Source of the DNA: Rhodospirillaceae bacterium
GTDB taxonomy: Bacteria > Pseudomonadota > Gammaproteobacteria > Steroidobacterales > Rariloculaceae
NCBI GenBank assembly: GCA_024638465.1
Contig: JAHEKF010000006.1
Span: 10,777-74,776 of the forward strand
Length of the DNA stretch: 64,000 bases
Direction of reading: 5' to 3'
The first letter of the stretch is position 1; every line of letters starts with the position of its first letter. Both the position numbers and the translations under genes were made by a program. Positions 1-64,000 of the stretch are shown here, piece by piece. The notes beneath the pieces are model-generated. The model saw only the letters and a list, made by a program, of their open reading frames with translations, did not search any database and was not told the origin of the DNA.

Positions 1-710
1 GCTTCGTTCATGATCTCGATCGCGAGTGGATACTCGGCGCGAAGATAGATGTACCCCTGCGTGGCGCCCACTGCCAATCCCGCAATCGTCATGCCTTCGA
101 TCAGAAGGAACGGATCGCTCTCCATGATCATGCGGTCGGCAAACGTTCCCGAGTCGCCTTCATCCGCATTGCAGGTCACGTACTTCTGCTCGCCTTCCGC
201 ACCGAGCACCGTGTTCCATTTGATGCCGGTCGGAAACGCGGCACCGCCGCGGCCGCGAAGTCCGGATTCCGTGACGATCTCTACAATCTCGGCGCGCTGC
301 AGTTTCACCGCTTCGCCGAGCCCCTCGTAGCCACCGTGTGCGATGTAGTCGTCGAGCGAACGTGGGTCGACGATACCGACGCGTGCGAATGTCAATCGCG
401 TCTGTCCCGCAAGCCAGGGAATTTCCTCGGTGGCACCCAGTGCCCTGGGGTGATCGCCGCCGGCGAGAAAATTCGCGTCGAACAGGCTCGCAATGTCGCC
501 CGCACCGACCGGCCCATAGGCGAGTCGTCGGCCGTCGACCTCGACCTCGACCAGTGGCTCGAGCCAATACAGCCCGCGCGAGCCATTGCGAATGAGGTCG
601 ATCTCGCTGCCGTTCTTCTCAGCGGCCGATTGAATTGCGACCGCCACAGCATCAGCGCCGACGGAGCGTGCCGTCGTATCGGAAGGAACGAAAACCCGCG
701 TAGCGCCCAC
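1..710 (-). CDS. fdsB: NAD-dependent formate dehydrogenase beta subunit (NuoF/51-kDa-like flavoprotein), N-terminal part; continues past the window start
   Basis: Not in the ORF track because there is no stop in the window. My minus-strand translation from GTG 708-710 reads VGATRVFVPSDTTARSVGADAVAVAIQ...ESGLRGRGGAAFPTGIKWNTV...YVTCNADEGDSGTFADRMIME, which are NuoF-type NADH/FMN-site motifs. It starts 1 nt after the stop of the NuoE-like gene, giving fdsG-fdsB order. Confidence 0.8.
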   Translation of the reverse strand, partial: MGATRVFVPSDTTARSVGADAVAVAIQSAAEKNGSEIDLIRNGSRGLYWLEPLVEVEVDGRRLAYGPVGAGDIASLFDANFLAGGDHPRALGATEEIPWLAGQTRLTFARVGIVDPRSLDDYIAHGGYEGLGEAVKLQRAEIVEIVTESGLRGRGGAAFPTGIKWNTVLGAEGEQKYVTCNADEGDSGTFADRMIMESDPFLLIEGMTIAGLAVGATQGYIYLRAEYPLAIEIMNE

Positions 711-711
711 G

Positions 712-1188
712 CTAGCTCTCCGCGAGAAGCTCATCGAGGCGCGCGGCGTCGACACGACCGTGAACTTCGGTGTCGATCATCACCGCCGGCGAGCAGGCAC
801 AGTTACCAAGGCAGTAGATCGGCTCCAGGCTGATACGTCCGTCAGCGGTCGTCTCATGGAAGTCGATGCCGAGGCGCTCCTTCGCATGAGCCTCGAGTTC
901 GCGGGCGCCCATCGACTGACAGGCCTCGGCGCGGCAGACGTAGAGTGTGCGGTCACCCGCCGGCTCGGTCCGAAAAAGATGATAGAAGCTGATAACTCCG
1001 TGGACTTCTGCACGGGACAGGTTCAGCACCTTCGCGACGGGCTCGACGGCCGCGTACGGGACGTACCCGAGCTTGGCCTGGATCGCGTGCAGGATCGGCA
1101 GCAACGCGCCGGGGCGGTCCTTGTGGGCAAGCGCTATCTCGCGCGCGGCGCTTGCCTGGGAATCGGTCGTTGTTACTTCGCTGGAAAT
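712..1188 (-). CDS. fdsG: NAD-dependent formate dehydrogenase gamma subunit (NuoE-like [2Fe-2S] thioredoxin-fold protein)
   Basis: Track ORF 712..1104 contains [12 protein letters not shown]...[16 protein letters not shown]...CRAEACQ...[10 protein letters not shown], the NuoE/FdsG 4-Cys pattern. The homologous N-terminal helix ([14 protein letters not shown]) lies upstream of the TTG at 1104, where no ATG/GTG/TTG exists. I extended the call to ATT 1186-1188, which sits behind a GGGGGTG Shine-Dalgarno. The minimal call is 712..1104. Confidence 0.8.
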
Positions 1189-1294
1189 GAGAACACCCCC
1201 TTTTTTTCCGGCCGGGTATTGTACCTTTCCAACCCTGAAACCGCTGCGGTTCCTGAATTACAGCGCTGCAACGCGCCGACCGGGACCCGCGCCC

Positions 1295-1669
1295 TCAATC
1301 GTGAGCGGCCTGAGGATTGGGGAACGCGTCGGAATCTTCTTCGCCCTCGCGCGGGGCCAGGCAGGCGAAATCCTTCTCTATGAGGATCGAGAGCACGCCG
1401 CCCGCACCGAGCGCCTGCTCGGCCGAGATCGTCACCTCCTGCGGCTCGAGCCACTTCCGGACCGCGTCCACCGGCAGCTTAACGCGTATGCCAGCCCGGT
1501 CGAAACTTGCCACCGGCGCGGAAACGTCGCCAATTTCAAGGCCGTACTCCAGGCGATCACCCGCGGAGAAACCGACGGAGTCCGTTACAGCTCCGGCCTC
1601 GGCAAGTTCCACTGTTTCGGATTGAGACAAGCGAAGGCGCACAGAGTCGCCGCGAATTCTAAGCTTCAT
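1295..1669 (-). CDS. conserved hypothetical protein (MKLRIRGDSVRLRL... type, possibly DUF7009-like)
   Basis: 124-aa ORF with genome-typical codon bias. The N-terminus MKLRIRGDSVRLRLSQSEV resembles a recurrent uncharacterised family, recalled from memory. No Shine-Dalgarno precedes the ATG. Confidence 0.55.
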   Translation of the reverse strand: MKLRIRGDSVRLRLSQSETVELAEAGAVTDSVGFSAGDRLEYGLEIGDVSAPVASFDRAGIRVKLPVDAVRKWLEPQEVTISAEQALGAGGVLSILIEKDFACLAPREGEEDSDAFPNPQAAHD

Positions 1670-1692
1670 TTAGCAAAAAAGGACGTCGATTC

Positions 1693-1709
1693 GAATTGGG
1701 ACCCAATTC
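1693..1709. promoter_or_regulatory. perfect 8-1-8 palindrome GAATTGGG-a-CCCAATTC (candidate operator)
   Basis: Read directly from the sequence. It lies in the 177-nt divergent spacer between the 124-aa gene and the HMG-CoA synthase gene. Confidence 0.4.
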
Positions 1710-1846
1710 TAGACCAGCTTGGGATTCCGGGGATCGACTTTTAAGGTGATTCTGCCGCCATCGGCATATAATCCCGGGTGTGCAGTGCGGACTGTCTAGG
1801 AGAATCGGCCAGTGAGCCACCGGCAAACCGGCCCAGGAGCTTGACG

Positions 1847-3310
1847 ATGAGCAAGGAAGTCGGAATCAGCGGATTTGCCGTCTACGTTCCGCCGTACCGA
1901 GTCGATCTCCAGGATTGGTGCGATTGGACCGATGCACCCTGGGACAAGACCAGCGCCGTCATCGGCAACAGCTTCCGAATGCGCGGTCCGCATCAAAGCG
2001 TCTACACGATGGCTGCGACCGCCGTCATGCGACTCATCGACAATTACGAGATCGACCCGCGACGAGTCGGCTTCCTGGGGCTGGGCACGGAATCCAGTAC
2101 GGACAATTCGGCGGGCGCCGTCATTGTGAAGGGCATGATCGACGAAGCCCTTCGCGCGAGAGGCATGCCGCCCGTCAACCGTCATTGCGAAGTCCCCGAA
2201 CTCAAGCATGCCTGTCTCGGCGGCGTGTACGCAATGAAACACGGCTTGCGTTATCTCGCGCTCGAGGATCAGGATCGCTGCGCGATCGTCGTCAGCGCGG
2301 ATATCGCCGAATACGCGCGCGGCAGCTCCGGAGAGCCGACGCAGGGCGCCGGAGCCGTCGCCATGCTGCTCGAGACCGACCCCGATCTGCTGGAAATCGA
2401 TCTCAAGCGTATCGGCAGCGCTTCGGCGTATCGGGCCGTGGATTTCCGCAAGCCCGTTATGCGCAATCTCATTCGCGGCAAGCTCAACTGCCACTTCCAG
2501 GATCTGCCTGTTTTCAACGGCAAGTACTCGACGACCTGTTACCTGGACGAGACCCTGTATGCGCTCGACGACATGTTGCGCAAGCTCGGATCAGAACCCG
2601 CCGACTACTACAGAAGCCTGGCCGCAGCCTTTATGCATCGACCCTATCACCGCATGCCGATAACGTCCTTCGGGATGAGCTATCTGTTTGGCCTAGCTCA
2701 CAACGGCGCTGCGGGCATTGCCGAGCTCGATCAGCATTGCCAGGACGCGGGAATCGACGTCAATGCCGTGCTTGAAGAAATGCGCTCGGAACCGGACATC
2801 CTGCAACTCGTTCGTGACGGCGATATCGACACGGATGTTTACCCGCTCAGCGTTCAGCTGCTCAAGGAATTCCGCAAGAGCGAACTTTTCAATTCGCAGC
2901 TCGAAACCAAGATGTCGCTCGGTTCCGAACAGATGAAGGATATCGGCAACGTCTACTGCGCCGCGCTACCCGCCTGGATGGCGGCCGGACTCGAGGAGGC
3001 CGCGCTCTCGAATCGCGACCTGACTGGCGAGAAGATACTTGCGGTTGGCTACGGTAGTGGCGACGCCGCCGAAGCGATTCCGATGAAGCTGGCGGAGAAC
3101 TGGCAGGCCGCAGCCCGCAAGATCGCCTTCACGGAAGCGCTCGAACCGAAGCAAAACCTGACGCAGGCGCAGTACGAGATCCTGCACGACACGGGCGACG
3201 CGCCAGGACTCGGCGATCCCGCGGACGGTTTCGTGGTCGAGTCGGTCGGCGCGAGCTCCGATCCGAAATTCAGCGACGAAGGTATCGAGTACTACCGCTA
3301 CCTGAGCTGA
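1847..3310 (+). CDS. mvaS: hydroxymethylglutaryl-CoA synthase (long form, 487 aa)
   Basis: ATG 1847 follows AGGAG at 1835-1839. The sequence has initiation-condensing-enzyme features, with GLGTESSTDNSAG and the catalytic-Cys context ELKHACLGGVYA (ACxGG). It sits adjacent to the remaining mevalonate genes. Confidence 0.85.
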   Translation: MSKEVGISGFAVYVPPYRVDLQDWCDWTDAPWDKTSAVIGNSFRMRGPHQSVYTMAATAVMRLIDNYEIDPRRVGFLGLGTESSTDNSAGAVIVKGMIDEALRARGMPPVNRHCEVPELKHACLGGVYAMKHGLRYLALEDQDRCAIVVSADIAEYARGSSGEPTQGAGAVAMLLETDPDLLEIDLKRIGSASAYRAVDFRKPVMRNLIRGKLNCHFQDLPVFNGKYSTTCYLDETLYALDDMLRKLGSEPADYYRSLAAAFMHRPYHRMPITSFGMSYLFGLAHNGAAGIAELDQHCQDAGIDVNAVLEEMRSEPDILQLVRDGDIDTDVYPLSVQLLKEFRKSELFNSQLETKMSLGSEQMKDIGNVYCAALPAWMAAGLEEAALSNRDLTGEKILAVGYGSGDAAEAIPMKLAENWQAAARKIAFTEALEPKQNLTQAQYEILHDTGDAPGLGDPADGFVVESVGASSDPKFSDEGIEYYRYLS

Positions 3311-3401
3311 CCGCACGCCCCTCGTCCGAGACGCTCGACGAACTATCGGGGCCCTCCCAACAAGTCGCGACCGTCCCTTGCGACTCCACCATTCGTGCGG
3401 T

Positions 3402-4013
3402 TCAGAGCGCTGCGATCTGCTCGTCGAGCAGGCTCAGAAGATCGTCAGGATTACCGTCCTCCAGCGCGGCTCTGTACTCGGCCCGCTTCAACGCGAGATC
3501 ACTGACGCCGTCGGCGATGACATTGATGATCTTCCAGCCCGCGGCAGTCTCGTGCAGAAGGTATTCGATCGGAATAGCCGGCTGCGCATCGCGCCGGATA
3601 GTCGCTGTGACCATCGCGCGCCCGGAATCCAGAATCTTGGTACTTTCGATGCTGAAAGTTTCCGTGGAGACCGTCCTGAAACGAGCCGCATAAGTCATGC
3701 TGCTCAATCGCGCGAATTTCTCGATGAACGTCTCGCGCTGGGCGGCGTCGAAGCCATCCCAATATCTTCGTGTCGCGAACTGCGCGATGAAAGGCAAATC
3801 ATGGGTTTCCGAAATTAGCGGCGCAAGCTGCTCGTATCGCCGGCCGATGGAGTTCGGCTCACTTCGTGCCGCAGCGATCAGTCCCACGTGAAGCGCGTTG
3901 ACGCTGGCAAGCGGTGACTCGTACCCGGCGGATGCCGGACGCTGTGCCAACGCGCCGCTCAGCCAAATCATCGGCAGGATGACGAGCGCGGGTTTTGCGC
4001 AATGAGTCATCAT
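3402..4013 (-). CDS. hpnM: MlaC/Ttg2D-family lipid-binding periplasmic protein, hopanoid-associated (HpnM-like)
   Basis: 203 aa with a signal peptide (PALVILPMIWLSGALA). It has MlaC-like length and helix/sheet pattern. It lies immediately downstream of hpnH in the same operon. Confidence 0.75.
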   Translation of the reverse strand: MMTHCAKPALVILPMIWLSGALAQRPASAGYESPLASVNALHVGLIAAARSEPNSIGRRYEQLAPLISETHDLPFIAQFATRRYWDGFDAAQRETFIEKFARLSSMTYAARFRTVSTETFSIESTKILDSGRAMVTATIRRDAQPAIPIEYLLHETAAGWKIINVIADGVSDLALKRAEYRAALEDGNPDDLLSLLDEQIAAL

Positions 4014-4021
4014 TGAGAGTT

Positions 4022-5143
4022 TTAACGGCGATCTGAGGCGCTGCTGCCAATCTCGTCTACGGGAATCGCCACTCCCGCTGGCTTGCCGTCGTGCAGGACA
4101 GGCAATTCAGGAGCCATCTCGCCGTCGAGACGCGGCCCGAACAGGAAAACGCGGAGCGCTTTTAGCGGGTTTGCGACCGTATGGTCGACGGCCGTGCCTT
4201 CGTAGCCGCAATGCACCATGCAATCATCGCATTTGGGGTTTCGACCCGCGCCATAACGCTCCCAATCGGTCGCTTCCATAAGCTCGCTGAACGTCTCGGC
4301 ATAGCCCTCGTCGACGAGGAGATAGCACGGTTTCTGCCAACCGAAAACGTTATAGGTTGGATTGCTCCAGGGCGTGCACTGATAACTTTGATTGCCTGCG
4401 AGGAAATCCATGAACAGGCTGGATTGATTGAAACGCCATCTGCTGCCGCGCTCGCGGCCGATTTTAAAGATCTCGCGAAATAACCGCTTGGTCTGCCTGC
4501 GGCCGAGAAATACGTCCTGTCTGGGTGCGTGCTGATAGCTGTAGCCCGGCGACACGGTAATCCCTTCGAGCCCGAGAGTCATCGCGTGGTCGAAGAAATC
4601 TGCAACGTCGGCAGCATCCTCTCCATTGAACAACGTGCAGTTTGCCGTAACTCGAAACCCGCGACTGCGCGCAAGCTCGATGGCAGCGACTGCCTTATCG
4701 AACACGCCCTCACGGCAAACCGACTCATCGTGACGTTCGCGGTTACCATCGAGATGCACGGACCACGTGAAGTACGGCGATGGCTCATACTCATCTATCT
4801 TCTGCTGAAGCAGCAACGCATTGGTGCAGAGGTAGACGAATTTCTTGCGCGCGACAATTCCGCGAACGATCTTCGGCATGTCCTTGTGGATCAGTGGCTC
4901 GCCGCCCGGTATTGACACGACGGGCGCGCCGCAGTCATCCACGGCGCGGAGAGCGTCTTCGACCGACACACGCTTCTTCAGAATCTCGGCCGGATAGTCG
5001 ATCTTGCCACAGCCCGCGCAGGCCAGATTGCACTGGAACAGAGGCTCGAGCATGAGAACGAGCGGATAACGCTTTCTGCCGCGGAGCTTCTGCTCGAGTA
5101 TGTAGCGGCCGACACGGTAGGTCTGAACCAGTGGAATGCTCAT
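4022..5143 (-). CDS. hpnH: adenosylhopane synthase, radical SAM (HpnH)
   Basis: The sequence RYPLVLMLEPLFQCNLACAGCGKIDYP contains the CxxxCxxC radical-SAM motif in the characteristic HpnH context. The protein is 373 aa. Its start overlaps the idi stop (ATGA). Confidence 0.92.
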   Translation of the reverse strand: MSIPLVQTYRVGRYILEQKLRGRKRYPLVLMLEPLFQCNLACAGCGKIDYPAEILKKRVSVEDALRAVDDCGAPVVSIPGGEPLIHKDMPKIVRGIVARKKFVYLCTNALLLQQKIDEYEPSPYFTWSVHLDGNRERHDESVCREGVFDKAVAAIELARSRGFRVTANCTLFNGEDAADVADFFDHAMTLGLEGITVSPGYSYQHAPRQDVFLGRRQTKRLFREIFKIGRERGSRWRFNQSSLFMDFLAGNQSYQCTPWSNPTYNVFGWQKPCYLLVDEGYAETFSELMEATDWERYGAGRNPKCDDCMVHCGYEGTAVDHTVANPLKALRVFLFGPRLDGEMAPELPVLHDGKPAGVAIPVDEIGSSASDRR

Positions 5144-5748
5144 GTCGTTGATCGACTCTCGTTCGATATGACGGCGATCGAGCTATCGTTGCCGCCGAGA
5201 ATGTTGTCGAGATACCGGCGTGTAATTTGCGACCATTCCATCTTCAGCCAGGGAGTAAAGCTCTCGGGAGTGGCCGCGATCATCTCATCCATCGATATTG
5301 CGGGAACATAGCGAATTTCGGAGATTTCACGGTCGTTGAAATCAACGGAGCCACTGTACCGGCCGTAGTAGACCCAGCAGTATTCGTGCTCCGCGCCTAC
5401 GGCTCCATATTGCGCCTGATATTTGAACTTGTAGAGGAAATGAAGCGGACACTCGATGGCGAGTTCCTCGGCGAGACGCCGCGAGATAGCCTGCTCCATA
5501 GTTTCCCCAACGCGCGGATGCGAGCAACAGGTATTGGACCAGTATTCCGGCCACAAAGGCTTCTCCGCACTTCGACGTTGCAGCAACAATTCGTCGTCTT
5601 CATTGAACAGGAATATAGAAAACGCCCGATGGAGAATACCGTTTCCGGAATGGCAGTCGCTCTTCGCACTCTGCCCGATCTCGCGGTCGAGTTCATCGAC
5701 AAGAATCAGCTCTTCGCCGGAGCTGGATACGACTTCGCTACGTGCCAT
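5140..5748 (-). CDS. idi: isopentenyl-diphosphate delta-isomerase, type 1 (Nudix fold)
   Basis: Motifs LHRAFSIFLFN, WSNTCCSHP (catalytic Cys) and AEHEYCWVY (catalytic Glu) are present. The track ORF extends to 5865, but the ATG at 5746-5748 (MARSEVVSS...) fits IDI length and gives an 11-nt overlap with the upstream gene. Confidence 0.9.
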   Translation of the reverse strand: MARSEVVSSSGEELILVDELDREIGQSAKSDCHSGNGILHRAFSIFLFNEDDELLLQRRSAEKPLWPEYWSNTCCSHPRVGETMEQAISRRLAEELAIECPLHFLYKFKYQAQYGAVGAEHEYCWVYYGRYSGSVDFNDREISEIRYVPAISMDEMIAATPESFTPWLKMEWSQITRRYLDNILGGNDSSIAVISNESRSTT

Positions 5749-8014
5749 TGAGATCCGCTCCCAGATCGACGCGAATAGCCTGATAGCCAGCCGCACGAAT
5801 CGCGTTGACGACGGACGAGGAATCACCGTCACAGAGTGCAATGATAGAGCCTCCGCCGCCACCACCGGTCAACTTCGCACCCAGTGCGCCGTTTTCTCTT
5901 GCAATATCAACGAGTTGCTCAAGTTCTGGCGTCGAGACCTGAAGCGCATTGAGCATCCCGTGACAGACGTTCATGAGTTCGCCGAGCGTGACCAGGTCCT
6001 CGTCCTGGATCGCCTGCACGCCGCGTAGAACGAGCGCATCGATCTGGTCGAAGATACGCTCGTAGAGCTTGCGGTCCTGTTGCCAGGCCGCGCTGACGCG
6101 ACCCACGGTCTTCGCCGTGAGGCCTTCGTAGCCGGTCATGCCGATCACCATCGGAATCGGGGTCTTGATGTTCAGCGGCTCGACCAGCGGCGGCGTACCG
6201 CTACGAAAAACGAGCGGTTTGCCGTAGCACGCAAGGGTGTTGTCGATCCCGCTCGGGCTGCCGTGCGCAACTTTCTCGGCTTCGAACGCCAGCCGGTTAA
6301 CTTCTGCGTCGTCCAGACCTAACGAGAAGTGCTTGTCGATCGCTCTGACGATCGCAACCGCCATCGCTGCTGACCCGCCGAGTCCCATACTGCGTGGAAC
6401 TTCCGGAAAGACTTCGATTCGCATTGCGCGACCGCTGAGACCGAGTTCATCGAGCATGACGCCGGCCGACATCTCGAATCCGCGGCGCTGGCTCGCGTTG
6501 GGCGACAGCTGAAACTCCACGCCCCAGCGCGGTATCAGAAAGTGGATGCCGTCATCGCAGTCCTCGACCAGCGCCCTGATCGTCATCGGAACCGGCGCTG
6601 CAATCGCATGCCGGCCGTAGACGACCGCGTGCTCACCGAGAATGACCACCTTGCCGTAGCCGACACCGAATTTGTCCTGTTTCTCGAGCTCGCGCTTGCC
6701 TTCACGGCCGCTCGGAACAACGGGATTCGCGATCTCCTCGATGATCTCCTGTGCCTTCCAGACTTTGATCTCACCACTGAGGATCAGGCGCTCCAGGACC
6801 TCATCGAAGATCTCCGCGGGCGCACCCGCCGCGGTCACGACACTTCGTGCATGCAACGTCATGTGACCTTTCTGAATACCTTCTGTCGCGAGAGCGCGTA
6901 TGGCGGCGAAATTCTGTGCCAGACCGGCCGCAGCCATGACCTGGGCGAGTTCGGTCGCGGACTCTACACTGAGCAGACGCATGTTCAGAGCGGCGGTGGG
7001 ATTCGACTCGACGGCGGAACCCACAGTCCCGACTTTCAGCGGCATCTCGAGGCTGCCGCAGAGATTGCCATCCTCGTCCGCCCACCACTTCGTTAAGGAC
7101 GAATACCGTCCACTGCGTGCCGCGAACGCATGCGCGCCGGCTTCGATCGCTCTCCAGTCGTTTCCGGTCGCTATCGCGATCGGATCGATACCGTTCATGA
7201 TGCCTTTGTTATGGGTCGCGGCTCGATACGGATCGACTGCGGCAAATTCGCCGGCGACAATGATTCCGTCGCGCGCCTCTTCGCCGCTGTAGCCGCGGCC
7301 GCTAAGCGCAGCTACCGGAATTCTGCAGTTCGCCCTGACGAGTGCCCGGTCATTCAGATTGGACAAAATTCTTAAGAATACTTCTCCGCCCGTGATCGAC
7401 TCGATCAACGAAGCAACGCCCTCGCACATTCCATTGACGAGATTCGCACCCATCGCATCGCGGGTATCGACGAGCAGATGCACAACCAACATGGGTTTTC
7501 CACTCGACGGCAGCGGATGAACGAACAGCTCTATGTCCTGGGCGCCTCCGCCGCGCGCTACCATCTTCGGATGGAGACTGTTGGCCAGGCTCACGATCTC
7601 CTGGCGACGATCTCTCAACGCCTGCTTCGCGGTCTCGATATCGGGCACGTTTACGACCTGAATCTGGCCGATCAGAATCGGATCGGTCGCTTCCGTTTCG
7701 AAGCCGCCGTTCTCACCGATCAGCTTGGACGCTGAACTCAGCGCCGCAACGACCGAGGGCTCTTCGATTGCCATCGGCACAACGTAGCGTTTGCCGTTGA
7801 CGCGAAGGTTCATGCCCAGCCCCAAAGGCAGACCCATTACGCCGACGACGTTCTCGATCATCTTGTCGGCCGCATCGAGTTCCAGCGTATGTTTCCCGGT
7901 CGCCAGCGCGCGGAAATCGCTACCCGTGAGCAAGCCGCGCTCATGAACCGCGCGTACCCGCTCTTCGACACTCAGCCGGTAGAACTCCGGAATCCTCGAT
8001 CGATCGTCAGTCAC
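5738..8014 (-). CDS. bifunctional class II HMG-CoA reductase (aa 1-430) / mevalonate kinase (aa 449-758) fusion
   Basis: One uninterrupted 758-aa ORF. The N-terminal part carries ENVVGVMGLPLG, AIEEPSVVAA, DAMGANLVN, THNKGIMNGIDPIAIATGNDWRA and QKGHMTLHAR, the class II HMGR catalytic E/K/D/H contexts. The C-terminal part carries GKVVILGEHAVVYG, GLGGSAAMAVAIV and KLTGGGGGGSIIAL, which are GHMP kinase motifs I-III. The start is GTG. Confidence 0.9.
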   Translation of the reverse strand: MTDDRSRIPEFYRLSVEERVRAVHERGLLTGSDFRALATGKHTLELDAADKMIENVVGVMGLPLGLGMNLRVNGKRYVVPMAIEEPSVVAALSSASKLIGENGGFETEATDPILIGQIQVVNVPDIETAKQALRDRRQEIVSLANSLHPKMVARGGGAQDIELFVHPLPSSGKPMLVVHLLVDTRDAMGANLVNGMCEGVASLIESITGGEVFLRILSNLNDRALVRANCRIPVAALSGRGYSGEEARDGIIVAGEFAAVDPYRAATHNKGIMNGIDPIAIATGNDWRAIEAGAHAFAARSGRYSSLTKWWADEDGNLCGSLEMPLKVGTVGSAVESNPTAALNMRLLSVESATELAQVMAAAGLAQNFAAIRALATEGIQKGHMTLHARSVVTAAGAPAEIFDEVLERLILSGEIKVWKAQEIIEEIANPVVPSGREGKRELEKQDKFGVGYGKVVILGEHAVVYGRHAIAAPVPMTIRALVEDCDDGIHFLIPRWGVEFQLSPNASQRRGFEMSAGVMLDELGLSGRAMRIEVFPEVPRSMGLGGSAAMAVAIVRAIDKHFSLGLDDAEVNRLAFEAEKVAHGSPSGIDNTLACYGKPLVFRSGTPPLVEPLNIKTPIPMVIGMTGYEGLTAKTVGRVSAAWQQDRKLYERIFDQIDALVLRGVQAIQDEDLVTLGELMNVCHGMLNALQVSTPELEQLVDIARENGALGAKLTGGGGGGSIIALCDGDSSSVVNAIRAAGYQAIRVDLGADLNGT

Positions 8015-8993
8015 TTGCGTGCCCTTCGATTACCAGTCCGCTTTCATAGATATCCAAATCCAGCACCTTGTAGTCAGCAGCCACAGCCTGTTCGAACGCG
8101 GCAAGAGCATCCGGGTCCTGTGACCAGACGATACCGACATCTCCACCGCCGGCACCACTTATTTTATAGACAAGATCGAACCGCTCCGAGTGCCCCGTGA
8201 TTTTCTTGTGCTCCGTCGTCACGATCTCAGCGCCGATACGGCCCCCAAGCGCGTCCAGAGCATGTCCGTAGGCCTTTACCGCAGCCAGAAATCCGGGCGC
8301 GTCGTTGTCTCTCGCCGCTTCGTGACCTCGCGTTGCCCAATCGGCGAGATGACTTATGATCGCATCTGCCTCCTTCGGGCGCGCATCGCGCCACGCGTCG
8401 AACGCTGTGACGAGGCCGCTCGTGGCCGCGGATTTCCCGGAGTAGATTACTCTGAACTGAACGCCATCCGGCAAAGCGGCGTTCGAGACGTTCGGCTCTC
8501 CACCGTCGTCGAGTGCATAGCAGATGACACCACCCGTCAGGCTGGCGGCGATATCGAGTCCGCTTCCCTTTCCCCCCTGAAAATTCCGATGCAACTCGAT
8601 TAGCCGCCGGAGAGAAGGCGTTGCCGCCAATCCGGCAAAGCGTGACCAGGCTGCATCCCACGCGGTAAGCGCTGCCGCACTCGAGCCGATTCCCAACTTC
8701 TGTCCCTGCTCGAAGAACGCGGCTGTATCGACAGACCCTCGCCACGGCCCGGGAGCGGAATCAGGCGCGATGACGAGGTCCACCAGTGGCGCGCCGCTCG
8801 GCGCACCGACTGCAAAGCTCAGTTCATCAGGCTCGGGAGCCCGAACAGCAAGATGACAGAGATCGTCATCGCTCAACATGATCTCGACGCGACAGAGTCT
8901 GTCTATCGCCATCACGAGTGCGCTGGCACCGCACAGTACGGCGTATTCGCCGAGCAAGACGAGTTTTCCCGGTGCGGTCGCAGTAATCGTCAC
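8007..8993 (-). CDS. mvaK2: phosphomevalonate kinase (GHMP family)
   Basis: GHMP motifs APGKLVLLGEYAVL, GIGSSAAALTAW and KISGAGGGDVGIV are present. The gene sits between the decarboxylase and the HMGR::MK fusion. GTG start, with an 8-nt overlap with the next gene. Confidence 0.85.
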   Translation of the reverse strand: MTITATAPGKLVLLGEYAVLCGASALVMAIDRLCRVEIMLSDDDLCHLAVRAPEPDELSFAVGAPSGAPLVDLVIAPDSAPGPWRGSVDTAAFFEQGQKLGIGSSAAALTAWDAAWSRFAGLAATPSLRRLIELHRNFQGGKGSGLDIAASLTGGVICYALDDGGEPNVSNAALPDGVQFRVIYSGKSAATSGLVTAFDAWRDARPKEADAIISHLADWATRGHEAARDNDAPGFLAAVKAYGHALDALGGRIGAEIVTTEHKKITGHSERFDLVYKISGAGGGDVGIVWSQDPDALAAFEQAVAADYKVLDLDIYESGLVIEGHASD

Positions 8994-8996
8994 GGG

Positions 8997-9968
8997 TCAG
9001 AGCGCTTCCAGACCCGGGCCGAGCCCGCTTTCGATGACATCGATCACGCCGGGCACGCCACGCAGCGCCGTGACCACGGTGGGCACAACATCCGGGGTGC
9101 AAACTGCCTTGACCTGTGGTCCCGCGTCGATCGTGAAAAACACCGGCGTCCCTGCGGCTTGAAGTGCCGCGCAGGCTTGCAGGCACGCGACGGTCGCAGG
9201 GTTCCAGTAAAGCAGCGGTGGTTGGTTGGCCATCGCGGCAGCGTGCATCTTGAGGCAACTGTGTTCAGCGACTCTGGCAAGTGCTGCAAAGTCTTTCGCC
9301 AGTATTGCGCTTCGTCCCAGAGCGAGATCGGCTGCGCTCGTCTCTACCCACGCCGAATAATAGGGCGACGTCGCCGCCGACGCAGCCATGCCGGAGCGTG
9401 ATCCAACCGGCTTCTCGCCGCGGCCGGTAATCGCGATAACGACAACCAAGGGCCACGCAGCTGCGTCCAGAAGTGGTTCCGCATAGCTGTCGCTGCCATC
9501 GACTGCCGAGCCGGCGTGCATCTCCACGAAGCCACCGAAAATCGAGCGGGCAGCTGAGCCGGAACCGCGACGCGCAAGCACGCTCAGCTCTCGCTCCGTC
9601 AGCTCCAGACCGAGTGCGCGGGTCGCCGCCGCGCTCAACGCGGCGAATCCCGAGGCGGATGACGCGAGCCCCGCGCCGGTCGGGAAGTTATTCTCGCTGC
9701 TGACTCTTGCCGGTAGAGTCACGCCAGCGAGTTCGCGTACGAGATCCAGGGTGTTCGAGGCTCGCGCGAGCTGGTCGGGACGGGAAGTGCCGCCGAGCAG
9801 GAACTCGTCACCCGATAATTCGTCCGAGAACTCGACTTCGGTATCGGACCAAAGTCGATCGAGCGTGACCGATATCGATCCCACAGCGGGGATATTCAGC
9901 CTGTCATCCGCCTTTCCCCAGTACTTGATCAGAGCGATATTCGCTCGGGCTCGAACGCGCGCTTTCAT
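8997..9968 (-). CDS. mvaD: diphosphomevalonate decarboxylase
   Basis: ANIALIKYWGKADDRLNIP and GLASSASGFAALS are hallmark MDD motifs. 323 aa. Confidence 0.92.
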   Translation of the reverse strand: MKARVRARANIALIKYWGKADDRLNIPAVGSISVTLDRLWSDTEVEFSDELSGDEFLLGGTSRPDQLARASNTLDLVRELAGVTLPARVSSENNFPTGAGLASSASGFAALSAAATRALGLELTERELSVLARRGSGSAARSIFGGFVEMHAGSAVDGSDSYAEPLLDAAAWPLVVVIAITGRGEKPVGSRSGMAASAATSPYYSAWVETSAADLALGRSAILAKDFAALARVAEHSCLKMHAAAMANQPPLLYWNPATVACLQACAALQAAGTPVFFTIDAGPQVKAVCTPDVVPTVVTALRGVPGVIDVIESGLGPGLEAL

Positions 9969-9977
9969 GTCCCTACC

Positions 9978-10964
9978 CTACAGGTAATGATGCTCGCGAA
10001 ACCAGCCGACCGCGGCGGCAATGGCCTCGACGGGCGGGCGTGACTGGTAGCCGAGCTCCTGCCTGGCTTTTTCGCTGGAGAAGTACATGCGTTTAGCAGA
10101 CATTCGAACAGCGTCGAGCGTGACACGCGGCTCGACAGCCGCGAGCCGCGCCCAGGCTTCCGCCAGAAAGGCGACCGGAATAACGACCCGGTGCGGCAAG
10201 CGAACTGATGGCGGTTTACGCCCGGTTTGCGCGGCGACGAACGCAAGTATTTCGCGAAGGGTCAGGTCCTCACCGCCGAGAATATACCGCTCTCCCAAAT
10301 GACCTTTCTCCAGGGCGAGCAGGTGGCCCTCCGCGACATCATCCACATGAACGACATTGAGGCCGGTATCGACATAGGCCGGAATTCGCCCCGCCGCAGC
10401 GTCGACGATAATCCTCCCGGTCGGCGTTGGCTTGAAATCACCGGGACCGATAGGCGTTGAAGGATTGACCGTAACGACGTCGAGTCCAAGTTTGCGGGCA
10501 CGCTCACCGACCGCGATCTCGGCTCGATACTTCGAGCGCTTATACGTACCGGTCATATCTGCTATCGAAACCGGCGTCTCTTCGTTCGCAGGACGGCCAT
10601 CCGCATGCAGGCCCAGAGTCGCGACACTCGATGTGTACACAACTCGATCGACGCCAGCAGCCGCGGCCGCCTCGATGACGTTGACGGAACCTTCGATGTT
10701 GGTCCGGTTCATGTTTTCCGGGTCCGGAACCCAGATTCGATAGTCGGCCGCGACGTGAAAAACCGCGCGGCAGCCCGACATCGCAGGCGCGAGCGACTCG
10801 CTGACGGTGATGTCGCCTTCGGCGATCTCCGCGTCGAGTCCGGCCAGGTTCTGCCGATCACTGCCTGGACGAACGAATGCCCGCACCCGCTCTCCGCGCG
10901 CCAGCAATGCGCGGACGACGGCAGCACCGACGAAACCGTTGCCGCCTGTAACCAGATTCGTCAC
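9978..10964 (-). CDS. hpnA: hopanoid-associated NAD-dependent sugar epimerase/reductase (HpnA)
   Basis: Contains the Rossmann motif VTGGNGFVGAAVV and the YKRSK (YxxxK) motif of extended SDRs. 328 aa. GTGA overlap with hpnN. Confidence 0.85.
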   Translation of the reverse strand: MTNLVTGGNGFVGAAVVRALLARGERVRAFVRPGSDRQNLAGLDAEIAEGDITVSESLAPAMSGCRAVFHVAADYRIWVPDPENMNRTNIEGSVNVIEAAAAAGVDRVVYTSSVATLGLHADGRPANEETPVSIADMTGTYKRSKYRAEIAVGERARKLGLDVVTVNPSTPIGPGDFKPTPTGRIIVDAAAGRIPAYVDTGLNVVHVDDVAEGHLLALEKGHLGERYILGGEDLTLREILAFVAAQTGRKPPSVRLPHRVVIPVAFLAEAWARLAAVEPRVTLDAVRMSAKRMYFSSEKARQELGYQSRPPVEAIAAAVGWFREHHYL

Positions 10965-13573
10965 GCTGTCCGGAAGATATTCAATAAGGCAGGAAGCACG
11001 ATCAGTGTCGCCGCCAGCGTCGCGATCATACCCATCGTCAATACCTGGCCCATGCTGGACATACCGAGATGAGATGCGAACGCGAGGTTGCCGAAACTTG
11101 CGATCGTGGTAAGTCCGCTGGCAAGCACGGCGCGCGATGTACTCGTGCCACTGATATTCCCGTCCGTCGGCGGCTCTGAGCGCATGCGATGAACGATATG
11201 TATGCCGTTGTCAACGCCGATTCCCAACAGTAACGGCAATGCGATGACGTTGGCGAAGTTGAACTCGAGACCGACCACGACTGTGGCCGCGGCTGTTGCA
11301 GCCGCAGCGAGCAGGACCGGAACAAGGACCAGTAACGCATCGCGCCATCGCGCAAGAAATATAAAAAGGATAATGCTGACGAGGATCAGCGCATAGGTCA
11401 GCGCCAGCTCGAATGAACGCGCTACCGTTCGCCCTGCTTCTTCGTAGACGACCGGCAATCCGGTCGCAGTTCTTACAACGGACCTGACGCTCGACACGAA
11501 GCGCTCGGACTGCATATTGTCCGTCACATCGACTGCCGGCTGGATCTCGATCAGGCGGCTGCCGTCAGTGGCGATCCAGCGATCCAGCAGGTCCGGCGGG
11601 AGGTCCTCTAGCGTGATGGAATTCGCGTAGGAGAGCGCTGTGTCGATCCGTCCGAGCTGCACTGGAAGCGTCCGCAGCAAATCCGAATCGAGACGGACCA
11701 GCTTCGCCTGCCGCGCCATCTCGGGCTGAGAACCGATAACCGCCAGCAGATTTCCAAGCGACGCTCCCAGCGTGACGAGGCTCGGACTCGGCACGGACAC
11801 CGCAGCTACGCGCGCGTTGAGCCCGACGAGCGACGCCAGCAACGCATCGGGCTCAGGTTCGACTGACGCAAAATCCGCAAAGTCCGGCCCGAGCAGCAGG
11901 CCAATGTCTTCCAGCAACAGCAATTTGGTGTCCTGGTCGGACGGGACGAGCGAGGCGGCGGTAGCGACGGAGTCGACTGTATCGAGCTCCGCCAGCGCCT
12001 GAGACCACTCGATTGCTCTGGCCTCATCAGGTGCCAACGCCACCATATTGAGCGGCAGCGCGTCGCCGTCGCGCGCAAGCTCCTGCAGCGTCTGCACCGA
12101 TTCGGTATCCGGATCGCGCAAATTGACCGGGTTGCGATCGAATCCGATTCGCGGCACCAGGATCGCCGACACAACCGCGATCGCGACCGCCGAGATCAGA
12201 ATTTTCCAGGGATAGTCGAGCACGAGCGACAGACAGCCCGCTCCGAGCCACGGCCGCCGTACCCGCGAATCGTCTCTCAGGACCAACGATATCAACGCGG
12301 GAAGCAGCGTGACGCTGACGATGAGACTCAAAAACATGCCTGTTCCGGAAATCAGTCCGAGCTCCGACACGCCGGAGAAAGGCGTTGGGATAAAGGCATA
12401 GAATCCTGCCGCGGTTGTGAAGCTACAGATCACGAGTGAGGTGCCAACGCCGCCGACGGTCGCGACGATCGCCTCGTCGAGTCCGGCGCCATCGCCGCGA
12501 AGCTCGTTCAGGCGCAGGCCAATATGCAGGATGAAGTCGACACCCAGCCCGATATATAAAACGGCGAACGCCACCGAGATCAGGTTCAGATTACCGATGG
12601 TTGCGGCCGCAAACGCAGCGGTTAACGACAGGCCGACGAGCAGTGTCGTAATTGAAATCACGAGCAATGCGACCGAGCGCAACGCCGCGTAAAGGATGGC
12701 GGCGACGAGCAGGAGGGCGGCCAGTCCGGCCACCGCAGCGCCGCGCGTTACGCTCGTCATTTCCTCGTGTTCCATCGCGACGGTACCCGTGACACGCGCA
12801 CGCACGTCGCCAGGCGCGGCCAAAGAGAGCTCGGCAATAATCTCTCGTATCCCCTCGATAGCGGCCGCCGCGGGGCGCGGTGAGGAAAAATCCTGCACCG
12901 GCTGCAGGATCACATAGCGCCTTGCCGGTCCGCCGCGCTCGCCTCCCAGCAATGCCTGCCACGACAGCGCGCGACTCTGGCCGCTCGCGGCGGCATCGAA
13001 CACGCGCGCCGTTTCGGCATAGAGCGGATCCGTCTCCGGCTCCCCATACGCGACGATCTCGGAAACAACATCGACGAATTCCGCGCCCGAGTAGTTCTGC
13101 TTCAGTCGTCCTGTCAGCGGTTGCGCTCGCGCAAGCCGGTCCGTGAGCGACTCGAGTTCGTCCACGTCGAGATACAACATACCGTGACGCTCGAAAAATT
13201 CGCCTGCCCCAGGCACGACGATTCCGCGATAGAGCGCCGGAGTTTCCCGTAGTCGTTCGGCCAGGAGCAGCGCGGCTGCCTCGGCGTCTTCCGCGATTGC
13301 TGCATCGACAACGATGACGATATTTCGATCGCGAATCGGGAATTTCTCGCGGAAAGCAAGGTAATCCTGACGCCATTCGAGCTCCGCGGAGATCATGTCC
13401 GCGGTATCGGTATTAAGCCCCAAATTCCGCGAAGCGAACCAGGCTGACAGTGCCGCCAATGCCATACAGACGACGATTGTGAGTGCGCGACGGCGCAGAA
13501 CCAGCCCGACCCAGACTCGCAACGCTTGCGCAATTCGAATCTCGATCTGACCCTGCTTCATCGCTTCAATCAC
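10961..13573 (-). CDS. hpnN: RND/MMPL-superfamily hopanoid transporter (HpnN)
   Basis: 870 aa with two blocks of about 6 TM helices separated by large soluble loops, which is RND topology. The N-terminus resembles the HpnN family. It is embedded between hpnG and hpnA. Confidence 0.88.
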   Translation of the reverse strand: MIEAMKQGQIEIRIAQALRVWVGLVLRRRALTIVVCMALAALSAWFASRNLGLNTDTADMISAELEWRQDYLAFREKFPIRDRNIVIVVDAAIAEDAEAAALLLAERLRETPALYRGIVVPGAGEFFERHGMLYLDVDELESLTDRLARAQPLTGRLKQNYSGAEFVDVVSEIVAYGEPETDPLYAETARVFDAAASGQSRALSWQALLGGERGGPARRYVILQPVQDFSSPRPAAAAIEGIREIIAELSLAAPGDVRARVTGTVAMEHEEMTSVTRGAAVAGLAALLLVAAILYAALRSVALLVISITTLLVGLSLTAAFAAATIGNLNLISVAFAVLYIGLGVDFILHIGLRLNELRGDGAGLDEAIVATVGGVGTSLVICSFTTAAGFYAFIPTPFSGVSELGLISGTGMFLSLIVSVTLLPALISLVLRDDSRVRRPWLGAGCLSLVLDYPWKILISAVAIAVVSAILVPRIGFDRNPVNLRDPDTESVQTLQELARDGDALPLNMVALAPDEARAIEWSQALAELDTVDSVATAASLVPSDQDTKLLLLEDIGLLLGPDFADFASVEPEPDALLASLVGLNARVAAVSVPSPSLVTLGASLGNLLAVIGSQPEMARQAKLVRLDSDLLRTLPVQLGRIDTALSYANSITLEDLPPDLLDRWIATDGSRLIEIQPAVDVTDNMQSERFVSSVRSVVRTATGLPVVYEEAGRTVARSFELALTYALILVSIILFIFLARWRDALLVLVPVLLAAAATAAATVVVGLEFNFANVIALPLLLGIGVDNGIHIVHRMRSEPPTDGNISGTSTSRAVLASGLTTIASFGNLAFASHLGMSSMGQVLTMGMIATLAATLIVLPALLNIFRTA

Positions 13574-14327
13574 CGGCCATGGCTGCGTCGTCGAACACTA
13601 GACCGTGCGGAACCAGCAGTGCGGAAGCAGCCGCTAGCGATCGACGCGCGGCACGGTAACGACGGAACAGGTTCACAAGACTCGGCCAGTCGCGCGGGTT
13701 GACTAATACCGCCCATGCCGCACCCGGTTTTCGATTGCCGGCCTCGTCAATCCACGCTTCAACGCCGGCCGGCAATGAATCTTCACTAGTATCGACTACG
13801 ACCCGGACAGCGACGAAAGGACGCCTCGCATCTGCTGACGCGCGCGCGATCGCGGCCGATTCCATATCGACTGCAACGGCGCCCGTAGTAGTTGCTATCG
13901 CCGCTTTCTCGGTCGCGGTCTTTAACACGTCAGGCGACTGATAGAGATCGCCTTCATCAACTGGAAACCGCGTTTTGAGACTGCGACAGAGTTGCATACG
14001 CCAGCGAGAGTCCGTGTCGAAAACCGCGCCGGATTGCGCTCGCACTCGCCGCGGCACGACAATCGTGCCGCTCCGAAGCCCGCGTTGCAGGCCACCTGCA
14101 ACTCCCCACGACACGATCGCTGTTGCACCGGCTGCAAGCGCGGTACGCGTTGCGTCATAGGCGCGATCTTGACCGGGACCGCATTGGTACACATGAATCG
14201 GGGACTGGTTAAGTGCGTCGATCCTGGCATCGAGCGAAGCGTGTTCGAATGCGAGCGCCGAAATGACGGCTATGTCGCTCGCCGACCCCGCCTCATCGAT
14301 CGTGTATGGACTAGAGCCGGCCCGCAT
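13566..14327 (-). CDS. hpnG: hopanoid-associated phosphorylase/nucleosidase (adenosylhopane nucleosidase, HpnG)
   Basis: PNP/UDP-family features: AVISALAFE, SWGVAGGL and VAVDMESAAIA. The track ORF starts at 14432, but the ATG at 14325-14327 (MRAGSSPYT...) gives the expected length of about 250 aa and a 17-nt overlap with sqs. Confidence 0.85.
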   Translation of the reverse strand: MRAGSSPYTIDEAGSASDIAVISALAFEHASLDARIDALNQSPIHVYQCGPGQDRAYDATRTALAAGATAIVSWGVAGGLQRGLRSGTIVVPRRVRAQSGAVFDTDSRWRMQLCRSLKTRFPVDEGDLYQSPDVLKTATEKAAIATTTGAVAVDMESAAIARASADARRPFVAVRVVVDTSEDSLPAGVEAWIDEAGNRKPGAAWAVLVNPRDWPSLVNLFRRYRAARRSLAAASALLVPHGLVFDDAAMAGD

Positions 14328-15447
14328 CCAACCGTTCCAGCGGCGACACGCGGGGACGGAGATCGGGACTCGACTCAGGCGACTCCAGCGGCAGTCCGGC
14401 CGCGGCAAGCGAGAACAACGCTCGCAGCACATAGTCGCTACGAAGCGTGAGATTAGTCGCGAATATTGTCGCCTTTACGCTTCGGCGCGAAATCTTGACC
14501 TGCTTCGAAGAAGAGAAATCCGGATTAGCGTGCAGCTTGCGAAGCGTCAGCACTGCCAGACCGATCGCCCAGAGACAGAATTTTCTGATGCCAGCCTCGC
14601 GGCCTGGAATAATGAGCGTGTAGTCGAGCGCCACGCGCAGGTGTCGATGAGCGATCCCGATAAGTTCGTTGAGCCCCTCGCGAAATACATCGGAGCCATG
14701 CTCGCGATCGAGGTTTTCGAGATCGAATTCGGCTTCGCTGAAGACGGAGCGCGGCAGCCAGCACGTCTCGGCCTGCCGATCCTCCCAGATGTCCTTGAGG
14801 ATATTGGTCAGTTGCAGGCCCTGGCCGAACGACAGCGCAAGCCGCATCATTTCTTCGCGACGCGGTTGCAACTCCGGGCAGTGAACGCAAAAAAGCTCTG
14901 TCAGCATCTCGCCAACGACACCGGCAACGAAGTAGCAGTAGTCGGCCAGTTCATCGGTATCCCCGAGGCCGGCAAGACTTTTGCGTCGCTGAAACTCCGG
15001 CATGCCCCGACACATGATTTCAACACAACGCGTTAGTGCCTCGCGCTCCTGCATAGAAAACCCGGAAGTAACGCGGATTACGGTCGCCGTTCCGGCAACC
15101 AGGTCGCGCTCATCATCGAGTGTCCTCGAGGACAGTAGCGGCAGCAGGTCGGCGGAGAACGTTTCCGCATCCTCCTCGCCCCGGACGATCTCGACGAAGC
15201 GCTGGTGAAACTCGGATTTCTGTTCGTTATCGAGCCCGACGTCGTCCTCGATGGTGTCGGCCAGCCGACACAGCAGATACGCGTTTGCGACGACCTGAGC
15301 GAGACGTTCAGGCAACACGGGAATCGTCAGCGCGAAAGTTCGCGAAACGCCCGGCAGTATCTGTTTCTGGTACTCGAGATCGGTCAATGAGTCGACGACC
15401 GGTCCGCTGTTGATTGGCTTCACACTCACCCGGGCCGTTCGCGCCAC
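14311..15447 (-). CDS. sqs: squalene synthase (single-enzyme, FDFT1/Sqs type; trans-isoprenyl diphosphate synthase head-to-head family)
   Basis: Motifs GVSRTFALTIP, CRLADTIEDD (first Asp-rich), YCYFVAGVVGEMLT and GLQLTNILKDIWED are present. The start codon is uncertain because only 22 nt separate it from ispA. Confidence 0.85.
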   Translation of the reverse strand: MARTARVSVKPINSGPVVDSLTDLEYQKQILPGVSRTFALTIPVLPERLAQVVANAYLLCRLADTIEDDVGLDNEQKSEFHQRFVEIVRGEEDAETFSADLLPLLSSRTLDDERDLVAGTATVIRVTSGFSMQEREALTRCVEIMCRGMPEFQRRKSLAGLGDTDELADYCYFVAGVVGEMLTELFCVHCPELQPRREEMMRLALSFGQGLQLTNILKDIWEDRQAETCWLPRSVFSEAEFDLENLDREHGSDVFREGLNELIGIAHRHLRVALDYTLIIPGREAGIRKFCLWAIGLAVLTLRKLHANPDFSSSKQVKISRRSVKATIFATNLTLRSDYVLRALFSLAAAGLPLESPESSPDLRPRVSPLERLDAGRL

Positions 15448-15469
15448 ATCGGTGGTAGGATCAGCGCGT

Positions 15470-16378
15470 ATGATAGCACGCGCCCCAGAGCAGACTTTCG
15501 CGGACCGGCTCGAGCATTATCGTTCGCGCGTCGACGCCGAACTCGAGCAGGTCGTCGCCGGCGCAAAAGACGTGCCCGCGCGACTGCACGATGCGATGAC
15601 CTATTCCGTGCTCGGCGGCGGAAAGCGAATACGCCCGCTGCTGGCTTATGCAAGCGCAGAGCTATTCGAGCTCGACGAGTCGCTTATCGACCCGGTTGCG
15701 GCTGCGGTCGAGCTCGTGCACGCCTATTCGCTTGTCCATGATGACCTGCCTGCTATGGACGACGACGACCTGCGGCGCGGCAGGGCCACGACGCACCGCC
15801 AGTTCGATGAAGCCACCGCGATACTCGCTGGCGACGCGCTCCAGGCTCTCGCGTTCGAAGTCTTGACCAACGATGTCCGACTCGGAAAGAACCCCTCAAC
15901 GCAGATCCAGACCACCCGGCGACTTGCTTCGGCAATCGGGCCCTCTGGAATGGCAGGCGGTCAGGCAATGGATATAGCGGCTGAGGGAGCACGCATCGAC
16001 GAAAAGACGCTGGAAGATATCCACCGCCGGAAGACCGGCGAACTGATTCGCGCGTCGATCGCAATACCGGGAATACTCGCCAGCACGTCTCGCGAGATCT
16101 CCATGGAGCTCGAAGCGTTCGGCAGCGATATCGGGCTGGTATTTCAGATTCGCGACGATTTGCTCGAGGTTGAGCAGGACACGGCAACGTTGGGCAAGAA
16201 CGCCGGCTCGGACGAAGAGAAAGAGAAAGCCACCTACCCGTCGATTCTCGGCGTCAAAGGCGCGGAAAATCGTGCAAGCGAACTTTACTCTCGCGCAATG
16301 CAGAAGCTCGAGAACCTCGGAACGCGGTCTGAAGGGCTACGCTGGGTCTCCGACTACATCATCAATCGTTCGAACTGA
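15470..16378 (+). CDS. ispA: farnesyl diphosphate synthase (geranyltranstransferase)
   Basis: Motifs GGKRIRPLL, VHAYSLVHDDLPAMDDDDLRRG (FARM) and FQIRDDLLE (SARM) are present. ATG 15470 follows GGTAGGA. The track ORF begins earlier, at 15410. Confidence 0.92.
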   Translation: MIARAPEQTFADRLEHYRSRVDAELEQVVAGAKDVPARLHDAMTYSVLGGGKRIRPLLAYASAELFELDESLIDPVAAAVELVHAYSLVHDDLPAMDDDDLRRGRATTHRQFDEATAILAGDALQALAFEVLTNDVRLGKNPSTQIQTTRRLASAIGPSGMAGGQAMDIAAEGARIDEKTLEDIHRRKTGELIRASIAIPGILASTSREISMELEAFGSDIGLVFQIRDDLLEVEQDTATLGKNAGSDEEKEKATYPSILGVKGAENRASELYSRAMQKLENLGTRSEGLRWVSDYIINRSN

Positions 16379-16396
16379 TTTCTACTGTTAGTCCGG

Positions 16397-16975
16397 TTAC
16401 GAAATAGTAACGAGCGTCGTAACGGGGCAGCCGGCGAGCGCGTCGCGACCGTCAAGGAACCCGAGTTCGATGACGAACGCGCAAGCTGCGACGACGCCGC
16501 CCTCTCGCTCTACGAGGTGCCGGACCGCAGCCGCGGTTCCGCCCGTCGCCAGCAGGTCGTCCACGATCAGATAGCGCTTGTCGCTCTCGATGACATCGGC
16601 GTGGAGCTCGAGATGATCGACTCCGTACTCGAGTTCATAGCGAATGCTGACGGACTCTCGCGGCAACTTGCCGCGTTTTCGAACCAGATACATGGGCATA
16701 CCGATTCGAGCCGCCAGCGCAGCACCAAAGATAAAGCCTCGCGACTCGATGGCGAGCATCCCCACCGCATCGACGCTATCAATATTCGCCGCCATGAGCT
16801 CGATTATCGTAGCGAATGCTTCCGGGCTGGAAAGCAACGGAGTAATGTCTTTGTAGACGATCCCCGGCCGCGGGAAGTCCGGAACGTCGCGAATCAATTT
16901 TTCTATTTCGGCAAGCGTCATTCGATAATCGAGATGGCCACGCGAGTTGCTACCGGAACCCGGGTCGGCGACCAT
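16397..16975 (-). CDS. apt: adenine phosphoribosyltransferase
   Basis: Motifs DFPRPGIVYKDITPLL and YLIVDDLLATGGTAAA (PRPP-binding) are present. The start is either ATG 16975, behind a GAGG Shine-Dalgarno, or ATG 16921. The track ORF to 17143 is over-extended. Confidence 0.9.
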   Translation of the reverse strand: MVADPGSGSNSRGHLDYRMTLAEIEKLIRDVPDFPRPGIVYKDITPLLSSPEAFATIIELMAANIDSVDAVGMLAIESRGFIFGAALAARIGMPMYLVRKRGKLPRESVSIRYELEYGVDHLELHADVIESDKRYLIVDDLLATGGTAAAVRHLVEREGGVVAACAFVIELGFLDGRDALAGCPVTTLVTIS

Positions 16976-17015
16976 GTTTTCGCCTCGATAGTAACAAACT
17001 GAATCGATTCGACAG

Positions 17016-18257
17016 ATGGGCCTTGGAACGGCTTTCATGCCACTGGGCATCGGTGCCCTGAACCGGAGCGGCGAAGCACTGCGCCGCCTGGGAATTGATC
17101 CGCCGCGGCTCGATCGAGATAGCCTCGTCGACGCAGCCGTCAACCGTGCGGGATCCGAGGCTTTTGGATCGTGGCCTTTCGACGAACCGCTTGATCGTTT
17201 GCTATCAGCCTACGAACGAGAAGCAGAGCTATCTACCGTCGGTCGCCTCTCGGTACGCGAGATGCTCGTCGGTCTGCTCGAGAATCTGCTTCGCCTGGAA
17301 CGGGAACGAGAACAGAACCCGGCGATCGCCGATGAGGCCATCGCTGCGCCCGTGTTCATTACGGGTCTCCCGCGTACCGGCACGACACTACTGCACGGGC
17401 TAATCGCACAAGACCCCGGGGTACGCACACCGCTCACCTGGGAAGTCATGTATCCGGCGGGCTACAGTTATTCTCCCGGAGAAGTCGCTTCTGCACGACG
17501 CCGAACGAACGCGCGACTGGATTGGGTAAAGCGGCTCGCGCCGGATTTCCAGCGCATACATGACATTGATGCAGACCTGCCTCAGGAGTGCATCGCGATC
17601 ATGGCGCAGGGACTGTTCAGCATCCAGTTCCACACGACGCATAACGTCCCGTGCTATCAGGATTGGTTCGAGCAACAGGGCCAACAGCGCGCATACGAGT
17701 TTCATCATCGCCTGCTACAGCACCTGCAGACAAAGTCACCGAGCGGCCAGTGGGTACTAAAAGCACCCGGACATCTGTTCGGTCTCGGCGAACTGCTGGC
17801 GCAATATCCCGACGCGCGAATCGTGCAGACGCATCGAAACCCGGCAGCGGTCATGGGTTCGATCGCGAGTCTGGTAACGGTGCTGCGACGCGCCTTCAGC
17901 GATCGTATCGATCCCGGGCAGATCGGTGTGGATTGGTGTCGCCGCTGGGGAGACGCGCTCGACCGCAGCTTGTCTGCCCGCGACGAAAACCCGGAGGCGC
18001 CGCTGCTCGATCTCCGCTACGACGAAATCGTCTCGGATCCTCTAGCCGTTGTCGAGCGTCTCTATGGTTTCCTGGGATGGCAGCTGGGCGCAGAAGCGCG
18101 ATCTGCGATGCAATGCTTTCTCGACGCGAACCCGAAGAACAAGTACGGCGCGCATCGCTATTCGCTGCCCGATTTCGGCCTCGACCCGTCGCGACTTCAG
18201 CAACGTTTTGCGAGCTACTGCGAGCGATTCGAGATCCAGCTGACGGCTTCGAGCTAA
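17016..18257 (+). CDS. sulfotransferase family protein
   Basis: Contains the P-loop-like 5'-PSB motif GLPRTGTTLLHG and a later HRNPAAVMGS (3'-PB-like). 413 aa. Confidence 0.75.
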   Translation: MGLGTAFMPLGIGALNRSGEALRRLGIDPPRLDRDSLVDAAVNRAGSEAFGSWPFDEPLDRLLSAYEREAELSTVGRLSVREMLVGLLENLLRLEREREQNPAIADEAIAAPVFITGLPRTGTTLLHGLIAQDPGVRTPLTWEVMYPAGYSYSPGEVASARRRTNARLDWVKRLAPDFQRIHDIDADLPQECIAIMAQGLFSIQFHTTHNVPCYQDWFEQQGQQRAYEFHHRLLQHLQTKSPSGQWVLKAPGHLFGLGELLAQYPDARIVQTHRNPAAVMGSIASLVTVLRRAFSDRIDPGQIGVDWCRRWGDALDRSLSARDENPEAPLLDLRYDEIVSDPLAVVERLYGFLGWQLGAEARSAMQCFLDANPKNKYGAHRYSLPDFGLDPSRLQQRFASYCERFEIQLTASS

Positions 18258-18264
18258 CGTGGGG

Positions 18265-20322
18265 TCAAAACTCCCACCTGGCGCCGAGCCGGAGAGTTCG
18301 CGGCTCTGCTACGCGACTCATCCGACAGTTAACGACATCGCAGTCGATATCCGCCGACGTTAATCCCGGTGGATCGAATCCGTCGACGTAGGCCTCATAG
18401 AAGTAGACGATGTCTTTGCCATCATTGTCGAAGACATTGAGCATCTCCGCGTAAAAAGTGACAGCTCCCATCGTATAGGCTCCGCGCAGATTGACGATCT
18501 TCTGCGATTCGGCACGCTGGGCATTGTCGGGAGTCAGCGCATAAGGACCGAGGTAGCGCAGGCGTGCGCTCGCTTCCCAGTTGCCGCGCGTCGCTGAGAT
18601 TCCGAGTTGCCCGGCATTCTCGAGCGATCCTTCTATAAAGCGACCGTCGGAAACGTCAGTATAACGAGCCTTGCTGTCGGTCCAGACGGCGTCGATACCG
18701 AGCCAGTCACGTGGTTTCCAGAACATCGTCAGCTCGTAACCTTCACGCCGCGATCCACCCTTCGGCTCCACGGAGTTCGAGTCGCCGACGAAAATCAGCT
18801 CGCTGTCGAGATTCAGCCACCAGTAAGTTGTCGTGAATTTGAAGTCACCGACTTCGAAGCGCGCTCCCGCTTCATAGCCCGTCCCCGGCGCCAGCCCCGC
18901 AACCGGATCGACGGGATTGACGACGCCGCGGCCGTCATTCGAGTGAAATCCTCTGCCCCAGCTTGCGTAGAGCTCGGCGTTGTCGTTGAACGCATAGGCC
19001 AGCCCCGCCTTCGGCGACAGCTGCGAATCCGTTTTGCTGCCGTTGGCGCTTCCGGGCGTAATAGCGGTGACATCGAAATCGTAGTGGTCCGCGCGCAGTC
19101 CGGCCATCACGCGTAGCTCGTCAGTCGGCATCCAGGTCGCGTCTACATAGGTGCCGATCGAGATCTCCTGAATATCGTTGTCGCTGATGTTCTCGACGAG
19201 AGAACCGTTTTCAAATTCGTCGAGCCCCACTGGGCCGATATCGTCGTATCGAAACTCGGCGCCGAAGTTGAGGTCGAGGTCGTCGCGATCGACCAGCAAA
19301 CGGTCGAAGCGCCCACCCGTCGTCGTGCGTTTATCGAACTGATTTATCTGGAAATCATAGGTTGGATTGGACTGCATGAACCAGTCGTAATACTGCAGGT
19401 ACGCGGACGCGTCCCAATCGACGCCTGTAAACTGGGCGCCGGCAATCCAGCGCGATGTGTTGCCGCCCGCGCTGGGATCCAGCGAGCAGAATTCGTTCGG
19501 GCATACCGCGCTGCCGATGGCGCGTTCGGGAACCTGCTCAGTCGGATGCCAGTCCCCCTCGTAGCCTGAGAGCGTGAAGGACATCTCGCCGAAGTCTGTC
19601 GACTGCGAATATTTGGCCCAGACGGAAGCATGCTCCAGGCCTTCCTCGCGCTGCCAGGGACCATCGTAGTTCTTGTATTCGCCGATAGCGGTCAACACGC
19701 CTTCGCCAACATCGGTACTTCCGCCGGCCGCGATTCGCCCCCAGCCATTCTGGCCGCTTTCGAGCGCAATATAGCGCGAGTCGAGGCGATTGATCGTGGT
19801 AATAAAGGATGCCGCCGCCATCGAGAAGTCACCGACGTCGGCACGATAGGGTCCTTTGCGATAATCGATTCGCTCGATGATCTGCGGCAATAAACCGTTC
19901 ACGTCGAGATAGCCCTGACCATGGCCATGGGAGCGAAGATTCCATGGCACCCCGTCGACGTAGGTGGAGAAATCCGTCCCATGATCGAGGTTGAAGCCGC
20001 GCAGGAAGTACTGATTGGCCTTGCCGCTTCCAGAGTGTTGCACGGCGACCATTCCCGGGACGGCTTCGAGAATCTCGGCGACACGAAGCATCGGCCTTAC
20101 GAGGAGATCCGCGCCGCCGACCGACCCTTCGCTCGCAGCCCTGGCGTCACCGAGTAGTTCCAGACCGCGCCCGAAGACGATCACCTCTTCGATCACCTCG
20201 CTGGCGGCCGCGTCGGGCTCGGTCGTCTGCGCCGCGCCGTACGATGCAGAAAGCGCGGCAATCAATGCTGTCGCAGCGGTAATGCTACCGGCCGGTCTCG
20301 GCCGGACAGGGCGATCGTCCAT
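18265..20322 (-). CDS. TonB-dependent outer-membrane receptor
   Basis: Has a signal peptide and a plug region (EVIVFG...RVAEILEAVPGMVAVQHSGSGKANQYFLRGFNLDHGTD). A long beta-barrel follows, ending in ...LRLGARWEF with a terminal aromatic residue. Confidence 0.9.
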   Translation of the reverse strand: MDDRPVRPRPAGSITAATALIAALSASYGAAQTTEPDAAASEVIEEVIVFGRGLELLGDARAASEGSVGGADLLVRPMLRVAEILEAVPGMVAVQHSGSGKANQYFLRGFNLDHGTDFSTYVDGVPWNLRSHGHGQGYLDVNGLLPQIIERIDYRKGPYRADVGDFSMAAASFITTINRLDSRYIALESGQNGWGRIAAGGSTDVGEGVLTAIGEYKNYDGPWQREEGLEHASVWAKYSQSTDFGEMSFTLSGYEGDWHPTEQVPERAIGSAVCPNEFCSLDPSAGGNTSRWIAGAQFTGVDWDASAYLQYYDWFMQSNPTYDFQINQFDKRTTTGGRFDRLLVDRDDLDLNFGAEFRYDDIGPVGLDEFENGSLVENISDNDIQEISIGTYVDATWMPTDELRVMAGLRADHYDFDVTAITPGSANGSKTDSQLSPKAGLAYAFNDNAELYASWGRGFHSNDGRGVVNPVDPVAGLAPGTGYEAGARFEVGDFKFTTTYWWLNLDSELIFVGDSNSVEPKGGSRREGYELTMFWKPRDWLGIDAVWTDSKARYTDVSDGRFIEGSLENAGQLGISATRGNWEASARLRYLGPYALTPDNAQRAESQKIVNLRGAYTMGAVTFYAEMLNVFDNDGKDIVYFYEAYVDGFDPPGLTSADIDCDVVNCRMSRVAEPRTLRLGARWEF

Positions 20323-20341
20323 GACGGATACTCCCGGAATT

Positions 20342-20383
20342 CTGTGGCCCGGGTCGTTCAGCGCCCGGGATGGATAGCCACAG
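20342..20383 (-). promoter_or_regulatory. 5'-leader stem-loop of the TonB-dependent receptor mRNA
   Basis: The minus strand reads CTGTGG-ctatccat-CCCGGG-cgctgaacga-CCCGGG-CCACAG. It ends about 20 nt before the GGGAG Shine-Dalgarno and ATG. Confidence 0.4.
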
Positions 20384-20415
20384 CATCTGCGTATCTGCAG
20401 CGATTGTCAGGTCAA

Positions 20416-20433
20416 CAACGGTTAATTAACTGT
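20416..20433. promoter_or_regulatory. 18-bp near-palindrome AACgGTTAATTAACtGTT (candidate operator)
   Basis: 16 of 18 positions are self-complementary. It lies about 95 nt upstream of the receptor ATG, next to a TTGACC -35-like hexamer on the minus strand. Confidence 0.35.
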
Positions 20434-20495
20434 TAGAGGAAGGCATTTTTTCTTTTAATTTTATTAAGTTACAGAACAATCGTCGGTGTCGGAGA

Positions 20496-20891
20496 TTACT
20501 GAAAGCGCCCGTGCCTCTCCAGTATCTCGATCTTGTAGCCGTCGGGATCCTGGACGAAGAAGAAGCGCGCCATCAGTTCTCCCTCCCGGTGGAACTCCTT
20601 GACGTCCGTCGGACCCAACCCCAGCGCAGCGAAGCGGTCGTGTTCCTGCCGCGCATCGTCCACACACACGGCGATATGCCCGTAACCGTCGCCATGGGTA
20701 TAAGGTTCATCGCGATCCTTATTGAGCGTCAATTCGAGCTCGAAATCGTTTTCTTCGTTGCGCAGATAGATCAGCGCAAAATCCTCGAAGTCGTAATGGT
20801 CCTTCACATTCAGATCGAATGCTTTATTGTAGAAATCGATCGACCTGTCCGCGTCAAGAACCCGAATCATCGTATGTATCGCTTTCGCCAT
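20496..20891 (-). CDS. VOC-family protein, glyoxalase I (lactoylglutathione lyase)-like
   Basis: MAKAIHTMIRVLDADRSIDFY...GYGHIAV...FVQDPDGYKIEILE matches the glyoxalase/bleomycin-resistance fold pattern. ATG 20891 follows GGGGAGAGG. Confidence 0.8.
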   Translation of the reverse strand: MAKAIHTMIRVLDADRSIDFYNKAFDLNVKDHYDFEDFALIYLRNEENDFELELTLNKDRDEPYTHGDGYGHIAVCVDDARQEHDRFAALGLGPTDVKEFHREGELMARFFFVQDPDGYKIEILERHGRFQ

Positions 20892-20964
20892 CGGCCTCTC
20901 CCCTCGTGCGTACCCGCATTCTATCGAAATACAATGCATTAACGATGGTTACGAGCTCCGGGAA

Positions 20965-22113
20965 ATGAGCGATCTATCGATAGCGATCGTTGGCGCGGGC
21001 ATGGGAGGTCTGGCTGCGGCCGCAACGCTGCGCCGCGCCGGTATCGATGTCAACGTCTACGAGCAGGCCAGGCGCTTCGAGCGAGTGGGCGCCGGGATCC
21101 AGATGATGCCCAATTCGATGAAAGTCTTGCGTGAGATCGGAATCGAGGACGATCTCAAGGCCTCGTCGTTCAGACCTTACTCGCACCTGAATCGAGCCTG
21201 GGACACCGGAGAGGTTCTTCGAGAGCTGCCGATGCCGGAAGAGCTTTTCGGCGCCCCTTATCTCTGCATGCACCGTGCAGATCTCGTCGCTGCGCTTGCC
21301 GGCAGGATTCCCGCGGACTGCGTGCACTTCGGCAAGAAGTTAAAGGGCCTCGAGGGGAAAGCAGACAACGTAGCGCTCGATTTCGAAGACGGCAGTCGCA
21401 TCGTCGCCGATGCCGTCGTCGGTGCGGACGGCGTTCACTCGCTGATAAGGGAAATCATTGTCGGCCCGGATCAACCGATTCACAAAGGACGAATCGCATA
21501 CCGTGCAGTGTACTCAACCGATCGACTCAAAGGGCGCGACATCGGGCCATCGCGAACCAAGTGGTGGGGGATTGATCGCCATATCGTCATCTATTACGTG
21601 ACTCACTCCCGTTCGGAAATCTATTTCGTGACCAGCGTCCCCGAACCGGCGGACTGGGTCACCCCGGAATCGTGGTCGGCCAAAGGCGATATCGAAGAAG
21701 TCAGAGCGGCCTATGAAGGCTTTCACGAGGACGTCCGCGCCGTTCTCGACGCCTGCCCCGACTGTCACAAATGGGCGATTCTGGAACGCGAACCACTGCC
21801 TGCATGGAGCGACGGACGCGTTGTCTTACTCGGCGATGCCTGCCATCCGATGACGCCCTATATGGCGCAAGGCGCGGCGCAGGCCATCGAGGATGCAGCC
21901 ATTCTGGCGCGCTGCCTGAAGTCCGACGGCGATGTCGAAACGGCGTTTGCGCGATACGAAGCCCACCGAAAACCGCGGACTTCACGAATTCAGGCAATCT
22001 CGAGCGCCAACACCTGGATGCAGGGCGGAGAGCAGGACACGAGCTGGCTATACGGCTACGACGCCTGGAATGCTCCACTCGACGAACCGGGCTCGATCGG
22101 CACCGCGGACTGA
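20965..22113 (+). CDS. FAD-dependent aromatic-ring monooxygenase (salicylate / 6-hydroxynicotinate 3-monooxygenase-like)
   Basis: Contains IAIVGAGMGGLAAA (GxGxxG) and LLGDACHPMTPYMAQGAAQAIEDA. 382 aa, with overall resemblance to NicC-type enzymes as recalled from memory. Confidence 0.8.
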   Translation: MSDLSIAIVGAGMGGLAAAATLRRAGIDVNVYEQARRFERVGAGIQMMPNSMKVLREIGIEDDLKASSFRPYSHLNRAWDTGEVLRELPMPEELFGAPYLCMHRADLVAALAGRIPADCVHFGKKLKGLEGKADNVALDFEDGSRIVADAVVGADGVHSLIREIIVGPDQPIHKGRIAYRAVYSTDRLKGRDIGPSRTKWWGIDRHIVIYYVTHSRSEIYFVTSVPEPADWVTPESWSAKGDIEEVRAAYEGFHEDVRAVLDACPDCHKWAILEREPLPAWSDGRVVLLGDACHPMTPYMAQGAAQAIEDAAILARCLKSDGDVETAFARYEAHRKPRTSRIQAISSANTWMQGGEQDTSWLYGYDAWNAPLDEPGSIGTAD

Positions 22114-22121
22114 CGTAGTCA

Positions 22122-23486
22122 ATGGACAACGATTCCGCACGCACCGGCGCGCGTCTCACGGCGCGCATGGAGAACGTGCCATTTTCGCGCTGGCATCGAA
22201 AACCGCGGATCGTGATGGGCAGCGCGACTTTCTTCGACGCGTTCGACGCATTGTCGCTGGCGTTCGCGTTACCCGTGCTGATTACGCTCTGGGACATCAC
22301 ACCTGGCCAGATCGGTATCCTGATCTCGGCAAGTTATCTCGGACAGCTTATCGGTGCGCTCTTGTTCAGCTCTATCGCGGAGCGCTTCGGACGCACGCGC
22401 GGCGCTACCGCAGCCGTCTTCATCATGTCGATCATGAGCCTGGCCTGTGCGCTCGCCGGCAATTTCAATGCATTGCTTGCAACCCGATTCGTACAGGGTA
22501 TTGGCATTGGCGGCCACATGCCGGTCGCGGCCGCGTATATCAATGAGTTATCGCAAGCAATCGGCCGCGGCCGGTTTTTCATGCTATACGAGATGATCTT
22601 TCCGATCGGCCTCATGGCGACAGGCCAGATCGGCGCGCGTGTGGTGCCGTCTTTCGGCTGGCAGGCGATGTTTCTAATCGGTGCGATTCCCGGACTCCTC
22701 ATCGCATGGCTCGTCTGGCGCCTGCCCGAATCGCCACGCTGGCTCATCAGCAAGGGGCGCTTCCGGCAGGCGGAAGCGGTCATCGAGGATATTGAAGCAA
22801 GCACTGAAAAGCGCCTCGATCCGACCCTTTCGCTGGACGCACTACCAGAACCGGCTACGAACGCGAAAAAGGCAACTTCCTGGCGCGAGCTATTGTCGGC
22901 AACCTTCAGAGCGCGCACGTTGACCGTCTGGGTTCTTTGGGCCAGCGCCTATTTCATCGCGAATGGCCTGAACAACTGGATGCCAACGCTCTACAACACC
23001 GTTTACGGACTCGAACTTCAGGATTCGCTGTTCGCCGCATCGTTGACGAACCTGACTCAGGTCGCCCTGCTGCTCGTCTGCGCGTTCACCATCGATCGCA
23101 TCGGACGTCGGCGCTGGGTAACGGCATCGTTTATTCTCGGCGCGATCATGCTGAGCCTGCTCGGCAGCTTCGGCGCTCAGAGCGTGATCGCGCTCATGAT
23201 TCTCGGCACACTGAGCTACGGCATCATCGGTTCGAGCAACGCGGTTCTGTACCTGTATACGCCGGAAATTTATCCGACCCGAATGCGCGCGATAGGTACG
23301 GGACTGGCGACGTCATGGCTCAGGCTGGCCTCGGCTGCAGCACCGGCGATGGTCGGCCTGATGGTGGACTCGAGCGGCATCGCTTCCGTGTTCTTGATGT
23401 TCGCGGGCGTTGCGGTCGTCGGCGCGATCGCGGCGACGCGCATGCTCGAGACGCAGAACCGGCGCCTCGAAGATATCGCTCAATAG
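22122..23486 (+). CDS. MFS transporter (metabolite:H+ symporter type)
   Basis: 454 aa with about 12 TM segments, the motif-A-like AERFGRTRG, and the sugar-porter-like PESPRWL. Confidence 0.85.
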   Translation: MDNDSARTGARLTARMENVPFSRWHRKPRIVMGSATFFDAFDALSLAFALPVLITLWDITPGQIGILISASYLGQLIGALLFSSIAERFGRTRGATAAVFIMSIMSLACALAGNFNALLATRFVQGIGIGGHMPVAAAYINELSQAIGRGRFFMLYEMIFPIGLMATGQIGARVVPSFGWQAMFLIGAIPGLLIAWLVWRLPESPRWLISKGRFRQAEAVIEDIEASTEKRLDPTLSLDALPEPATNAKKATSWRELLSATFRARTLTVWVLWASAYFIANGLNNWMPTLYNTVYGLELQDSLFAASLTNLTQVALLLVCAFTIDRIGRRRWVTASFILGAIMLSLLGSFGAQSVIALMILGTLSYGIIGSSNAVLYLYTPEIYPTRMRAIGTGLATSWLRLASAAAPAMVGLMVDSSGIASVFLMFAGVAVVGAIAATRMLETQNRRLEDIAQ

Positions 23487-23590
23487 CGCCGCGAGCTATC
23501 CTCAGTCACGCTGATCCGGCGACCGAGATCTGCTAGATTTATTCCGTTCCGGTCTATCGACACGCACCGGACGCCTGGCAGGAGATCGAC

Positions 23591-24121
23591 ATGAAACGCT
23601 TCACCGCACTAATCGCGCTGTGCGCACTACCCGTCGTCGGGTCCGCTCAGGACGGGGCGCTGGCAGAAAATCACGTCATCGTCCACGAGAAGCTGCACAC
23701 GTCCGGCCAGCCCGACGAGACACAGCTCTCGAGCCTGAGTGACCGTGGTTTCGGACTCGTCATTAATCTCGCGCCGCCGTCAGCGCGGAATGCCGTGCAT
23801 ACGGAAGGCCAGCTCGTCACCGAGGACGGCATCGCTTACGTCAACATTCCCGTCGTTTGGCAGACCCCCTCCTATGACGACTTCGCTCTCTTCAGCGCAG
23901 TCATGAACGAAGCAGGAGATCGTCAGGTACTGGTGCATTGCATGGTCAACGCGCGCGCTTCGATGTTCACGTTTCTCTATCAGGCGGTGCATGGTGGCGT
24001 GCCGGTCGAAGAAGCTTACGAGGTCGTCAAACAGGTCTGGGCGCCCGAAGAAGCTCCCCAGTGGGTCGACTTCGGCAACCGGGTGCTCGAGCGCCACGGC
24101 ATCGCGCACGATCTGTTCTAG
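23591..24121 (+). CDS. secreted PTP-like/DUF442-type phosphatase-fold protein
   Basis: Has a signal peptide (ALCALPVVGSAQ) and an HCMVNARAS Cys-Arg loop resembling the DUF442/beta-lactamase-hydrolase-like phosphatase fold. Confidence 0.6.
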   Translation: MKRFTALIALCALPVVGSAQDGALAENHVIVHEKLHTSGQPDETQLSSLSDRGFGLVINLAPPSARNAVHTEGQLVTEDGIAYVNIPVVWQTPSYDDFALFSAVMNEAGDRQVLVHCMVNARASMFTFLYQAVHGGVPVEEAYEVVKQVWAPEEAPQWVDFGNRVLERHGIAHDLF

Positions 24122-24133
24122 CGGCTTCCTCCA

Positions 24134-25327
24134 ATGCGCGGATCGAGATTCCTCCTCGCCGGTCTGGTCGCCGGCGCCAATTCGACTGTCGCTCAATCGC
24201 CTCTGTACACGGAAGTTACCGATACGTATCTCCCGGCGGGTATCGCGGGGCGTTGCATGGACGCAGCGGCCGGCGATGCGGATGGTGATGGCGATCTCGA
24301 TATCGCGCTTGCGCTCGAGTTCGAACCGAATATTCTTCTGCTCAACGATGGCCGCGGCCGATTCGAAAACCGGTCCGATCAAATCCCGCGCGAGGTACAT
24401 GACAGCGAAGATGTCGAATTCGCCGATCTCGATGGAGATGGCGATCTCGATCTGTTTCTCGTCAGCGAAGACGATGAGACTAACGAACTCTACCTTAACG
24501 ATGGAAGCGGACGTTTCATCGATGCGAGCCATCGTATTCCCGTCACGGACGTCTCCAATGGACATGCCATTCTGGATATCGACAACGACGGCGACATGGA
24601 TTTATTGATTGGCAATCAGGGGCCGAACAGACTCCTGATTAACGACGGTGAGGCAGGCTTCACCGATCGATCCGCCGAACTATGGCCGAACGATTCGCCT
24701 ACGCAAGATCTCGAAGTGGTCGATATCGACGACGACGGCGATCTCGATGTCATTGTTGCAAACGAAGCGCAGAACCGGCTGTTTCTCAACGACGACGGCA
24801 TGCTCATCGACGCCACCGCAGCGCGGCTGCCTGCCCGTGAGGACGAGACACGAGAAATTCGGGCCGCCGACGTGGACGGCGACGGCGATCCGGACCTGCT
24901 CGTCGCGAATGTCAGCTTCGTAACGCCCTGGTCGCGGCAAGACCGTTTACTCATCAATAGTGGAGACGGGTTCTTCGCAGACGCGGGCTCCGATGCCTTG
25001 CCCGCCGACAACCGCGACCACTTCACGATCCAGGCAGCAGATCTCGATTCCGACGGTGACCTTGATGTCATCACGCCGCATTCTGTGGTCAGGGGCGGGG
25101 CAGGCGATTACCGCGTGCTGCTAAACGATGGCCGCGGCAATTTCTCCGAGTCGGCAGCAGGCAGCGTGATTCCCGCGACGGCAGACGGAAACGGATTCGA
25201 TGTCGAGGTCGCCGATTTCGACGGCGATGGAGACGACGACTTGTTCTTCTGTAACCGCAGTTCGGTCGCGAATCCCGGTGCAGGAGTCGCTTCCGGTGGC
25301 CAACCGCGTCTCCTGCTGCGCAACTAG
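24134..25327 (+). CDS. FG-GAP/VCBS repeat beta-propeller protein (CRTAC1/ASPIC-like)
   Basis: Seven or more repeats of D-x-D-G-D-G-D-L-D followed by ...LLNDG.G.F. (for example GDADGDGDLDIALA, DLDGDGDLDLFLV, DIDNDGDMDLLIG). A signal peptide is present. Confidence 0.85.
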   Translation: MRGSRFLLAGLVAGANSTVAQSPLYTEVTDTYLPAGIAGRCMDAAAGDADGDGDLDIALALEFEPNILLLNDGRGRFENRSDQIPREVHDSEDVEFADLDGDGDLDLFLVSEDDETNELYLNDGSGRFIDASHRIPVTDVSNGHAILDIDNDGDMDLLIGNQGPNRLLINDGEAGFTDRSAELWPNDSPTQDLEVVDIDDDGDLDVIVANEAQNRLFLNDDGMLIDATAARLPAREDETREIRAADVDGDGDPDLLVANVSFVTPWSRQDRLLINSGDGFFADAGSDALPADNRDHFTIQAADLDSDGDLDVITPHSVVRGGAGDYRVLLNDGRGNFSESAAGSVIPATADGNGFDVEVADFDGDGDDDLFFCNRSSVANPGAGVASGGQPRLLLRN

Positions 25328-25331
25328 GCTG

Positions 25332-26534
25332 CTAGAACTCGTGGAGCGGTTCCGGCTCGCTCGCGGCCAGCCAGAGCAACGCGAACGCGGCTATCAGCAG
25401 CGCCGGAATCATTGCGAACTGAACCGTGGTCCAGCCGTAGCCATGCAATAGCGCGCCGGAGAGAAAAGACGAAAACGCGACGAGCCCGAACACGAAGAAA
25501 TCGTTGATACCCTGTACCTTAGCTCGCTCAGCAGCGAAATGGGTCGTTCCGAGCAGGCTCGTCGAGCCGACGAAACCGAAATTCCAGCCAAGACCGAGTG
25601 CTATCAGCGACACATAGAAGTACTCGAGTTCGACGCCGCTGATCGCAATAACGCCCGCTATCGTCAGAAACATCAATCCGGCTCCAATTACGCGCAGATG
25701 TCCGAATCGCAGAATAATCGAGCCGGTGAAGAAGCTCGGCGCGAACATTGCGATCGCATGCCAGCGCACGACATCGGCTGCCTGAGCCGTCGAGAAACCA
25801 TGCCCATCCATGGCCAGCGACGTCGCGGTCATTACCAGCGCCATGACACCGTAGGACGCCATCGCGCAGACAACGGCAACGAGCGTCGTACGCTGGCGGA
25901 AGATTTCTCCAAGCGGTCGGGCGCCGTCCGTAACAGGATCGCGCTTCCGCGGTTTCGGTATTTCGAGGAAAAAGAAACAGAACGAGCCGATCACATTCAG
26001 CAGAAAGACCGAGGCATACGCGCCCGCATACGGTACGGGATCGAAAAAATCCGCGGTCGTACGCACGACTTCCGGTCCGATCACCGCGGCGAGCAGCCCG
26101 CCCGCCAGCACCCAGGAGATCGCTTTCGGCCCGAATTTCTCGGACGCGGTATCCGCAGCGGCAAACCGAAAATAGCCCTGTGTCGATTGGTAGATACCGG
26201 TGCACGCGGTGCCGAGGAGCAGCAACTCGAATCGGCCAACCAGCAAGGCTATTGTGCTGATTACGCCTCCGGCAGCACCAGCGGTCGTGCCGAGCAGAAA
26301 TCCGAGCCGGCGACCGTAGCGACCCATGAACAGTGACACGGGCCCGGTCATGCACATCGTAACCAGCAGCATCAGGCTGATCGGTAATGTCGCCAGCGCC
26401 TTGTTGTCGGCCAGCAGAAAACCTGCCAACCCGCCCAGGATGATGTTCACCGGCATCTGTGCGCCAAGAATAGCGTGTGCGGTGAACAGCACGGCAACGT
26501 TGCGCTTCGCGCGACGGTCATCCGGTTGGGACAT
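25332..26534 (-). CDS. MFS transporter
   Basis: 400 aa with 12 hydrophobic segments and the motif-A-like FMGRYGRRLG. It lies directly downstream of the acyl-CoA ligase gene. Confidence 0.85.
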   Translation of the reverse strand: MSQPDDRRAKRNVAVLFTAHAILGAQMPVNIILGGLAGFLLADNKALATLPISLMLLVTMCMTGPVSLFMGRYGRRLGFLLGTTAGAAGGVISTIALLVGRFELLLLGTACTGIYQSTQGYFRFAAADTASEKFGPKAISWVLAGGLLAAVIGPEVVRTTADFFDPVPYAGAYASVFLLNVIGSFCFFFLEIPKPRKRDPVTDGARPLGEIFRQRTTLVAVVCAMASYGVMALVMTATSLAMDGHGFSTAQAADVVRWHAIAMFAPSFFTGSIILRFGHLRVIGAGLMFLTIAGVIAISGVELEYFYVSLIALGLGWNFGFVGSTSLLGTTHFAAERAKVQGINDFFVFGLVAFSSFLSGALLHGYGWTTVQFAMIPALLIAAFALLWLAASEPEPLHEF

Positions 26535-26545
26535 AGAAACGACTA

Positions 26546-28180
26546 CTATTCAGAAGGCAACGCGTACTCGGCGAACTGCTCGCGCAACCTGAGCTTGGAA
26601 ATTTTGCCCGTCGCAGTATGCGGAAGCTCATCGACGAATTCCACAGCGTCCGGAATCCACCAATCTGCGACTTTGCCCTTGAACGAAGCCAGCAGGTCGT
26701 CCTTATCCGGCTTTGCGTTATCCGCCGACACGACGACGAGCAACGGCCGTTCGCTCCATTTCTCATGACGCACACCGATCACGGCCGCTTCGCGGACACC
26801 AGGATGCGCGACCGCATGATTCTCGAGCTCGATCGAGCTGATCCATTCGCCGCCGGACTTGATGACATCCTTGGTGCGATCGGTGATCTGCATGTAGCCG
26901 TTCGCGTCGATCGTCGCGACATCGCCGGTCGAAAACCAGCCATCCTCGTCATGCGAGTCGCTTGGTCCATCCTGTCCAAAGTAGCCGTCGCAGACCCACC
27001 AGCCTCGCACTCGCAGATCGCCAAAAGCCTTGCCATCCCAGGGCAACTCCTTTCCTTCGTCGCCGACAATTTTCATGTCGATCCCGAAAACACCGCGTCC
27101 CTGTTTCACGCGCAATGAATCGTTATCTTCCCGCGAGAGCTTCTCCATCCCGCGCTTCGGTGCGTTGACCGTACCGACCGGACTCGTCTCGGTCATACCC
27201 CAGGCATGCAGAGTTCTGACGCCGTGCTTCTGCTCGAATTCGTCCATGATGGTCAGTGGACAAGCGGCGCCACCGATAACGGTACGATCGAGGCTTGGGA
27301 CGGTCTTGCCTGAGTCGCGGAGGTAAGCGAGCAGCGCAAGCCAGACTGTGGGCACGCCGAGCGCAAGCGTAACTCCCTCTGCTTCGATGAGGCTCTGGAG
27401 CGATTCGCCGTCCGCCATCTTCGGCCCCGGGAAAACGAGCTTGGCGCCCGTAATCGCCGCCGAAAACGGCGATCCCCAGGCATTGACGTGGAACATCGGC
27501 ACGACCGGCAGCACCACGTCTCGATTGCAGAGGTTCAGAGCGTCGGGCAGGCAGCTCGCATAGGCGTGCAGGACCGTCGACCGGTGGCTGTAGAGAACAC
27601 CCTTGGGATTGCCCGTAGTCCCCGAGGTATAGCAGAGCATATTCGCTGTATTTTCATCTAGTTGCGGCCAGTCATAGTCGTCTGACTCCGCTCCGAGGAG
27701 CGTCTCGTAACAGACCAGATCGAGCGAACTCCTTTCCGGCATGTTGTCAGCCGACGTCAGGACAACGTAGGTCGCGACGGTCGGCAGTTTGTCGGCCAAA
27801 CTCTCGACCAGCGGCAGGAAAGCGATATCGAAAAACAACGCCCGGTTCGCAGCGTGATTAATAATGTAGACGAGTTGTTCGGCGAACAGCCTCGGATTGA
27901 CCGTATGAAGAACTCTACCGGCACATGACACCCCGAAATAAAGTTCGAGATGACGGTAGTCGTTCCATGCCAGCGACGCGACGCGCTGACCACGTTCGAC
28001 GCCGAGTCGCTCGAGCACATTCGCGAGTTGGCGCGCACGTCGGAAAACATCGTGGTACGTGCACCGATGCAGCGGTCGATCGGCGGTTATTGACACAACT
28101 TCTGAATTACCATGATGACGTTCAGCGAAGTGCATGATTTCGCTAACCGTCAGTGGTGTCGTCATCATCCTGCCTAACAC
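26546..28180 (-). CDS. long/medium-chain fatty-acid--CoA ligase (AMP-binding superfamily)
   Basis: Contains the AMP-binding signature [19 protein letters not shown], plus WFSTGDVA and GKISK at the C-terminus. GTG 28180 follows a GGAG Shine-Dalgarno. Confidence 0.9.
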
Positions 28181-28276
28181 GACATTCTCCGTTGTTCTTG
28201 TTCGTTTCGGCTCAAACTATACCGCCTGGCAGGATTAGAGTTTGCGCTGTCGCCCTGGCGTGATAATAATCCGCGC

Positions 28277-29119
28277 ATGCGAGCTTATTCCACGCGCGAG
28301 GTTGCAGACCTTCTTGGAGAATCACCAGCCCGCATTCGCAGCTACGCACGCGCCGATCTCGTCTCTCCGGATCGCACAGCTGCCGGCCATTACCGCTTCT
28401 CTTTTCAGGACCTGGTCATGCTCCGGGCCGCGAAAGATCTGGTCGACGCCGAGCTCGACAGCAAGCGAATGTGGCGCGCGTTGCGAGCATTGCGGGAATC
28501 CCTGCCCTCTGATCGGCCGCTGAGTTCCGTTCGTGTCATGGCGGATGGCGATCGCGTTGTCGTTCGCGAGAGAAATCGCAGCTGGGATCCCGAGACCGGT
28601 CAAACGATCATGGAGTTTCCGGTCGAGACGCTGACCAACAAGGTTGCGCCGCTAGTGCTCGAATCAGCGGTATTGGCCAAGTCACGAGCCAGCACGGGAG
28701 ACGAGTGGTTCGACCTCGGACTCGAGTTTGACCAGATAGGCGCACGTGATGACGCCTGTGCGGCGTACCGGGAAGCGCTGGCGCTCGATTCCGGTCACGT
28801 CAACGCACGCATCAATCTCGGCCGTTTGCTGCACAACGACCGCGCCTACCGTCAGGCGGAGGAACTCTATCGCGAAGCCCTGCGCATCGATCCGGCGAAC
28901 TCGATCGCCGCTTTCAATCTTGGTGTCGTACTCGAAGATCAGGGTGCGCTGCAGGAAGCGATGGAGACGTACCGCCACGCGTTAACCGTGGACCCGAGCA
29001 TCCCGGACGTGCATTACAACATCGCTCGACTCTACGAGCACCAGGGCGACCAGCAATCGGCACGCCATCATTTCTCGCGCTTTCGCGCGCTCCGCAGCCA
29101 GCGAGACGATTTAACATAA
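28277..29119 (+). CDS. MerR-type HTH domain fused to TPR repeats (putative regulator)
   Basis: The N-terminus YSTREVADLLGESPARIRSYARADLV...YRFSFQDLVMLR matches a MerR HTH. The C-terminal half has repeated A..YREAL..DP....A..NLG units, which are TPR repeats. Confidence 0.75.
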   Translation: MRAYSTREVADLLGESPARIRSYARADLVSPDRTAAGHYRFSFQDLVMLRAAKDLVDAELDSKRMWRALRALRESLPSDRPLSSVRVMADGDRVVVRERNRSWDPETGQTIMEFPVETLTNKVAPLVLESAVLAKSRASTGDEWFDLGLEFDQIGARDDACAAYREALALDSGHVNARINLGRLLHNDRAYRQAEELYREALRIDPANSIAAFNLGVVLEDQGALQEAMETYRHALTVDPSIPDVHYNIARLYEHQGDQQSARHHFSRFRALRSQRDDLT

Positions 29120-29123
29120 CACT

Positions 29124-29142
29124 GAATCCGGTTCACGGATTC
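29124..29142 (+). terminator. stem-loop after the MerR-TPR gene (no U-tract)
   Basis: GAATCCG-gttca-CGGATTC starts 5 nt after the TAA. It lacks a T-run, so terminator function is uncertain. Confidence 0.35.
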
Positions 29143-29466
29143 ACGGTCGAAAAACCCCTTCTGTCAACGACTTAAGCGCGGCACCGTTGTACCTCGCAAC
29201 AGCTGACGCAAGGACAGAGCCATGGAATCGATCACAATGAAATTGCCTCCCGGACGCGAAAGCGATCGGCGTATTGTGCGATTCTGGGGCGAGCGCCGCC
29301 TGCACGATTTCGCCGACACCGGAGTCTTCACGATCTCGACAGCTGCATCGGACACTTGTCCGCACGACACGCCCCACAAACGTGGCGGCAACGAGACCCT
29401 AGCCAATTTGTTAATCGAGGTTAACGGCAGGCTCGACCTCGCAGACAGCGAGTGCGGCGGCGATCC

Positions 29467-30579
29467 CTATGAACGCGACGAGTTCTCCAGGCGCAGGATC
29501 TCGTCATAGAGCGCCAGCGTCTTCTCGACCGTCGTTTCCACCCGAAAATCCGTGGCAATCCGAACGCGCGCCTGCTTACCGAGCTGCCGGCAACGATCGC
29601 GATCGTGATAGAGGCTCGATAGCGCCTGACCCAACGCACTCACATCGCCCGCCGGAACGACCAGACCGGACTGGTCGTTCTCCACGAGTTCAGGGTTACC
29701 TCCCGAATCACTGACGACCGGTGTCGTTTCGTAGGCCATCGCCTCGATGACCGAACGCGGCAAACCCTCGCGCTTGAGACTCGGCAGCACGGACACGTCC
29801 GATGCGGCCATCAACGACGGCGCGTCGGTACGATATCCGAGGACGTGGATGCGCTCGCGATGAGGAGATTTCGCGATCTGATCGGCGATCGGCACCGAGT
29901 CCATGCCGTTGCCAATCAATAGCACATGGACGCGCGAATCTTCGGGAATCGCGCTGAGGGACTCGACGAAGAGCGGAACGCCTTTGCGCGGGCGCACGTT
30001 CGTCACACAGCAGATCACGAACGCATCCCCGGAAATACCCAGCGTCGTCAGATCCGCAGGCTCATCTTGATACCAGGCGAGATCATGTCCCTTGTGAATC
30101 GTCACCAGACGTTCCTCGGGCAGATGCAGACCGAAGCCGCCGAGATCCAGCAAGCCTTTCCTCACGGCCTCTGCCACGCAAATGATTCTATCGACCCGCG
30201 GATTGAGAAAACTCATCCAGTCCATCGGATTGAGGTAGCTGATGTTCCCCACAATGCCGCGATATAGAACGAGCCTGGTGCTATTGCCTTTCGCGGCGGC
30301 AAGTCCGTTCACGATCGGCATCTTTCGAAACAGGTGCGTGATATGCGGCCGGTGCTCCGCCAAATGCCCGCGAATTACCTCCCTTCCCGCACGATCAAAT
30401 TTACTTCGCAGTCTGAGTATCGAATGCGGAACGCCCGCGTCACGAAGCCAATCGATTTGCGCGGACTCTTCCCACAACAGCACTTTGAGATCGACGCCCG
30501 CACGATGCAGGCCGATGAACGTGCCGGTTTCCGGACGATCGGCCGCGTCCGTGATCGCGAGGACTCTGAGCTCACTCAT
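29467..30579 (-). CDS. glycosyltransferase family 4 (GT-B fold)
   Basis: Contains the Ex7E region KREGLPRSVIEAMAYETTPVVSDSGGNPELV. 370 aa. Confidence 0.85.
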   Translation of the reverse strand: MSELRVLAITDAADRPETGTFIGLHRAGVDLKVLLWEESAQIDWLRDAGVPHSILRLRSKFDRAGREVIRGHLAEHRPHITHLFRKMPIVNGLAAAKGNSTRLVLYRGIVGNISYLNPMDWMSFLNPRVDRIICVAEAVRKGLLDLGGFGLHLPEERLVTIHKGHDLAWYQDEPADLTTLGISGDAFVICCVTNVRPRKGVPLFVESLSAIPEDSRVHVLLIGNGMDSVPIADQIAKSPHRERIHVLGYRTDAPSLMAASDVSVLPSLKREGLPRSVIEAMAYETTPVVSDSGGNPELVENDQSGLVVPAGDVSALGQALSSLYHDRDRCRQLGKQARVRIATDFRVETTVEKTLALYDEILRLENSSRS

Positions 30580-30718
30580 AGCGTTTTCGGCAGCTTAGAA
30601 AGGAAATTAATGGCAGCTTCTCGAATTGCCCGGAATCGGCCGCCATCCCCTTTCGCTGTCGCAGGAAGAGAACTTGGGCAGACAATCAATAACCGCTATG
30701 CTTTAAATAAGAGGGACG

Positions 30719-31090
30719 TTGCATCCTAGACGGACACTCGCAGCTATGAAAGAGGAATACGCAGAACTCCAGAGCCTATTGCTGGCTAAACGTGAGGAAC
30801 TCACGGCTCGTCTCGAGCGCCTCAAGGATAATCTTACGTCTGGTCGCAGCGCGGACTCGCAGGAACAGGCACAGGAGCTCGAGAATGCGGAAGTCGTCGA
30901 CGCGCTCGGAAACGAAGCTCGGCTCGAGCTCAGCAAGATCGCGATAGCCCTGGAGCAAATGAAGACTGACACCTACGGCGAGTGCGTCAATTGCGGCGAG
31001 GAGATTCCGCTGGCGCGACTTAAAGCGTATCTGTTTGCGGACCGCTGCATCCGTTGCGCGACCGCCGAAGAACAGCGCAGCGCGCGCTAG
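30719..31090 (+). CDS. DksA/TraR-family C4 zinc-finger protein
   Basis: Has an N-terminal coiled coil and C-terminal CVNCGEEIPLARLKAYLFADRCIRC (CxxC-x17-CxxC). The start is either TTG 30719 or ATG 30746. Confidence 0.8.
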   Translation: MHPRRTLAAMKEEYAELQSLLLAKREELTARLERLKDNLTSGRSADSQEQAQELENAEVVDALGNEARLELSKIAIALEQMKTDTYGECVNCGEEIPLARLKAYLFADRCIRCATAEEQRSAR

Positions 31091-31093
31091 CCA

Positions 31094-34000
31094 TCAGCGG
31101 ACTAATTCCGGCCATTTCTCGAGCAGTACCTCGCGCTGTTGTGCCGTTTCGGCGGCTGCTTTAGCCTTGACCGGCCCAAATCCCCGGATCTCCTCGGGAA
31201 GGCTCGCCAGTTCGAGCGCAACTGCAAAGTAACGCTCATCCAGCCGCTCAGCTATCGCAGTCAGAATCGCTTCGTACTCGGCGAGCAGCCGACGCTCGAG
31301 CTTCCGGTCGGCGGTGTAGGAAAACGGATCGAGGCGACTACCGCGCAGAAACCGCATCCTGGCGAGCCCGCGCAGCAACACGATCGACCAGGCGCCAAAT
31401 GCCCGTTTCCGTGGACGACCCGTATTCGGATCCATCCCTGAAATCCACGGCGGCGAAAAATGGAACTCCAGTTTTGGCTCACCCTCGTACTCGTCGCGAA
31501 GCTTGTCGAGAAATTCCGTTTCCGTGTACAGACGTGCAACTTCATACTCGTCCTTGTACGCGAGTAACTTGAAGTAGCTTCGGGCAACGGCCTCCGCCAA
31601 CGCCGATGACTCCGGTAAGATTTTCTTCTCGACTTCCTGAATGCTTGCGACCGCATCTCGATAGCGATTCGCGTAATCGCCATCCTGATACTGTGTCAGG
31701 TATTCCGCGCGACGTTCGATCGTTTCCTTCAACGACCCTGCAACGCGTTCCTGCGGGTTGGCGCCATTTGAAAGCCGCTCGGTTTCCGCAGTGTCAACGA
31801 CGGAATAGCGGCCCCAATTCAGTGCCAGCTTGTTGCGCTCGACATTGGTACCGAAAAGCTCGAGCGCGCGATCGAGCGCCGCCACGCTGACCGGCAACAG
31901 CCCGCGCTGCAGCGCCGCGCCCAGCAGGAAGACATTGGCCGACAACGCGTCGCCCGTCAGTGCGTACGCCAGGCGGGAAGCGTCGACGGCATGGAAACCA
32001 TCATCGCGGCTTGCATCCCGCAGTGCGAGCAGCAGCGCCTGGCCGGGAAATTCGAGATCCCTCTCGTGAATAAAATCGGGTGGCATCTCCTCGTGTGAGT
32101 TCACGAGAACCGAGGTGCGGTCTGTCGACAGCCTGATCAGCGTGTCCTTGCCGGCAGCGACGAGCAGATCACCGCCCAGCAGCAGATCGACCTGACCAAC
32201 GGGTATCCTTGCACCGTGGAGCTCATCGCTACTATCGGCGACTCGCAGATGCGACAGCACGGCCCCGAATTTCTGCGCAAGCCCGGTCTGGTCCAACTCC
32301 ATCACCGCCTTGCCCTCCAGATGCGCGGCCAGACCGATCAACCCGCTCGTCGTCACGACGCCAGTCCCGCCAACGCCAGCAACGAGTACGTTATATGGCT
32401 TCGACAGGTCCGGCATCGGCGGTTCAGGAAGATCCGGCAATTTGTCGAGCGATAGCGCGGCGGGCGCTTTGGGTACAGCGTCGCGCAGCGTAACGAAGCT
32501 CGGGCAGAATCCGTCGAGGCAACTGTAGTCGCGATTGCAGGCCGACTGGTTAATCGTACGCTTGCGCCCGAATTCGGTCTCTACAGGCACGACCGAGAGG
32601 CAGTTCGAGACCTGGTTGCAGTCCCCGCAGCCTTCGCAGACCAGCTCGTTGATTACGACGCGGCGTGAAGGCGTCTCGATGAGCCCCCGTTTACGTTTCC
32701 GACGCAGCTCGGCAGCACAGGTCTGCACATAGATGAGCGCCGAGACCCCGGGCTGCTCGCGAAGACGCAACTGAACGCGGTCAAGCTCGCTTCGGTGATG
32801 CACGGCGACCTCTGCTGGTAGCTGCGAATCGTTTTTCATTCGCTCGGGATCGTCCGTGACAACGACGACGGGTTTCACACCCTCGGCCACGAGCTGCCGG
32901 GCAACCTGACCAGCGCTGAAATTTCCTTCGACCGGTTGCCCACCAGTCATTGCGACGGCATCGTTGTGCAAAACCTTGTAGGTCATGTTGACGCCGGATG
33001 CGACAGCCGCGCGAATCGCGAGCGATCCCGAATGCGCGTAAGTGCCGTCGCCGATGTTCTGGAAGACGTGGCCCGTGTCCGTGAATGGCGCGTGACCGAT
33101 CCAGCTCGCGCCTTCGCCGCCCATTTGCGTATAGGTCTCGGTGTTTCTTCCCATCCAGGCGACCATGAAGTGGCAACCGATACCGGCTATCGCACGACTA
33201 CCATCCGGCACTCTCGTCGAGGTGTTATGCGGACAGCCGGAACAAAAATGCGGCTTGCGCACGGCGTTACCGGAAACCTGTGCGATCGCTTCGTCCTTGC
33301 GCGTAAGGTAAGCGAGACGCGAATCAATGGAAGAGCTCGGGAAGAAACGCGCCAGGCGCTTTCCGAGCGCAGCGGCAACGACACCCGTATTCAGTTCACC
33401 GGTCGACGGCAGAAGCCGTTCGCCGCGCTCATCGCGCTTGCCTACGATTGTCGGCCTTGCGCTGCCCGCAGTATCGAACAGCAGTTCCTTGAACTGCGAC
33501 TCGATCAGGCTGCGCTTCTCCTCGATGACGAGGATCTCTTCGAGTCCGTCTGCGAACGCGCGGGCGCCGGCCGGTTCGAGCGGCCAGCTCATGCCGACTT
33601 TGTAGAGGCGGATGCCAACTTCGCTCGCGCGCCCCGGAGAGAGCCCAAGATCTTCAAGCGCCTGCATTGTGTCGGAATGCGCCTTTCCCGACGTCACGAT
33701 CCCGAATCGCGGCTGCGGCCCGTCGATGATCGTTCGATCGACGTTGTTGGCGCGAGCGAACGCAGCAACGGCATCGAGCCTCAATCCGTGCAACCGCGTC
33801 TCCTGGTCGAGCGGCGGATCCGGCCAGCGAATACCGGGCCCGTCCGGCGGCATCTCGAAGGAAGGCTCGACGAGGGCGAAGCTGTCGTGATCGAAGTCGA
33901 TCGTCTGAGACGCGTCCGCCGTCTCCGGAATCGACTTCATTCCCACCCAGCAACCGCTGAAGCGGGACAGGCCGTAGCCGAGCAAGCCGAATTCGATCAA

Positions 34001-34537
34001 CTCCTGCACGGTGGTCGGATTCAGTACCGGCATCATCGCATCGATGAACGCGAATTCGCTCTGGTGCGCGATCGTCGACGACTTGCAATTGTGATCGTCG
34101 CCGGCCGCAACAAGGACGCCACCGTAACGCGAAGTACCGGCGGAGTTACCGTGTTTTAGCGCGTCGCTCGCGCGATCCACGCCAGGACCTTTCCCGTACC
34201 AGAGGCTGAATACGCCGTCGTAGCGTGTTTCCGGAAAAAGCGTCGCTTGCTGGCTGCCCCAAATTGCGGTCGCGGCCAGCTCCTCATTGACGCCGGGCTG
34301 AAAGTGAATCCCGGCCTTCTCGATCGCTTTGCCTGCCCGCCAGATCTCGCGATCGAGACCGCCGAGCGGCGAGCCACGGTAGCCCGACACGAAGCCGGCC
34401 GTGCGCAGCCCGGCGCGCTCGTCCCGGCGCCGCTGAATCAATAGCGTTCGGACGAGCGCCTGCAGACCGGTGAGGAAAACGGCGTGCTTATCGAGCTGAT
34501 AGCACTCGTCGAGTCGGTTAATTTGCCTCAGCGCCAC
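31094..34537 (-). CDS. indolepyruvate/2-oxoacid:ferredoxin oxidoreductase family protein (fused alpha-beta, 1147 aa)
   Basis: The N-terminus FLTGLQALVRTLLIQRRRDERAGLRTAGFVSGYRGSPLGG is typical of the fused Ior family. A Cys cluster CEGCGDCNQVSNC and a C-terminal IorB-like half are also present. Confidence 0.88.
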   Translation of the reverse strand: MALRQINRLDECYQLDKHAVFLTGLQALVRTLLIQRRRDERAGLRTAGFVSGYRGSPLGGLDREIWRAGKAIEKAGIHFQPGVNEELAATAIWGSQQATLFPETRYDGVFSLWYGKGPGVDRASDALKHGNSAGTSRYGGVLVAAGDDHNCKSSTIAHQSEFAFIDAMMPVLNPTTVQELIEFGLLGYGLSRFSGCWVGMKSIPETADASQTIDFDHDSFALVEPSFEMPPDGPGIRWPDPPLDQETRLHGLRLDAVAAFARANNVDRTIIDGPQPRFGIVTSGKAHSDTMQALEDLGLSPGRASEVGIRLYKVGMSWPLEPAGARAFADGLEEILVIEEKRSLIESQFKELLFDTAGSARPTIVGKRDERGERLLPSTGELNTGVVAAALGKRLARFFPSSSIDSRLAYLTRKDEAIAQVSGNAVRKPHFCSGCPHNTSTRVPDGSRAIAGIGCHFMVAWMGRNTETYTQMGGEGASWIGHAPFTDTGHVFQNIGDGTYAHSGSLAIRAAVASGVNMTYKVLHNDAVAMTGGQPVEGNFSAGQVARQLVAEGVKPVVVVTDDPERMKNDSQLPAEVAVHHRSELDRVQLRLREQPGVSALIYVQTCAAELRRKRKRGLIETPSRRVVINELVCEGCGDCNQVSNCLSVVPVETEFGRKRTINQSACNRDYSCLDGFCPSFVTLRDAVPKAPAALSLDKLPDLPEPPMPDLSKPYNVLVAGVGGTGVVTTSGLIGLAAHLEGKAVMELDQTGLAQKFGAVLSHLRVADSSDELHGARIPVGQVDLLLGGDLLVAAGKDTLIRLSTDRTSVLVNSHEEMPPDFIHERDLEFPGQALLLALRDASRDDGFHAVDASRLAYALTGDALSANVFLLGAALQRGLLPVSVAALDRALELFGTNVERNKLALNWGRYSVVDTAETERLSNGANPQERVAGSLKETIERRAEYLTQYQDGDYANRYRDAVASIQEVEKKILPESSALAEAVARSYFKLLAYKDEYEVARLYTETEFLDKLRDEYEGEPKLEFHFSPPWISGMDPNTGRPRKRAFGAWSIVLLRGLARMRFLRGSRLDPFSYTADRKLERRLLAEYEAILTAIAERLDERYFAVALELASLPEEIRGFGPVKAKAAAETAQQREVLLEKWPELVR

Positions 34538-34550
34538 GATTTTCCGGTTA

Positions 34551-35540
34551 TCAGGGATCGGGATGATCCGAAATGAGTTTCACAAAGTCATTCATGCCAA
34601 CGTTACCGCCGCTCAGAACGATTCCGACGCAACCGTAAGACTTCGCGGCACCCGCAAGCACATCTGCCAATGCGACCGCGCCGGAAGGCTCGAGCACGAG
34701 TTTGAGATGGCGCATTGCGAAAGCCATCGCATGGCATGCCTGCGCGTCCGACACTGCGTGGCCGCCAGTCAGCACCTCCCGGTTGATCGCGAAAGTGATC
34801 GCTCCCGGTTTATCGGCCATGAGCGCATCGCACAGTGTCTCGGGATGGCCCTTAACGACCTGCCGGCTATCCGCTTCGAGCGACCGTCGGGTTTCGTCGT
34901 AGCCTTCTGGCTCGACTGCGAAAATTTCGCAGTCGGGATACTCGGCCCTGACACTCAAGCCGCATCCCGCGATAAGCCCACCACCGCCGCATGGCGCGAA
35001 CATCGCATCCAGAGTCAGTCCCTCGGCACTCGCATAGGCTGCCAGCTCGATGCCAACCGTTCCCTGCCCGGCAATGATGTCGGGATGATCGAATGCGGGC
35101 ACGAGTGCCGCGCCTTTTTCCTCCGCGACATGCGCTGCGATATGTTCGCGATCCTCACGGTAGCGATCGTACAGCACGATGTCCGCACCGAGCGTCCGGG
35201 TATTGAACTGCTTGATCTTGGGCGCATCCTGCGGCATGACGATCGTGGAATCGACGCCGAGCCACTTCGCGGCAAGCGCGACCCCCTGAGCGTGATTTCC
35301 GGACGAGTAAGCAACGACGCCAGAGCTACGCTCGGTATGGCTGAGCTGGAGCAGTCGATTGAGTGCGCCCCGGATCTTGAAAGTGCCAGCGTGCTGCAGT
35401 GACTCGACCTTCACCAGGATCCGGCTGCCGGCTCGCTGGTTGAGGACTTCGGACTCCAGAATTGGTGTCGCGACAAGCCAGTCCCGAAGCCGCCCCGCAG
35501 CTTCTTCGATGTCATCGATTGTCGGCAGGACGTGAGCCAT
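34551..35540 (-). CDS. threonine/serine dehydratase (PLP-dependent, fold type II)
   Basis: Contains the PLP-Lys motif ESLQHAGTFKIRGA, plus SSGNHAQGVA and GGGGLIAG. The track ORF (to 36215) is over-extended antisense into the CDF gene, so I start the call at ATG 35538-35540 (MAHVLPTIDD...). Confidence 0.88.
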   Translation of the reverse strand: MAHVLPTIDDIEEAAGRLRDWLVATPILESEVLNQRAGSRILVKVESLQHAGTFKIRGALNRLLQLSHTERSSGVVAYSSGNHAQGVALAAKWLGVDSTIVMPQDAPKIKQFNTRTLGADIVLYDRYREDREHIAAHVAEEKGAALVPAFDHPDIIAGQGTVGIELAAYASAEGLTLDAMFAPCGGGGLIAGCGLSVRAEYPDCEIFAVEPEGYDETRRSLEADSRQVVKGHPETLCDALMADKPGAITFAINREVLTGGHAVSDAQACHAMAFAMRHLKLVLEPSGAVALADVLAGAAKSYGCVGIVLSGGNVGMNDFVKLISDHPDP

Positions 35541-35666
35541 GAGCCTCGAGATGCCCGAATTCCAGGCGACCACTATAGTCGACCAGGTCATTGTCGCCCT
35601 AGTCGCTGCCCGAAAACCCGCCCGCCACTTCCCCGCGATCGATTTGACTGAGACAATCGCGTCCCC

Positions 35667-36614
35667 ATGCATCAAGACAGACTGAAGATTTGGCAGCACT
35701 CGCACTCCTTCGGCCAGCATATTAAGCGGCCGGGAGAATCGCGCACGCTGATCGTTATCGCGCTGACAAGCGCCATGATGCTGATCGAGATCGGTGCCGG
35801 CGTGATGTTCGGATCGATGGCGCTGCTGGCAGACGGTCTCCACATGGCGTCGCATACGGCGGCGTTGAGCATTAATGCGTTCGCCTATGTCTATGCCCGC
35901 CGCCACGCCCACAACGAAGGCTTCAGCTTCGGTACGGGTAAGGTCAATACGCTCGGCGGCTTCACGGGAGCTGTGCTGCTTGCGGGCTTCGCTCTGTTCA
36001 TGGCTTGGGAGAGCGTCGAACGGCTGCTCTCGCCGGTAGAGATCGCGTTCAATCAGGCGATCATCGTCGCCGCCATGGGACTCATCGTGAATGGCGTTTC
36101 GGTCGTAATACTCGGACACAATCATTCGCATGGCGACGAGTCGGCGCACGGCGAAGATGACCACCATCACCATCATCACCACCACGACCACAACCTGCTG
36201 GCGGCGTATTTGCACGTATTAGCCGACGCGCTAATCTCGGTGCTTGCGATATTCGCGTTATTGGCCGCGAAGTATTTCGGCCTGATCTGGGCAGATCCGG
36301 CGATGGGTGTCGTTGGCGCGATTTTGGTCGCGCGCTGGTCGCTCGGGCTGGTTCGAAGTACGGCGCAGATCCTGCTCGATCGAAACGCGCCGGATGAACT
36401 CTGCGAGGCGGTACGCGAGTGTATCGAATCGGAGGATGACAACCGCGTCGTCGACCTGCATGTCTGGTCCGTTGGCCCGAATATCTACTCTGCAATTGTC
36501 GCCCTCGTGACCCACCATCCGAAATCGCCGGCACACTACAAGGCGTTGATCCCGAAGAAACACAACGTCGTGCACGTGACGATCGAGGTTCACGCCTGCG
36601 ACGACACGCCATAG
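35667..36614 (+). CDS. cation diffusion facilitator (CDF) metal efflux protein with His-rich loop
   Basis: Contains LLADGLHMASH and YLHVLADALISV (HxxxD metal sites in TM2/TM5), the loop HGEDDHHHHHHHHDHN, and a C-terminal cytoplasmic domain. Confidence 0.9.
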   Translation: MHQDRLKIWQHSHSFGQHIKRPGESRTLIVIALTSAMMLIEIGAGVMFGSMALLADGLHMASHTAALSINAFAYVYARRHAHNEGFSFGTGKVNTLGGFTGAVLLAGFALFMAWESVERLLSPVEIAFNQAIIVAAMGLIVNGVSVVILGHNHSHGDESAHGEDDHHHHHHHHDHNLLAAYLHVLADALISVLAIFALLAAKYFGLIWADPAMGVVGAILVARWSLGLVRSTAQILLDRNAPDELCEAVRECIESEDDNRVVDLHVWSVGPNIYSAIVALVTHHPKSPAHYKALIPKKHNVVHVTIEVHACDDTP

Positions 36615-36620
36615 AGACTG

Positions 36621-38105
36621 ATGACGGCCAATGGCGACAACACGGCGGGCGACGCGCCGACTTCACGCCCGCTGGTAAAGCTCGAGAACGTCGACGTCGC
36701 ACTTGCGGGCAACCGCGTGCTTCACGATCTGAACTGGGAACTGCACGCCGGAGAGCATTGGGCGATAGTCGGCGCCAACGGCAGCGGTAAGACCAGTTTT
36801 CTGCGGCTTGTCGCCGGCAATCTCTGGCCTGCGCCAAATAGTGGTAATCGACGCTATGACTTCGACGGCGATATCCAGATCGACGCCGTCCAGGCGCTCG
36901 AACGAATCACTCTGGTTGGGCACGAACTGCAGGATCGCTACACCAGACTTGGCTGGAACTTCGATGCCGTCGATGTCGTGTTGTCGGGCCTGAAGCGAAC
37001 CGACGTCCCGCGACACGAAACGGATCCGCAGGACCGTATCCGCGCCCGTGGCCTGCTGCGCAAACTCAAGCTGCTACATCTTGCCGAAAAGCCGTTCCTT
37101 GAACTCTCACGTGGCCAGCAACGCCGGGTCCTGATTGCGCGAGGACTTGCGTTCAAACCCGTCATCCTGATTCTCGACGAACCCGTCGCCGGGCTGGACG
37201 CCGAGTCGCGCCGCGCACTCAACGAAACGATCGAGCAGATCAGCGAAGACATCACGGTCCTGTGTTCTTACCACGAAGCCGCAAACCTGCCGCGTAACAT
37301 GAATCGAATCTTGCGGCTGGCCGCCGGCCACGTGACCGAGGTCGGCTCGATCGAACCGGGCAGCGACGCCTTCGGCGATCATTCGCGTGACAGCACGCCG
37401 CCACGACCCATCTCTCCCGTGACCACCGACCCCGACAAGGTCGTCATCGACGTCGCGAACGCGAGTATCTGGATCGACAAGCAGCGCGTTCTCGTCGACA
37501 TCAACTGGCGCCTGCTCGAAGGTGAGCACTGGCAGGTCATCGGCGCCAACGGCGCGGGCAAAAGCACGTTTCTGCGACTGCTGCACGGTCAGCTCCGTCC
37601 GGCGAAAGGCGGCTCGATAGAGTTTCCCGCGATTGACGATCCGGACAACGTCTGGTCGCTCCGAAGGCAGATCGCATGGGTATCACCCGAGCTTCAGGCC
37701 GGCTACTGGTATCCGTCTACCGTTTACCAGTGCATCGCGTCGGGCTTCGACTCCAGTATCGGGCAAACGCGCCGCTTGAAGCCCGATGAAGCCGAACTCG
37801 TCGACGAGCTACTCGAGCAGTTCGAGCTGTCGGATTTAAGCAAACGCAACGTGAAGGCACTTTCATACGGGCAGTTTCGCCGTGTCCTGATCGCTCGCGC
37901 GGTCGTCCATAGCCCTAAAGTCCTGCTGCTCGACGAGCCCTGGGAGGGCCTCGATCCCGGCAACCTCGAGCTCATCATGCACGAGCTGACGCAGATCATC
38001 GCGCGGGGCTCCCAGCTCATCTGCGCGACTCACTTCCATCGCCACGCCGAGCAGTTCAACAGAGAGCTGGTTCTCGAGAAAGGTCGGATCGCGCGGGCCG
38101 GATGA
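36621..38105 (+). CDS. ABC ATPase with two tandem nucleotide-binding domains (ModF-like)
   Basis: Has two Walker A motifs (GANGSGKTS, GANGAGKST), two ABC signatures (LSRGQQRR, LSYGQFRR) and two Walker B motifs (ILILDEP, VLLLDEP). No TM domain. 494 aa. Confidence 0.85.
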   Translation: MTANGDNTAGDAPTSRPLVKLENVDVALAGNRVLHDLNWELHAGEHWAIVGANGSGKTSFLRLVAGNLWPAPNSGNRRYDFDGDIQIDAVQALERITLVGHELQDRYTRLGWNFDAVDVVLSGLKRTDVPRHETDPQDRIRARGLLRKLKLLHLAEKPFLELSRGQQRRVLIARGLAFKPVILILDEPVAGLDAESRRALNETIEQISEDITVLCSYHEAANLPRNMNRILRLAAGHVTEVGSIEPGSDAFGDHSRDSTPPRPISPVTTDPDKVVIDVANASIWIDKQRVLVDINWRLLEGEHWQVIGANGAGKSTFLRLLHGQLRPAKGGSIEFPAIDDPDNVWSLRRQIAWVSPELQAGYWYPSTVYQCIASGFDSSIGQTRRLKPDEAELVDELLEQFELSDLSKRNVKALSYGQFRRVLIARAVVHSPKVLLLDEPWEGLDPGNLELIMHELTQIIARGSQLICATHFHRHAEQFNRELVLEKGRIARAG

Positions 38106-38106
38106 C

Positions 38107-38134
38107 GTTTCCGCGGAAACAATTTCTAGAAATT
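38107..38134. repeat. two abutting perfect 14-bp palindromes
   Basis: GTTTCCGCGGAAAC is immediately followed by AATTTCTAGAAATT. They begin 2 nt after the ModF-like stop, at the left edge of the low-GC island. Confidence 0.6.
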
Positions 38135-38167
38135 GCTTTAACTTCGGTTGCTAAACGGGTCGGGGCT

Positions 38168-38191
38168 GCTTCTGGCCGCCGGCAAACGTTC
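38168..38191 (+). repeat. island repeat copy A
   Basis: GCTTCTGGCCGCCGGCAAACGTTC. The core GCTTYTGGCCG is exact. 63 nt after the ModF-like stop. Confidence 0.7.
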
Positions 38192-38332
38192 GCGATGCCA
38201 ATTTGTGTGGCGTGATCTGCACAATATGTGTAGCCTGACTCAACAAGTCGAGGGTCAAGACTGTCGAACCGATCGTGGCGATCATGGCTCTCGGACACGC
38301 AAACCGTTTTGGCGACATGACTCTGGAGACTT

Positions 38333-38887
38333 ATGGTTTTTCCAAGAGTCGAAATATATACCTACGCCATCGATGAATCCGACTTGATCGAATTCGTTGA
38401 TGATGCCTGGTTAGCATTTGCGCGAGATAACGGTGCAGCTGAACTGACTCGCGACTCAGTTATTGGAAGGAGATTGTGGGATTTCATTGACGGCTCGGGT
38501 ACTCGACACTTCTATCGCGCGTTGTTCGAACGAATCAGGCTCGAGCAGTTAGAGACCGTTATCCCCTTTCGCTGCGACTCTCCGGAGCTGCAACGCTGGA
38601 TGGAGCTGCGTGTGCTCGGTGCTTCGAAGGGCCGGATAGAGTTCAGTGGACGCCTCTTGCGGGCAGAAAAACAACTTCACGTGCCTCTAATCAACTCATT
38701 GCTCGCCGGCCCGAAGCAGCGGTTTTCGATATGCAGTTTGTGTAGGCGAGTTCACGCGTTTGGCGAGTGGTTGGAGCCAGAAGTGGCGATGCAGCGGTTT
38801 CATGTGTTTGAGACAGTCCATGAACCGGCAGTCGAGCATCTTGTCTGCGATCAGTGCGCAGAACTCCTTGGCAATGCGCATGCGTAG
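38333..38887 (+). CDS. hypothetical protein; PAS-like N-terminal part plus C-terminal CxxC...CxxC
   Basis: 184-aa ORF in a low-GC stretch. The C-terminal ICSLCRRV...VCDQCAELL suggests a Zn-ribbon. I recognised no family. Confidence 0.6.
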   Translation: MVFPRVEIYTYAIDESDLIEFVDDAWLAFARDNGAAELTRDSVIGRRLWDFIDGSGTRHFYRALFERIRLEQLETVIPFRCDSPELQRWMELRVLGASKGRIEFSGRLLRAEKQLHVPLINSLLAGPKQRFSICSLCRRVHAFGEWLEPEVAMQRFHVFETVHEPAVEHLVCDQCAELLGNAHA

Positions 38888-38917
38888 TTGAGCGATAGCA
38901 GATATGGACGAGCAGCC

Positions 38918-38941
38918 GCTTTTGGCCGCAAGGATCCGTAA
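38918..38941 (+). repeat. island repeat copy B
   Basis: GCTTTTGGCCGCAAGGATCCGTAA. 31 nt after the stop of gene 38333..38887. Confidence 0.7.
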
Positions 38942-38987
38942 ACGAACAGTTAATATGCACGGAGCTGCATAAGCTGGGGGACAAGAA

Positions 38988-39464
38988 TTGAAGAAGCTCG
39001 ACTTCGGACAGGTCATCGGAATACTTGCGAATCTAGGCGTTATTGCGGGAATAGTATTTCTAGCTGTCGAGCTGCGGCAGAACAATGAACTGCTGATCGC
39101 AGAGGCGAGAGCTATGCGAACGAATCTCAGACAAGCAGACACCACTCTTGTCCTTGAGAACCCGGATCTGGGTCGTGCTCTGATAAAGCACAGGAACGAC
39201 GAGCAGCTGTCACAGTACGAGATCCAGTTGGTCAACCTGTACGTCGACTTCGTTCTTATCAATTTTCAGAACGCATATCTCGACTCCGTACGGGGATTAT
39301 CTGATTACGAGGACATTCCGGTCGAAGCCTGGAGAAAGAACTTCGGTCAGGATCCGTTGCCCTACGGATGGGTTCACATGCTCGACTACTGGCGAGAAAC
39401 CAGAGGTTTGGGTGGCTGGGACGAGGGATTTGTTGAATGGATGGAAGAAACCATAATTGAGTAA
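38988..39464 (+). CDS. hypothetical protein with N-terminal TM anchor
   Basis: 158 aa with a TTG start, one hydrophobic helix (VIGILANLGVIAGIVFLAV) and a helical soluble part. Its stop codon abuts repeat copy C. Confidence 0.55.
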   Translation: MKKLDFGQVIGILANLGVIAGIVFLAVELRQNNELLIAEARAMRTNLRQADTTLVLENPDLGRALIKHRNDEQLSQYEIQLVNLYVDFVLINFQNAYLDSVRGLSDYEDIPVEAWRKNFGQDPLPYGWVHMLDYWRETRGLGGWDEGFVEWMEETIIE

Positions 39465-39478
39465 CGTCAGGCACGGCC

Positions 39479-39502
39479 GCTTCTGGCCGGAGGCGGCCGT
39501 CT
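39479..39502 (+). repeat. island repeat copy C (centre of a 44-nt hairpin, 39464-39507)
   Basis: GCTTCTGGCCGGAGGCGGCCGTCT. The flanking arms ACGTCAG[GC]ACGGCCGC / GCGGCCGTCTGGCGT pair around it. 15 nt after the stop at 39464. Confidence 0.75.
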
Positions 39503-39591
39503 GGCGTGAGTAAATTTCTAGGGTGAATGGCAGTTGCTCGGGGTCCACGTCAATATCGGCCTCGAGCGTAGACGAAAAAGGGGGAGATAAA

Positions 39592-40338
39592 GTGGAAAGC
39601 AGCTCTTCGCTAATGACCTCAGCATTGCCAACCCGCGGTATGACATTGCGGCGAAAATTCTATGTAGCGTTGGCCATTCTGATGACGTTGACAGTAATCG
39701 TCGGTTTCTGGCCGTCGTACTATGGTCCGCTGACTCAAGGTGCGACGCAGGTTTCCTGGATTCTGCATTTTCACGGTGTCATTTACATGGGCTGGATGGG
39801 GCTGTTCATTACGCAGACGGTGCTTGCGGCAAGCGGTAGGGTTAGAGCGCATCGTTCAGTCGGATCGATTGGTATCGGTTACGGGATCGCTGTCTTGATC
39901 GTAGGCGTGATTGTGAGCTTTGCCGCGCCCATCATGCACGTGAATGCCGGAGAGTGGACTATCGACCAGGCCGCGGCTTTCCTTCCGATTCCGCTCGGAG
40001 ATATGGTGTTGTTTGGTGGCTTGTTTGGGGCAGCGATCGCATACCGTCAGAAATCGGAGATTCATAAGCGTTTGATGCTTTTGGCGACAGTTGCGCTATT
40101 GTTCGCTGCCGTATTTCGGCTGAACGCAGCCGGGTGGGCATCGTTGCCCGCGGCGATCTTCCTCTGGTACGTCCCAGTGATTCTCGGTATAGCGTACGAT
40201 GGTTTACGGCAGGGGCGTGTTCACCCCGTGTATTGGATAGGCGCCGCCGCTATGGGAATCTCGCTGTTGAAATTACCGCTAGGAACCACTGGTTTCTGGC
40301 TTGGTTTCGGTGGGCGGCTTATCGAGTCCTTAAGCTGA
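39592..40338 (+). CDS. hypothetical multi-pass membrane protein
   Basis: GTG 39592 follows a GGGGGAG Shine-Dalgarno; the track ORF starts at 39523. There are about 6-7 hydrophobic segments, with conserved-looking HFHGVIYMGW. Confidence 0.65.
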   Translation: MESSSSLMTSALPTRGMTLRRKFYVALAILMTLTVIVGFWPSYYGPLTQGATQVSWILHFHGVIYMGWMGLFITQTVLAASGRVRAHRSVGSIGIGYGIAVLIVGVIVSFAAPIMHVNAGEWTIDQAAAFLPIPLGDMVLFGGLFGAAIAYRQKSEIHKRLMLLATVALLFAAVFRLNAAGWASLPAAIFLWYVPVILGIAYDGLRQGRVHPVYWIGAAAMGISLLKLPLGTTGFWLGFGGRLIESLS

Positions 40339-40353
40339 GGGAGCGTAATCTCT

Positions 40354-40377
40354 GCTTTTGGCCGGAAGAAGCCGTAG
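40354..40377 (+). repeat. island repeat copy D
   Basis: GCTTTTGGCCGGAAGAAGCCGTAG. Imperfect arms (CTCTGCTTTT / AAGAAGC-cgt-AGAG) surround GGCCGG. 16 nt after the stop at 40338. Confidence 0.75.
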
Positions 40378-40435
40378 AGGTCGGGTCGATGCTTATTGCA
40401 CAGAGCTAGCTTTTGTCTAGTGGCGAAGTGAGATA

Positions 40436-40987
40436 GTGCTGTACGCGGCGTATGGATCTAATTTACACCCTGCTCGGCTAGGGAGGCGTTTGCCTTCAGC
40501 CACTCTCTTGGGAAAGGGTGTCGTTTCCAATCGAACGCTACGGTTTCATAAGCGTGGCAAGGATGGTTCTGCGAAGTGCGACATTATTCCCGGAAAGGAC
40601 AAGGTCTTTGTGGCTGTTTATAGAATCGGCCCTCGTGAGAAAGCCCGGTTGGATCGAATCGAAGGTAGAGGAATCGGCTATGTAGTCGAGTCTCTCAACG
40701 TGCCGAGTTATGGCGAGTGTTTCACATACGTCGCCATCGATACTCATGTTGACGAATTTCTCAAGCCTTTTTCTTGGTACAAGGAACTCGTTGTCATAGG
40801 AAGCGAATATCTGCAGTTTCCTCGGCACTACGTGAATCGGATCGCGTCGCATCAGTCGGTGGATGACCCGAATGCTGAACGGCATGCCGAACAGATGAGA
40901 ATCGTTCACTGGGCAAAACGCGGGATGAAACTCGGCGCCCAAAATACGACTGCTTCTGGCCGGGGGAAGTCACCTGTTAAAAGTTGA
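40436..40987 (+). CDS. gamma-glutamylcyclotransferase (AIG2/GGCT-like) family protein
   Basis: The N-terminal LYAAYGSNLHPARL is the YGSNL hallmark of the GGCT fold. GTG start. The 3' tail reads through repeat copy E. Confidence 0.7.
   Translation: MLYAAYGSNLHPARLGRRLPSATLLGKGVVSNRTLRFHKRGKDGSAKCDIIPGKDKVFVAVYRIGPREKARLDRIEGRGIGYVVESLNVPSYGECFTYVAIDTHVDEFLKPFSWYKELVVIGSEYLQFPRHYVNRIASHQSVDDPNAERHAEQMRIVHWAKRGMKLGAQNTTASGRGKSPVKS
40952..40975 (+). repeat. island repeat copy E (inside the 3' end of the GGCT-like ORF)
   Basis: GCTTCTGGCCGGGGGAAGTCACCT. The arms GACT[GC]TTC / GGGAAGTC pair. Confidence 0.7.
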
Positions 40988-41121
40988 CTTGCAAGCCGAC
41001 GCGCATGTGCGGACCACGGCCCCATCTATCTTGTAGCGCGGCGAGGAAAGGCTCATCCTCCGCGATAGGAGAACGGTTTAATCGGTCTGCAGTTCTTTGT
41101 GTAGCCCGATGGAGGTCATCT

Positions 41122-41616
41122 GTGACAATAATTCGACACGCGATCATAGCGTCAGCAATGACTGCAGCGGCCTGTTCACCGCCTTCCCCGGATACGAGTC
41201 GAACAGAATCCGCGGGCCCACCCGCTCCTGCTCAGGTCGCGGCATTGATCTCGGCCGCCGTGCCGGACGTCACCATCACGAGCGGCGAGCTCAGCGCCGG
41301 CAACGATCAGTACGAAGTTACTGGCACGTTGCCGAACGGCGACGAGATCGAGATCGACATAGTGCGGTCCGATGGTGAGTGGGCCGTCCAGGAGATCCAG
41401 CGCGATGTCGAGTGGTCGTCCGTGCCCGGGCCTGTCCGTGCGGCAGCTGCCGCCGCACCGGGTTCGTTTGAGCCGGTTCGCGTCATCGAGAGCTTGCAGA
41501 CGGCTGACGGCTCGGTCGTCTATGAATTGTTTCGGCAGGCAGCCGGCTCGGGCGCCTCGCGCGGTCCAGCGATGGAGGTGCGCTGGTTTGAAGGTACAGC
41601 AGAGGTGATACCTTGA
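41122..41616 (+). CDS. PepSY-like lipoprotein
   Basis: GTG 41122 lies 6 nt after GGAGG. It has the lipobox-like ASAMTAAAC|S and two YEV/YEL-type PepSY-like half-domains (DQYEVTGTLPNGDEIEIDI; GSVVYELF). The track ORF from 40984 is over-extended. Confidence 0.65.
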   Translation: MTIIRHAIIASAMTAAACSPPSPDTSRTESAGPPAPAQVAALISAAVPDVTITSGELSAGNDQYEVTGTLPNGDEIEIDIVRSDGEWAVQEIQRDVEWSSVPGPVRAAAAAAPGSFEPVRVIESLQTADGSVVYELFRQAAGSGASRGPAMEVRWFEGTAEVIP

Positions 41617-41672
41617 ATAACGACAAACACCTCTGCGATACCCAACGTCCGATCGTCCGAATGGATACGCAA

Positions 41673-41698
41673 GCTTCCAGCCAGCTGGGGTCGTAGAG
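41673..41698 (+). repeat. island repeat copy F (degenerate)
   Basis: GCTTCCAGCCAGCTGGGGTCGTAGAG. It shares GCTTC and CGTAGAG at the same offset as copy D. 57 nt after the stop at 41616. Confidence 0.45.
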
Positions 41699-41706
41699 CG
41701 GAAGGC

Positions 41707-42231
41707 TTGAAATTGAACCCATCCGGGAACCTGAAAACGCTTACCAACTACAAGGCCTGGGCCAATAGGCGCCTTTATCGAGCCCTTGACGGTATTTCAG
41801 ACGATGCGCTTGCCGCGAATCGGGCGACGCGGCTCGGAAGCATTTTGACGACGCTGAATCACTCGTACGCGATGGATCTTGTCTGGCAAGCGCATCTGGA
41901 GAGTCGCCCACACGGTTTTTCGACCAGGCGTCCGATTCTGTTCACCGCACTCGACGAACTGTGTTCTGCTCAGACGACGATCGACCAATGGTATGTCGAA
42001 TACGCCGCCGAACTGGAACCAGCGCAGGCAAAAGAAGTAGTCCCGTTCGAATTCATCGACGGAGGCCATGGAGACATCACTCGCGGCGAGATCGTGTTCC
42101 ATGTCGTGAACCATGCAACGTATCACCGAGGACACGTCACCGACGCGATGCTGCAGATTCCCATGCGACCGCCCGTGACCGACTTCCCGGTCTTTCTTCG
42201 CGACGAATCCTGCGATCAGCCCGCGCGGTGA
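41707..42231 (+). CDS. DinB-family (four-helix-bundle metal-dependent) protein
   Basis: Contains NYKAWANRRLY...LNHSYAMDLVW...HVVNHATYHRGH, the DinB/YfiT His-triad pattern. TTG start. Confidence 0.75.
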   Translation: MKLNPSGNLKTLTNYKAWANRRLYRALDGISDDALAANRATRLGSILTTLNHSYAMDLVWQAHLESRPHGFSTRRPILFTALDELCSAQTTIDQWYVEYAAELEPAQAKEVVPFEFIDGGHGDITRGEIVFHVVNHATYHRGHVTDAMLQIPMRPPVTDFPVFLRDESCDQPAR

Positions 42232-42265
42232 TCTCGCAGCGGTCACGAATCGCGAGAGCGCGGAA

Positions 42266-42289
42266 TCTGGCGAAGAAGGTAATTCCGTA
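42266..42289 (+). repeat. island repeat copy G (weak/degenerate)
   Basis: TCTGGCGAAGAAGGtaattCCGTA resembles the right half of copy D with a 5-nt insertion. 35 nt after the DinB-family stop. Confidence 0.3.
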
Positions 42290-42468
42290 TCCATCCTGGA
42301 CATCGAGAGAGAGATCGACGGGGGCGCGGATGCCGAAGTGGCGCGTATCGTCGTCGGAACAGACGATGCCCAGTCGCAACGGTTACCGGCGTTGGAGATG
42401 AGCCATATCTATTGGATGTTACCCGCGCGACGGTTGCCGACTGGATGGACAGATTAGCCAGGATCAGG

Positions 42469-42834
42469 CTAATTCATCCGCAAGGCTTTTAACTTTCGCG
42501 TGTGATGGAAGTAGTCCTCGGGTGAATCGTCGGTCTCTTCCTTCGGAGGCTCGTACCTGAACCTGCCGGTCGCCATATCGGCTAATTCTTCGAGTGTTCT
42601 TCTCTCTGTCAATGCACTGATCGGCAGCACATATTCATGGATTTGCGCTGCATCGTATTCTTGCTCGTCGGTATCGGACGGGTCTGCCTCTTCCGGATTC
42701 GAGGGCTCCCGCAACTCGTTCATCAGGAACTCGATAATTTCACTCGAGTCCAGTAGCGCGGCATCGTCGTCGGTCGCAGCGGGCGATTCCTCTCTCTCGT
42801 TCCGTTCGCGCTGCTCTTTCTTGATCTCGCTCAT
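42469..42834 (-). CDS. hypothetical highly acidic protein (121 aa, about 28% Asp+Glu)
   Basis: ORF with an ATG start. The composition was counted by hand from the track translation. No recognisable family. Confidence 0.5.
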   Translation of the reverse strand: MSEIKKEQRERNEREESPAATDDDAALLDSSEIIEFLMNELREPSNPEEADPSDTDEQEYDAAQIHEYVLPISALTERRTLEELADMATGRFRYEPPKEETDDSPEDYFHHTRKLKALRMN

Positions 42835-42886
42835 GTTGCCGTGGTGACAGAAACGACGCCTTGGGTGAATTTACCGGGCCGAAGAA

Positions 42887-43108
42887 CTACTTGAGCCCGA
42901 CCCAATGAAGAAGCTGCCGCCACCAGGGCCTGCGATCTCGCGTCGACAGTTTCTCCTGGTCATCCGCGGCGTCGTTCTCGAGCCTGTCCAGGATGTCCCT
43001 CGCCGACAGTACCTGCGCGGTCGTGGTCAGGTCGCTTTCGACGGGTTCTTCGTCGAAGGCGCTGTCAGCATCAGGAATAGCCATCGCGCGACGATAGCGC
43101 CGGCGCAT
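42887..43108 (-). CDS. hypothetical small protein (65-73 aa)
   Basis: ORF upstream of, and co-oriented with, the acidic protein gene. It has an acidic N-terminal half and a basic/aromatic tail (RRPWWRQLLHWVGLK). The start is either 43108 or 43084. Confidence 0.4.
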   Translation of the reverse strand: MRRRYRRAMAIPDADSAFDEEPVESDLTTTAQVLSARDILDRLENDAADDQEKLSTRDRRPWWRQLLHWVGLK

Positions 43109-43224
43109 CGCGGCATTCTGTGAGCTGGATCACGGTCCGGTGAATAGAGGAATTACGTCACATTCCGGTTTTACCGAATGCCCGGGTTTGGGGAGATTCG
43201 GCCACGTAGCGCACCGATTTGAGC

Positions 43225-43242
43225 GGAATTCAGACGAATTCC
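43225..43242. promoter_or_regulatory. perfect inverted repeat GGAATTC-agac-GAATTCC (candidate operator)
   Basis: Read directly from the sequence. It lies 75 nt upstream of the DUF6152-like gene start, in a 208-nt divergent spacer. Confidence 0.35.
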
Positions 43243-43316
43243 AGCCGATTTCTGCTCGAATAAAGCCCTGAACTCGGTAGAATCAGATCAGACATCGCCA
43301 TTCGAGAGGCACCCCC

Positions 43317-43703
43317 GTGGCGCACAAACGACTGTCCATATTGGTTCTCGGTTTAGGCCTTGCGCTCTTCGACCATCCAGCGCAAGCGCATCATTCCGAG
43401 CTGGCCGAGTTCGATCCGAACCAGCCTGTCAGCGTGACGGGCATACTGCGCAAGGTCGAGTGGCAAAACCCGCACGTCTGGTTTTTCGTGGATGTAACGG
43501 AAGCAGACGGCACGGTGACCACCTGGGGCTTTTCGACGTCGCCGCCGGGATCATTGATGCGACGAGGGGTCACGAAAGATGCGATGCGGATCGGCGCCGT
43601 AGTCAACGTCGAAGGCTCACGCGCGCGCGACGGGTCTAACCACTCATCGACACGGCGATTCACGTTCGAAGACGGTACCGCCGTGCTCGCACGACCGGAA
43701 TAA
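43317..43703 (+). CDS. secreted DUF6152-like protein
   Basis: The signal peptide ends AQA, so the mature N-terminus is HHSELAEFD. The sequence VEWQNPHVWFFVDV...TWGF...PGSLMRRG resembles the DUF6152 family, recalled from memory. GTG start. Confidence 0.7.
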   Translation: MAHKRLSILVLGLGLALFDHPAQAHHSELAEFDPNQPVSVTGILRKVEWQNPHVWFFVDVTEADGTVTTWGFSTSPPGSLMRRGVTKDAMRIGAVVNVEGSRARDGSNHSSTRRFTFEDGTAVLARPE

Positions 43704-43720
43704 CGAGAGGGAGGACAACA

Positions 43721-44491
43721 ATGCGCAAACAGTGGATCGGCTCGGTAATCGTGCTGGCGGCGATACTGCTCGGGGGGCCCTCGCAGGCACAGTCTGAGCA
43801 GGAAGTGCCGCGAATGGCGGACGGCAAGCCGGATTTTTCCGGAATCTACACACCTCCGGCCACGGTCAATGGAACCGGCCCACGCGGCAACCTGATCTTC
43901 AACGAGCCTAATCTGGCTCCGGTGAAACCCGGCGCAGAGAGTCTGCTTTATATTCCACGTACCGGCGATGCGCGGATCGATGAACCACGCGCGATGTGCC
44001 TGCCGGCGGGATTCCCGTCCGGGATGCTTTACATCCTGCCCATCCAGTTTATCCAGAATCCGGACTACCTTGTCATTATTCCGGAACTACAGCGTGCGGC
44101 TCGAATCATTCCGACGGACGGGCGTCCGCACCGCGAAGGGCTCGAGCCATCGTATTACGGCGATTCCGTCGGGCACTGGGAAGACGACACACTGGTCATC
44201 GAGACTGTCAATTTCAAACGCTGGATCCTCGACGACTACCACTACACGGACCCGACAAAGAGCCGCTGGCATAGCGATGCGATGACGACGACCGAACGCT
44301 TGCGCCGTGTGGGCAACACACTCGAGTACCAGATCACAATCGACGACCCGAAGATTTTCGAGCATCCCTGGTCGCAGGATTTCGAGCTGACGCTGCGACC
44401 GGACTGGGAGCCGCTGGGCCTGCTCGAGTATGCCTGCGAGGCAGGCAATCGCTGCGCCGGTGGCGACTGTAGCGGAGATGCTCCGCCTTAG
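43721..44491 (+). CDS. secreted hypothetical protein (frequent partner of DUF6152-type genes)
   Basis: 256 aa with a signal peptide (VLAAILLGGPSQAQ). It begins 17 nt after the preceding gene. I recognised no family. Confidence 0.7.
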   Translation: MRKQWIGSVIVLAAILLGGPSQAQSEQEVPRMADGKPDFSGIYTPPATVNGTGPRGNLIFNEPNLAPVKPGAESLLYIPRTGDARIDEPRAMCLPAGFPSGMLYILPIQFIQNPDYLVIIPELQRAARIIPTDGRPHREGLEPSYYGDSVGHWEDDTLVIETVNFKRWILDDYHYTDPTKSRWHSDAMTTTERLRRVGNTLEYQITIDDPKIFEHPWSQDFELTLRPDWEPLGLLEYACEAGNRCAGGDCSGDAPP

Positions 44492-44545
44492 AGGCTTTGT
44501 CCTGCGAGTACCTCGAATCACACCGACCGAGTTTCACTTCGAGAC

Positions 44546-45370
44546 ATGAAACCGAAAGCGCTACCAATCACGCGTCTTATCGTGTTTCTGATAAGCATTC
44601 AGTGCGGGACGCTGTCGGCTCAGGTCGCGGAGGACGAGGCGCTCGTCGAAGCGCTTGCGTCGACGGGAGAGATTCGCGCCGCATTTCTCGGCGCCAACCC
44701 CGTGCAGATCCAGATCGATTTGCAGACCGGTGAGATCGGCGGACCTGCTGCCGACGTTGCCAGGGAGATCGCGCGCCGGCTCGGCACTGCGCTATCCATT
44801 CAACCGCTCTCGGGTGTACCCGCAGTCATCGAAGCCGTCAGCAGCGGCTCCGCAGACATCGGCTTTATCGCTTACGACACCACTCGCGCGCAGCGTGTTT
44901 CGTTCACTCAGGCCTATATCTACGGTCACAACAGCTATATCGTCCGTACGGACTCCGCGCTGCGGAGCTTCGCCGACGTCGATCGTGAAGGCATGCGTAT
45001 CGCGGCGATCTCCGGTAACGCTGTCGATTTGCACCTCGGACGTACACTCGAAAATGCTGAACTGGTTCATCTGGCCAGAGGGACGCAGGACGAGGAAGCG
45101 GCCAGGATGATTCTCGCCGGAGAAATCGATGCTTACGCCGCGAACAAGCAACGTCTCGCCGCAGTCATCGCCGTAGAACCTCGCGTTCGCGTACTCGACG
45201 GAAGCGTTCTTCCGGTGGAACAGTCAATCGTGGTTGCACACGAAAACGCGGACTTGCTGCCGCCACTGAACCTGTTGATCGACGAGCTTCGAACTTCCGG
45301 TGTTCTGCAGGAGATCGTTGATCGATATAGCATCGCCGGCGTTGAAGTCGCGCCGGGCGGCGGACGCTAG
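44546..45370 (+). CDS. periplasmic substrate-binding protein, family 3 (PBP2-type), orphan
   Basis: Has a signal peptide and a two-lobe SBP pattern (ADIGFIAYDTTRAQRVSF...; IDAYAANK). No permease or ATPase gene is adjacent. Confidence 0.7.
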   Translation: MKPKALPITRLIVFLISIQCGTLSAQVAEDEALVEALASTGEIRAAFLGANPVQIQIDLQTGEIGGPAADVAREIARRLGTALSIQPLSGVPAVIEAVSSGSADIGFIAYDTTRAQRVSFTQAYIYGHNSYIVRTDSALRSFADVDREGMRIAAISGNAVDLHLGRTLENAELVHLARGTQDEEAARMILAGEIDAYAANKQRLAAVIAVEPRVRVLDGSVLPVEQSIVVAHENADLLPPLNLLIDELRTSGVLQEIVDRYSIAGVEVAPGGGR

Positions 45371-45381
45371 ACCCGGTCTGA

Positions 45382-45573
45382 ATGCTGCCGAGCGAAGTAA
45401 TCGACTGTCCCTATTGTGGCGAGACGATCGAAGTGGTCATTGACGATTCTGTTGATCAGCAGGAATACGTGGAAGACTGTTCGGTTTGCTGCCGGCCAAT
45501 CAACATAGCCACTTCGGTCGATCATCGAGGCGAGGTCAGCGTACGCTGCTGGACCGATACCGAGATCTTTTAG
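45382..45573 (+). CDS. CPXCG-motif cysteine-rich small protein
   Basis: 63 aa containing CPYCGE...CSVCCRP, which matches the family name pattern. Confidence 0.75.
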
Positions 45574-45959
45574 GCCTGCGGCTGGAGGCGGCGAACTTCA
45601 TTGAAGTTCGACCAATGCGCGCCGGCGAGAATCAGGCTGCCGACGACACTAATGACAATTTCGAGGTATTCGGGCCAGGTGCCGTGACCCGTTAACGCCG
45701 CGACCGTCAGCAGGCTCATACCAACGAGGCCGAAACTGGCAATTTCCGGTCGTCGATGGCCGCGAAAACCGAGATAGAACCCGAGCAAACTCGTCGGTAG
45801 CACGACCCATAGCATGAACCAGTGGAAATGCGCATCTCCTCCGAAACGAACGGCAGCCAGCGGCAGCGTTGCGACGAGCAGCGTCACGGCCAGGCAATGT
45901 GCAAGGCAGATGGCTGATAGCGCGATCGCGAGCCGGTCGAGTTGCCGGGAGGGGCTCAT
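45570..45959 (-). CDS. MerC-domain membrane protein
   Basis: [19 protein letters not shown] is the MerC-type N-terminal Cys pair within TM1. Four TM helices. 129 aa. Confidence 0.75.
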
Positions 45960-46142
45960 GGTCGATAGGGAACTAGCGTGGTTGGCCGAAACGTGGCGGG
46001 CAAGGATACCGCAGTGCGCTCAGGGTCGCTATCGCCAGCCTCCGGGTTGTGCGGCCATGACGCTGGCGCCTTCAGCGCACGCTCGCTAACATCGCCGCTC
46101 GGAGATGGAACCGACAAGCAGCCAGGCGGAGCACACTGGGCC

Positions 46143-46904
46143 ATGGAATTGAAAAGCAAGACCGTAATCATTACAGGCGCAGCGCGCGGACTGGGTGCCG
46201 CCATTGCACAGGGACTGGCTAGCCAGGGAGCCGATCTCGCACTGGTAGACCTCGACACCGACTCACTGAATGCAACACAGAATGCGTGTGAACAGCTCGG
46301 CGTGGTCTCGCGTCGCTATGCGGCGAACGTCGCAGATGAATCGCAAGTCGTCTCCTGCGTGAGCCAGATCGCGGAGGACTTCGGACGTATCGACGGGCTC
46401 GTCAATAACGCCGGAATTCTCCGCGACGGCTTGCTCGTAAAAGCCAAGGACGACGAGATCGCAAGCAAAATGAGTCTCGATGACTGGCAAGCCGTCATCG
46501 ACGTCAACCTCACGGGTGTGTTCCTGTTTGGTCGCGAAGCGGCCGAACGAATGATTTTGTTCGGCGATGGCGGCTGCATCGTCAATATCTCGAGCATTTC
46601 CCGCTTCGGTAATTTCGGCCAGAGCAATTACTCCGCGGCAAAAGCCGGTGTAGCCGCACTGACTGTAGTGTGGTCGAAGGAACTCGCGCGTCACGGAATT
46701 CGCGTCAATGCAATCGCGCCGGGATTCGTTAATACGGAAATGGTCGCCAGCATGAAACCTGAAGTTCTCGAGCGCGCGAAGTCGCATATTCCACTCGGCC
46801 GGCTTTGCGAGCCTGACGAGATCGCGCACGCAGCGATCTTTCTGTTCGAGAACGACTACATGGATGGTCGCGTCATCGAAATCGACGGGGCACAGCGACT
46901 CTGA
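46143..46904 (+). CDS. short-chain dehydrogenase/reductase (FabG-like)
   Basis: Starts at ATG 46143 (MELKSKTVIITGAARGLG, i.e. TGxxxGxG). Also has NNAG and YSAAK (YxxxK). The track ORF from 45978 is over-extended. Confidence 0.88.
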   Translation: MELKSKTVIITGAARGLGAAIAQGLASQGADLALVDLDTDSLNATQNACEQLGVVSRRYAANVADESQVVSCVSQIAEDFGRIDGLVNNAGILRDGLLVKAKDDEIASKMSLDDWQAVIDVNLTGVFLFGREAAERMILFGDGGCIVNISSISRFGNFGQSNYSAAKAGVAALTVVWSKELARHGIRVNAIAPGFVNTEMVASMKPEVLERAKSHIPLGRLCEPDEIAHAAIFLFENDYMDGRVIEIDGAQRL

Positions 46905-46910
46905 TCGAAT

Positions 46911-46943
46911 AAGAAAACGCCGCGGCCCCTGGAGACCGCGGCG
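46911..46943 (-). terminator. rho-independent terminator of glnK-amtB
   Basis: The minus strand reads CGCCGCGG-tctccagggg-CCGCGGCG followed by TTTTCTT, 22 nt after the amtB stop. Confidence 0.8.
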
Positions 46944-46964
46944 TCCAATCGTACTAGACCGATT

Positions 46965-48212
46965 TTATTCCGGCGCAGACGTGAATTCGGGATAGGCCTC
47001 CAGGCCACATTCCCCGACGTCCACACCTTCGTACTCTTCCTCTTCCGAGACCCGGATTCCCAGAATGGCTTTCAGTATCGTCCAGACGACCAGGCTCGTT
47101 ACGAACACCCAGACGAAAATCGCCGCGATACCAAGCAGCTGGGCGCCGAACGAAGCATCGGAATTCGTCAGGGGAACCGCCAGCAGCCCCCAGATTCCGA
47201 CGACACCGTGCACCGATATCGCACCGACCGGGTCGTCAATCTTGAACATTCGGTCCATGAAGACGATTGACGGCACGACGATCAACCCACCAACGCCACC
47301 GATCAACGTCGCGGCCAGCGGCGCCGGCGTTAGCGGTTCCGCCGTAATCGCAACCAGACCGGCGAGCGCGCCGTTCAGCGCCATCGTGAGATCGGCCTTG
47401 CCGAACCACAGCTGCGACAGCAGAAGCGCGGCGACAAGCCCGCCCGCGGCGGCCATGTTCGTGTTGACGATGACCAATGACACGGCGTTGGCTTCGTCGA
47501 CGTTCGAGATCATGAGCTCCGAGCCGCCATTGAAACCGAACCAGCCCAACCAGAGGATCAGCGTGCCAAGAGCCGACAGAGGAAGGTTCGCACCCGGTAT
47601 CGCCCGAACCTCACCAGCCGGACCATACTTGCCTTTTCGTGCCCCGAGCAGCAGTACACCCGCGAGAGCGGCTGCCGCACCACACATGTGCACGACACCG
47701 GAGCCGGCGAAATCGGAGAAGCCGGCCGCGTCGAGCCAGCCGCCGCCCCATTTCCAGTAGCCCTGGATCGGATAGATGAATCCGGTAAGGACAACTGCGA
47801 AGGCGAAGAACGACCAGAGCTTCATGCGCTCAGCGACCGCACCAGACACGATCGACATCGCAGTCGCAACAAACACGACCTGGAAGAAGAAGTCTGACAA
47901 CCCGGAATAGTAAGGCGCGTCGTCACCGCCGGCGATCACATCGGCGGCAGCGTTGTCGGCACTCGTCAACATACTGATGCCAGGAATGAAGCCGTTGCCA
48001 TCGCCGTACATGATGCCGTAGCCGCAAACCATGTACATGATGCAGGCAATCGAATAAAGGCCGACGTTCTTCGTCAGAATTTCGGCGGTGTTTTTCGCGC
48101 GTACCAGACCAGCTTCCAGCATCGTGAAGCCGGCCGCCATCCACATGACGAGCGCACCCATCACGAGAAAGTAGAAGGTGTCCAGCGCGTAACTGAGTTC
48201 TGCAATTTCCAT
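46965..48212 (-). CDS. amtB: ammonium transporter
   Basis: 415 aa with 11-12 TM helices and Amt signatures (DFAGSGVVHM, AISVHGVVGIWG). It lies downstream of glnK. Confidence 0.95.
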   Translation of the reverse strand: MEIAELSYALDTFYFLVMGALVMWMAAGFTMLEAGLVRAKNTAEILTKNVGLYSIACIMYMVCGYGIMYGDGNGFIPGISMLTSADNAAADVIAGGDDAPYYSGLSDFFFQVVFVATAMSIVSGAVAERMKLWSFFAFAVVLTGFIYPIQGYWKWGGGWLDAAGFSDFAGSGVVHMCGAAAALAGVLLLGARKGKYGPAGEVRAIPGANLPLSALGTLILWLGWFGFNGGSELMISNVDEANAVSLVIVNTNMAAAGGLVAALLLSQLWFGKADLTMALNGALAGLVAITAEPLTPAPLAATLIGGVGGLIVVPSIVFMDRMFKIDDPVGAISVHGVVGIWGLLAVPLTNSDASFGAQLLGIAAIFVWVFVTSLVVWTILKAILGIRVSEEEEYEGVDVGECGLEAYPEFTSAPE

Positions 48213-48230
48213 TGTTATCTCCTTTCTGCC

Positions 48231-48695
<465 letters not shown>

Positions 48696-48730
48696 TTAAT
48701 GAACTTGAAGGTCGCTGGACCGAGCGCAAC

Positions 48731-48747
48731 CGCACTAAAATGGTGCC
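48731..48747. promoter_or_regulatory. NtrC-type upstream activator site
   Basis: CGCACTAAAATGGTGCC matches the dyad TGCACC-N5-GGTGCA. It lies about 70 nt upstream of the sigma-54 promoter, with an A/T-rich tract (48672-48695) in between. Confidence 0.65.
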
Positions 48748-48863
48748 GGGACGCACTAAATCCGGGCGCGCCGTAAGAGCGGGTCGCGAGAGCCGCGGGC
48801 AGATTTCCCTGCGCTCCACGGCGTCGTCTTCCGGGCTATGATGCAAATAAAAAAGGAGCCGCC

Positions 48864-49427
48864 ATGTTGACGATGACTTCGCTCTGGGCCGCCGTACTCA
48901 TCGCGGCGATCCTCACCTGGATCGCCTCAGCACTGATCTGGACCGTTCTTCCCTGGCACAAGAACGACTATTCGCGACTCCCCGACGAAGACCCGGCGCT
49001 CGCAAGCCTGCGTCCTCAGGGCTTGCTACCCGGGCAGTACCACTTCCCGTATATGGCGTCACCCGGCGACGTCAAGGATCCAGCCGTACGGGAGAAGCTC
49101 GAAGCGGGTCCGGCCGGGTTCATGACGGTGCTGCCGCGTGGCGTCCCGAATATGGGCAAGAGCATGGCGTTGAGCTTTGCGTTCAACCTCTTCGTCAGTG
49201 CGGCTGTTGCTTATGTTGCGTCGCGAACCATTGCCGCAACCGCAGACTATCTCGAGGTGTTTCGAGTCACGGGAACGGTCGCGTGGCTGGCCTACGGAAT
49301 GGCGGTCATACCTGACGCGATCTGGTTCGGACGCCCCTGGTCCATAGTGGCGAAGTACATCCTGGATGCGTTTATATACGGTTTGCTGACAGCCGGCGCG
49401 TTCGGCTGGCTCTGGCCCGCGATCTAG
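48864..49427 (+). CDS. hypothetical membrane protein
   Basis: 187 aa behind a strong Shine-Dalgarno (AAGGAG). It has an N-terminal TM helix plus 3 C-terminal TM helices. I recognised no family. Confidence 0.65.
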   Translation: MLTMTSLWAAVLIAAILTWIASALIWTVLPWHKNDYSRLPDEDPALASLRPQGLLPGQYHFPYMASPGDVKDPAVREKLEAGPAGFMTVLPRGVPNMGKSMALSFAFNLFVSAAVAYVASRTIAATADYLEVFRVTGTVAWLAYGMAVIPDAIWFGRPWSIVAKYILDAFIYGLLTAGAFGWLWPAI

Positions 49428-49744
49428 AAATCTTCGGGCGCGACCGTCAGGGTCAAACCATCAAGCTCGTCGCTCATCATGATCTGGCAACTCAGACGCG
49501 ATCGATCGGGATCGAAAGACGACAGGTGCCCGACAAGATCCTGCTCTTCGCTGCTACGCGTGCCGAGCTTTGCTGTCCAATCCGCGTCGATGAACACATG
49601 GCAGGTCGCGCAGGAACAAAGCCCGCCACAGATTGCGTCTACGCTCGCATCGAGATCGCGAATATTCTCCATGACGGAAATACCATTCGTCGCCTCGACT
49701 TCGAGTGCAACAGCATTGCGATTGGTGACATTGATTTTCGGCAC
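49424..49744 (-). CDS. [2Fe-2S] ferredoxin, adrenodoxin/putidaredoxin type
   Basis: CGGLCSCATCHVFID...LSCQI gives the C-x5-C-x2-C...C ligands. GTG 49744 yields (M)PKINVTN and 106 aa, as in homologues. The alternative is ATG 49810. Confidence 0.8.
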   Translation of the reverse strand: MPKINVTNRNAVALEVEATNGISVMENIRDLDASVDAICGGLCSCATCHVFIDADWTAKLGTRSSEEQDLVGHLSSFDPDRSRLSCQIMMSDELDGLTLTVAPEDF

Positions 49745-49840
49745 AAATTGGGATTCTTGCGAAGACGGGGCGGCACTATAGCAGAATGAACTCAGCAGAG
49801 AACGTAACATTGCGACGCCACTTCCGGTCTTGATTAGCAG

Positions 49841-50536
49841 ATGCCAGAAACTCAGCACATCCAACCGAGCTTAGAATCCTGCCTCGTTGTTTTTTTCAAG
49901 GCACCGGATCGCGCCAAGCGGCGGCTGGCAAACGAAATCGGCGACCTTGCGACACGCGCCGCGACGCACCTTTGGGACTGCATCGTGGAAGACGTGGACA
50001 GCTGGCGCGGCTCGGTTTGCTACGCGCCGGCGGAACTCAGCGATGCCGCCTGGCTGTCACGACAGCTGAATACGCCCCATGCGGCAGTTCTTCAGCACGG
50101 CCGCAATCTCGGCGAAAGAATCAACCATGTCGACCGGGTACTTCGCCACGGTGGCGAACGCAAGCTGATCTTCATCGGCACTGACTGCCCGGCGATGCAG
50201 CCGGAATATCTCGAGCGCGCCGATGCCTTGCTCGAAGACTTCGACGTGGTGCTGGGTCCTGCGGCGGACGGTGGCGTCGTCCTGATGGGAGCGCGCGCCG
50301 CGTGGCCGCCGCTAGCGGATCTGCCATGGAGTACCAACGCGCTGCACGAGGAGCTGAATCGTGCCTGCATGGCTCAGGGGAAGTCGGTCGTCGACCTCGA
50401 GCAACGCGCGGATGTCGACACGGTCGCCGAGTTACTCGCGGCGCGCAGAGATCTGGAAGACGACCGACGGCCTGCGCGGCGAGCGCTGTACAACTGGCTC
50501 AAGGAGCCGAATCCCGTCTGGACCGGACACTCCTGA
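49841..50536 (+). CDS. DUF2064/TIGR04282-type nucleotidyl/glycosyl-transferase-like protein ('rSAM/selenodomain-associated transferase 1')
   Basis: Contains CLVVFFKAPDRAKRRL...IFIGTDCPAM...VLGPAADGGVVLMG, the CofC/MobA-like fold pattern of DUF2064. The family assignment is from memory. Confidence 0.7.
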   Translation: MPETQHIQPSLESCLVVFFKAPDRAKRRLANEIGDLATRAATHLWDCIVEDVDSWRGSVCYAPAELSDAAWLSRQLNTPHAAVLQHGRNLGERINHVDRVLRHGGERKLIFIGTDCPAMQPEYLERADALLEDFDVVLGPAADGGVVLMGARAAWPPLADLPWSTNALHEELNRACMAQGKSVVDLEQRADVDTVAELLAARRDLEDDRRPARRALYNWLKEPNPVWTGHS

Positions 50537-51249
50537 TGCGAAATGCGAAACCGATTCTGCTCGCGATCATGGTGGTCGTCATGCTCACAGCCGTGGCATT
50601 GCTGCCTGTCGCGGATTGGCTCGCGATTGGCGTTACGTGGATCGAAGCGCATCGCACCCTCGCGTGGATCGCTTTTATAGCAACCTATATCGTGGCGACC
50701 GTGCTCGTCGTACCAGCCGCCATTCTCACTCTCGGTGCAGGGTTCGTGTTCGGGCTCCCACTCGGCGTTGTGCTCGTCTCCCTGGGTAGCGTACTGGGCG
50801 CTTCGGCGGCATTTCTCGTCGGCCGTTTTTTCGCCCGAGATTGGGTCGCCAGACATATAGAGGGATTGCCGCGCTTCCAGGCGCTGGACCGAGCCACGCA
50901 TCACGAGGGTTTCGTTATCGTTTTTCTCACGCGCCTTTCGCCCTTGTTTCCCTTCAATCTCATCAACTACGGCCTGGCGCTAACCAGCGTCAAGTTTCGG
51001 GACTATTTCTTCGCTTCCTGGATCGGCATGCTCCCGGTTACGATTCTGTACGTCTATATCGGCTCTCTGGCCAGTGAACTGGCGGAGCTGACCAGTGGCG
51101 AGGTGGGCGGCGGCATGGCAAGGACGGTATTTTTCATCGTCGGACTCCTCGCGACCGTCGTCCTGACCGTCGTGATTACGCGCAAGGCGACCAGGACGCT
51201 GGCCGAGCATCTAGCGGCGGAATCCGCGGCAGAGGACTCCCCGCCTTGA
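50536..51249 (+). CDS. TVP38/TMEM64 (DedA-related) family membrane protein
   Basis: The start ATG 50536 overlaps the preceding TGA (TGATG). It has 5-6 TM helices and the characteristic LTRLSPLFPFNLINYGLALT. The track ORF from 50302 is over-extended. Confidence 0.85.
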   Translation: MRNAKPILLAIMVVVMLTAVALLPVADWLAIGVTWIEAHRTLAWIAFIATYIVATVLVVPAAILTLGAGFVFGLPLGVVLVSLGSVLGASAAFLVGRFFARDWVARHIEGLPRFQALDRATHHEGFVIVFLTRLSPLFPFNLINYGLALTSVKFRDYFFASWIGMLPVTILYVYIGSLASELAELTSGEVGGGMARTVFFIVGLLATVVLTVVITRKATRTLAEHLAAESAAEDSPP

Positions 51250-52697
51250 GTCTGCAATATCCGGGAAGTGAGTTCGACGATGTCTGGCGAAAGCTGACGT
51301 TTCCTGACGACCACGTCAATCCGGTACCGCAATCGCGCTACCACCTGGTCGTTATCGGCGCCGGATCGGCCGGGTTGATTTCCGCCATCGGCGCCGCAGG
51401 ACTCGGCGCGCGCGTCGCACTCGTCGAGCGGGACGCAATGGGCGGCGATTGTCTGAACATCGGCTGTGTGCCGTCCAAAGCACTTCTCGAATACACACGC
51501 AGGCACGAAACGCCTGTGAGCTTCGATGATGCCTATCGCTGGCTGCGGCGGGTCCGATCGGAAATTTCGGCGCACGACTCGGTCGAGCGCTACAGGACCG
51601 CCGGCGTCGATGTCTTTCTGGGAAACGCCCGACTCGAAGACGACGGTACGGTCGTCGTCGGAGACAGCCGCCTCAATGCGCGACGAATCGTCATTGCCAC
51701 CGGCGCTCGCGCATCCCTGCCGCCAATTCCGGGCCTGAGCGACACCGAGCCACTGACGAACGAGACACTGTTCGATCTCAAATCGCCGCCGTCGGCACTC
51801 GCCATACTGGGCGCCGGCGCGATCGGTTGCGAAATGGCACAGGCGTTCGCGCGACTCGGCGTCGACGTCCAGCTTTTCGAAATGGCAGAGCGTGTTTTAC
51901 CGCTCGAGGAGGAAGAAGCGAGCACGGCTGTGGAATCGGCACTGAAGCGCGCCGGTGTCACGCTGCATCTAAACGCTGCTGTCACTTCCGCGGCGCGTAA
52001 TGAGGCCGGCGTGACGCTACGGACAGACGACCTCCAGATAACGACCGACCAGGTTCTGGTGGCCGCGGGGCGTCGTGCAAATACCGAAGGTCTCGGGCTG
52101 GAGGCCGCCGGCGTCGCCATCGAAGACGGTCTGGTCAAGGTCGACGCGAAGATGCGTACGACCAACAACAAGATCTTCGCCGCGGGTGACATCTGCTCGA
52201 AGGCCCAGTTCACCCACAATGCGGATGCTCAAGCGAGGATCGTCGTACAGAACGCATTGTTCGCTGCCACTGCGAGCGCCGACAAGCTCATCATTCCTCA
52301 CTGCACCTACACCAAACCGGAAGTCGCGCACGTCGGTCGCAGCCGCCGGGATCTGGCTGCCGATAATACGGATTTCGACGTTTACCGCGTCAACCTCGGT
52401 GAGCTCGATCGTAGTCGTACGGCAGGAGATACCGATGGCTATGTCGAAGTACTGACGCGAAAAGGCCGCGACGGCATCCTCGGTGCGACGATCGTCGCGC
52501 ACGACGCCGGCGACCAGATAGCCGCTCTGTGTCTGGCGATGGCTCATGGCATCGGGCTCGCCGGTTTCGGCAAAGCGGTACTGCCCTATCCCACTCGCGC
52601 GGAGTACTTGCGCCGACTGGCCGACGCCTATAATCGGACACGCCTCACGGATCGCACGAAAGCGCTGATGTCCCACTGGTTTCGCTGGAGCGCATGA
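51246..52697 (+). CDS. pyridine nucleotide-disulfide oxidoreductase, class I (mercuric reductase/dihydrolipoamide dehydrogenase-like, no NmerA)
   Basis: Contains VVIGAGSAGL (FAD), the redox-active disulfide GGDCLNIGCVPSK, LAILGAGAIGCE (NAD(P)H) and a C-terminal dimerisation domain. TTGA overlap with the upstream gene. Confidence 0.85.
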   Translation: MSLQYPGSEFDDVWRKLTFPDDHVNPVPQSRYHLVVIGAGSAGLISAIGAAGLGARVALVERDAMGGDCLNIGCVPSKALLEYTRRHETPVSFDDAYRWLRRVRSEISAHDSVERYRTAGVDVFLGNARLEDDGTVVVGDSRLNARRIVIATGARASLPPIPGLSDTEPLTNETLFDLKSPPSALAILGAGAIGCEMAQAFARLGVDVQLFEMAERVLPLEEEEASTAVESALKRAGVTLHLNAAVTSAARNEAGVTLRTDDLQITTDQVLVAAGRRANTEGLGLEAAGVAIEDGLVKVDAKMRTTNNKIFAAGDICSKAQFTHNADAQARIVVQNALFAATASADKLIIPHCTYTKPEVAHVGRSRRDLAADNTDFDVYRVNLGELDRSRTAGDTDGYVEVLTRKGRDGILGATIVAHDAGDQIAALCLAMAHGIGLAGFGKAVLPYPTRAEYLRRLADAYNRTRLTDRTKALMSHWFRWSA

Positions 52698-53413
52698 TGC
52701 CCGCTCACGCCGTATCGATAATCGTTCCGGTGCTGGCCGATTCGGCCGCGCTAGCTGCGCTGGTAGCGCGAATTCGGAAGTGGCCCGAGCAGCCCGCCGA
52801 AATTCTGGTCGTCTCCGCCGGGCCGAACAGGGAACTGCAGGAACGCTGCAGTGCGCTTCGATGCGGCTTTCTGGAATCAACCCGCTGCCGCGGCGTTCAG
52901 CTCGATGCCGGAGCTCGGGCGGCGAGCGCGGATATTCTCTGGTTCATGCATGCCGATGCAGGACCGCATCGCGACAGTCTCGGTGCGATCGCTGCCGCAA
53001 TCGACGCAGGTGCGATCGGCGGGTTCTTCCGCTTCAGGCTCGGCGGGCGGGCGGCGTGGTGGAAAGCACTGCTCGATCGATTGACAGGTCTGCGGGTTCG
53101 GCTTGGCGGCATCCCGTATGGGGATCAGGGTCTGTTCGTCGCACGGGCAGCCTACGAAATCTCGGGCGGTTTCGCTCCGCAACCGCTCTTCGAGGAGGTA
53201 GCGCTCGTCAAATCGTTGCGTCGGCAGGGGCACTTTCGCGCGCTTTCACTGCCCATAGAGGTAGACGCACGACGCTGGGAGCGCGACGGCTGGTTGTCGC
53301 GAAGCCTGAGCAACCGGATGCTTGCGCTTCGATACAGTCTCGGCTCGTCCGCCGAGAACCTCGCCGAGCACTATGACAGGGTAGCAGTGACTGACAGGAA
53401 AGCGACATCGTGA
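52694..53413 (+). CDS. GT2-like glycosyltransferase, TIGR04283 type ('rSAM/selenodomain-associated transferase 2')
   Basis: Contains VSIIVPVLADS (GT-A N-terminus), ILWFMHADA and PYGDQGLFV. ATGA overlap with the upstream gene. The family assignment is from memory. Confidence 0.7.
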   Translation: MMPAHAVSIIVPVLADSAALAALVARIRKWPEQPAEILVVSAGPNRELQERCSALRCGFLESTRCRGVQLDAGARAASADILWFMHADAGPHRDSLGAIAAAIDAGAIGGFFRFRLGGRAAWWKALLDRLTGLRVRLGGIPYGDQGLFVARAAYEISGGFAPQPLFEEVALVKSLRRQGHFRALSLPIEVDARRWERDGWLSRSLSNRMLALRYSLGSSAENLAEHYDRVAVTDRKATS

Positions 53414-54315
53414 GCGCAGCAGATCCGTTGACCCACACACCGGACGCTGAACCGCGGGGCTATATCGATCCCGGCGCGCTGCGCGAACTTTGGTTCCATA
53501 CCGGGACGGCTTGTAACCTCGATTGCCCTTTCTGTCTCGAAGGATCGAAACCCGGGGACACTCGACTCGACAGGATCAGGCTAGACGACGCACGGCCGCT
53601 GATCGACGAGGCCGTCGAACTCGGCGTCGAACAATTCTCGTTTACAGGCGGTGAGCCATTCATCGTCAAAGACTTCGTCAACATTCTGCAATACGCGTCG
53701 GAGACAAAGCCCTGCCTTGTATTGACGAACGGCACGGACGTGGTCTTGAAACGCATGCGGCAGATCGAGACGCTGACAGATCAGCCTAATCCGATCGCAT
53801 TTCGGGTCAGCATCGATTTTCCGGATGAGTCACGCCATGAAGCCGCTCGCGGAGCGGGCAACTTCGCGAAATCCTGGCTGTGTCTCTCGGAGCTTCACGC
53901 GCGCGGATTCAAAGTCTCGATCGCGCGTCAGATCGGTTCGGACGAAGACGAGAAATCCGTAACGGCAGCCTACAAAGCGCTGTTCCGAACGTACGGCCTG
54001 CCCGAGGACACGACAATCGTGTCTTTTCCCGATTTTCTCACGCCCGGCTGTCATCCACAGGTGCCGCATATCACGGAACACTGCATGACGACTTACCATA
54101 CGGAGGAATCTCGCGCGGCGTTTATGTGCGCTTTCTCCAAGATGATTATCAAGAAGAGTGGCCGCATGCGCGTCTACGCATGCACGCTCGTTGACGACGA
54201 CGAGACCTATGACCTGGGCGGTACGCTGGCGGAGAGCCTCGGGAAACGCGTCATGATGCGCCACCACCGCTGCTACAGCTGCTTCGCGTTCGGCTCTTCC
54301 TGCAGCGAACTCTGA
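53410..54315 (+). CDS. radical SAM protein with C-terminal Cys-rich domain (ArsS/TIGR04167-like)
   Basis: Contains the CxxxCxxC motif TACNLDCPFC, FTGGEPF, and the C-terminal CMTTY...MCAFSKM...YACTL...HHRCYSCFAFGSSCSEL. GTGA overlap with the upstream gene. Confidence 0.75.
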   Translation: MSAADPLTHTPDAEPRGYIDPGALRELWFHTGTACNLDCPFCLEGSKPGDTRLDRIRLDDARPLIDEAVELGVEQFSFTGGEPFIVKDFVNILQYASETKPCLVLTNGTDVVLKRMRQIETLTDQPNPIAFRVSIDFPDESRHEAARGAGNFAKSWLCLSELHARGFKVSIARQIGSDEDEKSVTAAYKALFRTYGLPEDTTIVSFPDFLTPGCHPQVPHITEHCMTTYHTEESRAAFMCAFSKMIIKKSGRMRVYACTLVDDDETYDLGGTLAESLGKRVMMRHHRCYSCFAFGSSCSEL

Positions 54316-54332
54316 GACGAGCGGGGAAGCGC

Positions 54333-55322
54333 TCAGGCCGGGAAGAAATCGATCGGCTTGGTCGTCGTGATCGCTTCTACGTCCCTGGCTTCGAACTGGA
54401 ACAACAGGACGCGCTGCACGAGCTTCTGCTCGAGATCGGGATCGCCGAGCTCCGAGGATACGACCTCGCAAAAACTCACGGTGCCGCTTGGCTCAATCGT
54501 CAGGCGCAGCAACAGCTTTCCTACGAGCAGCGGATTCGAACGAAGCGCGCGGTTGTAGAGAGCGAAGATAGCGCCTTTGTTGCGATCGAACACGAGCTCG
54601 ATCTCCTCACGGCTACGCGAAGGCAGGTTACTTGACCCGGCCCGCGCGGTGTCACCGCCGACAGGTGCTAATCCCTCGAGCGGATTGTCGACCTGCGTGG
54701 TCGCGCGTGCGACCAGACCGCTCCCGCCCGTCGTTCGGCTGAACGAACTCGTATCGATGCCTCCGCTGGAGCTCTGCGCAGCCGATGTGATCAGTGAACG
54801 ATCGGTCGACGGCGCGTCGCTTTCAGTCGCTCCGACGACGTCGGTCTCGCCGAGACTTTCCAAAGCCTCGTTGTCACGCAGAGATGCGAGCTCTGCTGCA
54901 AACGGCAACAAGCCGGCAACGCTGGCCCGCTCGCGAGCGGCCTGCACGTTCTCGACCGGTTCCGCAGGTGCGATCGGCTCGAGCGGAACTTCCACGACTG
55001 GCTCGGGCTCGGGCACCGCTTCCGGTTCGACGAGCTGCTCGACCACCGGTTCCGGCTCCGGAATCGGTTCTTCCTCCACGACTACCGGCGGCGGGGGTGG
55101 CGGCGGCGCTTCACGCTCGAGCACCAGCCGTGCGAAGCGATTCGGTATCTCTTCGATTTCGGCCGGGTCAGGCTCGGGTAGCGGCACGACGCCCAGAATG
55201 ACGCTGAGCAACAGGAGCAAACCGGCGGCCCGCACGGCAATACGCCGAAACGCCTGATCCTGTTCCCCACCGGTAACCCAGGGCAGATCGTAGACGCGAT
55301 ACAAGGATAACGCTGTCGCCAT
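54333..55322 (-). CDS. TonB-like energy-transducer with AgmX/PglI-type C-terminal domain
   Basis: Has an N-terminal TM anchor and a Pro/Glu-rich spacer (EAPPPPPPPVVVEEEPIPEPEPVVEQLVEPEAVPEPEP). The C-terminus is ELVFDRNKGAIFALYNRALRSNPLLVGKLLLRLTIEPSGTV. Confidence 0.8.
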   Translation of the reverse strand: MATALSLYRVYDLPWVTGGEQDQAFRRIAVRAAGLLLLLSVILGVVPLPEPDPAEIEEIPNRFARLVLEREAPPPPPPPVVVEEEPIPEPEPVVEQLVEPEAVPEPEPVVEVPLEPIAPAEPVENVQAARERASVAGLLPFAAELASLRDNEALESLGETDVVGATESDAPSTDRSLITSAAQSSSGGIDTSSFSRTTGGSGLVARATTQVDNPLEGLAPVGGDTARAGSSNLPSRSREEIELVFDRNKGAIFALYNRALRSNPLLVGKLLLRLTIEPSGTVSFCEVVSSELGDPDLEQKLVQRVLLFQFEARDVEAITTTKPIDFFPA

Positions 55323-55326
55323 CGGT

Positions 55327-55860
55327 CTAGCCGCCGGAACCTGTCAGTGTCGCGATCTGCACGTCGGAGGACACCTGCATCACTGCCAGGGAAAGCTGCC
55401 CGTACTCCGCATCCGTACAGGTCGCCATGATGCGCTTCAATAACGAATACGGAATTTCCTTGTCGCCCATTATCGTAACTTCGCGACCGGCGACATCTTC
55501 GCGAGCATCCTGCCGCAGGGTTCGGTCCGTTTGACTCTGCAAAGCGGCGCGCAGCTCGGGAATGATCAGCTCTTCGCGCTGCATGATTTCGGGAACGTTC
55601 GCAACGCGCCGACCCTGAACGAGTAGATCGCTGTCAGTCACCGTCACGACAACGGTTTCGCGCGCGCGTTGCTCTGCAACAGATTCGGGCAGAGCCATGT
55701 CCTTCGCATTGGGTAACGTCTGCACCTCGCCGGAATTAACCAGCAGGAAGAACACGAGAATCGTAAAGATATCCATCAGGGATACGAGATTCAGCGAGAC
55801 ACCGCGCTTGTGCCTCGCATGGTGGCGCTCCATTCGCGCCGCTCGACTCGTGTACCGCAT
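55327..55860 (-). CDS. exbD: ExbD/TolR-family biopolymer transport protein (paralogue 2)
   Basis: Contains LNLVSLMDIFTILVFFLL (single TM, with Asp in the TM helix) and a periplasmic domain. 177 aa. Confidence 0.88.
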   Translation of the reverse strand: MRYTSRAARMERHHARHKRGVSLNLVSLMDIFTILVFFLLVNSGEVQTLPNAKDMALPESVAEQRARETVVVTVTDSDLLVQGRRVANVPEIMQREELIIPELRAALQSQTDRTLRQDAREDVAGREVTIMGDKEIPYSLLKRIMATCTDAEYGQLSLAVMQVSSDVQIATLTGSGG

Positions 55861-55872
55861 CGCGCCCGCCCC

Positions 55873-56376
55873 CTATTGCATCATCGGCGCGTCGCCGATT
55901 GCGATTTCCGGAAACAGCTCCAGCTTCGCGACGACCAGACGCTCTTCGTCGGCTCTCTCGAAAACGCGGACCTTGTCCATAACGTCGACCAGCGACTGGT
56001 AAGAAATTTCAGGCTCGAGCAGCAAGGTAGCGTCGAGCTTATCGGGAAACTGCCGTTTTACGGTCGCGAGGAAAGCACCAAGCTCGTCAAGATCATATCC
56101 CTGATCCGTGTTTTCGATTCGCGTCAACAGGCCGCCGTTGCGATCGCCAACATCGATCGAATCTTCGCGTACGATAATCTCGAGATTGAGTTCCGCTTCC
56201 GGCGGCTCGCTCGAATCTCCCTGAGATGTCGGCAGATTGAGCTCGAGAATCGCGACCTGCGAGAAGACCGCCGTAATCAGCAGGAACGGCACAAGAATCA
56301 CCATCAGATTCATGAACGCGGTGATATTGAGTTCCACAGCTTCGGTGCGGCGGGCTCGAGAGCGACGATGACGCAT
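55873..56376 (-). CDS. exbD: ExbD/TolR-family biopolymer transport protein (paralogue 1)
   Basis: Contains LNITAFMNLMVILVPFLL and a periplasmic domain. 167 aa. Confidence 0.88.
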   Translation of the reverse strand: MRHRRSRARRTEAVELNITAFMNLMVILVPFLLITAVFSQVAILELNLPTSQGDSSEPPEAELNLEIIVREDSIDVGDRNGGLLTRIENTDQGYDLDELGAFLATVKRQFPDKLDATLLLEPEISYQSLVDVMDKVRVFERADEERLVVAKLELFPEIAIGDAPMMQ

Positions 56377-56379
56377 CGG

Positions 56380-57039
56380 TTAACTCGCGGTTTCAGTCGA
56401 TTTGGCTTCCGAGTGTTCCGTCAATGCGTTCAGGAACTTCACCGATGCCATCTCGAGGCTGTCGACAATTTCAGTTGTCTTCGTCTGCAAAAGCGTGTGC
56501 ATGAGCAATAGTGGAATCGCGACCATGAGGCCGAAGGCCGTCGTGTTCATCGCAACCGAGATGCTGGCCGAGAGGAGATCGGCTTTCTCAGCGGGATTGG
56601 CATTCGATACCGCCGTGAACGCACGGATCAGGCCAATGATAGTGCCAAGCAACCCGAGCAGCGTTGCGATATTCGCGAACGTCGCGAGGTAATGCGTACG
56701 CTTTTCGAGTTGCGGCATGACTTCCATGAGACTCTCTTCCATCGCTTTTTCGACGTCTTCGCGACGCCGGGATGAACGCACACGTGAGAGGCCATAACTC
56801 AAGATCGTCGCTATCGCCGCTTTCGACTTCCCCGTGATCTGAACGGCGTTACTGAAGTTGCCGGCTTTAAGATGTGGCGTAATCTTTTTCCAGATCGACT
56901 TGTTTTTCACCGTAGCAGTGGTCAGATATAGCCATCGCTCGATCGCTATGGCCAACCCGAGAGCCAGCACGATCACGATCGGGTACATGAATACGCCGCC
57001 TTCCTGGAAAAACCCAACAATGGTGGAAAAGACTTCCAT
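56380..57039 (-). CDS. exbB: MotA/TolQ/ExbB proton-channel protein
   Basis: 219 aa with 3 TM helices and the conserved C-terminal block ATLLGLLGTIIGLIRAF...AMNTTAFGL. Confidence 0.9.
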   Translation of the reverse strand: MEVFSTIVGFFQEGGVFMYPIVIVLALGLAIAIERWLYLTTATVKNKSIWKKITPHLKAGNFSNAVQITGKSKAAIATILSYGLSRVRSSRRREDVEKAMEESLMEVMPQLEKRTHYLATFANIATLLGLLGTIIGLIRAFTAVSNANPAEKADLLSASISVAMNTTAFGLMVAIPLLLMHTLLQTKTTEIVDSLEMASVKFLNALTEHSEAKSTETAS

Positions 57040-57044
57040 GTCAC

Positions 57045-57443
57045 TTACTCCTTATCGCCTTCCAAAAAGAGGGCGTCGTAGTACTCGAGATGCCGTTCGA
57101 ATTCTTCCGGGTCGATGGGTGCAAGAACCTCATCGAGCAGTGTGTTCACCGGGCGACCGACCAGGTCGCCCAGGTCAGAACTCTTCCAGGGCACGATATA
57201 CAGAACCTTAGGCAGTTCCTGGCTTCCGGTAACGGAAGTAGTTCCCAAATTCAAAGTATCCATAACGCGGCGGGACGGCGCCGTGCTCGCGACTTCTGGC
57301 AAATTGCTGACGTCGACCGCGGGTTCGAGGTTCGCAACGTCAGGAAGCTCGGGCTTCTCGGAGGTCTCGGCGTCCTGTGCCCGCGCGGCGCCGAAAGTGC
57401 ATAACAAGCCCAGTGCGACCGCTGTCCGTAGAAAGATATTCAT
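57045..57443 (-). CDS. secreted hypothetical protein (132 aa) of the Exb/TPR operon
   Basis: Has a signal peptide (ALGLLCTFGAARAQ). Its start overlaps the upstream stop by 4 nt, and it ends 5 nt before exbB. Confidence 0.65.
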   Translation of the reverse strand: MNIFLRTAVALGLLCTFGAARAQDAETSEKPELPDVANLEPAVDVSNLPEVASTAPSRRVMDTLNLGTTSVTGSQELPKVLYIVPWKSSDLGDLVGRPVNTLLDEVLAPIDPEEFERHLEYYDALFLEGDKE

Positions 57444-58129
57444 CGCGAGAGCTCCTGAGCGACACGCTGTGGCTCGGCCGGTACGCCGAGGCGGCGCCTG
57501 AGATCCACGATCCAGCCAGCGACCGCCCGGTCGGGCTCCGTCAGCAGCGCCTGATAGCGCTCGTAGTTCGCGAGCGCGTCGGCCGGGCGACGCAGGTAGA
57601 CGTCAAGCAGGATGCCGAGATTCATGTAGGCGAATGCGTAATCCGGGTCCGCAGCGATCGCACGCTCATACGCCGCTTCCGCATCCGTGAATCGTCCTTG
57701 CGAGCGCCTGAGAATTCCGAGCTGATTGTTGGCGGCCGGGTGCTCCGGATCCAGACTGAGCGCGAGCTGCAGCGCTTCATCGGCGTCTTCGAATTTCTCG
57801 TTCTCGCGATACACGATCGCGAGATTGACGTACGGCCCCGCATAATCCCGGTACTCCAGGATAAGATGTTCGAGTTCGAGCTCGGCTTCGACGAGATCGC
57901 CCTGATCCATCGCCGAGAGCGCGCGTCCGTAAGATGTCAGCGCATCTTCGGGGATCGAGTCCTCGCCGGCACCCGGATCTACCGCGTCCGCGGAAATCGA
58001 ACCGCCCGAAGTTGCGCAGGCCTGCAGGATCAATACCGTCAGGGCCAGGCCTCCCGCTCTAATCAAGCGTGCGGTGCGTGGATCTGTCACTTCAGCGAAT
58101 CGCCGCCACATAGCGTTCTCCTGTCTCAT
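57440..58129 (-). CDS. TPR-repeat lipoprotein
   Basis: Has the lipobox LILQAC|A followed by 4-5 TPR units (...EAAYERAIAADPDYAFAYMNLG...). The start is either 58129 or 58111. Confidence 0.8.
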   Translation of the reverse strand: MRQENAMWRRFAEVTDPRTARLIRAGGLALTVLILQACATSGGSISADAVDPGAGEDSIPEDALTSYGRALSAMDQGDLVEAELELEHLILEYRDYAGPYVNLAIVYRENEKFEDADEALQLALSLDPEHPAANNQLGILRRSQGRFTDAEAAYERAIAADPDYAFAYMNLGILLDVYLRRPADALANYERYQALLTEPDRAVAGWIVDLRRRLGVPAEPQRVAQELSR

Positions 58130-60908
58130 GTTTTGCGTACCGCACGGGCATCAACTCAGCCAGCGCTACGAGACTCTTCTTTACCCAGTCGTCGTAGATG
58201 CCGTCTGCCGTGCGCGCGGCATTCAGTTCGTGTAATTCGATTGCCTGCTCTTCGAACGGGAATGCCTGTTCTTCGAGCAGGATGTCGTACTGTGAGATTT
58301 CAAGCGGAGTCAGCCCCTCCGGGCGCTCGGAATCGAACAGATCGCGACTTAGCGAGTGATAGAGGTTGGCAATCTCGAAGGTTGCCGCCGTCGTCACTTC
58401 GGCGACACCGTAATCGGCAGCGGCGCCATACGCTCCCAGAGCGCGCTCCATGCGTTCCCGCTTCAGAGAGAGGCTGTCCTCTAACGGCACAACCAGCCGC
58501 ACCGCATTGAATGCGTCGCGCGCGGGAACGCTAAGCTCGAGTGCAGCGTGTGCGGCGAGATATCGCGTCCGGTCGGTGCGGGCCGCTCCTGCACGGCCAT
58601 CTGCCTCGACGATGGCAGAGAGCCAGCGCATCCGCTCCGGGTAATCGTCCATCGCGATCGCGAGCTCCGCCAACGTGTGCTGCACTTCGACGGCTTCATT
58701 GATCGGTTCCGGATACTGCGTGACGTAACGCTCGTAGCTCGCCCGTGCCGCGGCGTTCTCGCCGGCGCCGGCGTAAAGTTCGGCAGCCTGCCAAAGCGCG
58801 TCCCGTCTGACTTCTGCCGGACCGTCAGCAGTTGCGATGCGGTCGAACTCGTTCGCGGCCAGCACGTTCGCGCCACTCGTCAAATAGGCAACGGCCAGCT
58901 TGGCCGTGACGTCGGATGCGAGCTCATGATCGGGATAGCGTTCGCGGAAATCGACGAGGACATCGATGGCCTGCGGCCAGTCTTCCAGCTGAATCAGACC
59001 CGCGGCCGCATCGTAACGCGCAGTCGCAACGATAGACGAGCCTGGCACGGTCCGGGCCACTCGAAGGAAATGCGCGACAGCCTCCGCATGCAGGCTGGCC
59101 GATCGTGCCAGTTCACCCTGCTTATAGATGGAAGACGCGAGCCGTTCACTGAGCTCGGTGTGTTCGGGCGCCGCCGCGGGCGTAAGCGCCAGCAGCTCGA
59201 GATAGCCGGTTTCGGCCTCGGCGAAGTTCGCCAAGTCGAACGAAGAGTGAGCAATTACGGTCCACGCGGTTCGTTTGAGTTCAGCATCGGCAGATGGGAA
59301 GAACTCGATTAATGCAGAACCGGTGGTCCTGGCGCGCTCAAAGTCGCCAAGCGCAAACAGCATCTCCGCGGAGTTGGTCAGGACCGGCGCTGCCTGCTCG
59401 TGGGCGGGAAACGTCGCTGCAAACCGTAGCCCGCTCTCGATTCGTTGCGCATGCCAGTCGACTCGCGCACTCCCATCGAGCGTCTCTTCATGGGTTGCGT
59501 AAGCGAGTAGTGCCGCGTAGGCTGCTTCGCCACTGCGTGCGTGAGACGCATAGCCGTACGCAGTGTGCTCATACTCGACAGCCGCATCGCGGTAGTTGCC
59601 ACTCTCGAACAGGACTTCTGCGAGCAGAAATCGCGTGTTGGCCGCGTCGGTACCATCCGGAAAAGTGTCCAGATAGGTTCGGTACCAGTACGCCGCCGTT
59701 TCATAGCTTTCGGCGGCTCCGGAAAGCTGTGCTTGCGCATGGCTATGCGACGCAAGCTCACCGAGATTCGCTTTAAGCGCAGCAACGACTTCCGGTTGCT
59801 GCTCGAACGAGTTGAGCGCCCAGTATCGGCTATCCGCGCCGTAGTCCTGAACAAAGCCACGCTTCGCATCGATAACGAGCTCCGCGAAACCACCCGTCTC
59901 GTAGGCTTTCATCGCCTCGATGTACATCAGCGGAGCCTTGGCGTGATACGGATCGTGTTCGACGAACGCCCGATAGGCGCGCGCTGTATCCTGATAACGT
60001 TCGCTCTCGAGATATAACTCGCCGAGCGATGAGTAGATAACGTAGGCGTAGAACGGCGTGCCCGTTCTCTCGAAAAACTCCGAAATCGTTTTCGGTCCGT
60101 CAAGGTAGGAAAAACTGATCGAAAGAACGCGAAGCGTATCTGTAAGAAGTTCCTGTTCAGCCCGCCCCATATCGGCATAGGCGGATCCGACGTCGGCATG
60201 CGGAGTTTCCACCTTGAACTTGATATCGAGCAGGCCGAAGAACGATGAAAAGCTCTCTTCGAATCGCTGTTGCTTAAACAACGACCAGCCATGTTTGTAT
60301 AGAGACTGCTCGAGAAACTGCGCGCCGCCGCTTTCGATCATCTGCCTGTACGCTCGTTCCGCTTCGTCGTATCGTTGCTGAACGAACAGCGATTCGCCGC
60401 GACGAAAATGAGCTTCCGCGAAATGCGGCGTCTGCGGAAATTCGCTAACGAGTCGATCGAGAGTTTTCAGCGCTTCCTCTGTTTGACCCGCGATCTCGTA
60501 GGCGCGTGCCAACTGATACAGCACGAGATCGTTCTTTTCATAGTCGGGGTAGCTGCTCAGCAAAGTTTGATAGAGGTGCACCGCGTCACCGAACTCGCCT
60601 CCCAGCGACTCGAGATTCTGCTGTAACTGCTCAACCTCTGCCGCCTCGAGTTGCAGGTCGGCGAGCCTGCGCATTCCTTCCGCCTGCAGCTCGGGATCGG
60701 TCGATGCGAGATCGAGGAACAGGCGGTAACTCTCGATTGCTTTCGACTGGCTGTCGTTGATGGCAGCTTCCGTATCTATCTCGATCGCCTGAGACTCGAG
60801 GTCGGCTATCGTAGGCGCATCCTCGGCGCGATCTTCGTCGCGACCGAAAGGCCATGGCAGCCACAAGCCCGCCATTGTCACCACCAACAGGGCAGTCGCA
60901 CCGTTCAT
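58092..60908 (-). CDS. large TPR-repeat protein (938 aa)
   Basis: Has an N-terminal TM/signal segment followed by TPR/Sel1-like helical repeats throughout (YQLARAYEIAGQTEEALKTLDRLVSEFP...). 4-nt overlap with the upstream gene. Confidence 0.85.
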   Translation of the reverse strand: MNGATALLVVTMAGLWLPWPFGRDEDRAEDAPTIADLESQAIEIDTEAAINDSQSKAIESYRLFLDLASTDPELQAEGMRRLADLQLEAAEVEQLQQNLESLGGEFGDAVHLYQTLLSSYPDYEKNDLVLYQLARAYEIAGQTEEALKTLDRLVSEFPQTPHFAEAHFRRGESLFVQQRYDEAERAYRQMIESGGAQFLEQSLYKHGWSLFKQQRFEESFSSFFGLLDIKFKVETPHADVGSAYADMGRAEQELLTDTLRVLSISFSYLDGPKTISEFFERTGTPFYAYVIYSSLGELYLESERYQDTARAYRAFVEHDPYHAKAPLMYIEAMKAYETGGFAELVIDAKRGFVQDYGADSRYWALNSFEQQPEVVAALKANLGELASHSHAQAQLSGAAESYETAAYWYRTYLDTFPDGTDAANTRFLLAEVLFESGNYRDAAVEYEHTAYGYASHARSGEAAYAALLAYATHEETLDGSARVDWHAQRIESGLRFAATFPAHEQAAPVLTNSAEMLFALGDFERARTTGSALIEFFPSADAELKRTAWTVIAHSSFDLANFAEAETGYLELLALTPAAAPEHTELSERLASSIYKQGELARSASLHAEAVAHFLRVARTVPGSSIVATARYDAAAGLIQLEDWPQAIDVLVDFRERYPDHELASDVTAKLAVAYLTSGANVLAANEFDRIATADGPAEVRRDALWQAAELYAGAGENAAARASYERYVTQYPEPINEAVEVQHTLAELAIAMDDYPERMRWLSAIVEADGRAGAARTDRTRYLAAHAALELSVPARDAFNAVRLVVPLEDSLSLKRERMERALGAYGAAADYGVAEVTTAATFEIANLYHSLSRDLFDSERPEGLTPLEISQYDILLEEQAFPFEEQAIELHELNAARTADGIYDDWVKKSLVALAELMPVRYAKHETGERYVAAIR

Positions 60909-62791
60909 TGGGCGGCTCCCGCAACCGCTTCCGCGGTCGTCGACTGCAACTGCGCCGTAGCGCGGTCGTAGATCGACGCAAGCGCGAAACGAGCCTGGAC
61001 GCGATAAGTGGTAAGTCGATCGTAGCGCGACTGAAGCTCTTCGACCGCAACGCTCTCGAGATGACTGGCCTGTCGCTCCATAGCGGCATCGACCTGCGCA
61101 GAGAGCGTTAACACACGCGGCGTGAGACTATCGATATCGGCCGTCAGAGTCGAAAATTCGCTCGGCCAATCGCCACGTGCGCTGTCGACTGTCGCGTAAC
61201 CTCGACGGACATCTTCGAGCTCAGTTTCGAGATCGCGCAGATCGCGCTGATGACGCCAAAGTCTCACCCGGTATTCGCGCTCCAGATTCCATCGCAGCAA
61301 GCCCTCGAGTACTCGTTGCTTGTGAGCGAGTTCCGCCGTACGCGGGTCTCCCGCCATCGACGTAAGCAGCGGGCGCATCGCGCGCAGACGTCGCCACTGA
61401 TCCTGCTCTTCCGGTGTCGCTAGCGCGACGAAATCCTGCTCGGCTTCTGCGGATATCAGCCTGGCGCGGTAACTTTCGACCTGCGAAGTCATTACTTCGA
61501 GGTCGACTCCGGCGAGGTGCCCGTCCACTCGCGGCAAGCGCTGATCGAAAGCGCGTTGTCGCGTATCGAGGATGTCGTCGAACGCACTGAGGCTGCGTAT
61601 CCAATGGTCGAGATTGGAACGCAGGAAAGTCAGGTCGCGGTAATTTTTCAGACCCTCCTGAAACCGATGCGAAGCTACCAGTTCGTACAGATAGCGAGTC
61701 TCGTCCGACTCTGGCAATTCGTCGAGTTGCCACTGCCAGCCGGACGCATCGACGCTGTCGGTATCGAGCAAACTCGCTATCAGCTCGCCTTCCTGGATCG
61801 AGTCAATCGACCCTTCGAGCCGGACAAGTTCGGCATCGAAAGCCGCGATCGCCTGAAGGTAGTGGTCCGCTGCCTGCTCATTCGCGCCGAGTTGGCTGAA
61901 CGCGTACGGAACGGCAAGCAACGCCTCTTGTGCCGCCGTGTCACGCAGGCTTCGGTCCCGTAACTCGAGCCAGGGAACGAGGGCAGCTTCGAAACTTTCG
62001 AGTTCGGCGTAAGACCAGCCGACACCGAGCAGTGCTCGCGTCGAGAACGGACCATTCAGTCGCACGCGCTGTAGCGATGCCCTGCCTTCCAGAGGTCGAT
62101 TCGCCTGCAGCCAGGCGTAGCCCAACGCGACATTCGCCTTGTCTCGAAGACCCTCCACGCCGGCTTCAACCGCATCGAGCTGGCCTACGTCATCGAGAAC
62201 CGCGATGCCGTCAGCGACCCGGTCCAGACGAACGAGAGCAACGCCGATATTGTATTTCGCATAGCCAACCCAGTCGGCACCGGGATCGGGCCATGCCTGC
62301 AGCACGGCGAGCGCTTCGTCGTAGCGCTCCTGGTCCATCAGGACCGTTGCGGAGAGGAGCTGCCGCTCCGGCTCGAGCTCGGAATCGAGCTCGTTCTGAA
62401 TTCGACCCAGGGCCGCAGCGGCCTCGTCGAGATAGCCGCGCTGGTACCAGATTTTCGCGAGGAAAAGCCATGCGCGATCATGCACTTCGGGTTCGACCGC
62501 GCCCTCGAGAAGGCGCTCGAAAATTGCCCCGGCAAGCTGGTGCTGCCCATACGAGAGATAGAGACCGCCGAGTAACAGCTCGCCCTCGGCTGCATGATGC
62601 TGCAGCTCACCGCGCTCTTGCGCCGCCAGTAGCCGCGTTAACGCTGAGAAATAGTCATCCTGATAAAAGTAGAATAGAACTTCGCCGTAAGCGAGATCTC
62701 GCACTCCGCTTTGCGGCGCATCTGCTGCGTTGACCCCGGTCGACGTCAGCAGCGCGGCGACGACCAGCGTCCTGTGCCATTTCCGAGTCAC
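60905..62791 (-). CDS. TPR + coiled-coil protein (628 aa)
   Basis: Has a signal peptide (VVAALLTSTGVNA), an N-terminal half of TPR-like repeats, and a C-terminal half that is heptad-rich. Confidence 0.8.
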   Translation of the reverse strand: MTRKWHRTLVVAALLTSTGVNAADAPQSGVRDLAYGEVLFYFYQDDYFSALTRLLAAQERGELQHHAAEGELLLGGLYLSYGQHQLAGAIFERLLEGAVEPEVHDRAWLFLAKIWYQRGYLDEAAAALGRIQNELDSELEPERQLLSATVLMDQERYDEALAVLQAWPDPGADWVGYAKYNIGVALVRLDRVADGIAVLDDVGQLDAVEAGVEGLRDKANVALGYAWLQANRPLEGRASLQRVRLNGPFSTRALLGVGWSYAELESFEAALVPWLELRDRSLRDTAAQEALLAVPYAFSQLGANEQAADHYLQAIAAFDAELVRLEGSIDSIQEGELIASLLDTDSVDASGWQWQLDELPESDETRYLYELVASHRFQEGLKNYRDLTFLRSNLDHWIRSLSAFDDILDTRQRAFDQRLPRVDGHLAGVDLEVMTSQVESYRARLISAEAEQDFVALATPEEQDQWRRLRAMRPLLTSMAGDPRTAELAHKQRVLEGLLRWNLEREYRVRLWRHQRDLRDLETELEDVRRGYATVDSARGDWPSEFSTLTADIDSLTPRVLTLSAQVDAAMERQASHLESVAVEELQSRYDRLTTYRVQARFALASIYDRATAQLQSTTAEAVAGAAQ

Positions 62792-62794
62792 GCC

Positions 62795-63367
62795 TTACTC
62801 CCACTCCGTGACGATGAATTCCGGTTGCAGCTTCTGCTCCCTGTCGGAAATGCTGAGTTCGACATACTTGGGTCCTATACCCTTATCGAAGACAAGGGTG
62901 GCACCGCGACGATAATCGCGCTCGTGAGGACCCCCTCCGGTGAATATCGCGACCAGCTCGTGCTCGCCGGCGCGGACGTTACCGAGAAATAGCTGGTGTA
63001 CGCCGCCGCGTATCAGTGCGTCAACTTCACGCGCGGTATACAGATAATTCGCAACATTCTCTCCATCCAGCGTGATCTGCACGGAATCCAGTGCAAAAAA
63101 CTCACCGACGTCCATCGATACGAAAACGGCCACCTGTGTATTGGCCGGGAACAGCAGTTCTTCTTCGAGCAGGAACAGGTCGCGATTAAGATCCATAACC
63201 GATGTCTTGAGGTCCTGGATGTCTTCATCGAGCGTTCGAAATTCCGCTTGCCCTGTCGCTTCAGCGATCTGAAATTCCGCCAATGGCGCCGCGGGCGCGT
63301 CCTGGGCAATGGCCGCCTCGCCGAACCACGCGAGTAATAGCAAGCCGCAGGTACTGATAAATCTCAT
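62795..63367 (-). CDS. secreted hypothetical protein (190 aa) of the Exb/TPR operon
   Basis: ATG 63365-63367 lies 6 nt after GGAG; the track's TTG at 63379 is less likely. Has a signal peptide (LLLLAWFGEAAIAQ). I recognised no family. Confidence 0.7.
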   Translation of the reverse strand: MRFISTCGLLLLAWFGEAAIAQDAPAAPLAEFQIAEATGQAEFRTLDEDIQDLKTSVMDLNRDLFLLEEELLFPANTQVAVFVSMDVGEFFALDSVQITLDGENVANYLYTAREVDALIRGGVHQLFLGNVRAGEHELVAIFTGGGPHERDYRRGATLVFDKGIGPKYVELSISDREQKLQPEFIVTEWE

Positions 63368-63395
63368 AACAGTCTCCAAACTTTCCCTTGGGCGA

Positions 63396-63908
63396 TTACT
63401 CTGCGAGCAATCGTTCCACGATCTCCGAATAGTGCTCGACGTTGCCGCGCTCGTAGCCCTGGATCACTTCGCGAATGACGCCTTCGCGATCGATCAGCAG
63501 TGCTACTGGGAGCGATTCGATGTCGTACATCCGGCTCACTTCGAGAGCGGAGTCGTCGAGCATGGGATAACCGAGTTCCAACGCGTCAACATCTTCACGG
63601 AGACTCGACGACAGACGATCCATACTGACGGAGAGCGGCTGCAGACCGGCATCGCCGTGGACGTCGTTGAGCTCGCGGATACCGGCCAGCTGCGCGCGGC
63701 ATTCGCCGCACCAGTTCGCCCAGAACGTCAATACGACAACGTCGCCGCGATACTCCGACAGACGCGTGTTCTCGCCTTCGAAGCTCTTCAGAACGAAATC
63801 GGGAGCACGCTCGCCACCGAGCTGTATCGCGGCACAAGCGACGCTGGTAAAAAACAACAGGAACAGTCCGCGAACCAGTCCCGAAGAGAAGTCATGCGTC
63901 AATCGCAA
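63396..63908 (-). CDS. TlpA/ResA-like periplasmic thiol:disulfide oxidoreductase (thioredoxin fold)
   Basis: Has a membrane anchor/signal and the CxxC active site VLTFWANWCGECRAQL. TTG start. Confidence 0.85.
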   Translation of the reverse strand: MRLTHDFSSGLVRGLFLLFFTSVACAAIQLGGERAPDFVLKSFEGENTRLSEYRGDVVVLTFWANWCGECRAQLAGIRELNDVHGDAGLQPLSVSMDRLSSSLREDVDALELGYPMLDDSALEVSRMYDIESLPVALLIDREGVIREVIQGYERGNVEHYSEIVERLLAE

Positions 63909-64000
63909 ATCCGTATCCTTCGTCGCTCATCCTTGAGCTTCCGACACGCAGAGAACCCTCTCGCGGTACCGGGCTGAAGTGACTAATGTGCCTGCCGATC

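Follow-up and report, generated by a model that had tools for sequence, protein, structure and literature searches.

The window, a stretch of 64,000 nucleotides, belongs to a marine gammaproteobacterium whose genome is 88% complete. On its plus strand, between positions 49841 and 54315, the ORF listing and direct reading of the letters gave five genes with an overlap at each junction (Table 1). The initial annotation had described this layout, and its junctions turned out to be exact to the letter (TGATG at 50534-50538, TTGA at 51246-51249, ATGA at 52694-52697, and GTGA at 53410-53413). The CLNIGC motif and the Cys-rich tail of the radical SAM protein (...CYSCFAFGSSCSEL) that it reported were both found in ORFs of the window, and the divergent [2Fe-2S] ferredoxin upstream of the operon was seen in the ORF listing on the minus strand. 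For this last gene (stop at 49424), GTG at 49744 is the likely start, with alternatives at 49810 and 49864.

Table 1. Position, strand and supporting signature of the six genes.
Feature	Position	Strand	Signature
[2Fe-2S] ferredoxin, adrenodoxin/ISC type	49424..49744	-	Pfam Fer2, CX5CX2C...C motif
DUF2064 protein, TIGR04282-like	49841..50536	+	PF09837
TVP38/DedA polytopic membrane protein, VTT domain	50536..51249	+	PF09335
Class-I flavoprotein disulfide reductase, MerA-like but not MerA	51246..52697	+	NF004991 closest model
GT2 glycosyltransferase, TIGR04283 family	52694..53413	+	TIGR04283, PF00535
Radical SAM enzyme, ArsS-like sister family without a name	53410..54315	+	PF04055 only

No promoter-like site was found inside the operon, terminator-like sites there were not above chance, and Rfam gave no match. 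Among 80 related loci in other genomes, approximately 30 show the same five-gene order, and the arrangement is therefore not due to chance. Across the clade, the operon keeps its chromosomal place between glnK-amtB and tonB-exbBD, so that it looks like a core trait and not a detoxification island.

The two transferases had been proposed to be TIGR04282-like and TIGR04283-like, both models bearing the name 'arsenosugar biosynthesis glycosyltransferase'. The GT2 protein passes the TIGR04283 model (187.5 bits, cut-off 182, model positions 1-221 of 221) and matches PF00535 with 40.5 bits. The DUF2064 protein (PF09837, 78 bits versus 25.8) does have TIGR04282 as its best match over the full model length, but its score of 109.4 bits lies below the cut-off of 134. 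It also matches PDB entry 3cgx, a 'putative nucleotide-diphospho-sugar transferase' (E 1e-14), and has a CofC/MobA-like nucleotidyltransferase fold; its putative role is sugar-1-phosphate activation. Among 70 loci, DUF2064 was present in 55 and GT2 in 52. P0308 carries a fusion of DUF2064 with the radical SAM enzyme, and L113 one with GT2.

The ferredoxin scored 21.2 bits with Fer2 (cut-off 21) and 43 bits with TIGR02007, under the cut-off of 132. The suggested link to the radical SAM enzyme as electron donor is weak: a ferredoxin gene lies beside the operon in 23 of 70 loci, and these all belong to the window's own clade, in which glnK-amtB and tonB-exbD are syntenic as well. A role as electron donor is possible.

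The radical SAM enzyme and its relation to ArsS

The radical SAM protein had been taken for an enzyme of the ArsS type (TIGR04167/DUF3641), and both models failed. TIGR04167 gave 39.4 bits (33.6 bits in the genome search) against a cut-off of 300 and covered only positions 7-149 of the model, i.e. the N-terminal core, and DUF3641 (PF12345) was not matched even at E <= 10, whereas a control ArsS from locus L084 scored 192 bits. PF04055 was the sole Pfam domain detected. In the tree, the window-type enzymes and ArsS formed separate clades (support 100/100 and 99/96, the latter for the window-type clade), with the window-type enzymes on a long branch and very far from ArsS in sequence. The model score, the lack of DUF3641, and the tree refute membership of true ArsS, and although the tail and the partner genes resemble those of ArsS, the reading of the locus as an ordinary arsenosugar operon with a TIGR04167 member is almost certainly wrong. 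Judged by its sequence, the enzyme is not ArsS and is best assigned to a sister family distinct from it.

Like ArsS, it has a radical SAM core and stands at the same operon position, and its C-terminal Cys tail appears to be of the same CYxCxAxGSSC type. The cluster motif CX3CX2C (C35, C39, and C42) is invariant in 32 aligned sequences, as are six more cysteines (C225, C240, C258, C288, C291, and C298), including those of the tail CYSCFAFGSSC. The Cys tail of the window clade reads HHRCYSCFAFGSSC versus HCYGCTAGQGSSC in ArsS, the tail motif of the window-type enzymes being HHRCYSCFAFGSSCSE versus HCYGCTAGQGSSCGG; set beside the Cys(/Sec)-rich tail of ArsS, CYGCTAGQGSSC, the window tail is related and one residue shorter. 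In hhalign, the cores of the two enzymes aligned with a probability of 96% and 22% identity over the aligned core. Their C-terminal halves aligned weakly (probability 27%, E 6.7e-4), with five cysteines co-aligning. Given this weak C-terminal profile alignment and the great distance from ArsS, the substrate could have changed. An AlphaFold2 model (pLDDT 87) adopts the fold of a twitch/SPASM-type radical SAM enzyme. ArsL (arsinothricin) and HpnH (adenosylhopane) are adenosylating or non-canonical radical SAM enzymes that use a SAM fragment to make carbon-heteroatom or C-C bonds, and ArsL transfers a 3-amino-3-carboxypropyl group. Like these two, the window family would pass a fragment of SAM on to its substrate and not employ it in H-abstraction, yet it bears no specific sequence relationship to either (35 bits with the HpnH model).

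In a sample of 201 genomes of the class, ArsS exceeded its cut-off in 99 and reached E <= 1e-30 in 102, the count used for all comparisons. The window-type enzyme was present in four of the 201, none of which had ArsS, and ArsS was also missing from 50 further carrier genomes. Thus, ArsS occurred in 0 of 54 carriers versus 102 of 197 other class genomes (Fisher p 7e-15, phylogenetic relatedness ignored). The window-type enzyme fills the operon position of ArsS among the same partner families (DUF2064, GT2, TVP38, and flavoprotein), as seen in L109 (VTT, reductase, ArsS, GT2, DUF2064, ArsM) and L104 (DUF2064, VTT, reductase, GT2, ArsM-like, window-type enzyme). Its fusion partners comprise an ArsM-like methyltransferase, DUF2064, a metallophosphoesterase, and an HD 5'-deoxynucleotidase-like domain.

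The partner families support the earlier view of an 'arsenosugar-type' operon as far as the ArsS-type cassette is concerned. Compared with the cassette of the Synechocystis-type arsenosugar pathway, DUF2064, the TIGR04283 GT2, VTT, and the MerA-like reductase are shared, and ArsM-like genes are found in relatives; the differences are the missing DUF3641, the low core identity, the DUF2064 score below the TIGR04282 cut-off, and a host without ArsM. We estimate a probability of approximately 0.6 that canonical ArsS, a TIGR04167 radical SAM protein with DUF3641, has been replaced here by the sister-family enzyme in an ArsS-type cassette devoid of ArsM. With ArsS swapped and no arsenic methylase, the operon would be a variant of the known system.

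The membrane protein and the flavoprotein

The TVP38 protein, with 104 bits for PF09335 (gathering score 33.9) and about seven hydrophobic segments, is the membrane-bound half of a pair with the reductase. In L062, L066, and L077, reductase motifs occur within open frames of 714-739 aa, whose size suggests that they are VTT::reductase fusions. Such fusions are the commonest among COG0398 DedA proteins in general, their function not being given (PMC10127716). The same partnership is formed in the window by separate, translationally coupled genes, and unlike those fusions the pair is tied to ArsS-type cassettes, both statistically and positionally.

The closest model to the flavoprotein was NF004991 (FAD-containing oxidoreductase, PRK06370.1-3), with 561 bits (cut-off 620) over positions 13-507 of 509; the MerA model TIGR02053 gave 330.6 bits, below its cut-off of 454. 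Like MerA (TIGR02053; PDB 5x1y, 1zk7), it is a class-I enzyme with a CxxxxC redox pair (redox-active motif GGDCLNIGCVPSK) in which Tyr takes the position of the catalytic acid-base His, PYPTRAE aligning with PYLTMAE of 5x1y. In the same alignment, the His is kept in lipoamide dehydrogenase and RclA; the Tyr was found in all 48 of 48 cassette homologues. Unlike MerA, the flavoprotein has neither a C-terminal Cys-Cys pair (it ends in ...MSHWFRWSA) nor an N-terminal metal-binding NmerA domain, carries extensions of its own (N-terminal YPGxEFDDxW...FP, C-terminal RTRLT...WFRWSA), and has a VTT membrane protein as its partner, either separate or fused.

The initial annotation regarded the two genes as an insertion into the operon; in the survey they proved to be recurrent partners of ArsS-type cassettes instead. 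The VTT gene was present in 42 of 70 loci. The reductase subfamily occurred in 74 of 102 ArsS-positive versus 21 of 99 ArsS-negative genomes (odds ratio 9.8, p 2e-13, phylogenetic relatedness ignored), had its gene no more than 10 kb from that of ArsS in 21 genomes, and showed an odds ratio for co-occurrence with ArsS of ~10 versus ~5 for ArsM itself, relatedness again being ignored. TVP38 and the MerA-like reductase are not random inserts. They could still form an independent membrane-redox module that landed between the transferases and acts outside their pathway, for example in thiol or oxidant homeostasis like RclA or hypothiocyanite reductases. The frequency of VTT/reductase fusions among DedA proteins generally, the ArsS-negative genomes that have the reductase, and the loci without reductase (23 of 70) or VTT (28 of 70) would fit such a module. 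We consider it improbable in view of the association with ArsS-type enzymes, the occurrence of the pair beside ArsS or the sister enzyme in several gene orders (L104, L109, and L113), the pairs of reductase and radical SAM genes in L038-L047, and the overlap of stop and start codons on both sides of the pair in the window.

Link to arsenic and candidate pathway

A gene for an ArsM-like arsenite methyltransferase, of the group also seen with ArsS, adjoins the window-type radical SAM gene in about a third of the loci (~27 of 80) and is fused to it in P0242, P0243, and P0258. The ArsM-like neighbours of ArsS and those of the window-type enzyme are 63-65% identical, and three copies that were read conserve the Cys motifs ACC, YYGCG, SNCV, and GECLSGA, which we take to be the arsenic-binding set of an ArsM-type methyltransferase. 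The earlier statement that the window has no arsM holds, and the search of the 88%-complete genome found none either. ArsM was likewise not found in most near relatives of the host or in 35 of 50 tested carrier genomes, several of them closed chromosomes. Acr3 was not found in the host genome. Arsenic involvement in this organism therefore rests on its relatives. A gene for MTAP comes after the radical SAM gene in L062, L064, L076, L077, L079, L081, L103, and L113; it is part of the cassette in Neptuniibacter-type loci, and the host has its MTAP-type phosphorylase only elsewhere, on contig C29. A search for selD found it elsewhere in the host genome. No TGA codon replaces a tail Cys in 85 loci, and no selenium gene adjoins the radical SAM gene in any locus read.

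In the literature searched, no functional study turned up for the sister radical SAM family or for DUF2064, TIGR04283, VTT, and the reductase. The reaction known for ArsS converts DMAs(III) into 5'-deoxy-5'-dimethylarsinoyl-adenosine by adenosylation (PMC13598754). By analogy, the cassette would most likely attach an adenosyl group to a methylarsenical that has been imported and reduced, and then activate the sugar and transfer it. The cell would take up a methylated arsenical, in all likelihood the dimethylarsenate of seawater, and the membrane pair of TVP38 and flavoprotein would hold it in the trivalent state. The radical SAM enzyme, primed by one electron that possibly comes from the neighbouring ferredoxin, would join the 5'-deoxyadenosyl radical to arsenic in the way ArsS does with DMAs(III). 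An MTAP-type phosphorylase would then strip the adenine, the DUF2064 protein would activate the resulting sugar-1-phosphate, and the GT2 enzyme would move the sugar onto an acceptor, e.g. glycerol or a lipid headgroup.

The same cassette might instead serve a substrate other than arsenic, with the sister enzyme adenosylating or otherwise modifying another soft nucleophile in lineages without ArsM. Candidates would be a species of selenium, sulfur or antimony, or else a carbon centre, and the transferases would build an unrelated glycoconjugate of the 5'-deoxyribose type or a membrane lipid. The missing ArsM in the host and most carriers speaks for this, together with the 56 of 102 ArsS-positive genomes that also have none, the long branch, the core-genome position of the operon, and selD in the host; in addition, the family is linked with a CDP-alcohol phosphatidyltransferase in L111 and with a betaine-type ABC importer in L113. 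Against it stand the mutual exclusion of ArsS and the window-type family, the tail cysteines that no TGA codon replaces, the lack of neighbouring selenium genes in the loci read, and the fact that an ArsM-type methyltransferase is the sole adjacent or fused partner to hint at the substrate. We regard a non-arsenic substrate as rather unlikely.

Under the arsenic reading, the operon is a source of candidate enzymes for the unsolved steps of the bacterial arsenic-sugar pathway. It is a doubtful idea that TVP38 and the Tyr-for-His flavoprotein provide the missing bacterial uptake and reduction of pentavalent methylarsenicals (dimethylarsenate to DMAs(III)), making the cassette one of salvage and assimilation and not a detoxification add-on to ArsM. 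If this were true, marine heterotrophs without ArsM would scavenge dimethylarsenic derived from phytoplankton and turn it into arsenosugar-type glycoconjugates or substitutes for phospholipids, and the sister enzymes would be a second radical SAM family, diverged independently, that makes C-As bonds.

Operon layout, flanks and family assignment

The five plus-strand genes of the operon were present in the ORF listing in the order claimed by the initial annotation, and the overlapping junctions (TGATG, TTGA, ATGA and GTGA), when read directly, lay exactly where it had placed them. A scan of 48-56 kb revealed no sigma-70-like promoter for the operon, no internal terminator signal above chance and no Rfam element, and the GC content of the operon matches that of the surrounding DNA. 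The operon lies between glnK-amtB and tonB-exbD genes, a position conserved in the window's clade; as many related MAGs keep both flanks in synteny with it, the cassette occupies a stable core-genome position. The 187-aa membrane protein encoded in the upstream region had no significant family match (best DUF1761, E 0.03), and a homologue was seen only in L024, a related locus of another genome.

Features of the window, of other contigs of its genome (C) and of related loci in other genomes (L)
Feature	Position	Strand	Basis or content
glnK-amtB, upstream flank	46965-48569		
187-aa membrane protein	48864-49427		convergent with ferredoxin gene, stop codons overlap 4 nt (49424-49427)
[2Fe-2S] ferredoxin	stop 49424, likeliest start GTG 49744	-	CX5CX2C...C motif
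DUF2064	49841-50536	+	ORF listing, junction reading
VTT/TVP38	50536-51249	+	ORF listing, junction reading
Flavoprotein	51246-52697	+	ORF listing, junction reading
GT2	52694-53413	+	ORF listing, junction reading
Radical SAM	53410-54315	+	ORF listing, junction reading
Downstream flank	54333-57039		TonB-like/AgmX C-terminal-domain protein, two ExbD genes, one ExbB gene
selD fusion	C73:31646-33595, continued C89:6618-6962		contig break splits gene
Tandem VTT genes	L026, L027, L033, L045, about 4300-5730 in each		two, between DUF2064 and reductase
Cassette L103	6616-16015		MTAP, radical SAM, ArsM-like, DUF2064, DUF547, GT2
Cassette L111	1559-7963		TetR, radical SAM, DUF547; opposite strand: VTT, AhpD/CMD-like protein, reductase, CDP-alcohol phosphatidyltransferase
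Cassette L113	3808-11537		OpuAC-type (betaine/choline-like) ABC importer, radical SAM, VTT, reductase, DUF2064::GT2 fusion, MTAP-like phosphorylase

The GT2 belongs to TIGR04283 (cut-off 182, score 187.5 bits). The first gene product passed the Pfam DUF2064 model, with a CofC/MobA-like fold (PDB 3cgx match), but scored only 109 bits with TIGR04282, under the cut-off of 134. Profile searches identified the membrane protein as a VTT/DedA domain protein. The nearest model to the flavoprotein was NF004991 (561 versus 620 bits), and a search for its homologues returned generic names only. Its identification as MerA was rejected (331 versus 454 bits): unlike MerA, it has neither an NmerA domain nor the C-terminal Cys pair. 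Aligned with MerA 5x1y, it carries PYPTRAE against PYLTMAE, with Tyr at the position of the catalytic His in lipoamide dehydrogenases and RclA.

The ferredoxin, which from the likeliest start begins MPKINVT..., is indeed transcribed divergently. The electron-donor role that the initial annotation had proposed for it is plausible, and it may act as the one-electron donor that primes the radical SAM cluster. The link is weak: the neighbourhood is conserved only in the clade of the window, in which synteny extends to unrelated flanking genes, and outside that clade a dedicated partnership is unsupported.

A radical SAM family distinct from ArsS

The operon had been read as 'arsenosugar-type'; its 301-aa radical SAM protein failed the test for ArsS itself. 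It scored 39 bits with TIGR04167 versus a cut-off of 300, through the N-terminal core only, and had no match to DUF3641 even at E <= 10, whereas a true ArsS from a class genome scored 192 bits in the same search. The radical SAM protein and one of the two transferases thus fail the models of the families assigned to them, and the claim falls for those two proteins. A maximum-likelihood tree set ArsS (support 100/100) far from the window-type clade (99/96), with other ArsS-like groups bearing related tails, e.g. NHPHCAxFCVLGGASC, between them. Canonical ArsS membership was therefore rejected by HMM score, DUF3641 control and tree.

The C-terminus of true ArsS proteins from same-class genomes is HCYGCTAGQGSSCGG, and that of the window protein and its relatives is HHRCYSCFAFGSSCSE. 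Across 32 aligned family members, C35, C39 and C42 are invariant, as are six C-terminal cysteines (225, 240, 258, 288, 291 and 298). When the window-type family was compared with ArsS at full length using hhalign, the core alone aligned (96% probability); with the C-terminal halves alone, five Cys columns including the tail aligned weakly (E 6.7e-4, probability 27%), which is suggestive of a possible C-terminal homology. No selenocysteine was found in the tail across 85 loci. The AlphaFold2 model (pLDDT 87) comprises a partial TIM barrel and a twitch/SPASM-like C-terminal domain; its nearest solved folds (BlsE, SkfB, SuiB and MoaA) are generic twitch/SPASM radical SAM enzymes, the only kind recovered by sequence as well as fold searches of the PDB, where no ArsS structure exists. 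Taken together, the HMM, alignment, tree and model results place the protein as a remote relative of ArsS outside the ArsS family.

The best NCBIfam match, the Rv1681 family (NF049973), was rejected, scoring 102 versus 380 bits over the core alone, and a literature search found nothing on Rv1681 as a radical SAM protein. Public records name window-type proteins 'radical SAM protein' or mislabel them AslB or MoaA. Our literature search found no functional study of this family, nor of TIGR04282, TIGR04283 or DUF2064.

Conserved cassettes in relatives and across the class

A scan of species-representative genomes gave 80 loci encoding proteins 64-78% identical to the window enzyme, nearly all from uncultured marine Gammaproteobacteria; others came from Neptuniibacter, Alcanivorax limicola, another Alcanivorax genome and Kistimonas. 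In 70 loci the sequence upstream of the radical SAM gene was 5 kb or longer; within 7 kb of the gene in these we counted DUF2064 (55), GT2 (52), reductase (47), VTT (42), ferredoxin (23), ArsM-like methyltransferase (20) and MTAP-type phosphorylase (7). The membrane protein and flavoprotein, which the initial annotation had treated as interleaved in the operon, therefore belong regularly to such cassettes. Independently, PMC10127716 notes that COG0398 DedA proteins are most often fused to reductase domains of this kind. Gene order varies, from the window's five-gene order to DUF2064-VTT-GT2-rSAM, DUF2064-GT2-rSAM, reductase-rSAM, divergent halves and ArsM-rSAM. Some Rariloculaceae-type loci carry tandem VTTs (55-60% and 63-67% identical to the window's). 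In the larger cluster L103, the place of VTT and reductase is taken by a membrane flavoprotein of 777 aa that bears 4Fe-4S ferredoxin domains; a polytopic protein of 581 aa in this cluster has no family match.

True ArsS loci have the same partner set: L109 carries VTT, reductase, ArsS, GT2, DUF2064 and ArsM, and L108 carries reductase, ArsM-like, ArsS, GT2 and DUF2064. In L104 (DUF2064-VTT-reductase-GT2-ArsM-like-rSAM), the window's operon is found with a methyltransferase added. ArsM-like proteins beside ArsS and beside the window-type enzyme are 63-65% identical, and the three copies read contain the Cys motifs ACC, YYGCG, SNCV and GECLSGA, which we take to be those conserved in ArsM for arsenic binding. 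Among library representatives at 50% identity, the window-type family includes fusions at either end to ArsM-like methyltransferases (NF008823 183-193 bits), and also to DUF2064, metallophosphoesterases, a flavin oxidoreductase and an HD/YfbR-like 5'-deoxynucleotidase domain.

More distant relatives (44-47% identity) occur in related cassettes, among them L112 (ArsM-like, rSAM). The L113 cassette with its importer (enzyme 44% identical) gives a hint that an onium-type or methylated substrate is taken up, and the L111 gene set (46% identical) suggests that the pathway of that lineage ends in a phospholipid headgroup. The remote relative P0309 is solitary, its locus (L110) lacking cassette genes; members of the wider superfamily thus do not always belong to a cassette.

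In a class sample of one genome per family (n=201), ArsS scored above cut-off in 99, about half, and matched at E <= 1e-30 in 102, the count used for comparisons; relatedness between genomes was ignored in all co-occurrence statistics. The window-type enzyme was present in four genomes, all lacking ArsS, which was also found in none of 50 further carriers (0/54 carriers versus 102/197 non-carriers, Fisher p 7e-15, relatedness ignored). ArsM or an ArsM-like protein accompanied ArsS in 46/102 genomes versus 14/99 ArsS-negative ones (odds ratio 5, relatedness ignored); three of those 14 are window-type carriers, each with the methyltransferase directly beside the radical SAM gene. An NF004991-type reductase (>= 400 bits) was present in 74/102 versus 21/99 (odds ratio 9.8, p 2e-13, relatedness ignored), within 10 kb of ArsS in 21 genomes. 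By its higher odds ratio, the reductase accompanies ArsS-type enzymes more faithfully than ArsM does.

We conclude that the five genes form a genuine and conserved cassette of the ArsS type, of which the VTT protein and reductase are regular members, and that its key enzyme belongs to a distinct sister family. ArsS and this family exclude each other; they have partner families in common, including the same ArsM-like orthologue group.

Substrate, proposed pathway and significance

The radical reaction by which ArsS turns DMAs(III) into 5'-deoxy-5'-dimethylarsinoyl-adenosine is redox-neutral (PMC13598754). The window-type enzyme probably performs an ArsS-like adenosylation. An MTAP-type phosphorylase would then strip adenine, DUF2064 would activate the sugar-1-phosphate, and the GT2 would transfer the sugar to an acceptor; the trivalent substrate would arise from imported pentavalent methylarsenic via the membrane-bound reductase. 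A housekeeping-type MTAP homologue lies on contig C29 of the window's own genome.

That genome, an 88%-complete MAG, yielded no ArsS, no Acr3 and, as the initial annotation had found for the window, no arsM (best NF008823 match 54 bits); tblastn with three ArsM-like proteins recovered generic methyltransferases only. An ArsM-like gene was found at E <= 1e-30 in 14 of 50 carrier genomes, with a sub-cut-off match in one more, and in none of the other 35, several closed chromosomes among these. Since neither this genome nor most of its close relatives has ArsM, action of the cassette on a non-arsenic substrate is a serious rival to the arsenic pathway, if in our estimate a less likely one.

The genome also encodes selD, in its Cys form (...MRCGGCGAKI...), fused to an NDH-2-like FAD/pyridine-nucleotide oxidoreductase domain, and thus uses selenium in some way; no selenium-related genes were found near the operon.

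No ArsM-type methyltransferase was present in 56 of the 102 genomes with an ArsS match. The 'arsenosugar' label of ArsS cassettes in heterotrophic bacteria thus rests on an often-missing partner, and ArsM-less cassettes, in 35/50 carriers as in these ArsS-positive genomes, pose the question of whether methylarsenic comes from others or the substrate is different. Because the unnamed sister family of ArsS is annotated merely as 'radical SAM protein', arsS surveys by TIGR04167 or DUF3641 miss a marine gammaproteobacterial group. To our knowledge, arsenosugar biosynthesis has been demonstrated no further than its first committed step (ArsM, then ArsS); we know of no enzymes for adenine removal, sugar activation or attachment, and of no bacterial reductase for pentavalent methylarsenicals. 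The operon and its relatives provide a compact, conserved candidate set: DUF2064, the TIGR04283 GT2, the MTAP-type phosphorylase, and VTT with the MerA-like reductase.

Follow-up and report, generated by a model that had tools for sequence, protein, structure and literature searches.

Ten genes in the window, the 64,000-nucleotide stretch of DNA analysed here, very probably encode a standalone "core complex" of the Agl/Glt type, that is, a trans-envelope machine that would transduce force and be driven by the proton motive force. To the known core, the evolutionary source of the Myxococcus gliding motor, our analysis adds a conserved ten-gene arrangement, in which a secreted protein (g02) and a redoxin (g01) are constant members. 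The ORF listing shows ten tightly packed reading frames on the minus strand at 54333-63908, and their coordinates confirm the gene order given in the initial annotation:

g01: 63396-63908, minus strand, 170 aa, TlpA/ResA-like redoxin
g02: 62795-63379, minus strand, 194 aa from TTG or 190 aa from the ATG at 63367, secreted protein
g03: 60905-62791, minus strand, 628 aa, TPR/coiled-coil protein (GltC position)
g04: 58092-60908, minus strand, 938 aa, TPR scaffold (GltD position)
g05: 57440-58129, minus strand, 229 aa, TPR lipoprotein (GltE position)
g06: 57045-57443, minus strand, 132 aa, secreted protein
g07: 56380-57039, minus strand, 219 aa, TolQ/ExbB-like proton-channel subunit (AglR position)
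g08: 55873-56376, minus strand, 167 aa, first ExbD/TolR-like subunit (AglQ position)
g09: 55327-55860, minus strand, 177 aa, second ExbD/TolR-like subunit (AglS position)
g10: 54333-55322, minus strand, 329 aa, GltG-type force transducer

From g01 to g10, the junctions measure +16 (+28 with the 190-aa g02), +3, -4, -38, -4, +5, +3, +12 and +4 nt. The spacing described earlier was correct overall, although the length of 190 aa given for g02, whose ATG start is the one adopted on a short public contig, clashes slightly with "gaps of 16 nt or less". Inside the unit, promoter-like and terminator-like sites did not exceed the shuffled expectation. The downstream limit is at 54333, where a convergent radical-SAM gene lies on the plus strand. 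On the upstream side, the window ends 92 nt beyond g01; the public contig continues for ~230 nt more, and the 327 nt before g01 contain no called gene. g01-g06 and their orthologues carry signal peptides or lipoboxes and are therefore assigned to the periplasm.

Every related locus of sufficient length (61/61) has the ten genes collinear on one strand and in the order seen here, indicating that the arrangement is more than chance. These loci come from a collection with one genome per species, in which at least 587 places matched, and the carriers belong to Woeseiaceae, Steroidobacteraceae, Acidiferrobacterales and their relatives. In the related loci, conservation does not extend to the genes on either side of the unit. 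Within the operon, g02 is the most conserved protein (median identity 65%) and g01 the least (41%). Two neighbouring pairs also occur as natural fusions: g02 is joined to the GltC-like protein in P0385, and g04-type proteins are joined to g05-type proteins in ~1140-aa clusters (P0061 and four more) and in L086. These fusions argue for physical association of g02 with g03 and of g04 with g05.

As the initial annotation stated, many non-gliding proteobacteria share a conserved core of Agl/Glt genes. Luciano et al. (2011, PLoS Genet 7:e1002268, PMC3169522) described a core complex of unknown function consisting of gltC, D, E and G, aglR, Q and S and one extra gene in one operon, with the order gltC-gltD-gltE-extra gene-aglR-aglQ-aglS-gltG. 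The listed carriers are Gammaproteobacteria, with Marinobacter, Hahella and Saccharophagus among them, and Methylibium, Geobacter and Fibrobacter (PMC3169522). Their Table S3 gives 321/162/176/221/(gap in numbering)/162/939 aa for Marinobacter Maqu_1595-1601 and 634/941/243/(gap in numbering)/217/170 aa for Methylibium Mpe_A1224-1229, and the corresponding lengths from g10 to g03 in the window are 329/177/167/219/(132)/229/938/628 aa. The proposed resemblance thus holds gene for gene in order and length. Both are standalone operons of eight shared genes with nearly equal lengths, found in carriers without known gliding. On the other hand, the unit comprises ten genes, both in the window and in at least 61 related loci; the published core description contains neither the 190-aa secreted protein g02 nor the TlpA-like redoxin g01, and the lineages differ from those of the listed carriers. 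We base the Agl/Glt link on Table S3 of Luciano et al., on synteny and on GltG/GltE-related NCBIfam matches, and not on alignments to Myxococcus xanthus GltC, GltD or AglRQS. The literature searched contained no phenotype or biochemistry for any gammaproteobacterial copy.

The motor subunits belong to the expected superfamily and miss the TolQ, ExbB, TolR and ExbD equivalog cut-offs by wide margins. g07 matches MotA_ExbB in Pfam (107 bits), and scored 67 bits with the TolQ model (cut-off 221) and 43 bits with the ExbB model; its closest PDB relatives are TolQ (36.6 bits) and then ExbB (31.5 bits). g08 and g09 match ExbD with 51.9 and 60.3 bits, the TolR equivalog score was 25 bits against a cut-off of 127, and the alignment between the two proteins spans 35 transmembrane residues only. 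The transmembrane Asp30 of g09 is present in 65/65 orthologues and its periplasmic Cys148 in 91% of them. At position 23 of g08, Asn replaces the transmembrane Asp in the window, and the orthologues have Asn (26/67) or Asp (41/67).

g10 begins with a short cytoplasmic tail with the motif YRxY[ED]LPW, in an N-terminal part conserved across orthologues, followed by one transmembrane helix without His, a linker of ~190 aa that is Pro/Glu-rich and then Ser/Gly-rich, and an AgmX/PglI C-terminal domain at residues 237-326. The AgmX/PglI model NF033768 gave 55.6 bits (cut-off 40), and the C-terminal domain, but no other part of g10, matched GltG (NF033760, E = 8.7e-10); this domain also matched the GltJ model of NCBIfam. 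In contrast, Pfam TonB_C failed (13.2 bits, E = 0.13), and TIGR01352 tonB_Cterm gave 23.9 bits, under its cut-off of 27.1. The earlier assignment of this C-terminus to AgmX/PglI rather than to classical TonB_C, for which a check against NF033768 had been suggested, is therefore borne out. No sequence relative of g10 was found in the PDB. In Myxococcus, AglR and GltG interact in a two-hybrid assay (PMC3169522). TonB and TolA contact their motors through an SHLS/His motif that g10 lacks, so that coupling of g10 to the motor is an assumption.

Three TPR proteins precede the motor genes. g03 has a signal peptide and carries TPR_19 and TPR_16 in its N-terminal half; it is collinear in 78 loci, and its position and length fit the homologues of MXAN_2541 (GltC) in Table S3 (624-660 aa). 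g04 consists of many TPR_6/YbgF-like units and fits the MXAN_4870 homologues in length (933-964 aa). Among its >3377 homologues, the best 120 are mostly ~940 aa long, with a few GltE-fused proteins of ~1140 aa. g05 has TPR families and the lipobox LQAC, whose Cys is kept in 73% of orthologues. Its match to the GltE model NF033758 is weak (41.7 bits, where the cut-off is 225); other TPR models do at least as well, and PilW scores higher.

An ExbB/ExbD-family set together with a downstream single-helix protein that is Pro-rich and TonB-like at its C-terminus could also be read as a specialised TonB system, TonB2/Ttp-like or an extra ExbB-ExbD-TonB, that energises a TonB-dependent receptor encoded at a distance. 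The tonB_Cterm score just below threshold fits this reading, a TonB-dependent receptor gene lies at 18265-20322, 34 kb off in the window, and the Fibrobacter homologue was interpreted as a TonB system by the authors of the proteomics. However, we consider such a system very improbable, since the AgmX/PglI model passes on g10 where TonB_C does not, the ExbB/ExbD equivalogs are missed widely with TolQ outscoring ExbB, and the combination of two divergent ExbD paralogues with three TPR proteins is foreign to Ton systems. Moreover, the helix of g10 is without the motor-binding motif, the examined flanks of related loci contain no receptor gene, and the unit encodes neither a TtpC-like long MotA protein nor a DUF3450 protein. 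A second, divergent Tol-Pal-like system for outer-membrane tethering or constriction at division or for envelope stability, with the TPR proteins as expanded CpoB/YbgF-like factors, seems improbable as well. TolQ is the nearest relative of g07, g05 is a lipoprotein, many g04 homologues are labelled "TolA-binding protein" by JGI, and g04 reaches 129.7 bits with the YbgF/CpoB model TIGR02795. However, this score is summed over four repeats and stems from generic TPR_6 repeats, the TolQ and TolR equivalogs are missed, tolB, pal and ybgC are all absent from the unit, and clusters of this type group with Agl/Glt rather than with Tol in the published phylogeny (PMC3169522). The missed equivalogs, the subthreshold TonB_C and the absence of tolB, pal and a receptor gene from the unit agree with the earlier view that the machine is distinct from Ton and Tol-Pal.

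The core genes common to the unit and the Agl-Glt machine raise the question of whether the locus encodes a complete gliding apparatus of the Myxococcus or Bdellovibrio type. This is extremely improbable: the glider-restricted Group A of Luciano et al. (gltA, B, F, H, I, J and K) was not found in the unit, which also lacks an outer-membrane barrel, a GltI/J-like protein and FHA domains, and these authors argue that the core by itself is insufficient for motility (PMC3169522). The standalone core complex is the reading that we follow below.

The initial annotation regarded the redoxin and the two small secreted proteins as undescribed accessories, which appears to stand for g02 but not for the other two. 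g02 has a long helix and an 8-strand beta-sandwich in its AF2 model (pLDDT 82.9), matched neither Pfam nor NCBIfam families at a threshold as loose as E <= 10, matched no PDB fold at E < 1e-3, and belongs to a family of 1279 cluster representatives at 50% identity. g02 appears to be a new conserved subunit and the sole protein of the operon that seems undescribed. g06, in contrast, is the extra gene previously described for the core complex; its place corresponds to the numbering gaps in Table S3, and no Myxococcus homologue of the extra gene is reported (PMC3169522). g06 is found in 78 loci and matched no Pfam or NCBIfam family; its N-terminal half is variable, and its C-terminal 70 aa are nearly invariant, with the motif T-x-[IV]-T-G-N-[QR]-E-L-P-K-V-[LM]-Y-I-V-P-W-K.

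The redoxin has homologues in flavinylation modules. g01 has a thioredoxin fold with a WCGEC motif and an N-terminal signal or anchor, and matches AhpC-TSA (90 bits), Redoxin (65 bits) and, below the cut-off of that model, ResA (E = 1.8e-25). It is 47-52% identical to the redoxins of other related loci, including those of L038 and L084, where the redoxin heads DUF4266-DUF3570 immediately before the operon; genes of this module also lie upstream in L042 and L078, and ApbE adjoins the operon in 29 loci. It is possible, though we think it unlikely, that g01 is no subunit and was left by a neighbouring ApbE/DUF3570/DUF4266 extracytosolic redox module, co-located for historical reasons. Besides these neighbourhoods, the description of the module independently of motors (PMC8238504), the absence of the redoxin from the distant cluster L082 and its low conservation fit such an origin. 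However, in 70/71 related loci, which span several orders, the redoxin lies directly upstream of g02 even without DUF4266/DUF3570; the estimated median gap is ~51 nt, against 16-28 nt for g01 and g02 here. In the window it stands alone, with no ApbE, DUF3570 or DUF4266 within 64 kb. The redoxin is also retained in one monophyletic clade that has lost its CxxC, which suggests a structural role. The same clade has also lost the only Cys in the C-terminal domain of g10, but the joint losses are a single evolutionary event and thus weak evidence. In the flavinylation clusters of Meheust et al. (2021, eLife 10:e66878), for which no motor link was reported, the thioredoxin is mostly a PF13899 protein, in contrast to the AhpC-TSA/Redoxin type of g01; the likeness lies in the g01-homologous thioredoxin-fold proteins of L038 and L084.

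For the standalone core complex, we infer the following stoichiometry, contacts, force direction and cargo. g07 would form the pentameric shell of a 5:2 motor around an axle made of the highly divergent g08 and g09 as a heterodimer, of which only g09 seems to keep the protonatable transmembrane Asp in the lineage of the window. The motor would engage g10, which resembles a minimal GltG, at its single transmembrane helix, and the Pro-rich linker of g10 (~190 residues) would span the periplasm so that the AgmX/PglI (TonB-C-like) domain docks onto the TPR scaffold. In this scaffold, the GltE-like lipoprotein g05 may sit at one end of the GltD-like pillar g04, and the GltC-like connector g03 and its partner g02 may be attached to the opposite end. 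By analogy with GltF as modelled in Myxococcus, g06 probably gives a TonB-box-like strand to the C-terminal domain of g10. For g01, we propose the role of a conserved accessory in the periplasm, whose substrates could be the single conserved cysteines in g09 and g10. The work would be a pull or rotation on a platform near the outer membrane; the unit encodes no outer-membrane partner, and the target would be encoded elsewhere and may be an outer-membrane protein, a surface polymer or an adhesin.

With Tol-Pal and Ton, the unit shares a MotA_ExbB/ExbD superfamily motor, for which the 5:2 complex is a Tol/Ton feature, a Pro-rich one-helix transducer and, in g04, CpoB-like TPR_6 repeats. It differs from them in its two heterologous ExbD/TolR paralogues, in the subfamily of the transducer C-terminal domain and in the lack of the SHLS/His motif, TolB, Pal and a receptor gene, with all equivalog cut-offs missed. 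The Agl-Glt machine of M. xanthus, of which Agl-Nfs is the sporulation paralogue, comprises the AglRQS motor, the GltG/J transducers, the GltD/E/F/C periplasmic complex and the GltA/B/H/K-CglB outer-membrane module. Common to both are a TolQ-like protein with two TolR-like proteins, an AgmX/PglI transducer, a giant TPR pillar, a TPR lipoprotein and a GltC-like connector, and the GltD-GltE contact predicted by AlphaFold in M. xanthus is mirrored by the natural GltD-GltE-type fusions among the relatives. On the other hand, the unit forms one operon instead of three clusters and lacks outer-membrane barrels, adhesin, GltI/J and a cytoplasmic platform, and g10 is half the size of M. xanthus GltG, without its FHA domains. 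For g02 and g01, as for g06, no Myxococcus homologue is reported. The only homologue with functional data is FSU_2397-2403 (Fisuc_1892-1897) of Fibrobacter succinogenes S85, which encodes two TPR proteins, an ExbB-like, two ExbD-like and a TonB-like protein; Fisuc_1893, 1894, 1896 and 1897 are among the core-complex homologues of Luciano et al. (PMC3169522). This locus belongs to another phylum, adjoins an OmpA-family gene and is not known to include a g02 or a redoxin. On cellulose, its proteins are found in greater abundance, with the TonB-like protein detected under this condition only, and the TPR proteins were reported in a cellulose-associated surface complex.

The ORF listing gives ten minus-strand ORFs at 54333-63908 (g01-g10, numbered in transcription order), and domain scans concur with the initial annotation on the ten-gene content and the domains encoded:

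g01, 63396-63908, minus strand: 170 aa, AhpC-TSA/Redoxin domain
g02, 62795-63379, minus strand: 194 aa, or 190 aa from the ATG start, without a family
g03, minus strand: 628 aa, TPR protein
g04, minus strand: 938 aa, TPR protein
g05, minus strand: 229 aa, TPR protein
g06, minus strand: 132 aa, without a family
g07, minus strand: 219 aa, MotA_ExbB protein
g08, 55873-56376, minus strand: 167 aa, ExbD protein
g09, 55327-55860, minus strand: 177 aa, ExbD protein
g10, 54333-55322, minus strand: 329 aa, AgmX/PglI C-terminal domain

Adjacent genes overlap by up to 38 nt or are separated by at most 16 nt, a distance that grows to 28 nt with the ATG start of g02 in the public gene call. Within the unit, no promoter- or terminator-like sites were found beyond the shuffled expectation, and Rfam gave no match. 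For g02 and g06, no family was retrieved even at E ≤ 10. The downstream border is a convergent plus-strand radical-SAM gene. The upstream side is truncated at the window end; the short public contig reaches ~230 nt beyond and has no gene call in the 327 nt preceding g01. A run of overlapping or abutting plus-strand ORFs at 49841-54315, encoding a DUF2064 protein, a VTT/DedA-type membrane protein, a pyridine-nucleotide disulphide oxidoreductase, a family-2 glycosyltransferase (GT2) and the radical-SAM protein, converges on the operon, and these genes do not accompany the operon in other genomes. The window also encodes, unlinked to the operon, an MMPL/RND-type transporter (10961-13573, minus strand), a TonB-dependent receptor with Plug and barrel (18265-20322, minus strand) and a 1147-aa POR/DUF6537 oxidoreductase (31094-34537, minus strand).

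Luciano et al. (2011; PMC3169522) separated a set of Myxococcus gliding genes that is confined to gliders from a second one that is not. The second set, gltC, gltD, gltE, gltG, aglR, aglQ and aglS with an additional gene, forms one operon elsewhere, in several Gammaproteobacteria, Methylibium, Geobacter and Fibrobacter, and was named the "core complex", with unknown function (PMC3169522). Wartel et al. (2013) gave the same account and suggested a basal transport machine. The window operon matches this core complex gene for gene. Table S3 of PMC3169522 lists Marinobacter Maqu_1595-1601 with 321, 162, 176, 221, (1599 unlisted), 162 and 939 aa, and the window proteins, read in the same direction, have 329, 177, 167, 219, (132), 229, 938 and 628 aa. 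The same table gives Methylibium Mpe_A1224-1229 as 634, 941, 243, (1227 unlisted), 217 and 170 aa, and Hahella, Saccharophagus, Teredinibacter, Cellvibrio, Shewanella frigidimarina and Thioalkalivibrio are comparable. Thus g03, g04 and g05, with 628, 938 and 229 aa, stand against 584-660, 933-964 and 162-263 aa in the table, the 132-aa g06 falls where the published numbering has a gap, and g10 (329 aa) compares with 321-334 aa in most of the listed homologues, one of which has 535 aa. Because of this gene-for-gene match, we assign g06 as the additional gene of the core complex.

The architecture points in the same direction. One TolQ-like gene (g07) adjoins two distinct TolR-like genes (g08 and g09), and the motor genes are followed by g10, a GltG-type transducer with one helix, a Pro-rich linker and an AgmX/PglI domain. 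Judged on architecture and position, the TPR genes keep the C-D-E order, with the small gene before the aglR-like one. The C-terminus of g10, which the initial annotation had likened to AgmX/PglI, passes NF033768 (NCBIfam) at 55.6 bits with a cut-off of 40, and, within this C-terminal domain only, the equivalog models for GltG and GltJ also give matches (NF033760 GltG, E = 8.7e-10). Its cytoplasmic motif YRxY[ED]LPW is conserved. In the NCBIfam scan of the operon proteins, no GltC, GltD or AglR/Q/S model was matched, and the match to the GltE model was weak and non-specific. The resemblance to the Agl/Glt core had been recognized correctly at annotation, as gene order and lengths fit Table S3, and on the basis of the published table and the architecture the operon probably belongs to the Agl/Glt clade.

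In the putative motor, g07 is a MotA_ExbB protein whose best-scoring model is TolQ and whose closest solved relative in the PDB is also TolQ. Both g08 and g09 belong to the ExbD family, and their mutual alignment is confined to the transmembrane helix. A transmembrane Asp is essential in ExbD/TolR/MotB-type proteins. In g09, this residue (Asp30) is invariant in 65 of 65 orthologues; the window's g08 has Asn at position 23, as do 26 of its 67 orthologues. Therefore, if g08 and g09 form a heterodimeric axle as presumed, only one protonatable Asp would be left in it. This predicted single-Asp motor variant is new here.

The TolQ similarity of g07 would suit a Tol-Pal-like envelope system, and the ExbB/ExbD domains together with a TonB-like transducer would suit a specialized Ton system, but the family tests failed and the gene content counts against both. 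The TolQ model scored 67 bits against 221 and the TolR model 25 bits against 127, and no TolB or Pal domain occurs among the ten proteins. On the Ton side, the ExbB model reached 42.8 bits against 206 and the ExbD models 21-24 bits against 123-216, missing the equivalog level, while TonB_C on g10 scored 13.2 bits against 24.6 (Pfam, E = 0.13). In TonB and TolA, the helix of the transducer contains a conserved His within an SHLS motif (PMC12204202). Unlike TonB and TolA, g10 has no His in its helix, and none was found there in 60 orthologues. By these scores, the motor proteins are neither Tol nor Ton at equivalog level. With the equivalog cut-offs missed, no TonB_C and no TolB or Pal, the view of the initial annotation that the machine is distinct from Ton and Tol-Pal is upheld.

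In the Vibrio-type TonB2/Ttp system, TtpC, a long protein of the MotA/TolQ/ExbB type, occurs with a DUF3450 protein and only one ExbD. These features are absent from the ten proteins, where the sole MotA_ExbB protein has 219 aa, no DUF3450 is present and two ExbD proteins are encoded. A full gliding apparatus would account for the Agl/Glt resemblance, but it too is disfavored by the failed family tests and the gene content. We consider a Tol-Pal-like system very unlikely, a specialized Ton system slightly more so, and a gliding apparatus scarcely credible. We favor a proton-driven AglRQS-type core machine, an assignment that is likely to be correct for the operon as a whole, with lower confidence in the individual contacts.

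At least 587 places matched the cluster when a collection with a single genome for each species was scanned. The closest 80 of these lie in Woeseiaceae, Steroidobacteraceae, Acidiferrobacterales, Chromatiaceae-like lineages and one Alcaligenaceae assembly, and all are metagenome-assembled except the cultured Peristeroidobacter agariperforans KA5-B. In this synteny survey, which the initial annotation had called for, the ten genes were collinear in all 61 of the closest 80 loci that hold all of them; the remaining 19 lack one or more hits, mostly at contig ends. Database searching yielded more than 3377 homologues of the GltD-like g04; the best 120 share 58-85% identity and are mostly ~940 aa long, apart from some fused proteins of ~1140 aa. 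Plasmid-borne copies were searched for and not found, and a literature search by locus tags of gammaproteobacterial copies returned nothing. No flanking genes were conserved across clades in the related loci. Flanking genes were also considered as further parts of the window's unit and rejected, as the flanks vary by clade (ApbE/LemA/M48 in one, a Laminin_G_3-containing three-gene set with a propeller protein in another) and none occurs in the window.

The best conserved protein of the unit is g02 and not a motor subunit, with a median identity of 65% compared with 60% for the AglR-like g07 and 49% for g04. The g02 family contains 1279 representatives at 50% clustering. An earlier AF2 model from a shallow alignment (pLDDT 62) gave generic structure matches, and a model from a 107-sequence alignment (pLDDT 82.9) shows, besides the signal peptide, a long helix and a beta-sandwich of eight strands. 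For this deeper model, no PDB fold match was found at E < 1e-3, and the predicted fold can be described only as a long helix with an Ig/transthyretin-like sandwich, nothing finer. Seven g02 homologues (cluster representatives P0122, P0133, P0193, P0199, P0396, P0407 and P0486) bear the NCBI name "AraC family transcriptional regulator". Since the g02 type has a signal peptide, gives no helix-turn-helix hit and is predicted to form a beta-sandwich, this label is probably a propagated misannotation.

Natural fusions link g02-type to g03-type and g04-type to g05-type proteins. The 695-aa cluster representative P0385 joins a g02-like part (residues 67-227; 48% identity, E = 2e-36) to a part corresponding to g03 from its mature N-terminus (residues 237-687; 39% identity, E = 5e-55). 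A GltE-like TPR domain, 57% identical to mature g05, is joined to the GltD-like C-terminus in five clusters of ~1140 aa (e.g., P0061) and in the related locus L086. These g02-g03 and g04-g05 Rosetta-stone fusions are new here, and they give sequence-based backing to contacts that until now appeared only in AlphaFold models.

In the orthologue alignment, g06 has a variable N-terminus and a nearly invariant 70-residue tail with the motif T-x-[IV]-T-G-N-[QR]-E-L-P-K-V-[LM]-Y-I-V-P-W-K. It directly follows the gltE-like gene, the place that gltF occupies in Myxococcus. The gltF product is a small protein with little ordered structure; a likeness to a TonB box has been stated for it (PMC9389320), and it has been modelled as adding a strand to the C-terminal domain of GltG. 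Because of the gltF-like position together with the TonB-box likeness and strand model of GltF, we propose by analogy that g06 may be its functional counterpart. At the other end of the motor genes, 32 of 58 related loci (including L026) have a gene of ~116 aa that begins within a few bases of the 3' end of the gltG-like one; it is absent from the window, where the convergent gene follows.

In 70 of 71 loci, the gene immediately preceding g02 is the redoxin gene g01. In the related loci L084 (8145-9984) and L038 (5510-7431), a redoxin-DUF4266-DUF3570 module, headed by a redoxin homologous to g01, directly adjoins the operon upstream. DUF4266 and DUF3570 also precede the operon in L042 and L078, and 29 loci have ApbE next to it. 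The full module of ApbE, DUF3570, DUF4266 and a thioredoxin-like protein stands beside the operon in L038, L042, L078 and L084, and the redoxin of L084 shares 47-52% identity with those of other related loci. DUF3570 was shown to be flavinylated by ApbE, and clusters of ApbE, DUF3570, a thioredoxin-like protein and DUF4266 as of unknown function (Meheust et al. 2021; PMC8238504). The DUF3570 protein of L084 has an SGAS flavinylation site and ends in SAWF, as in outer-membrane barrels, and DUF3570 is probably an outer-membrane protein. In the 64-kb window, tblastn with the L084 proteins found no ApbE, DUF3570 or DUF4266, so that the redoxin alone is present and the flavinylation cluster that Meheust et al. 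(2021) described is lacking there. The recurring link of the operon to a thiol/flavin module is new here.

Cysteines in the ten proteins are confined to the signal peptides, the g05 lipobox, the g01 CxxC, g09 Cys148 (91% of orthologues) and g10 Cys285 (61%). One monophyletic Steroidobacteraceae clade (loci L033-L073) has lost the CxxC (WAGDS) and kept the redoxin gene, and the same clade lacks Cys285, the sole Cys of the g10 C-terminal domain. The two losses coincide perfectly across 19 loci, but because all 19 form one clade they count as a single event; three further losses of Cys285 retain the CxxC. We therefore do not take the co-variation as proof that the redoxin acts on g10, and regard it as a hint only. 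Despite its constant position, g01 may be just a conserved neighbor and not a subunit of the machine, a possibility we consider real though rather unlikely. It seems quite doubtful that the Agl/Glt machine is coupled, via the previously unnoticed g02 and g06, to an extracytosolic redox module, which would comprise the TlpA-like redoxin, joined in some lineages by DUF4266 (CXC motif), DUF3570 and ApbE. If such coupling exists, the motor would set the position of a redox-active component of the outer membrane, gate it or serve it mechanically; alternatively, thiol chemistry on the single conserved cysteines of g09 and g10 would control the motor. Either would be a motor-redox partnership undescribed for any Tol-, Ton- or Agl-type system.

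For the core machine itself, we propose that an AglRQS-type proton-driven motor may act through the minimal GltG (g10) on a periplasmic scaffold of GltD/E/C-type TPR proteins, with g02 and g06 as putative extra subunits and a target that would lie near the outer membrane. Upstream of the redoxin or g02, a three-gene set encoding proteins of ~400 aa, 850 aa (Laminin_G_3) and ~540 aa (with a twin-arginine-like signal) occurs in 34-35 of 87 loci from Steroidobacteraceae and other lineages (e.g., L083 2744-8229, L085 4383-9770 and L086 2086-7513), often beside an HZS_alpha/PD40 beta-propeller protein of 880-985 aa. A few loci have two small OMP_b-brl genes upstream, one with an SH3 domain. The three-gene set, the propeller and the OMP_b-brl genes, all absent from the window, are candidates for the outer-membrane side.

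Carriers of the operon include polysaccharide degraders (Saccharophagus, Teredinibacter, Cellvibrio and Peristeroidobacter agariperforans) and bacteria not known to degrade polysaccharides (Marinobacter, Thioalkalivibrio and Geobacter). In Fibrobacter succinogenes, cellulose is the substrate on which the homologues (Fisuc_1892-1897 = FSU_2397-2403) reach higher abundance and the only one on which the TonB-like protein was detected, and the TPR proteins were reported in a cellulose-associated surface complex. By analogy, a role of the machine with polysaccharides or cellulose may serve as a lead. The cultured carrier P. agariperforans would make deletion and pull-down work possible.

The core complex of non-gliding bacteria is taken to be ancestral to the machines for gliding and spore-coat formation in Myxococcus (PMC3169522; Wartel et al. 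2013). The window operon is a good example of this already known, uncharacterized system. What is new here is the extent of the conserved unit: whereas the core complex of Luciano et al. (2011) has eight genes, ten are conserved in the window's branch, including the highly conserved g02, which has no family name.
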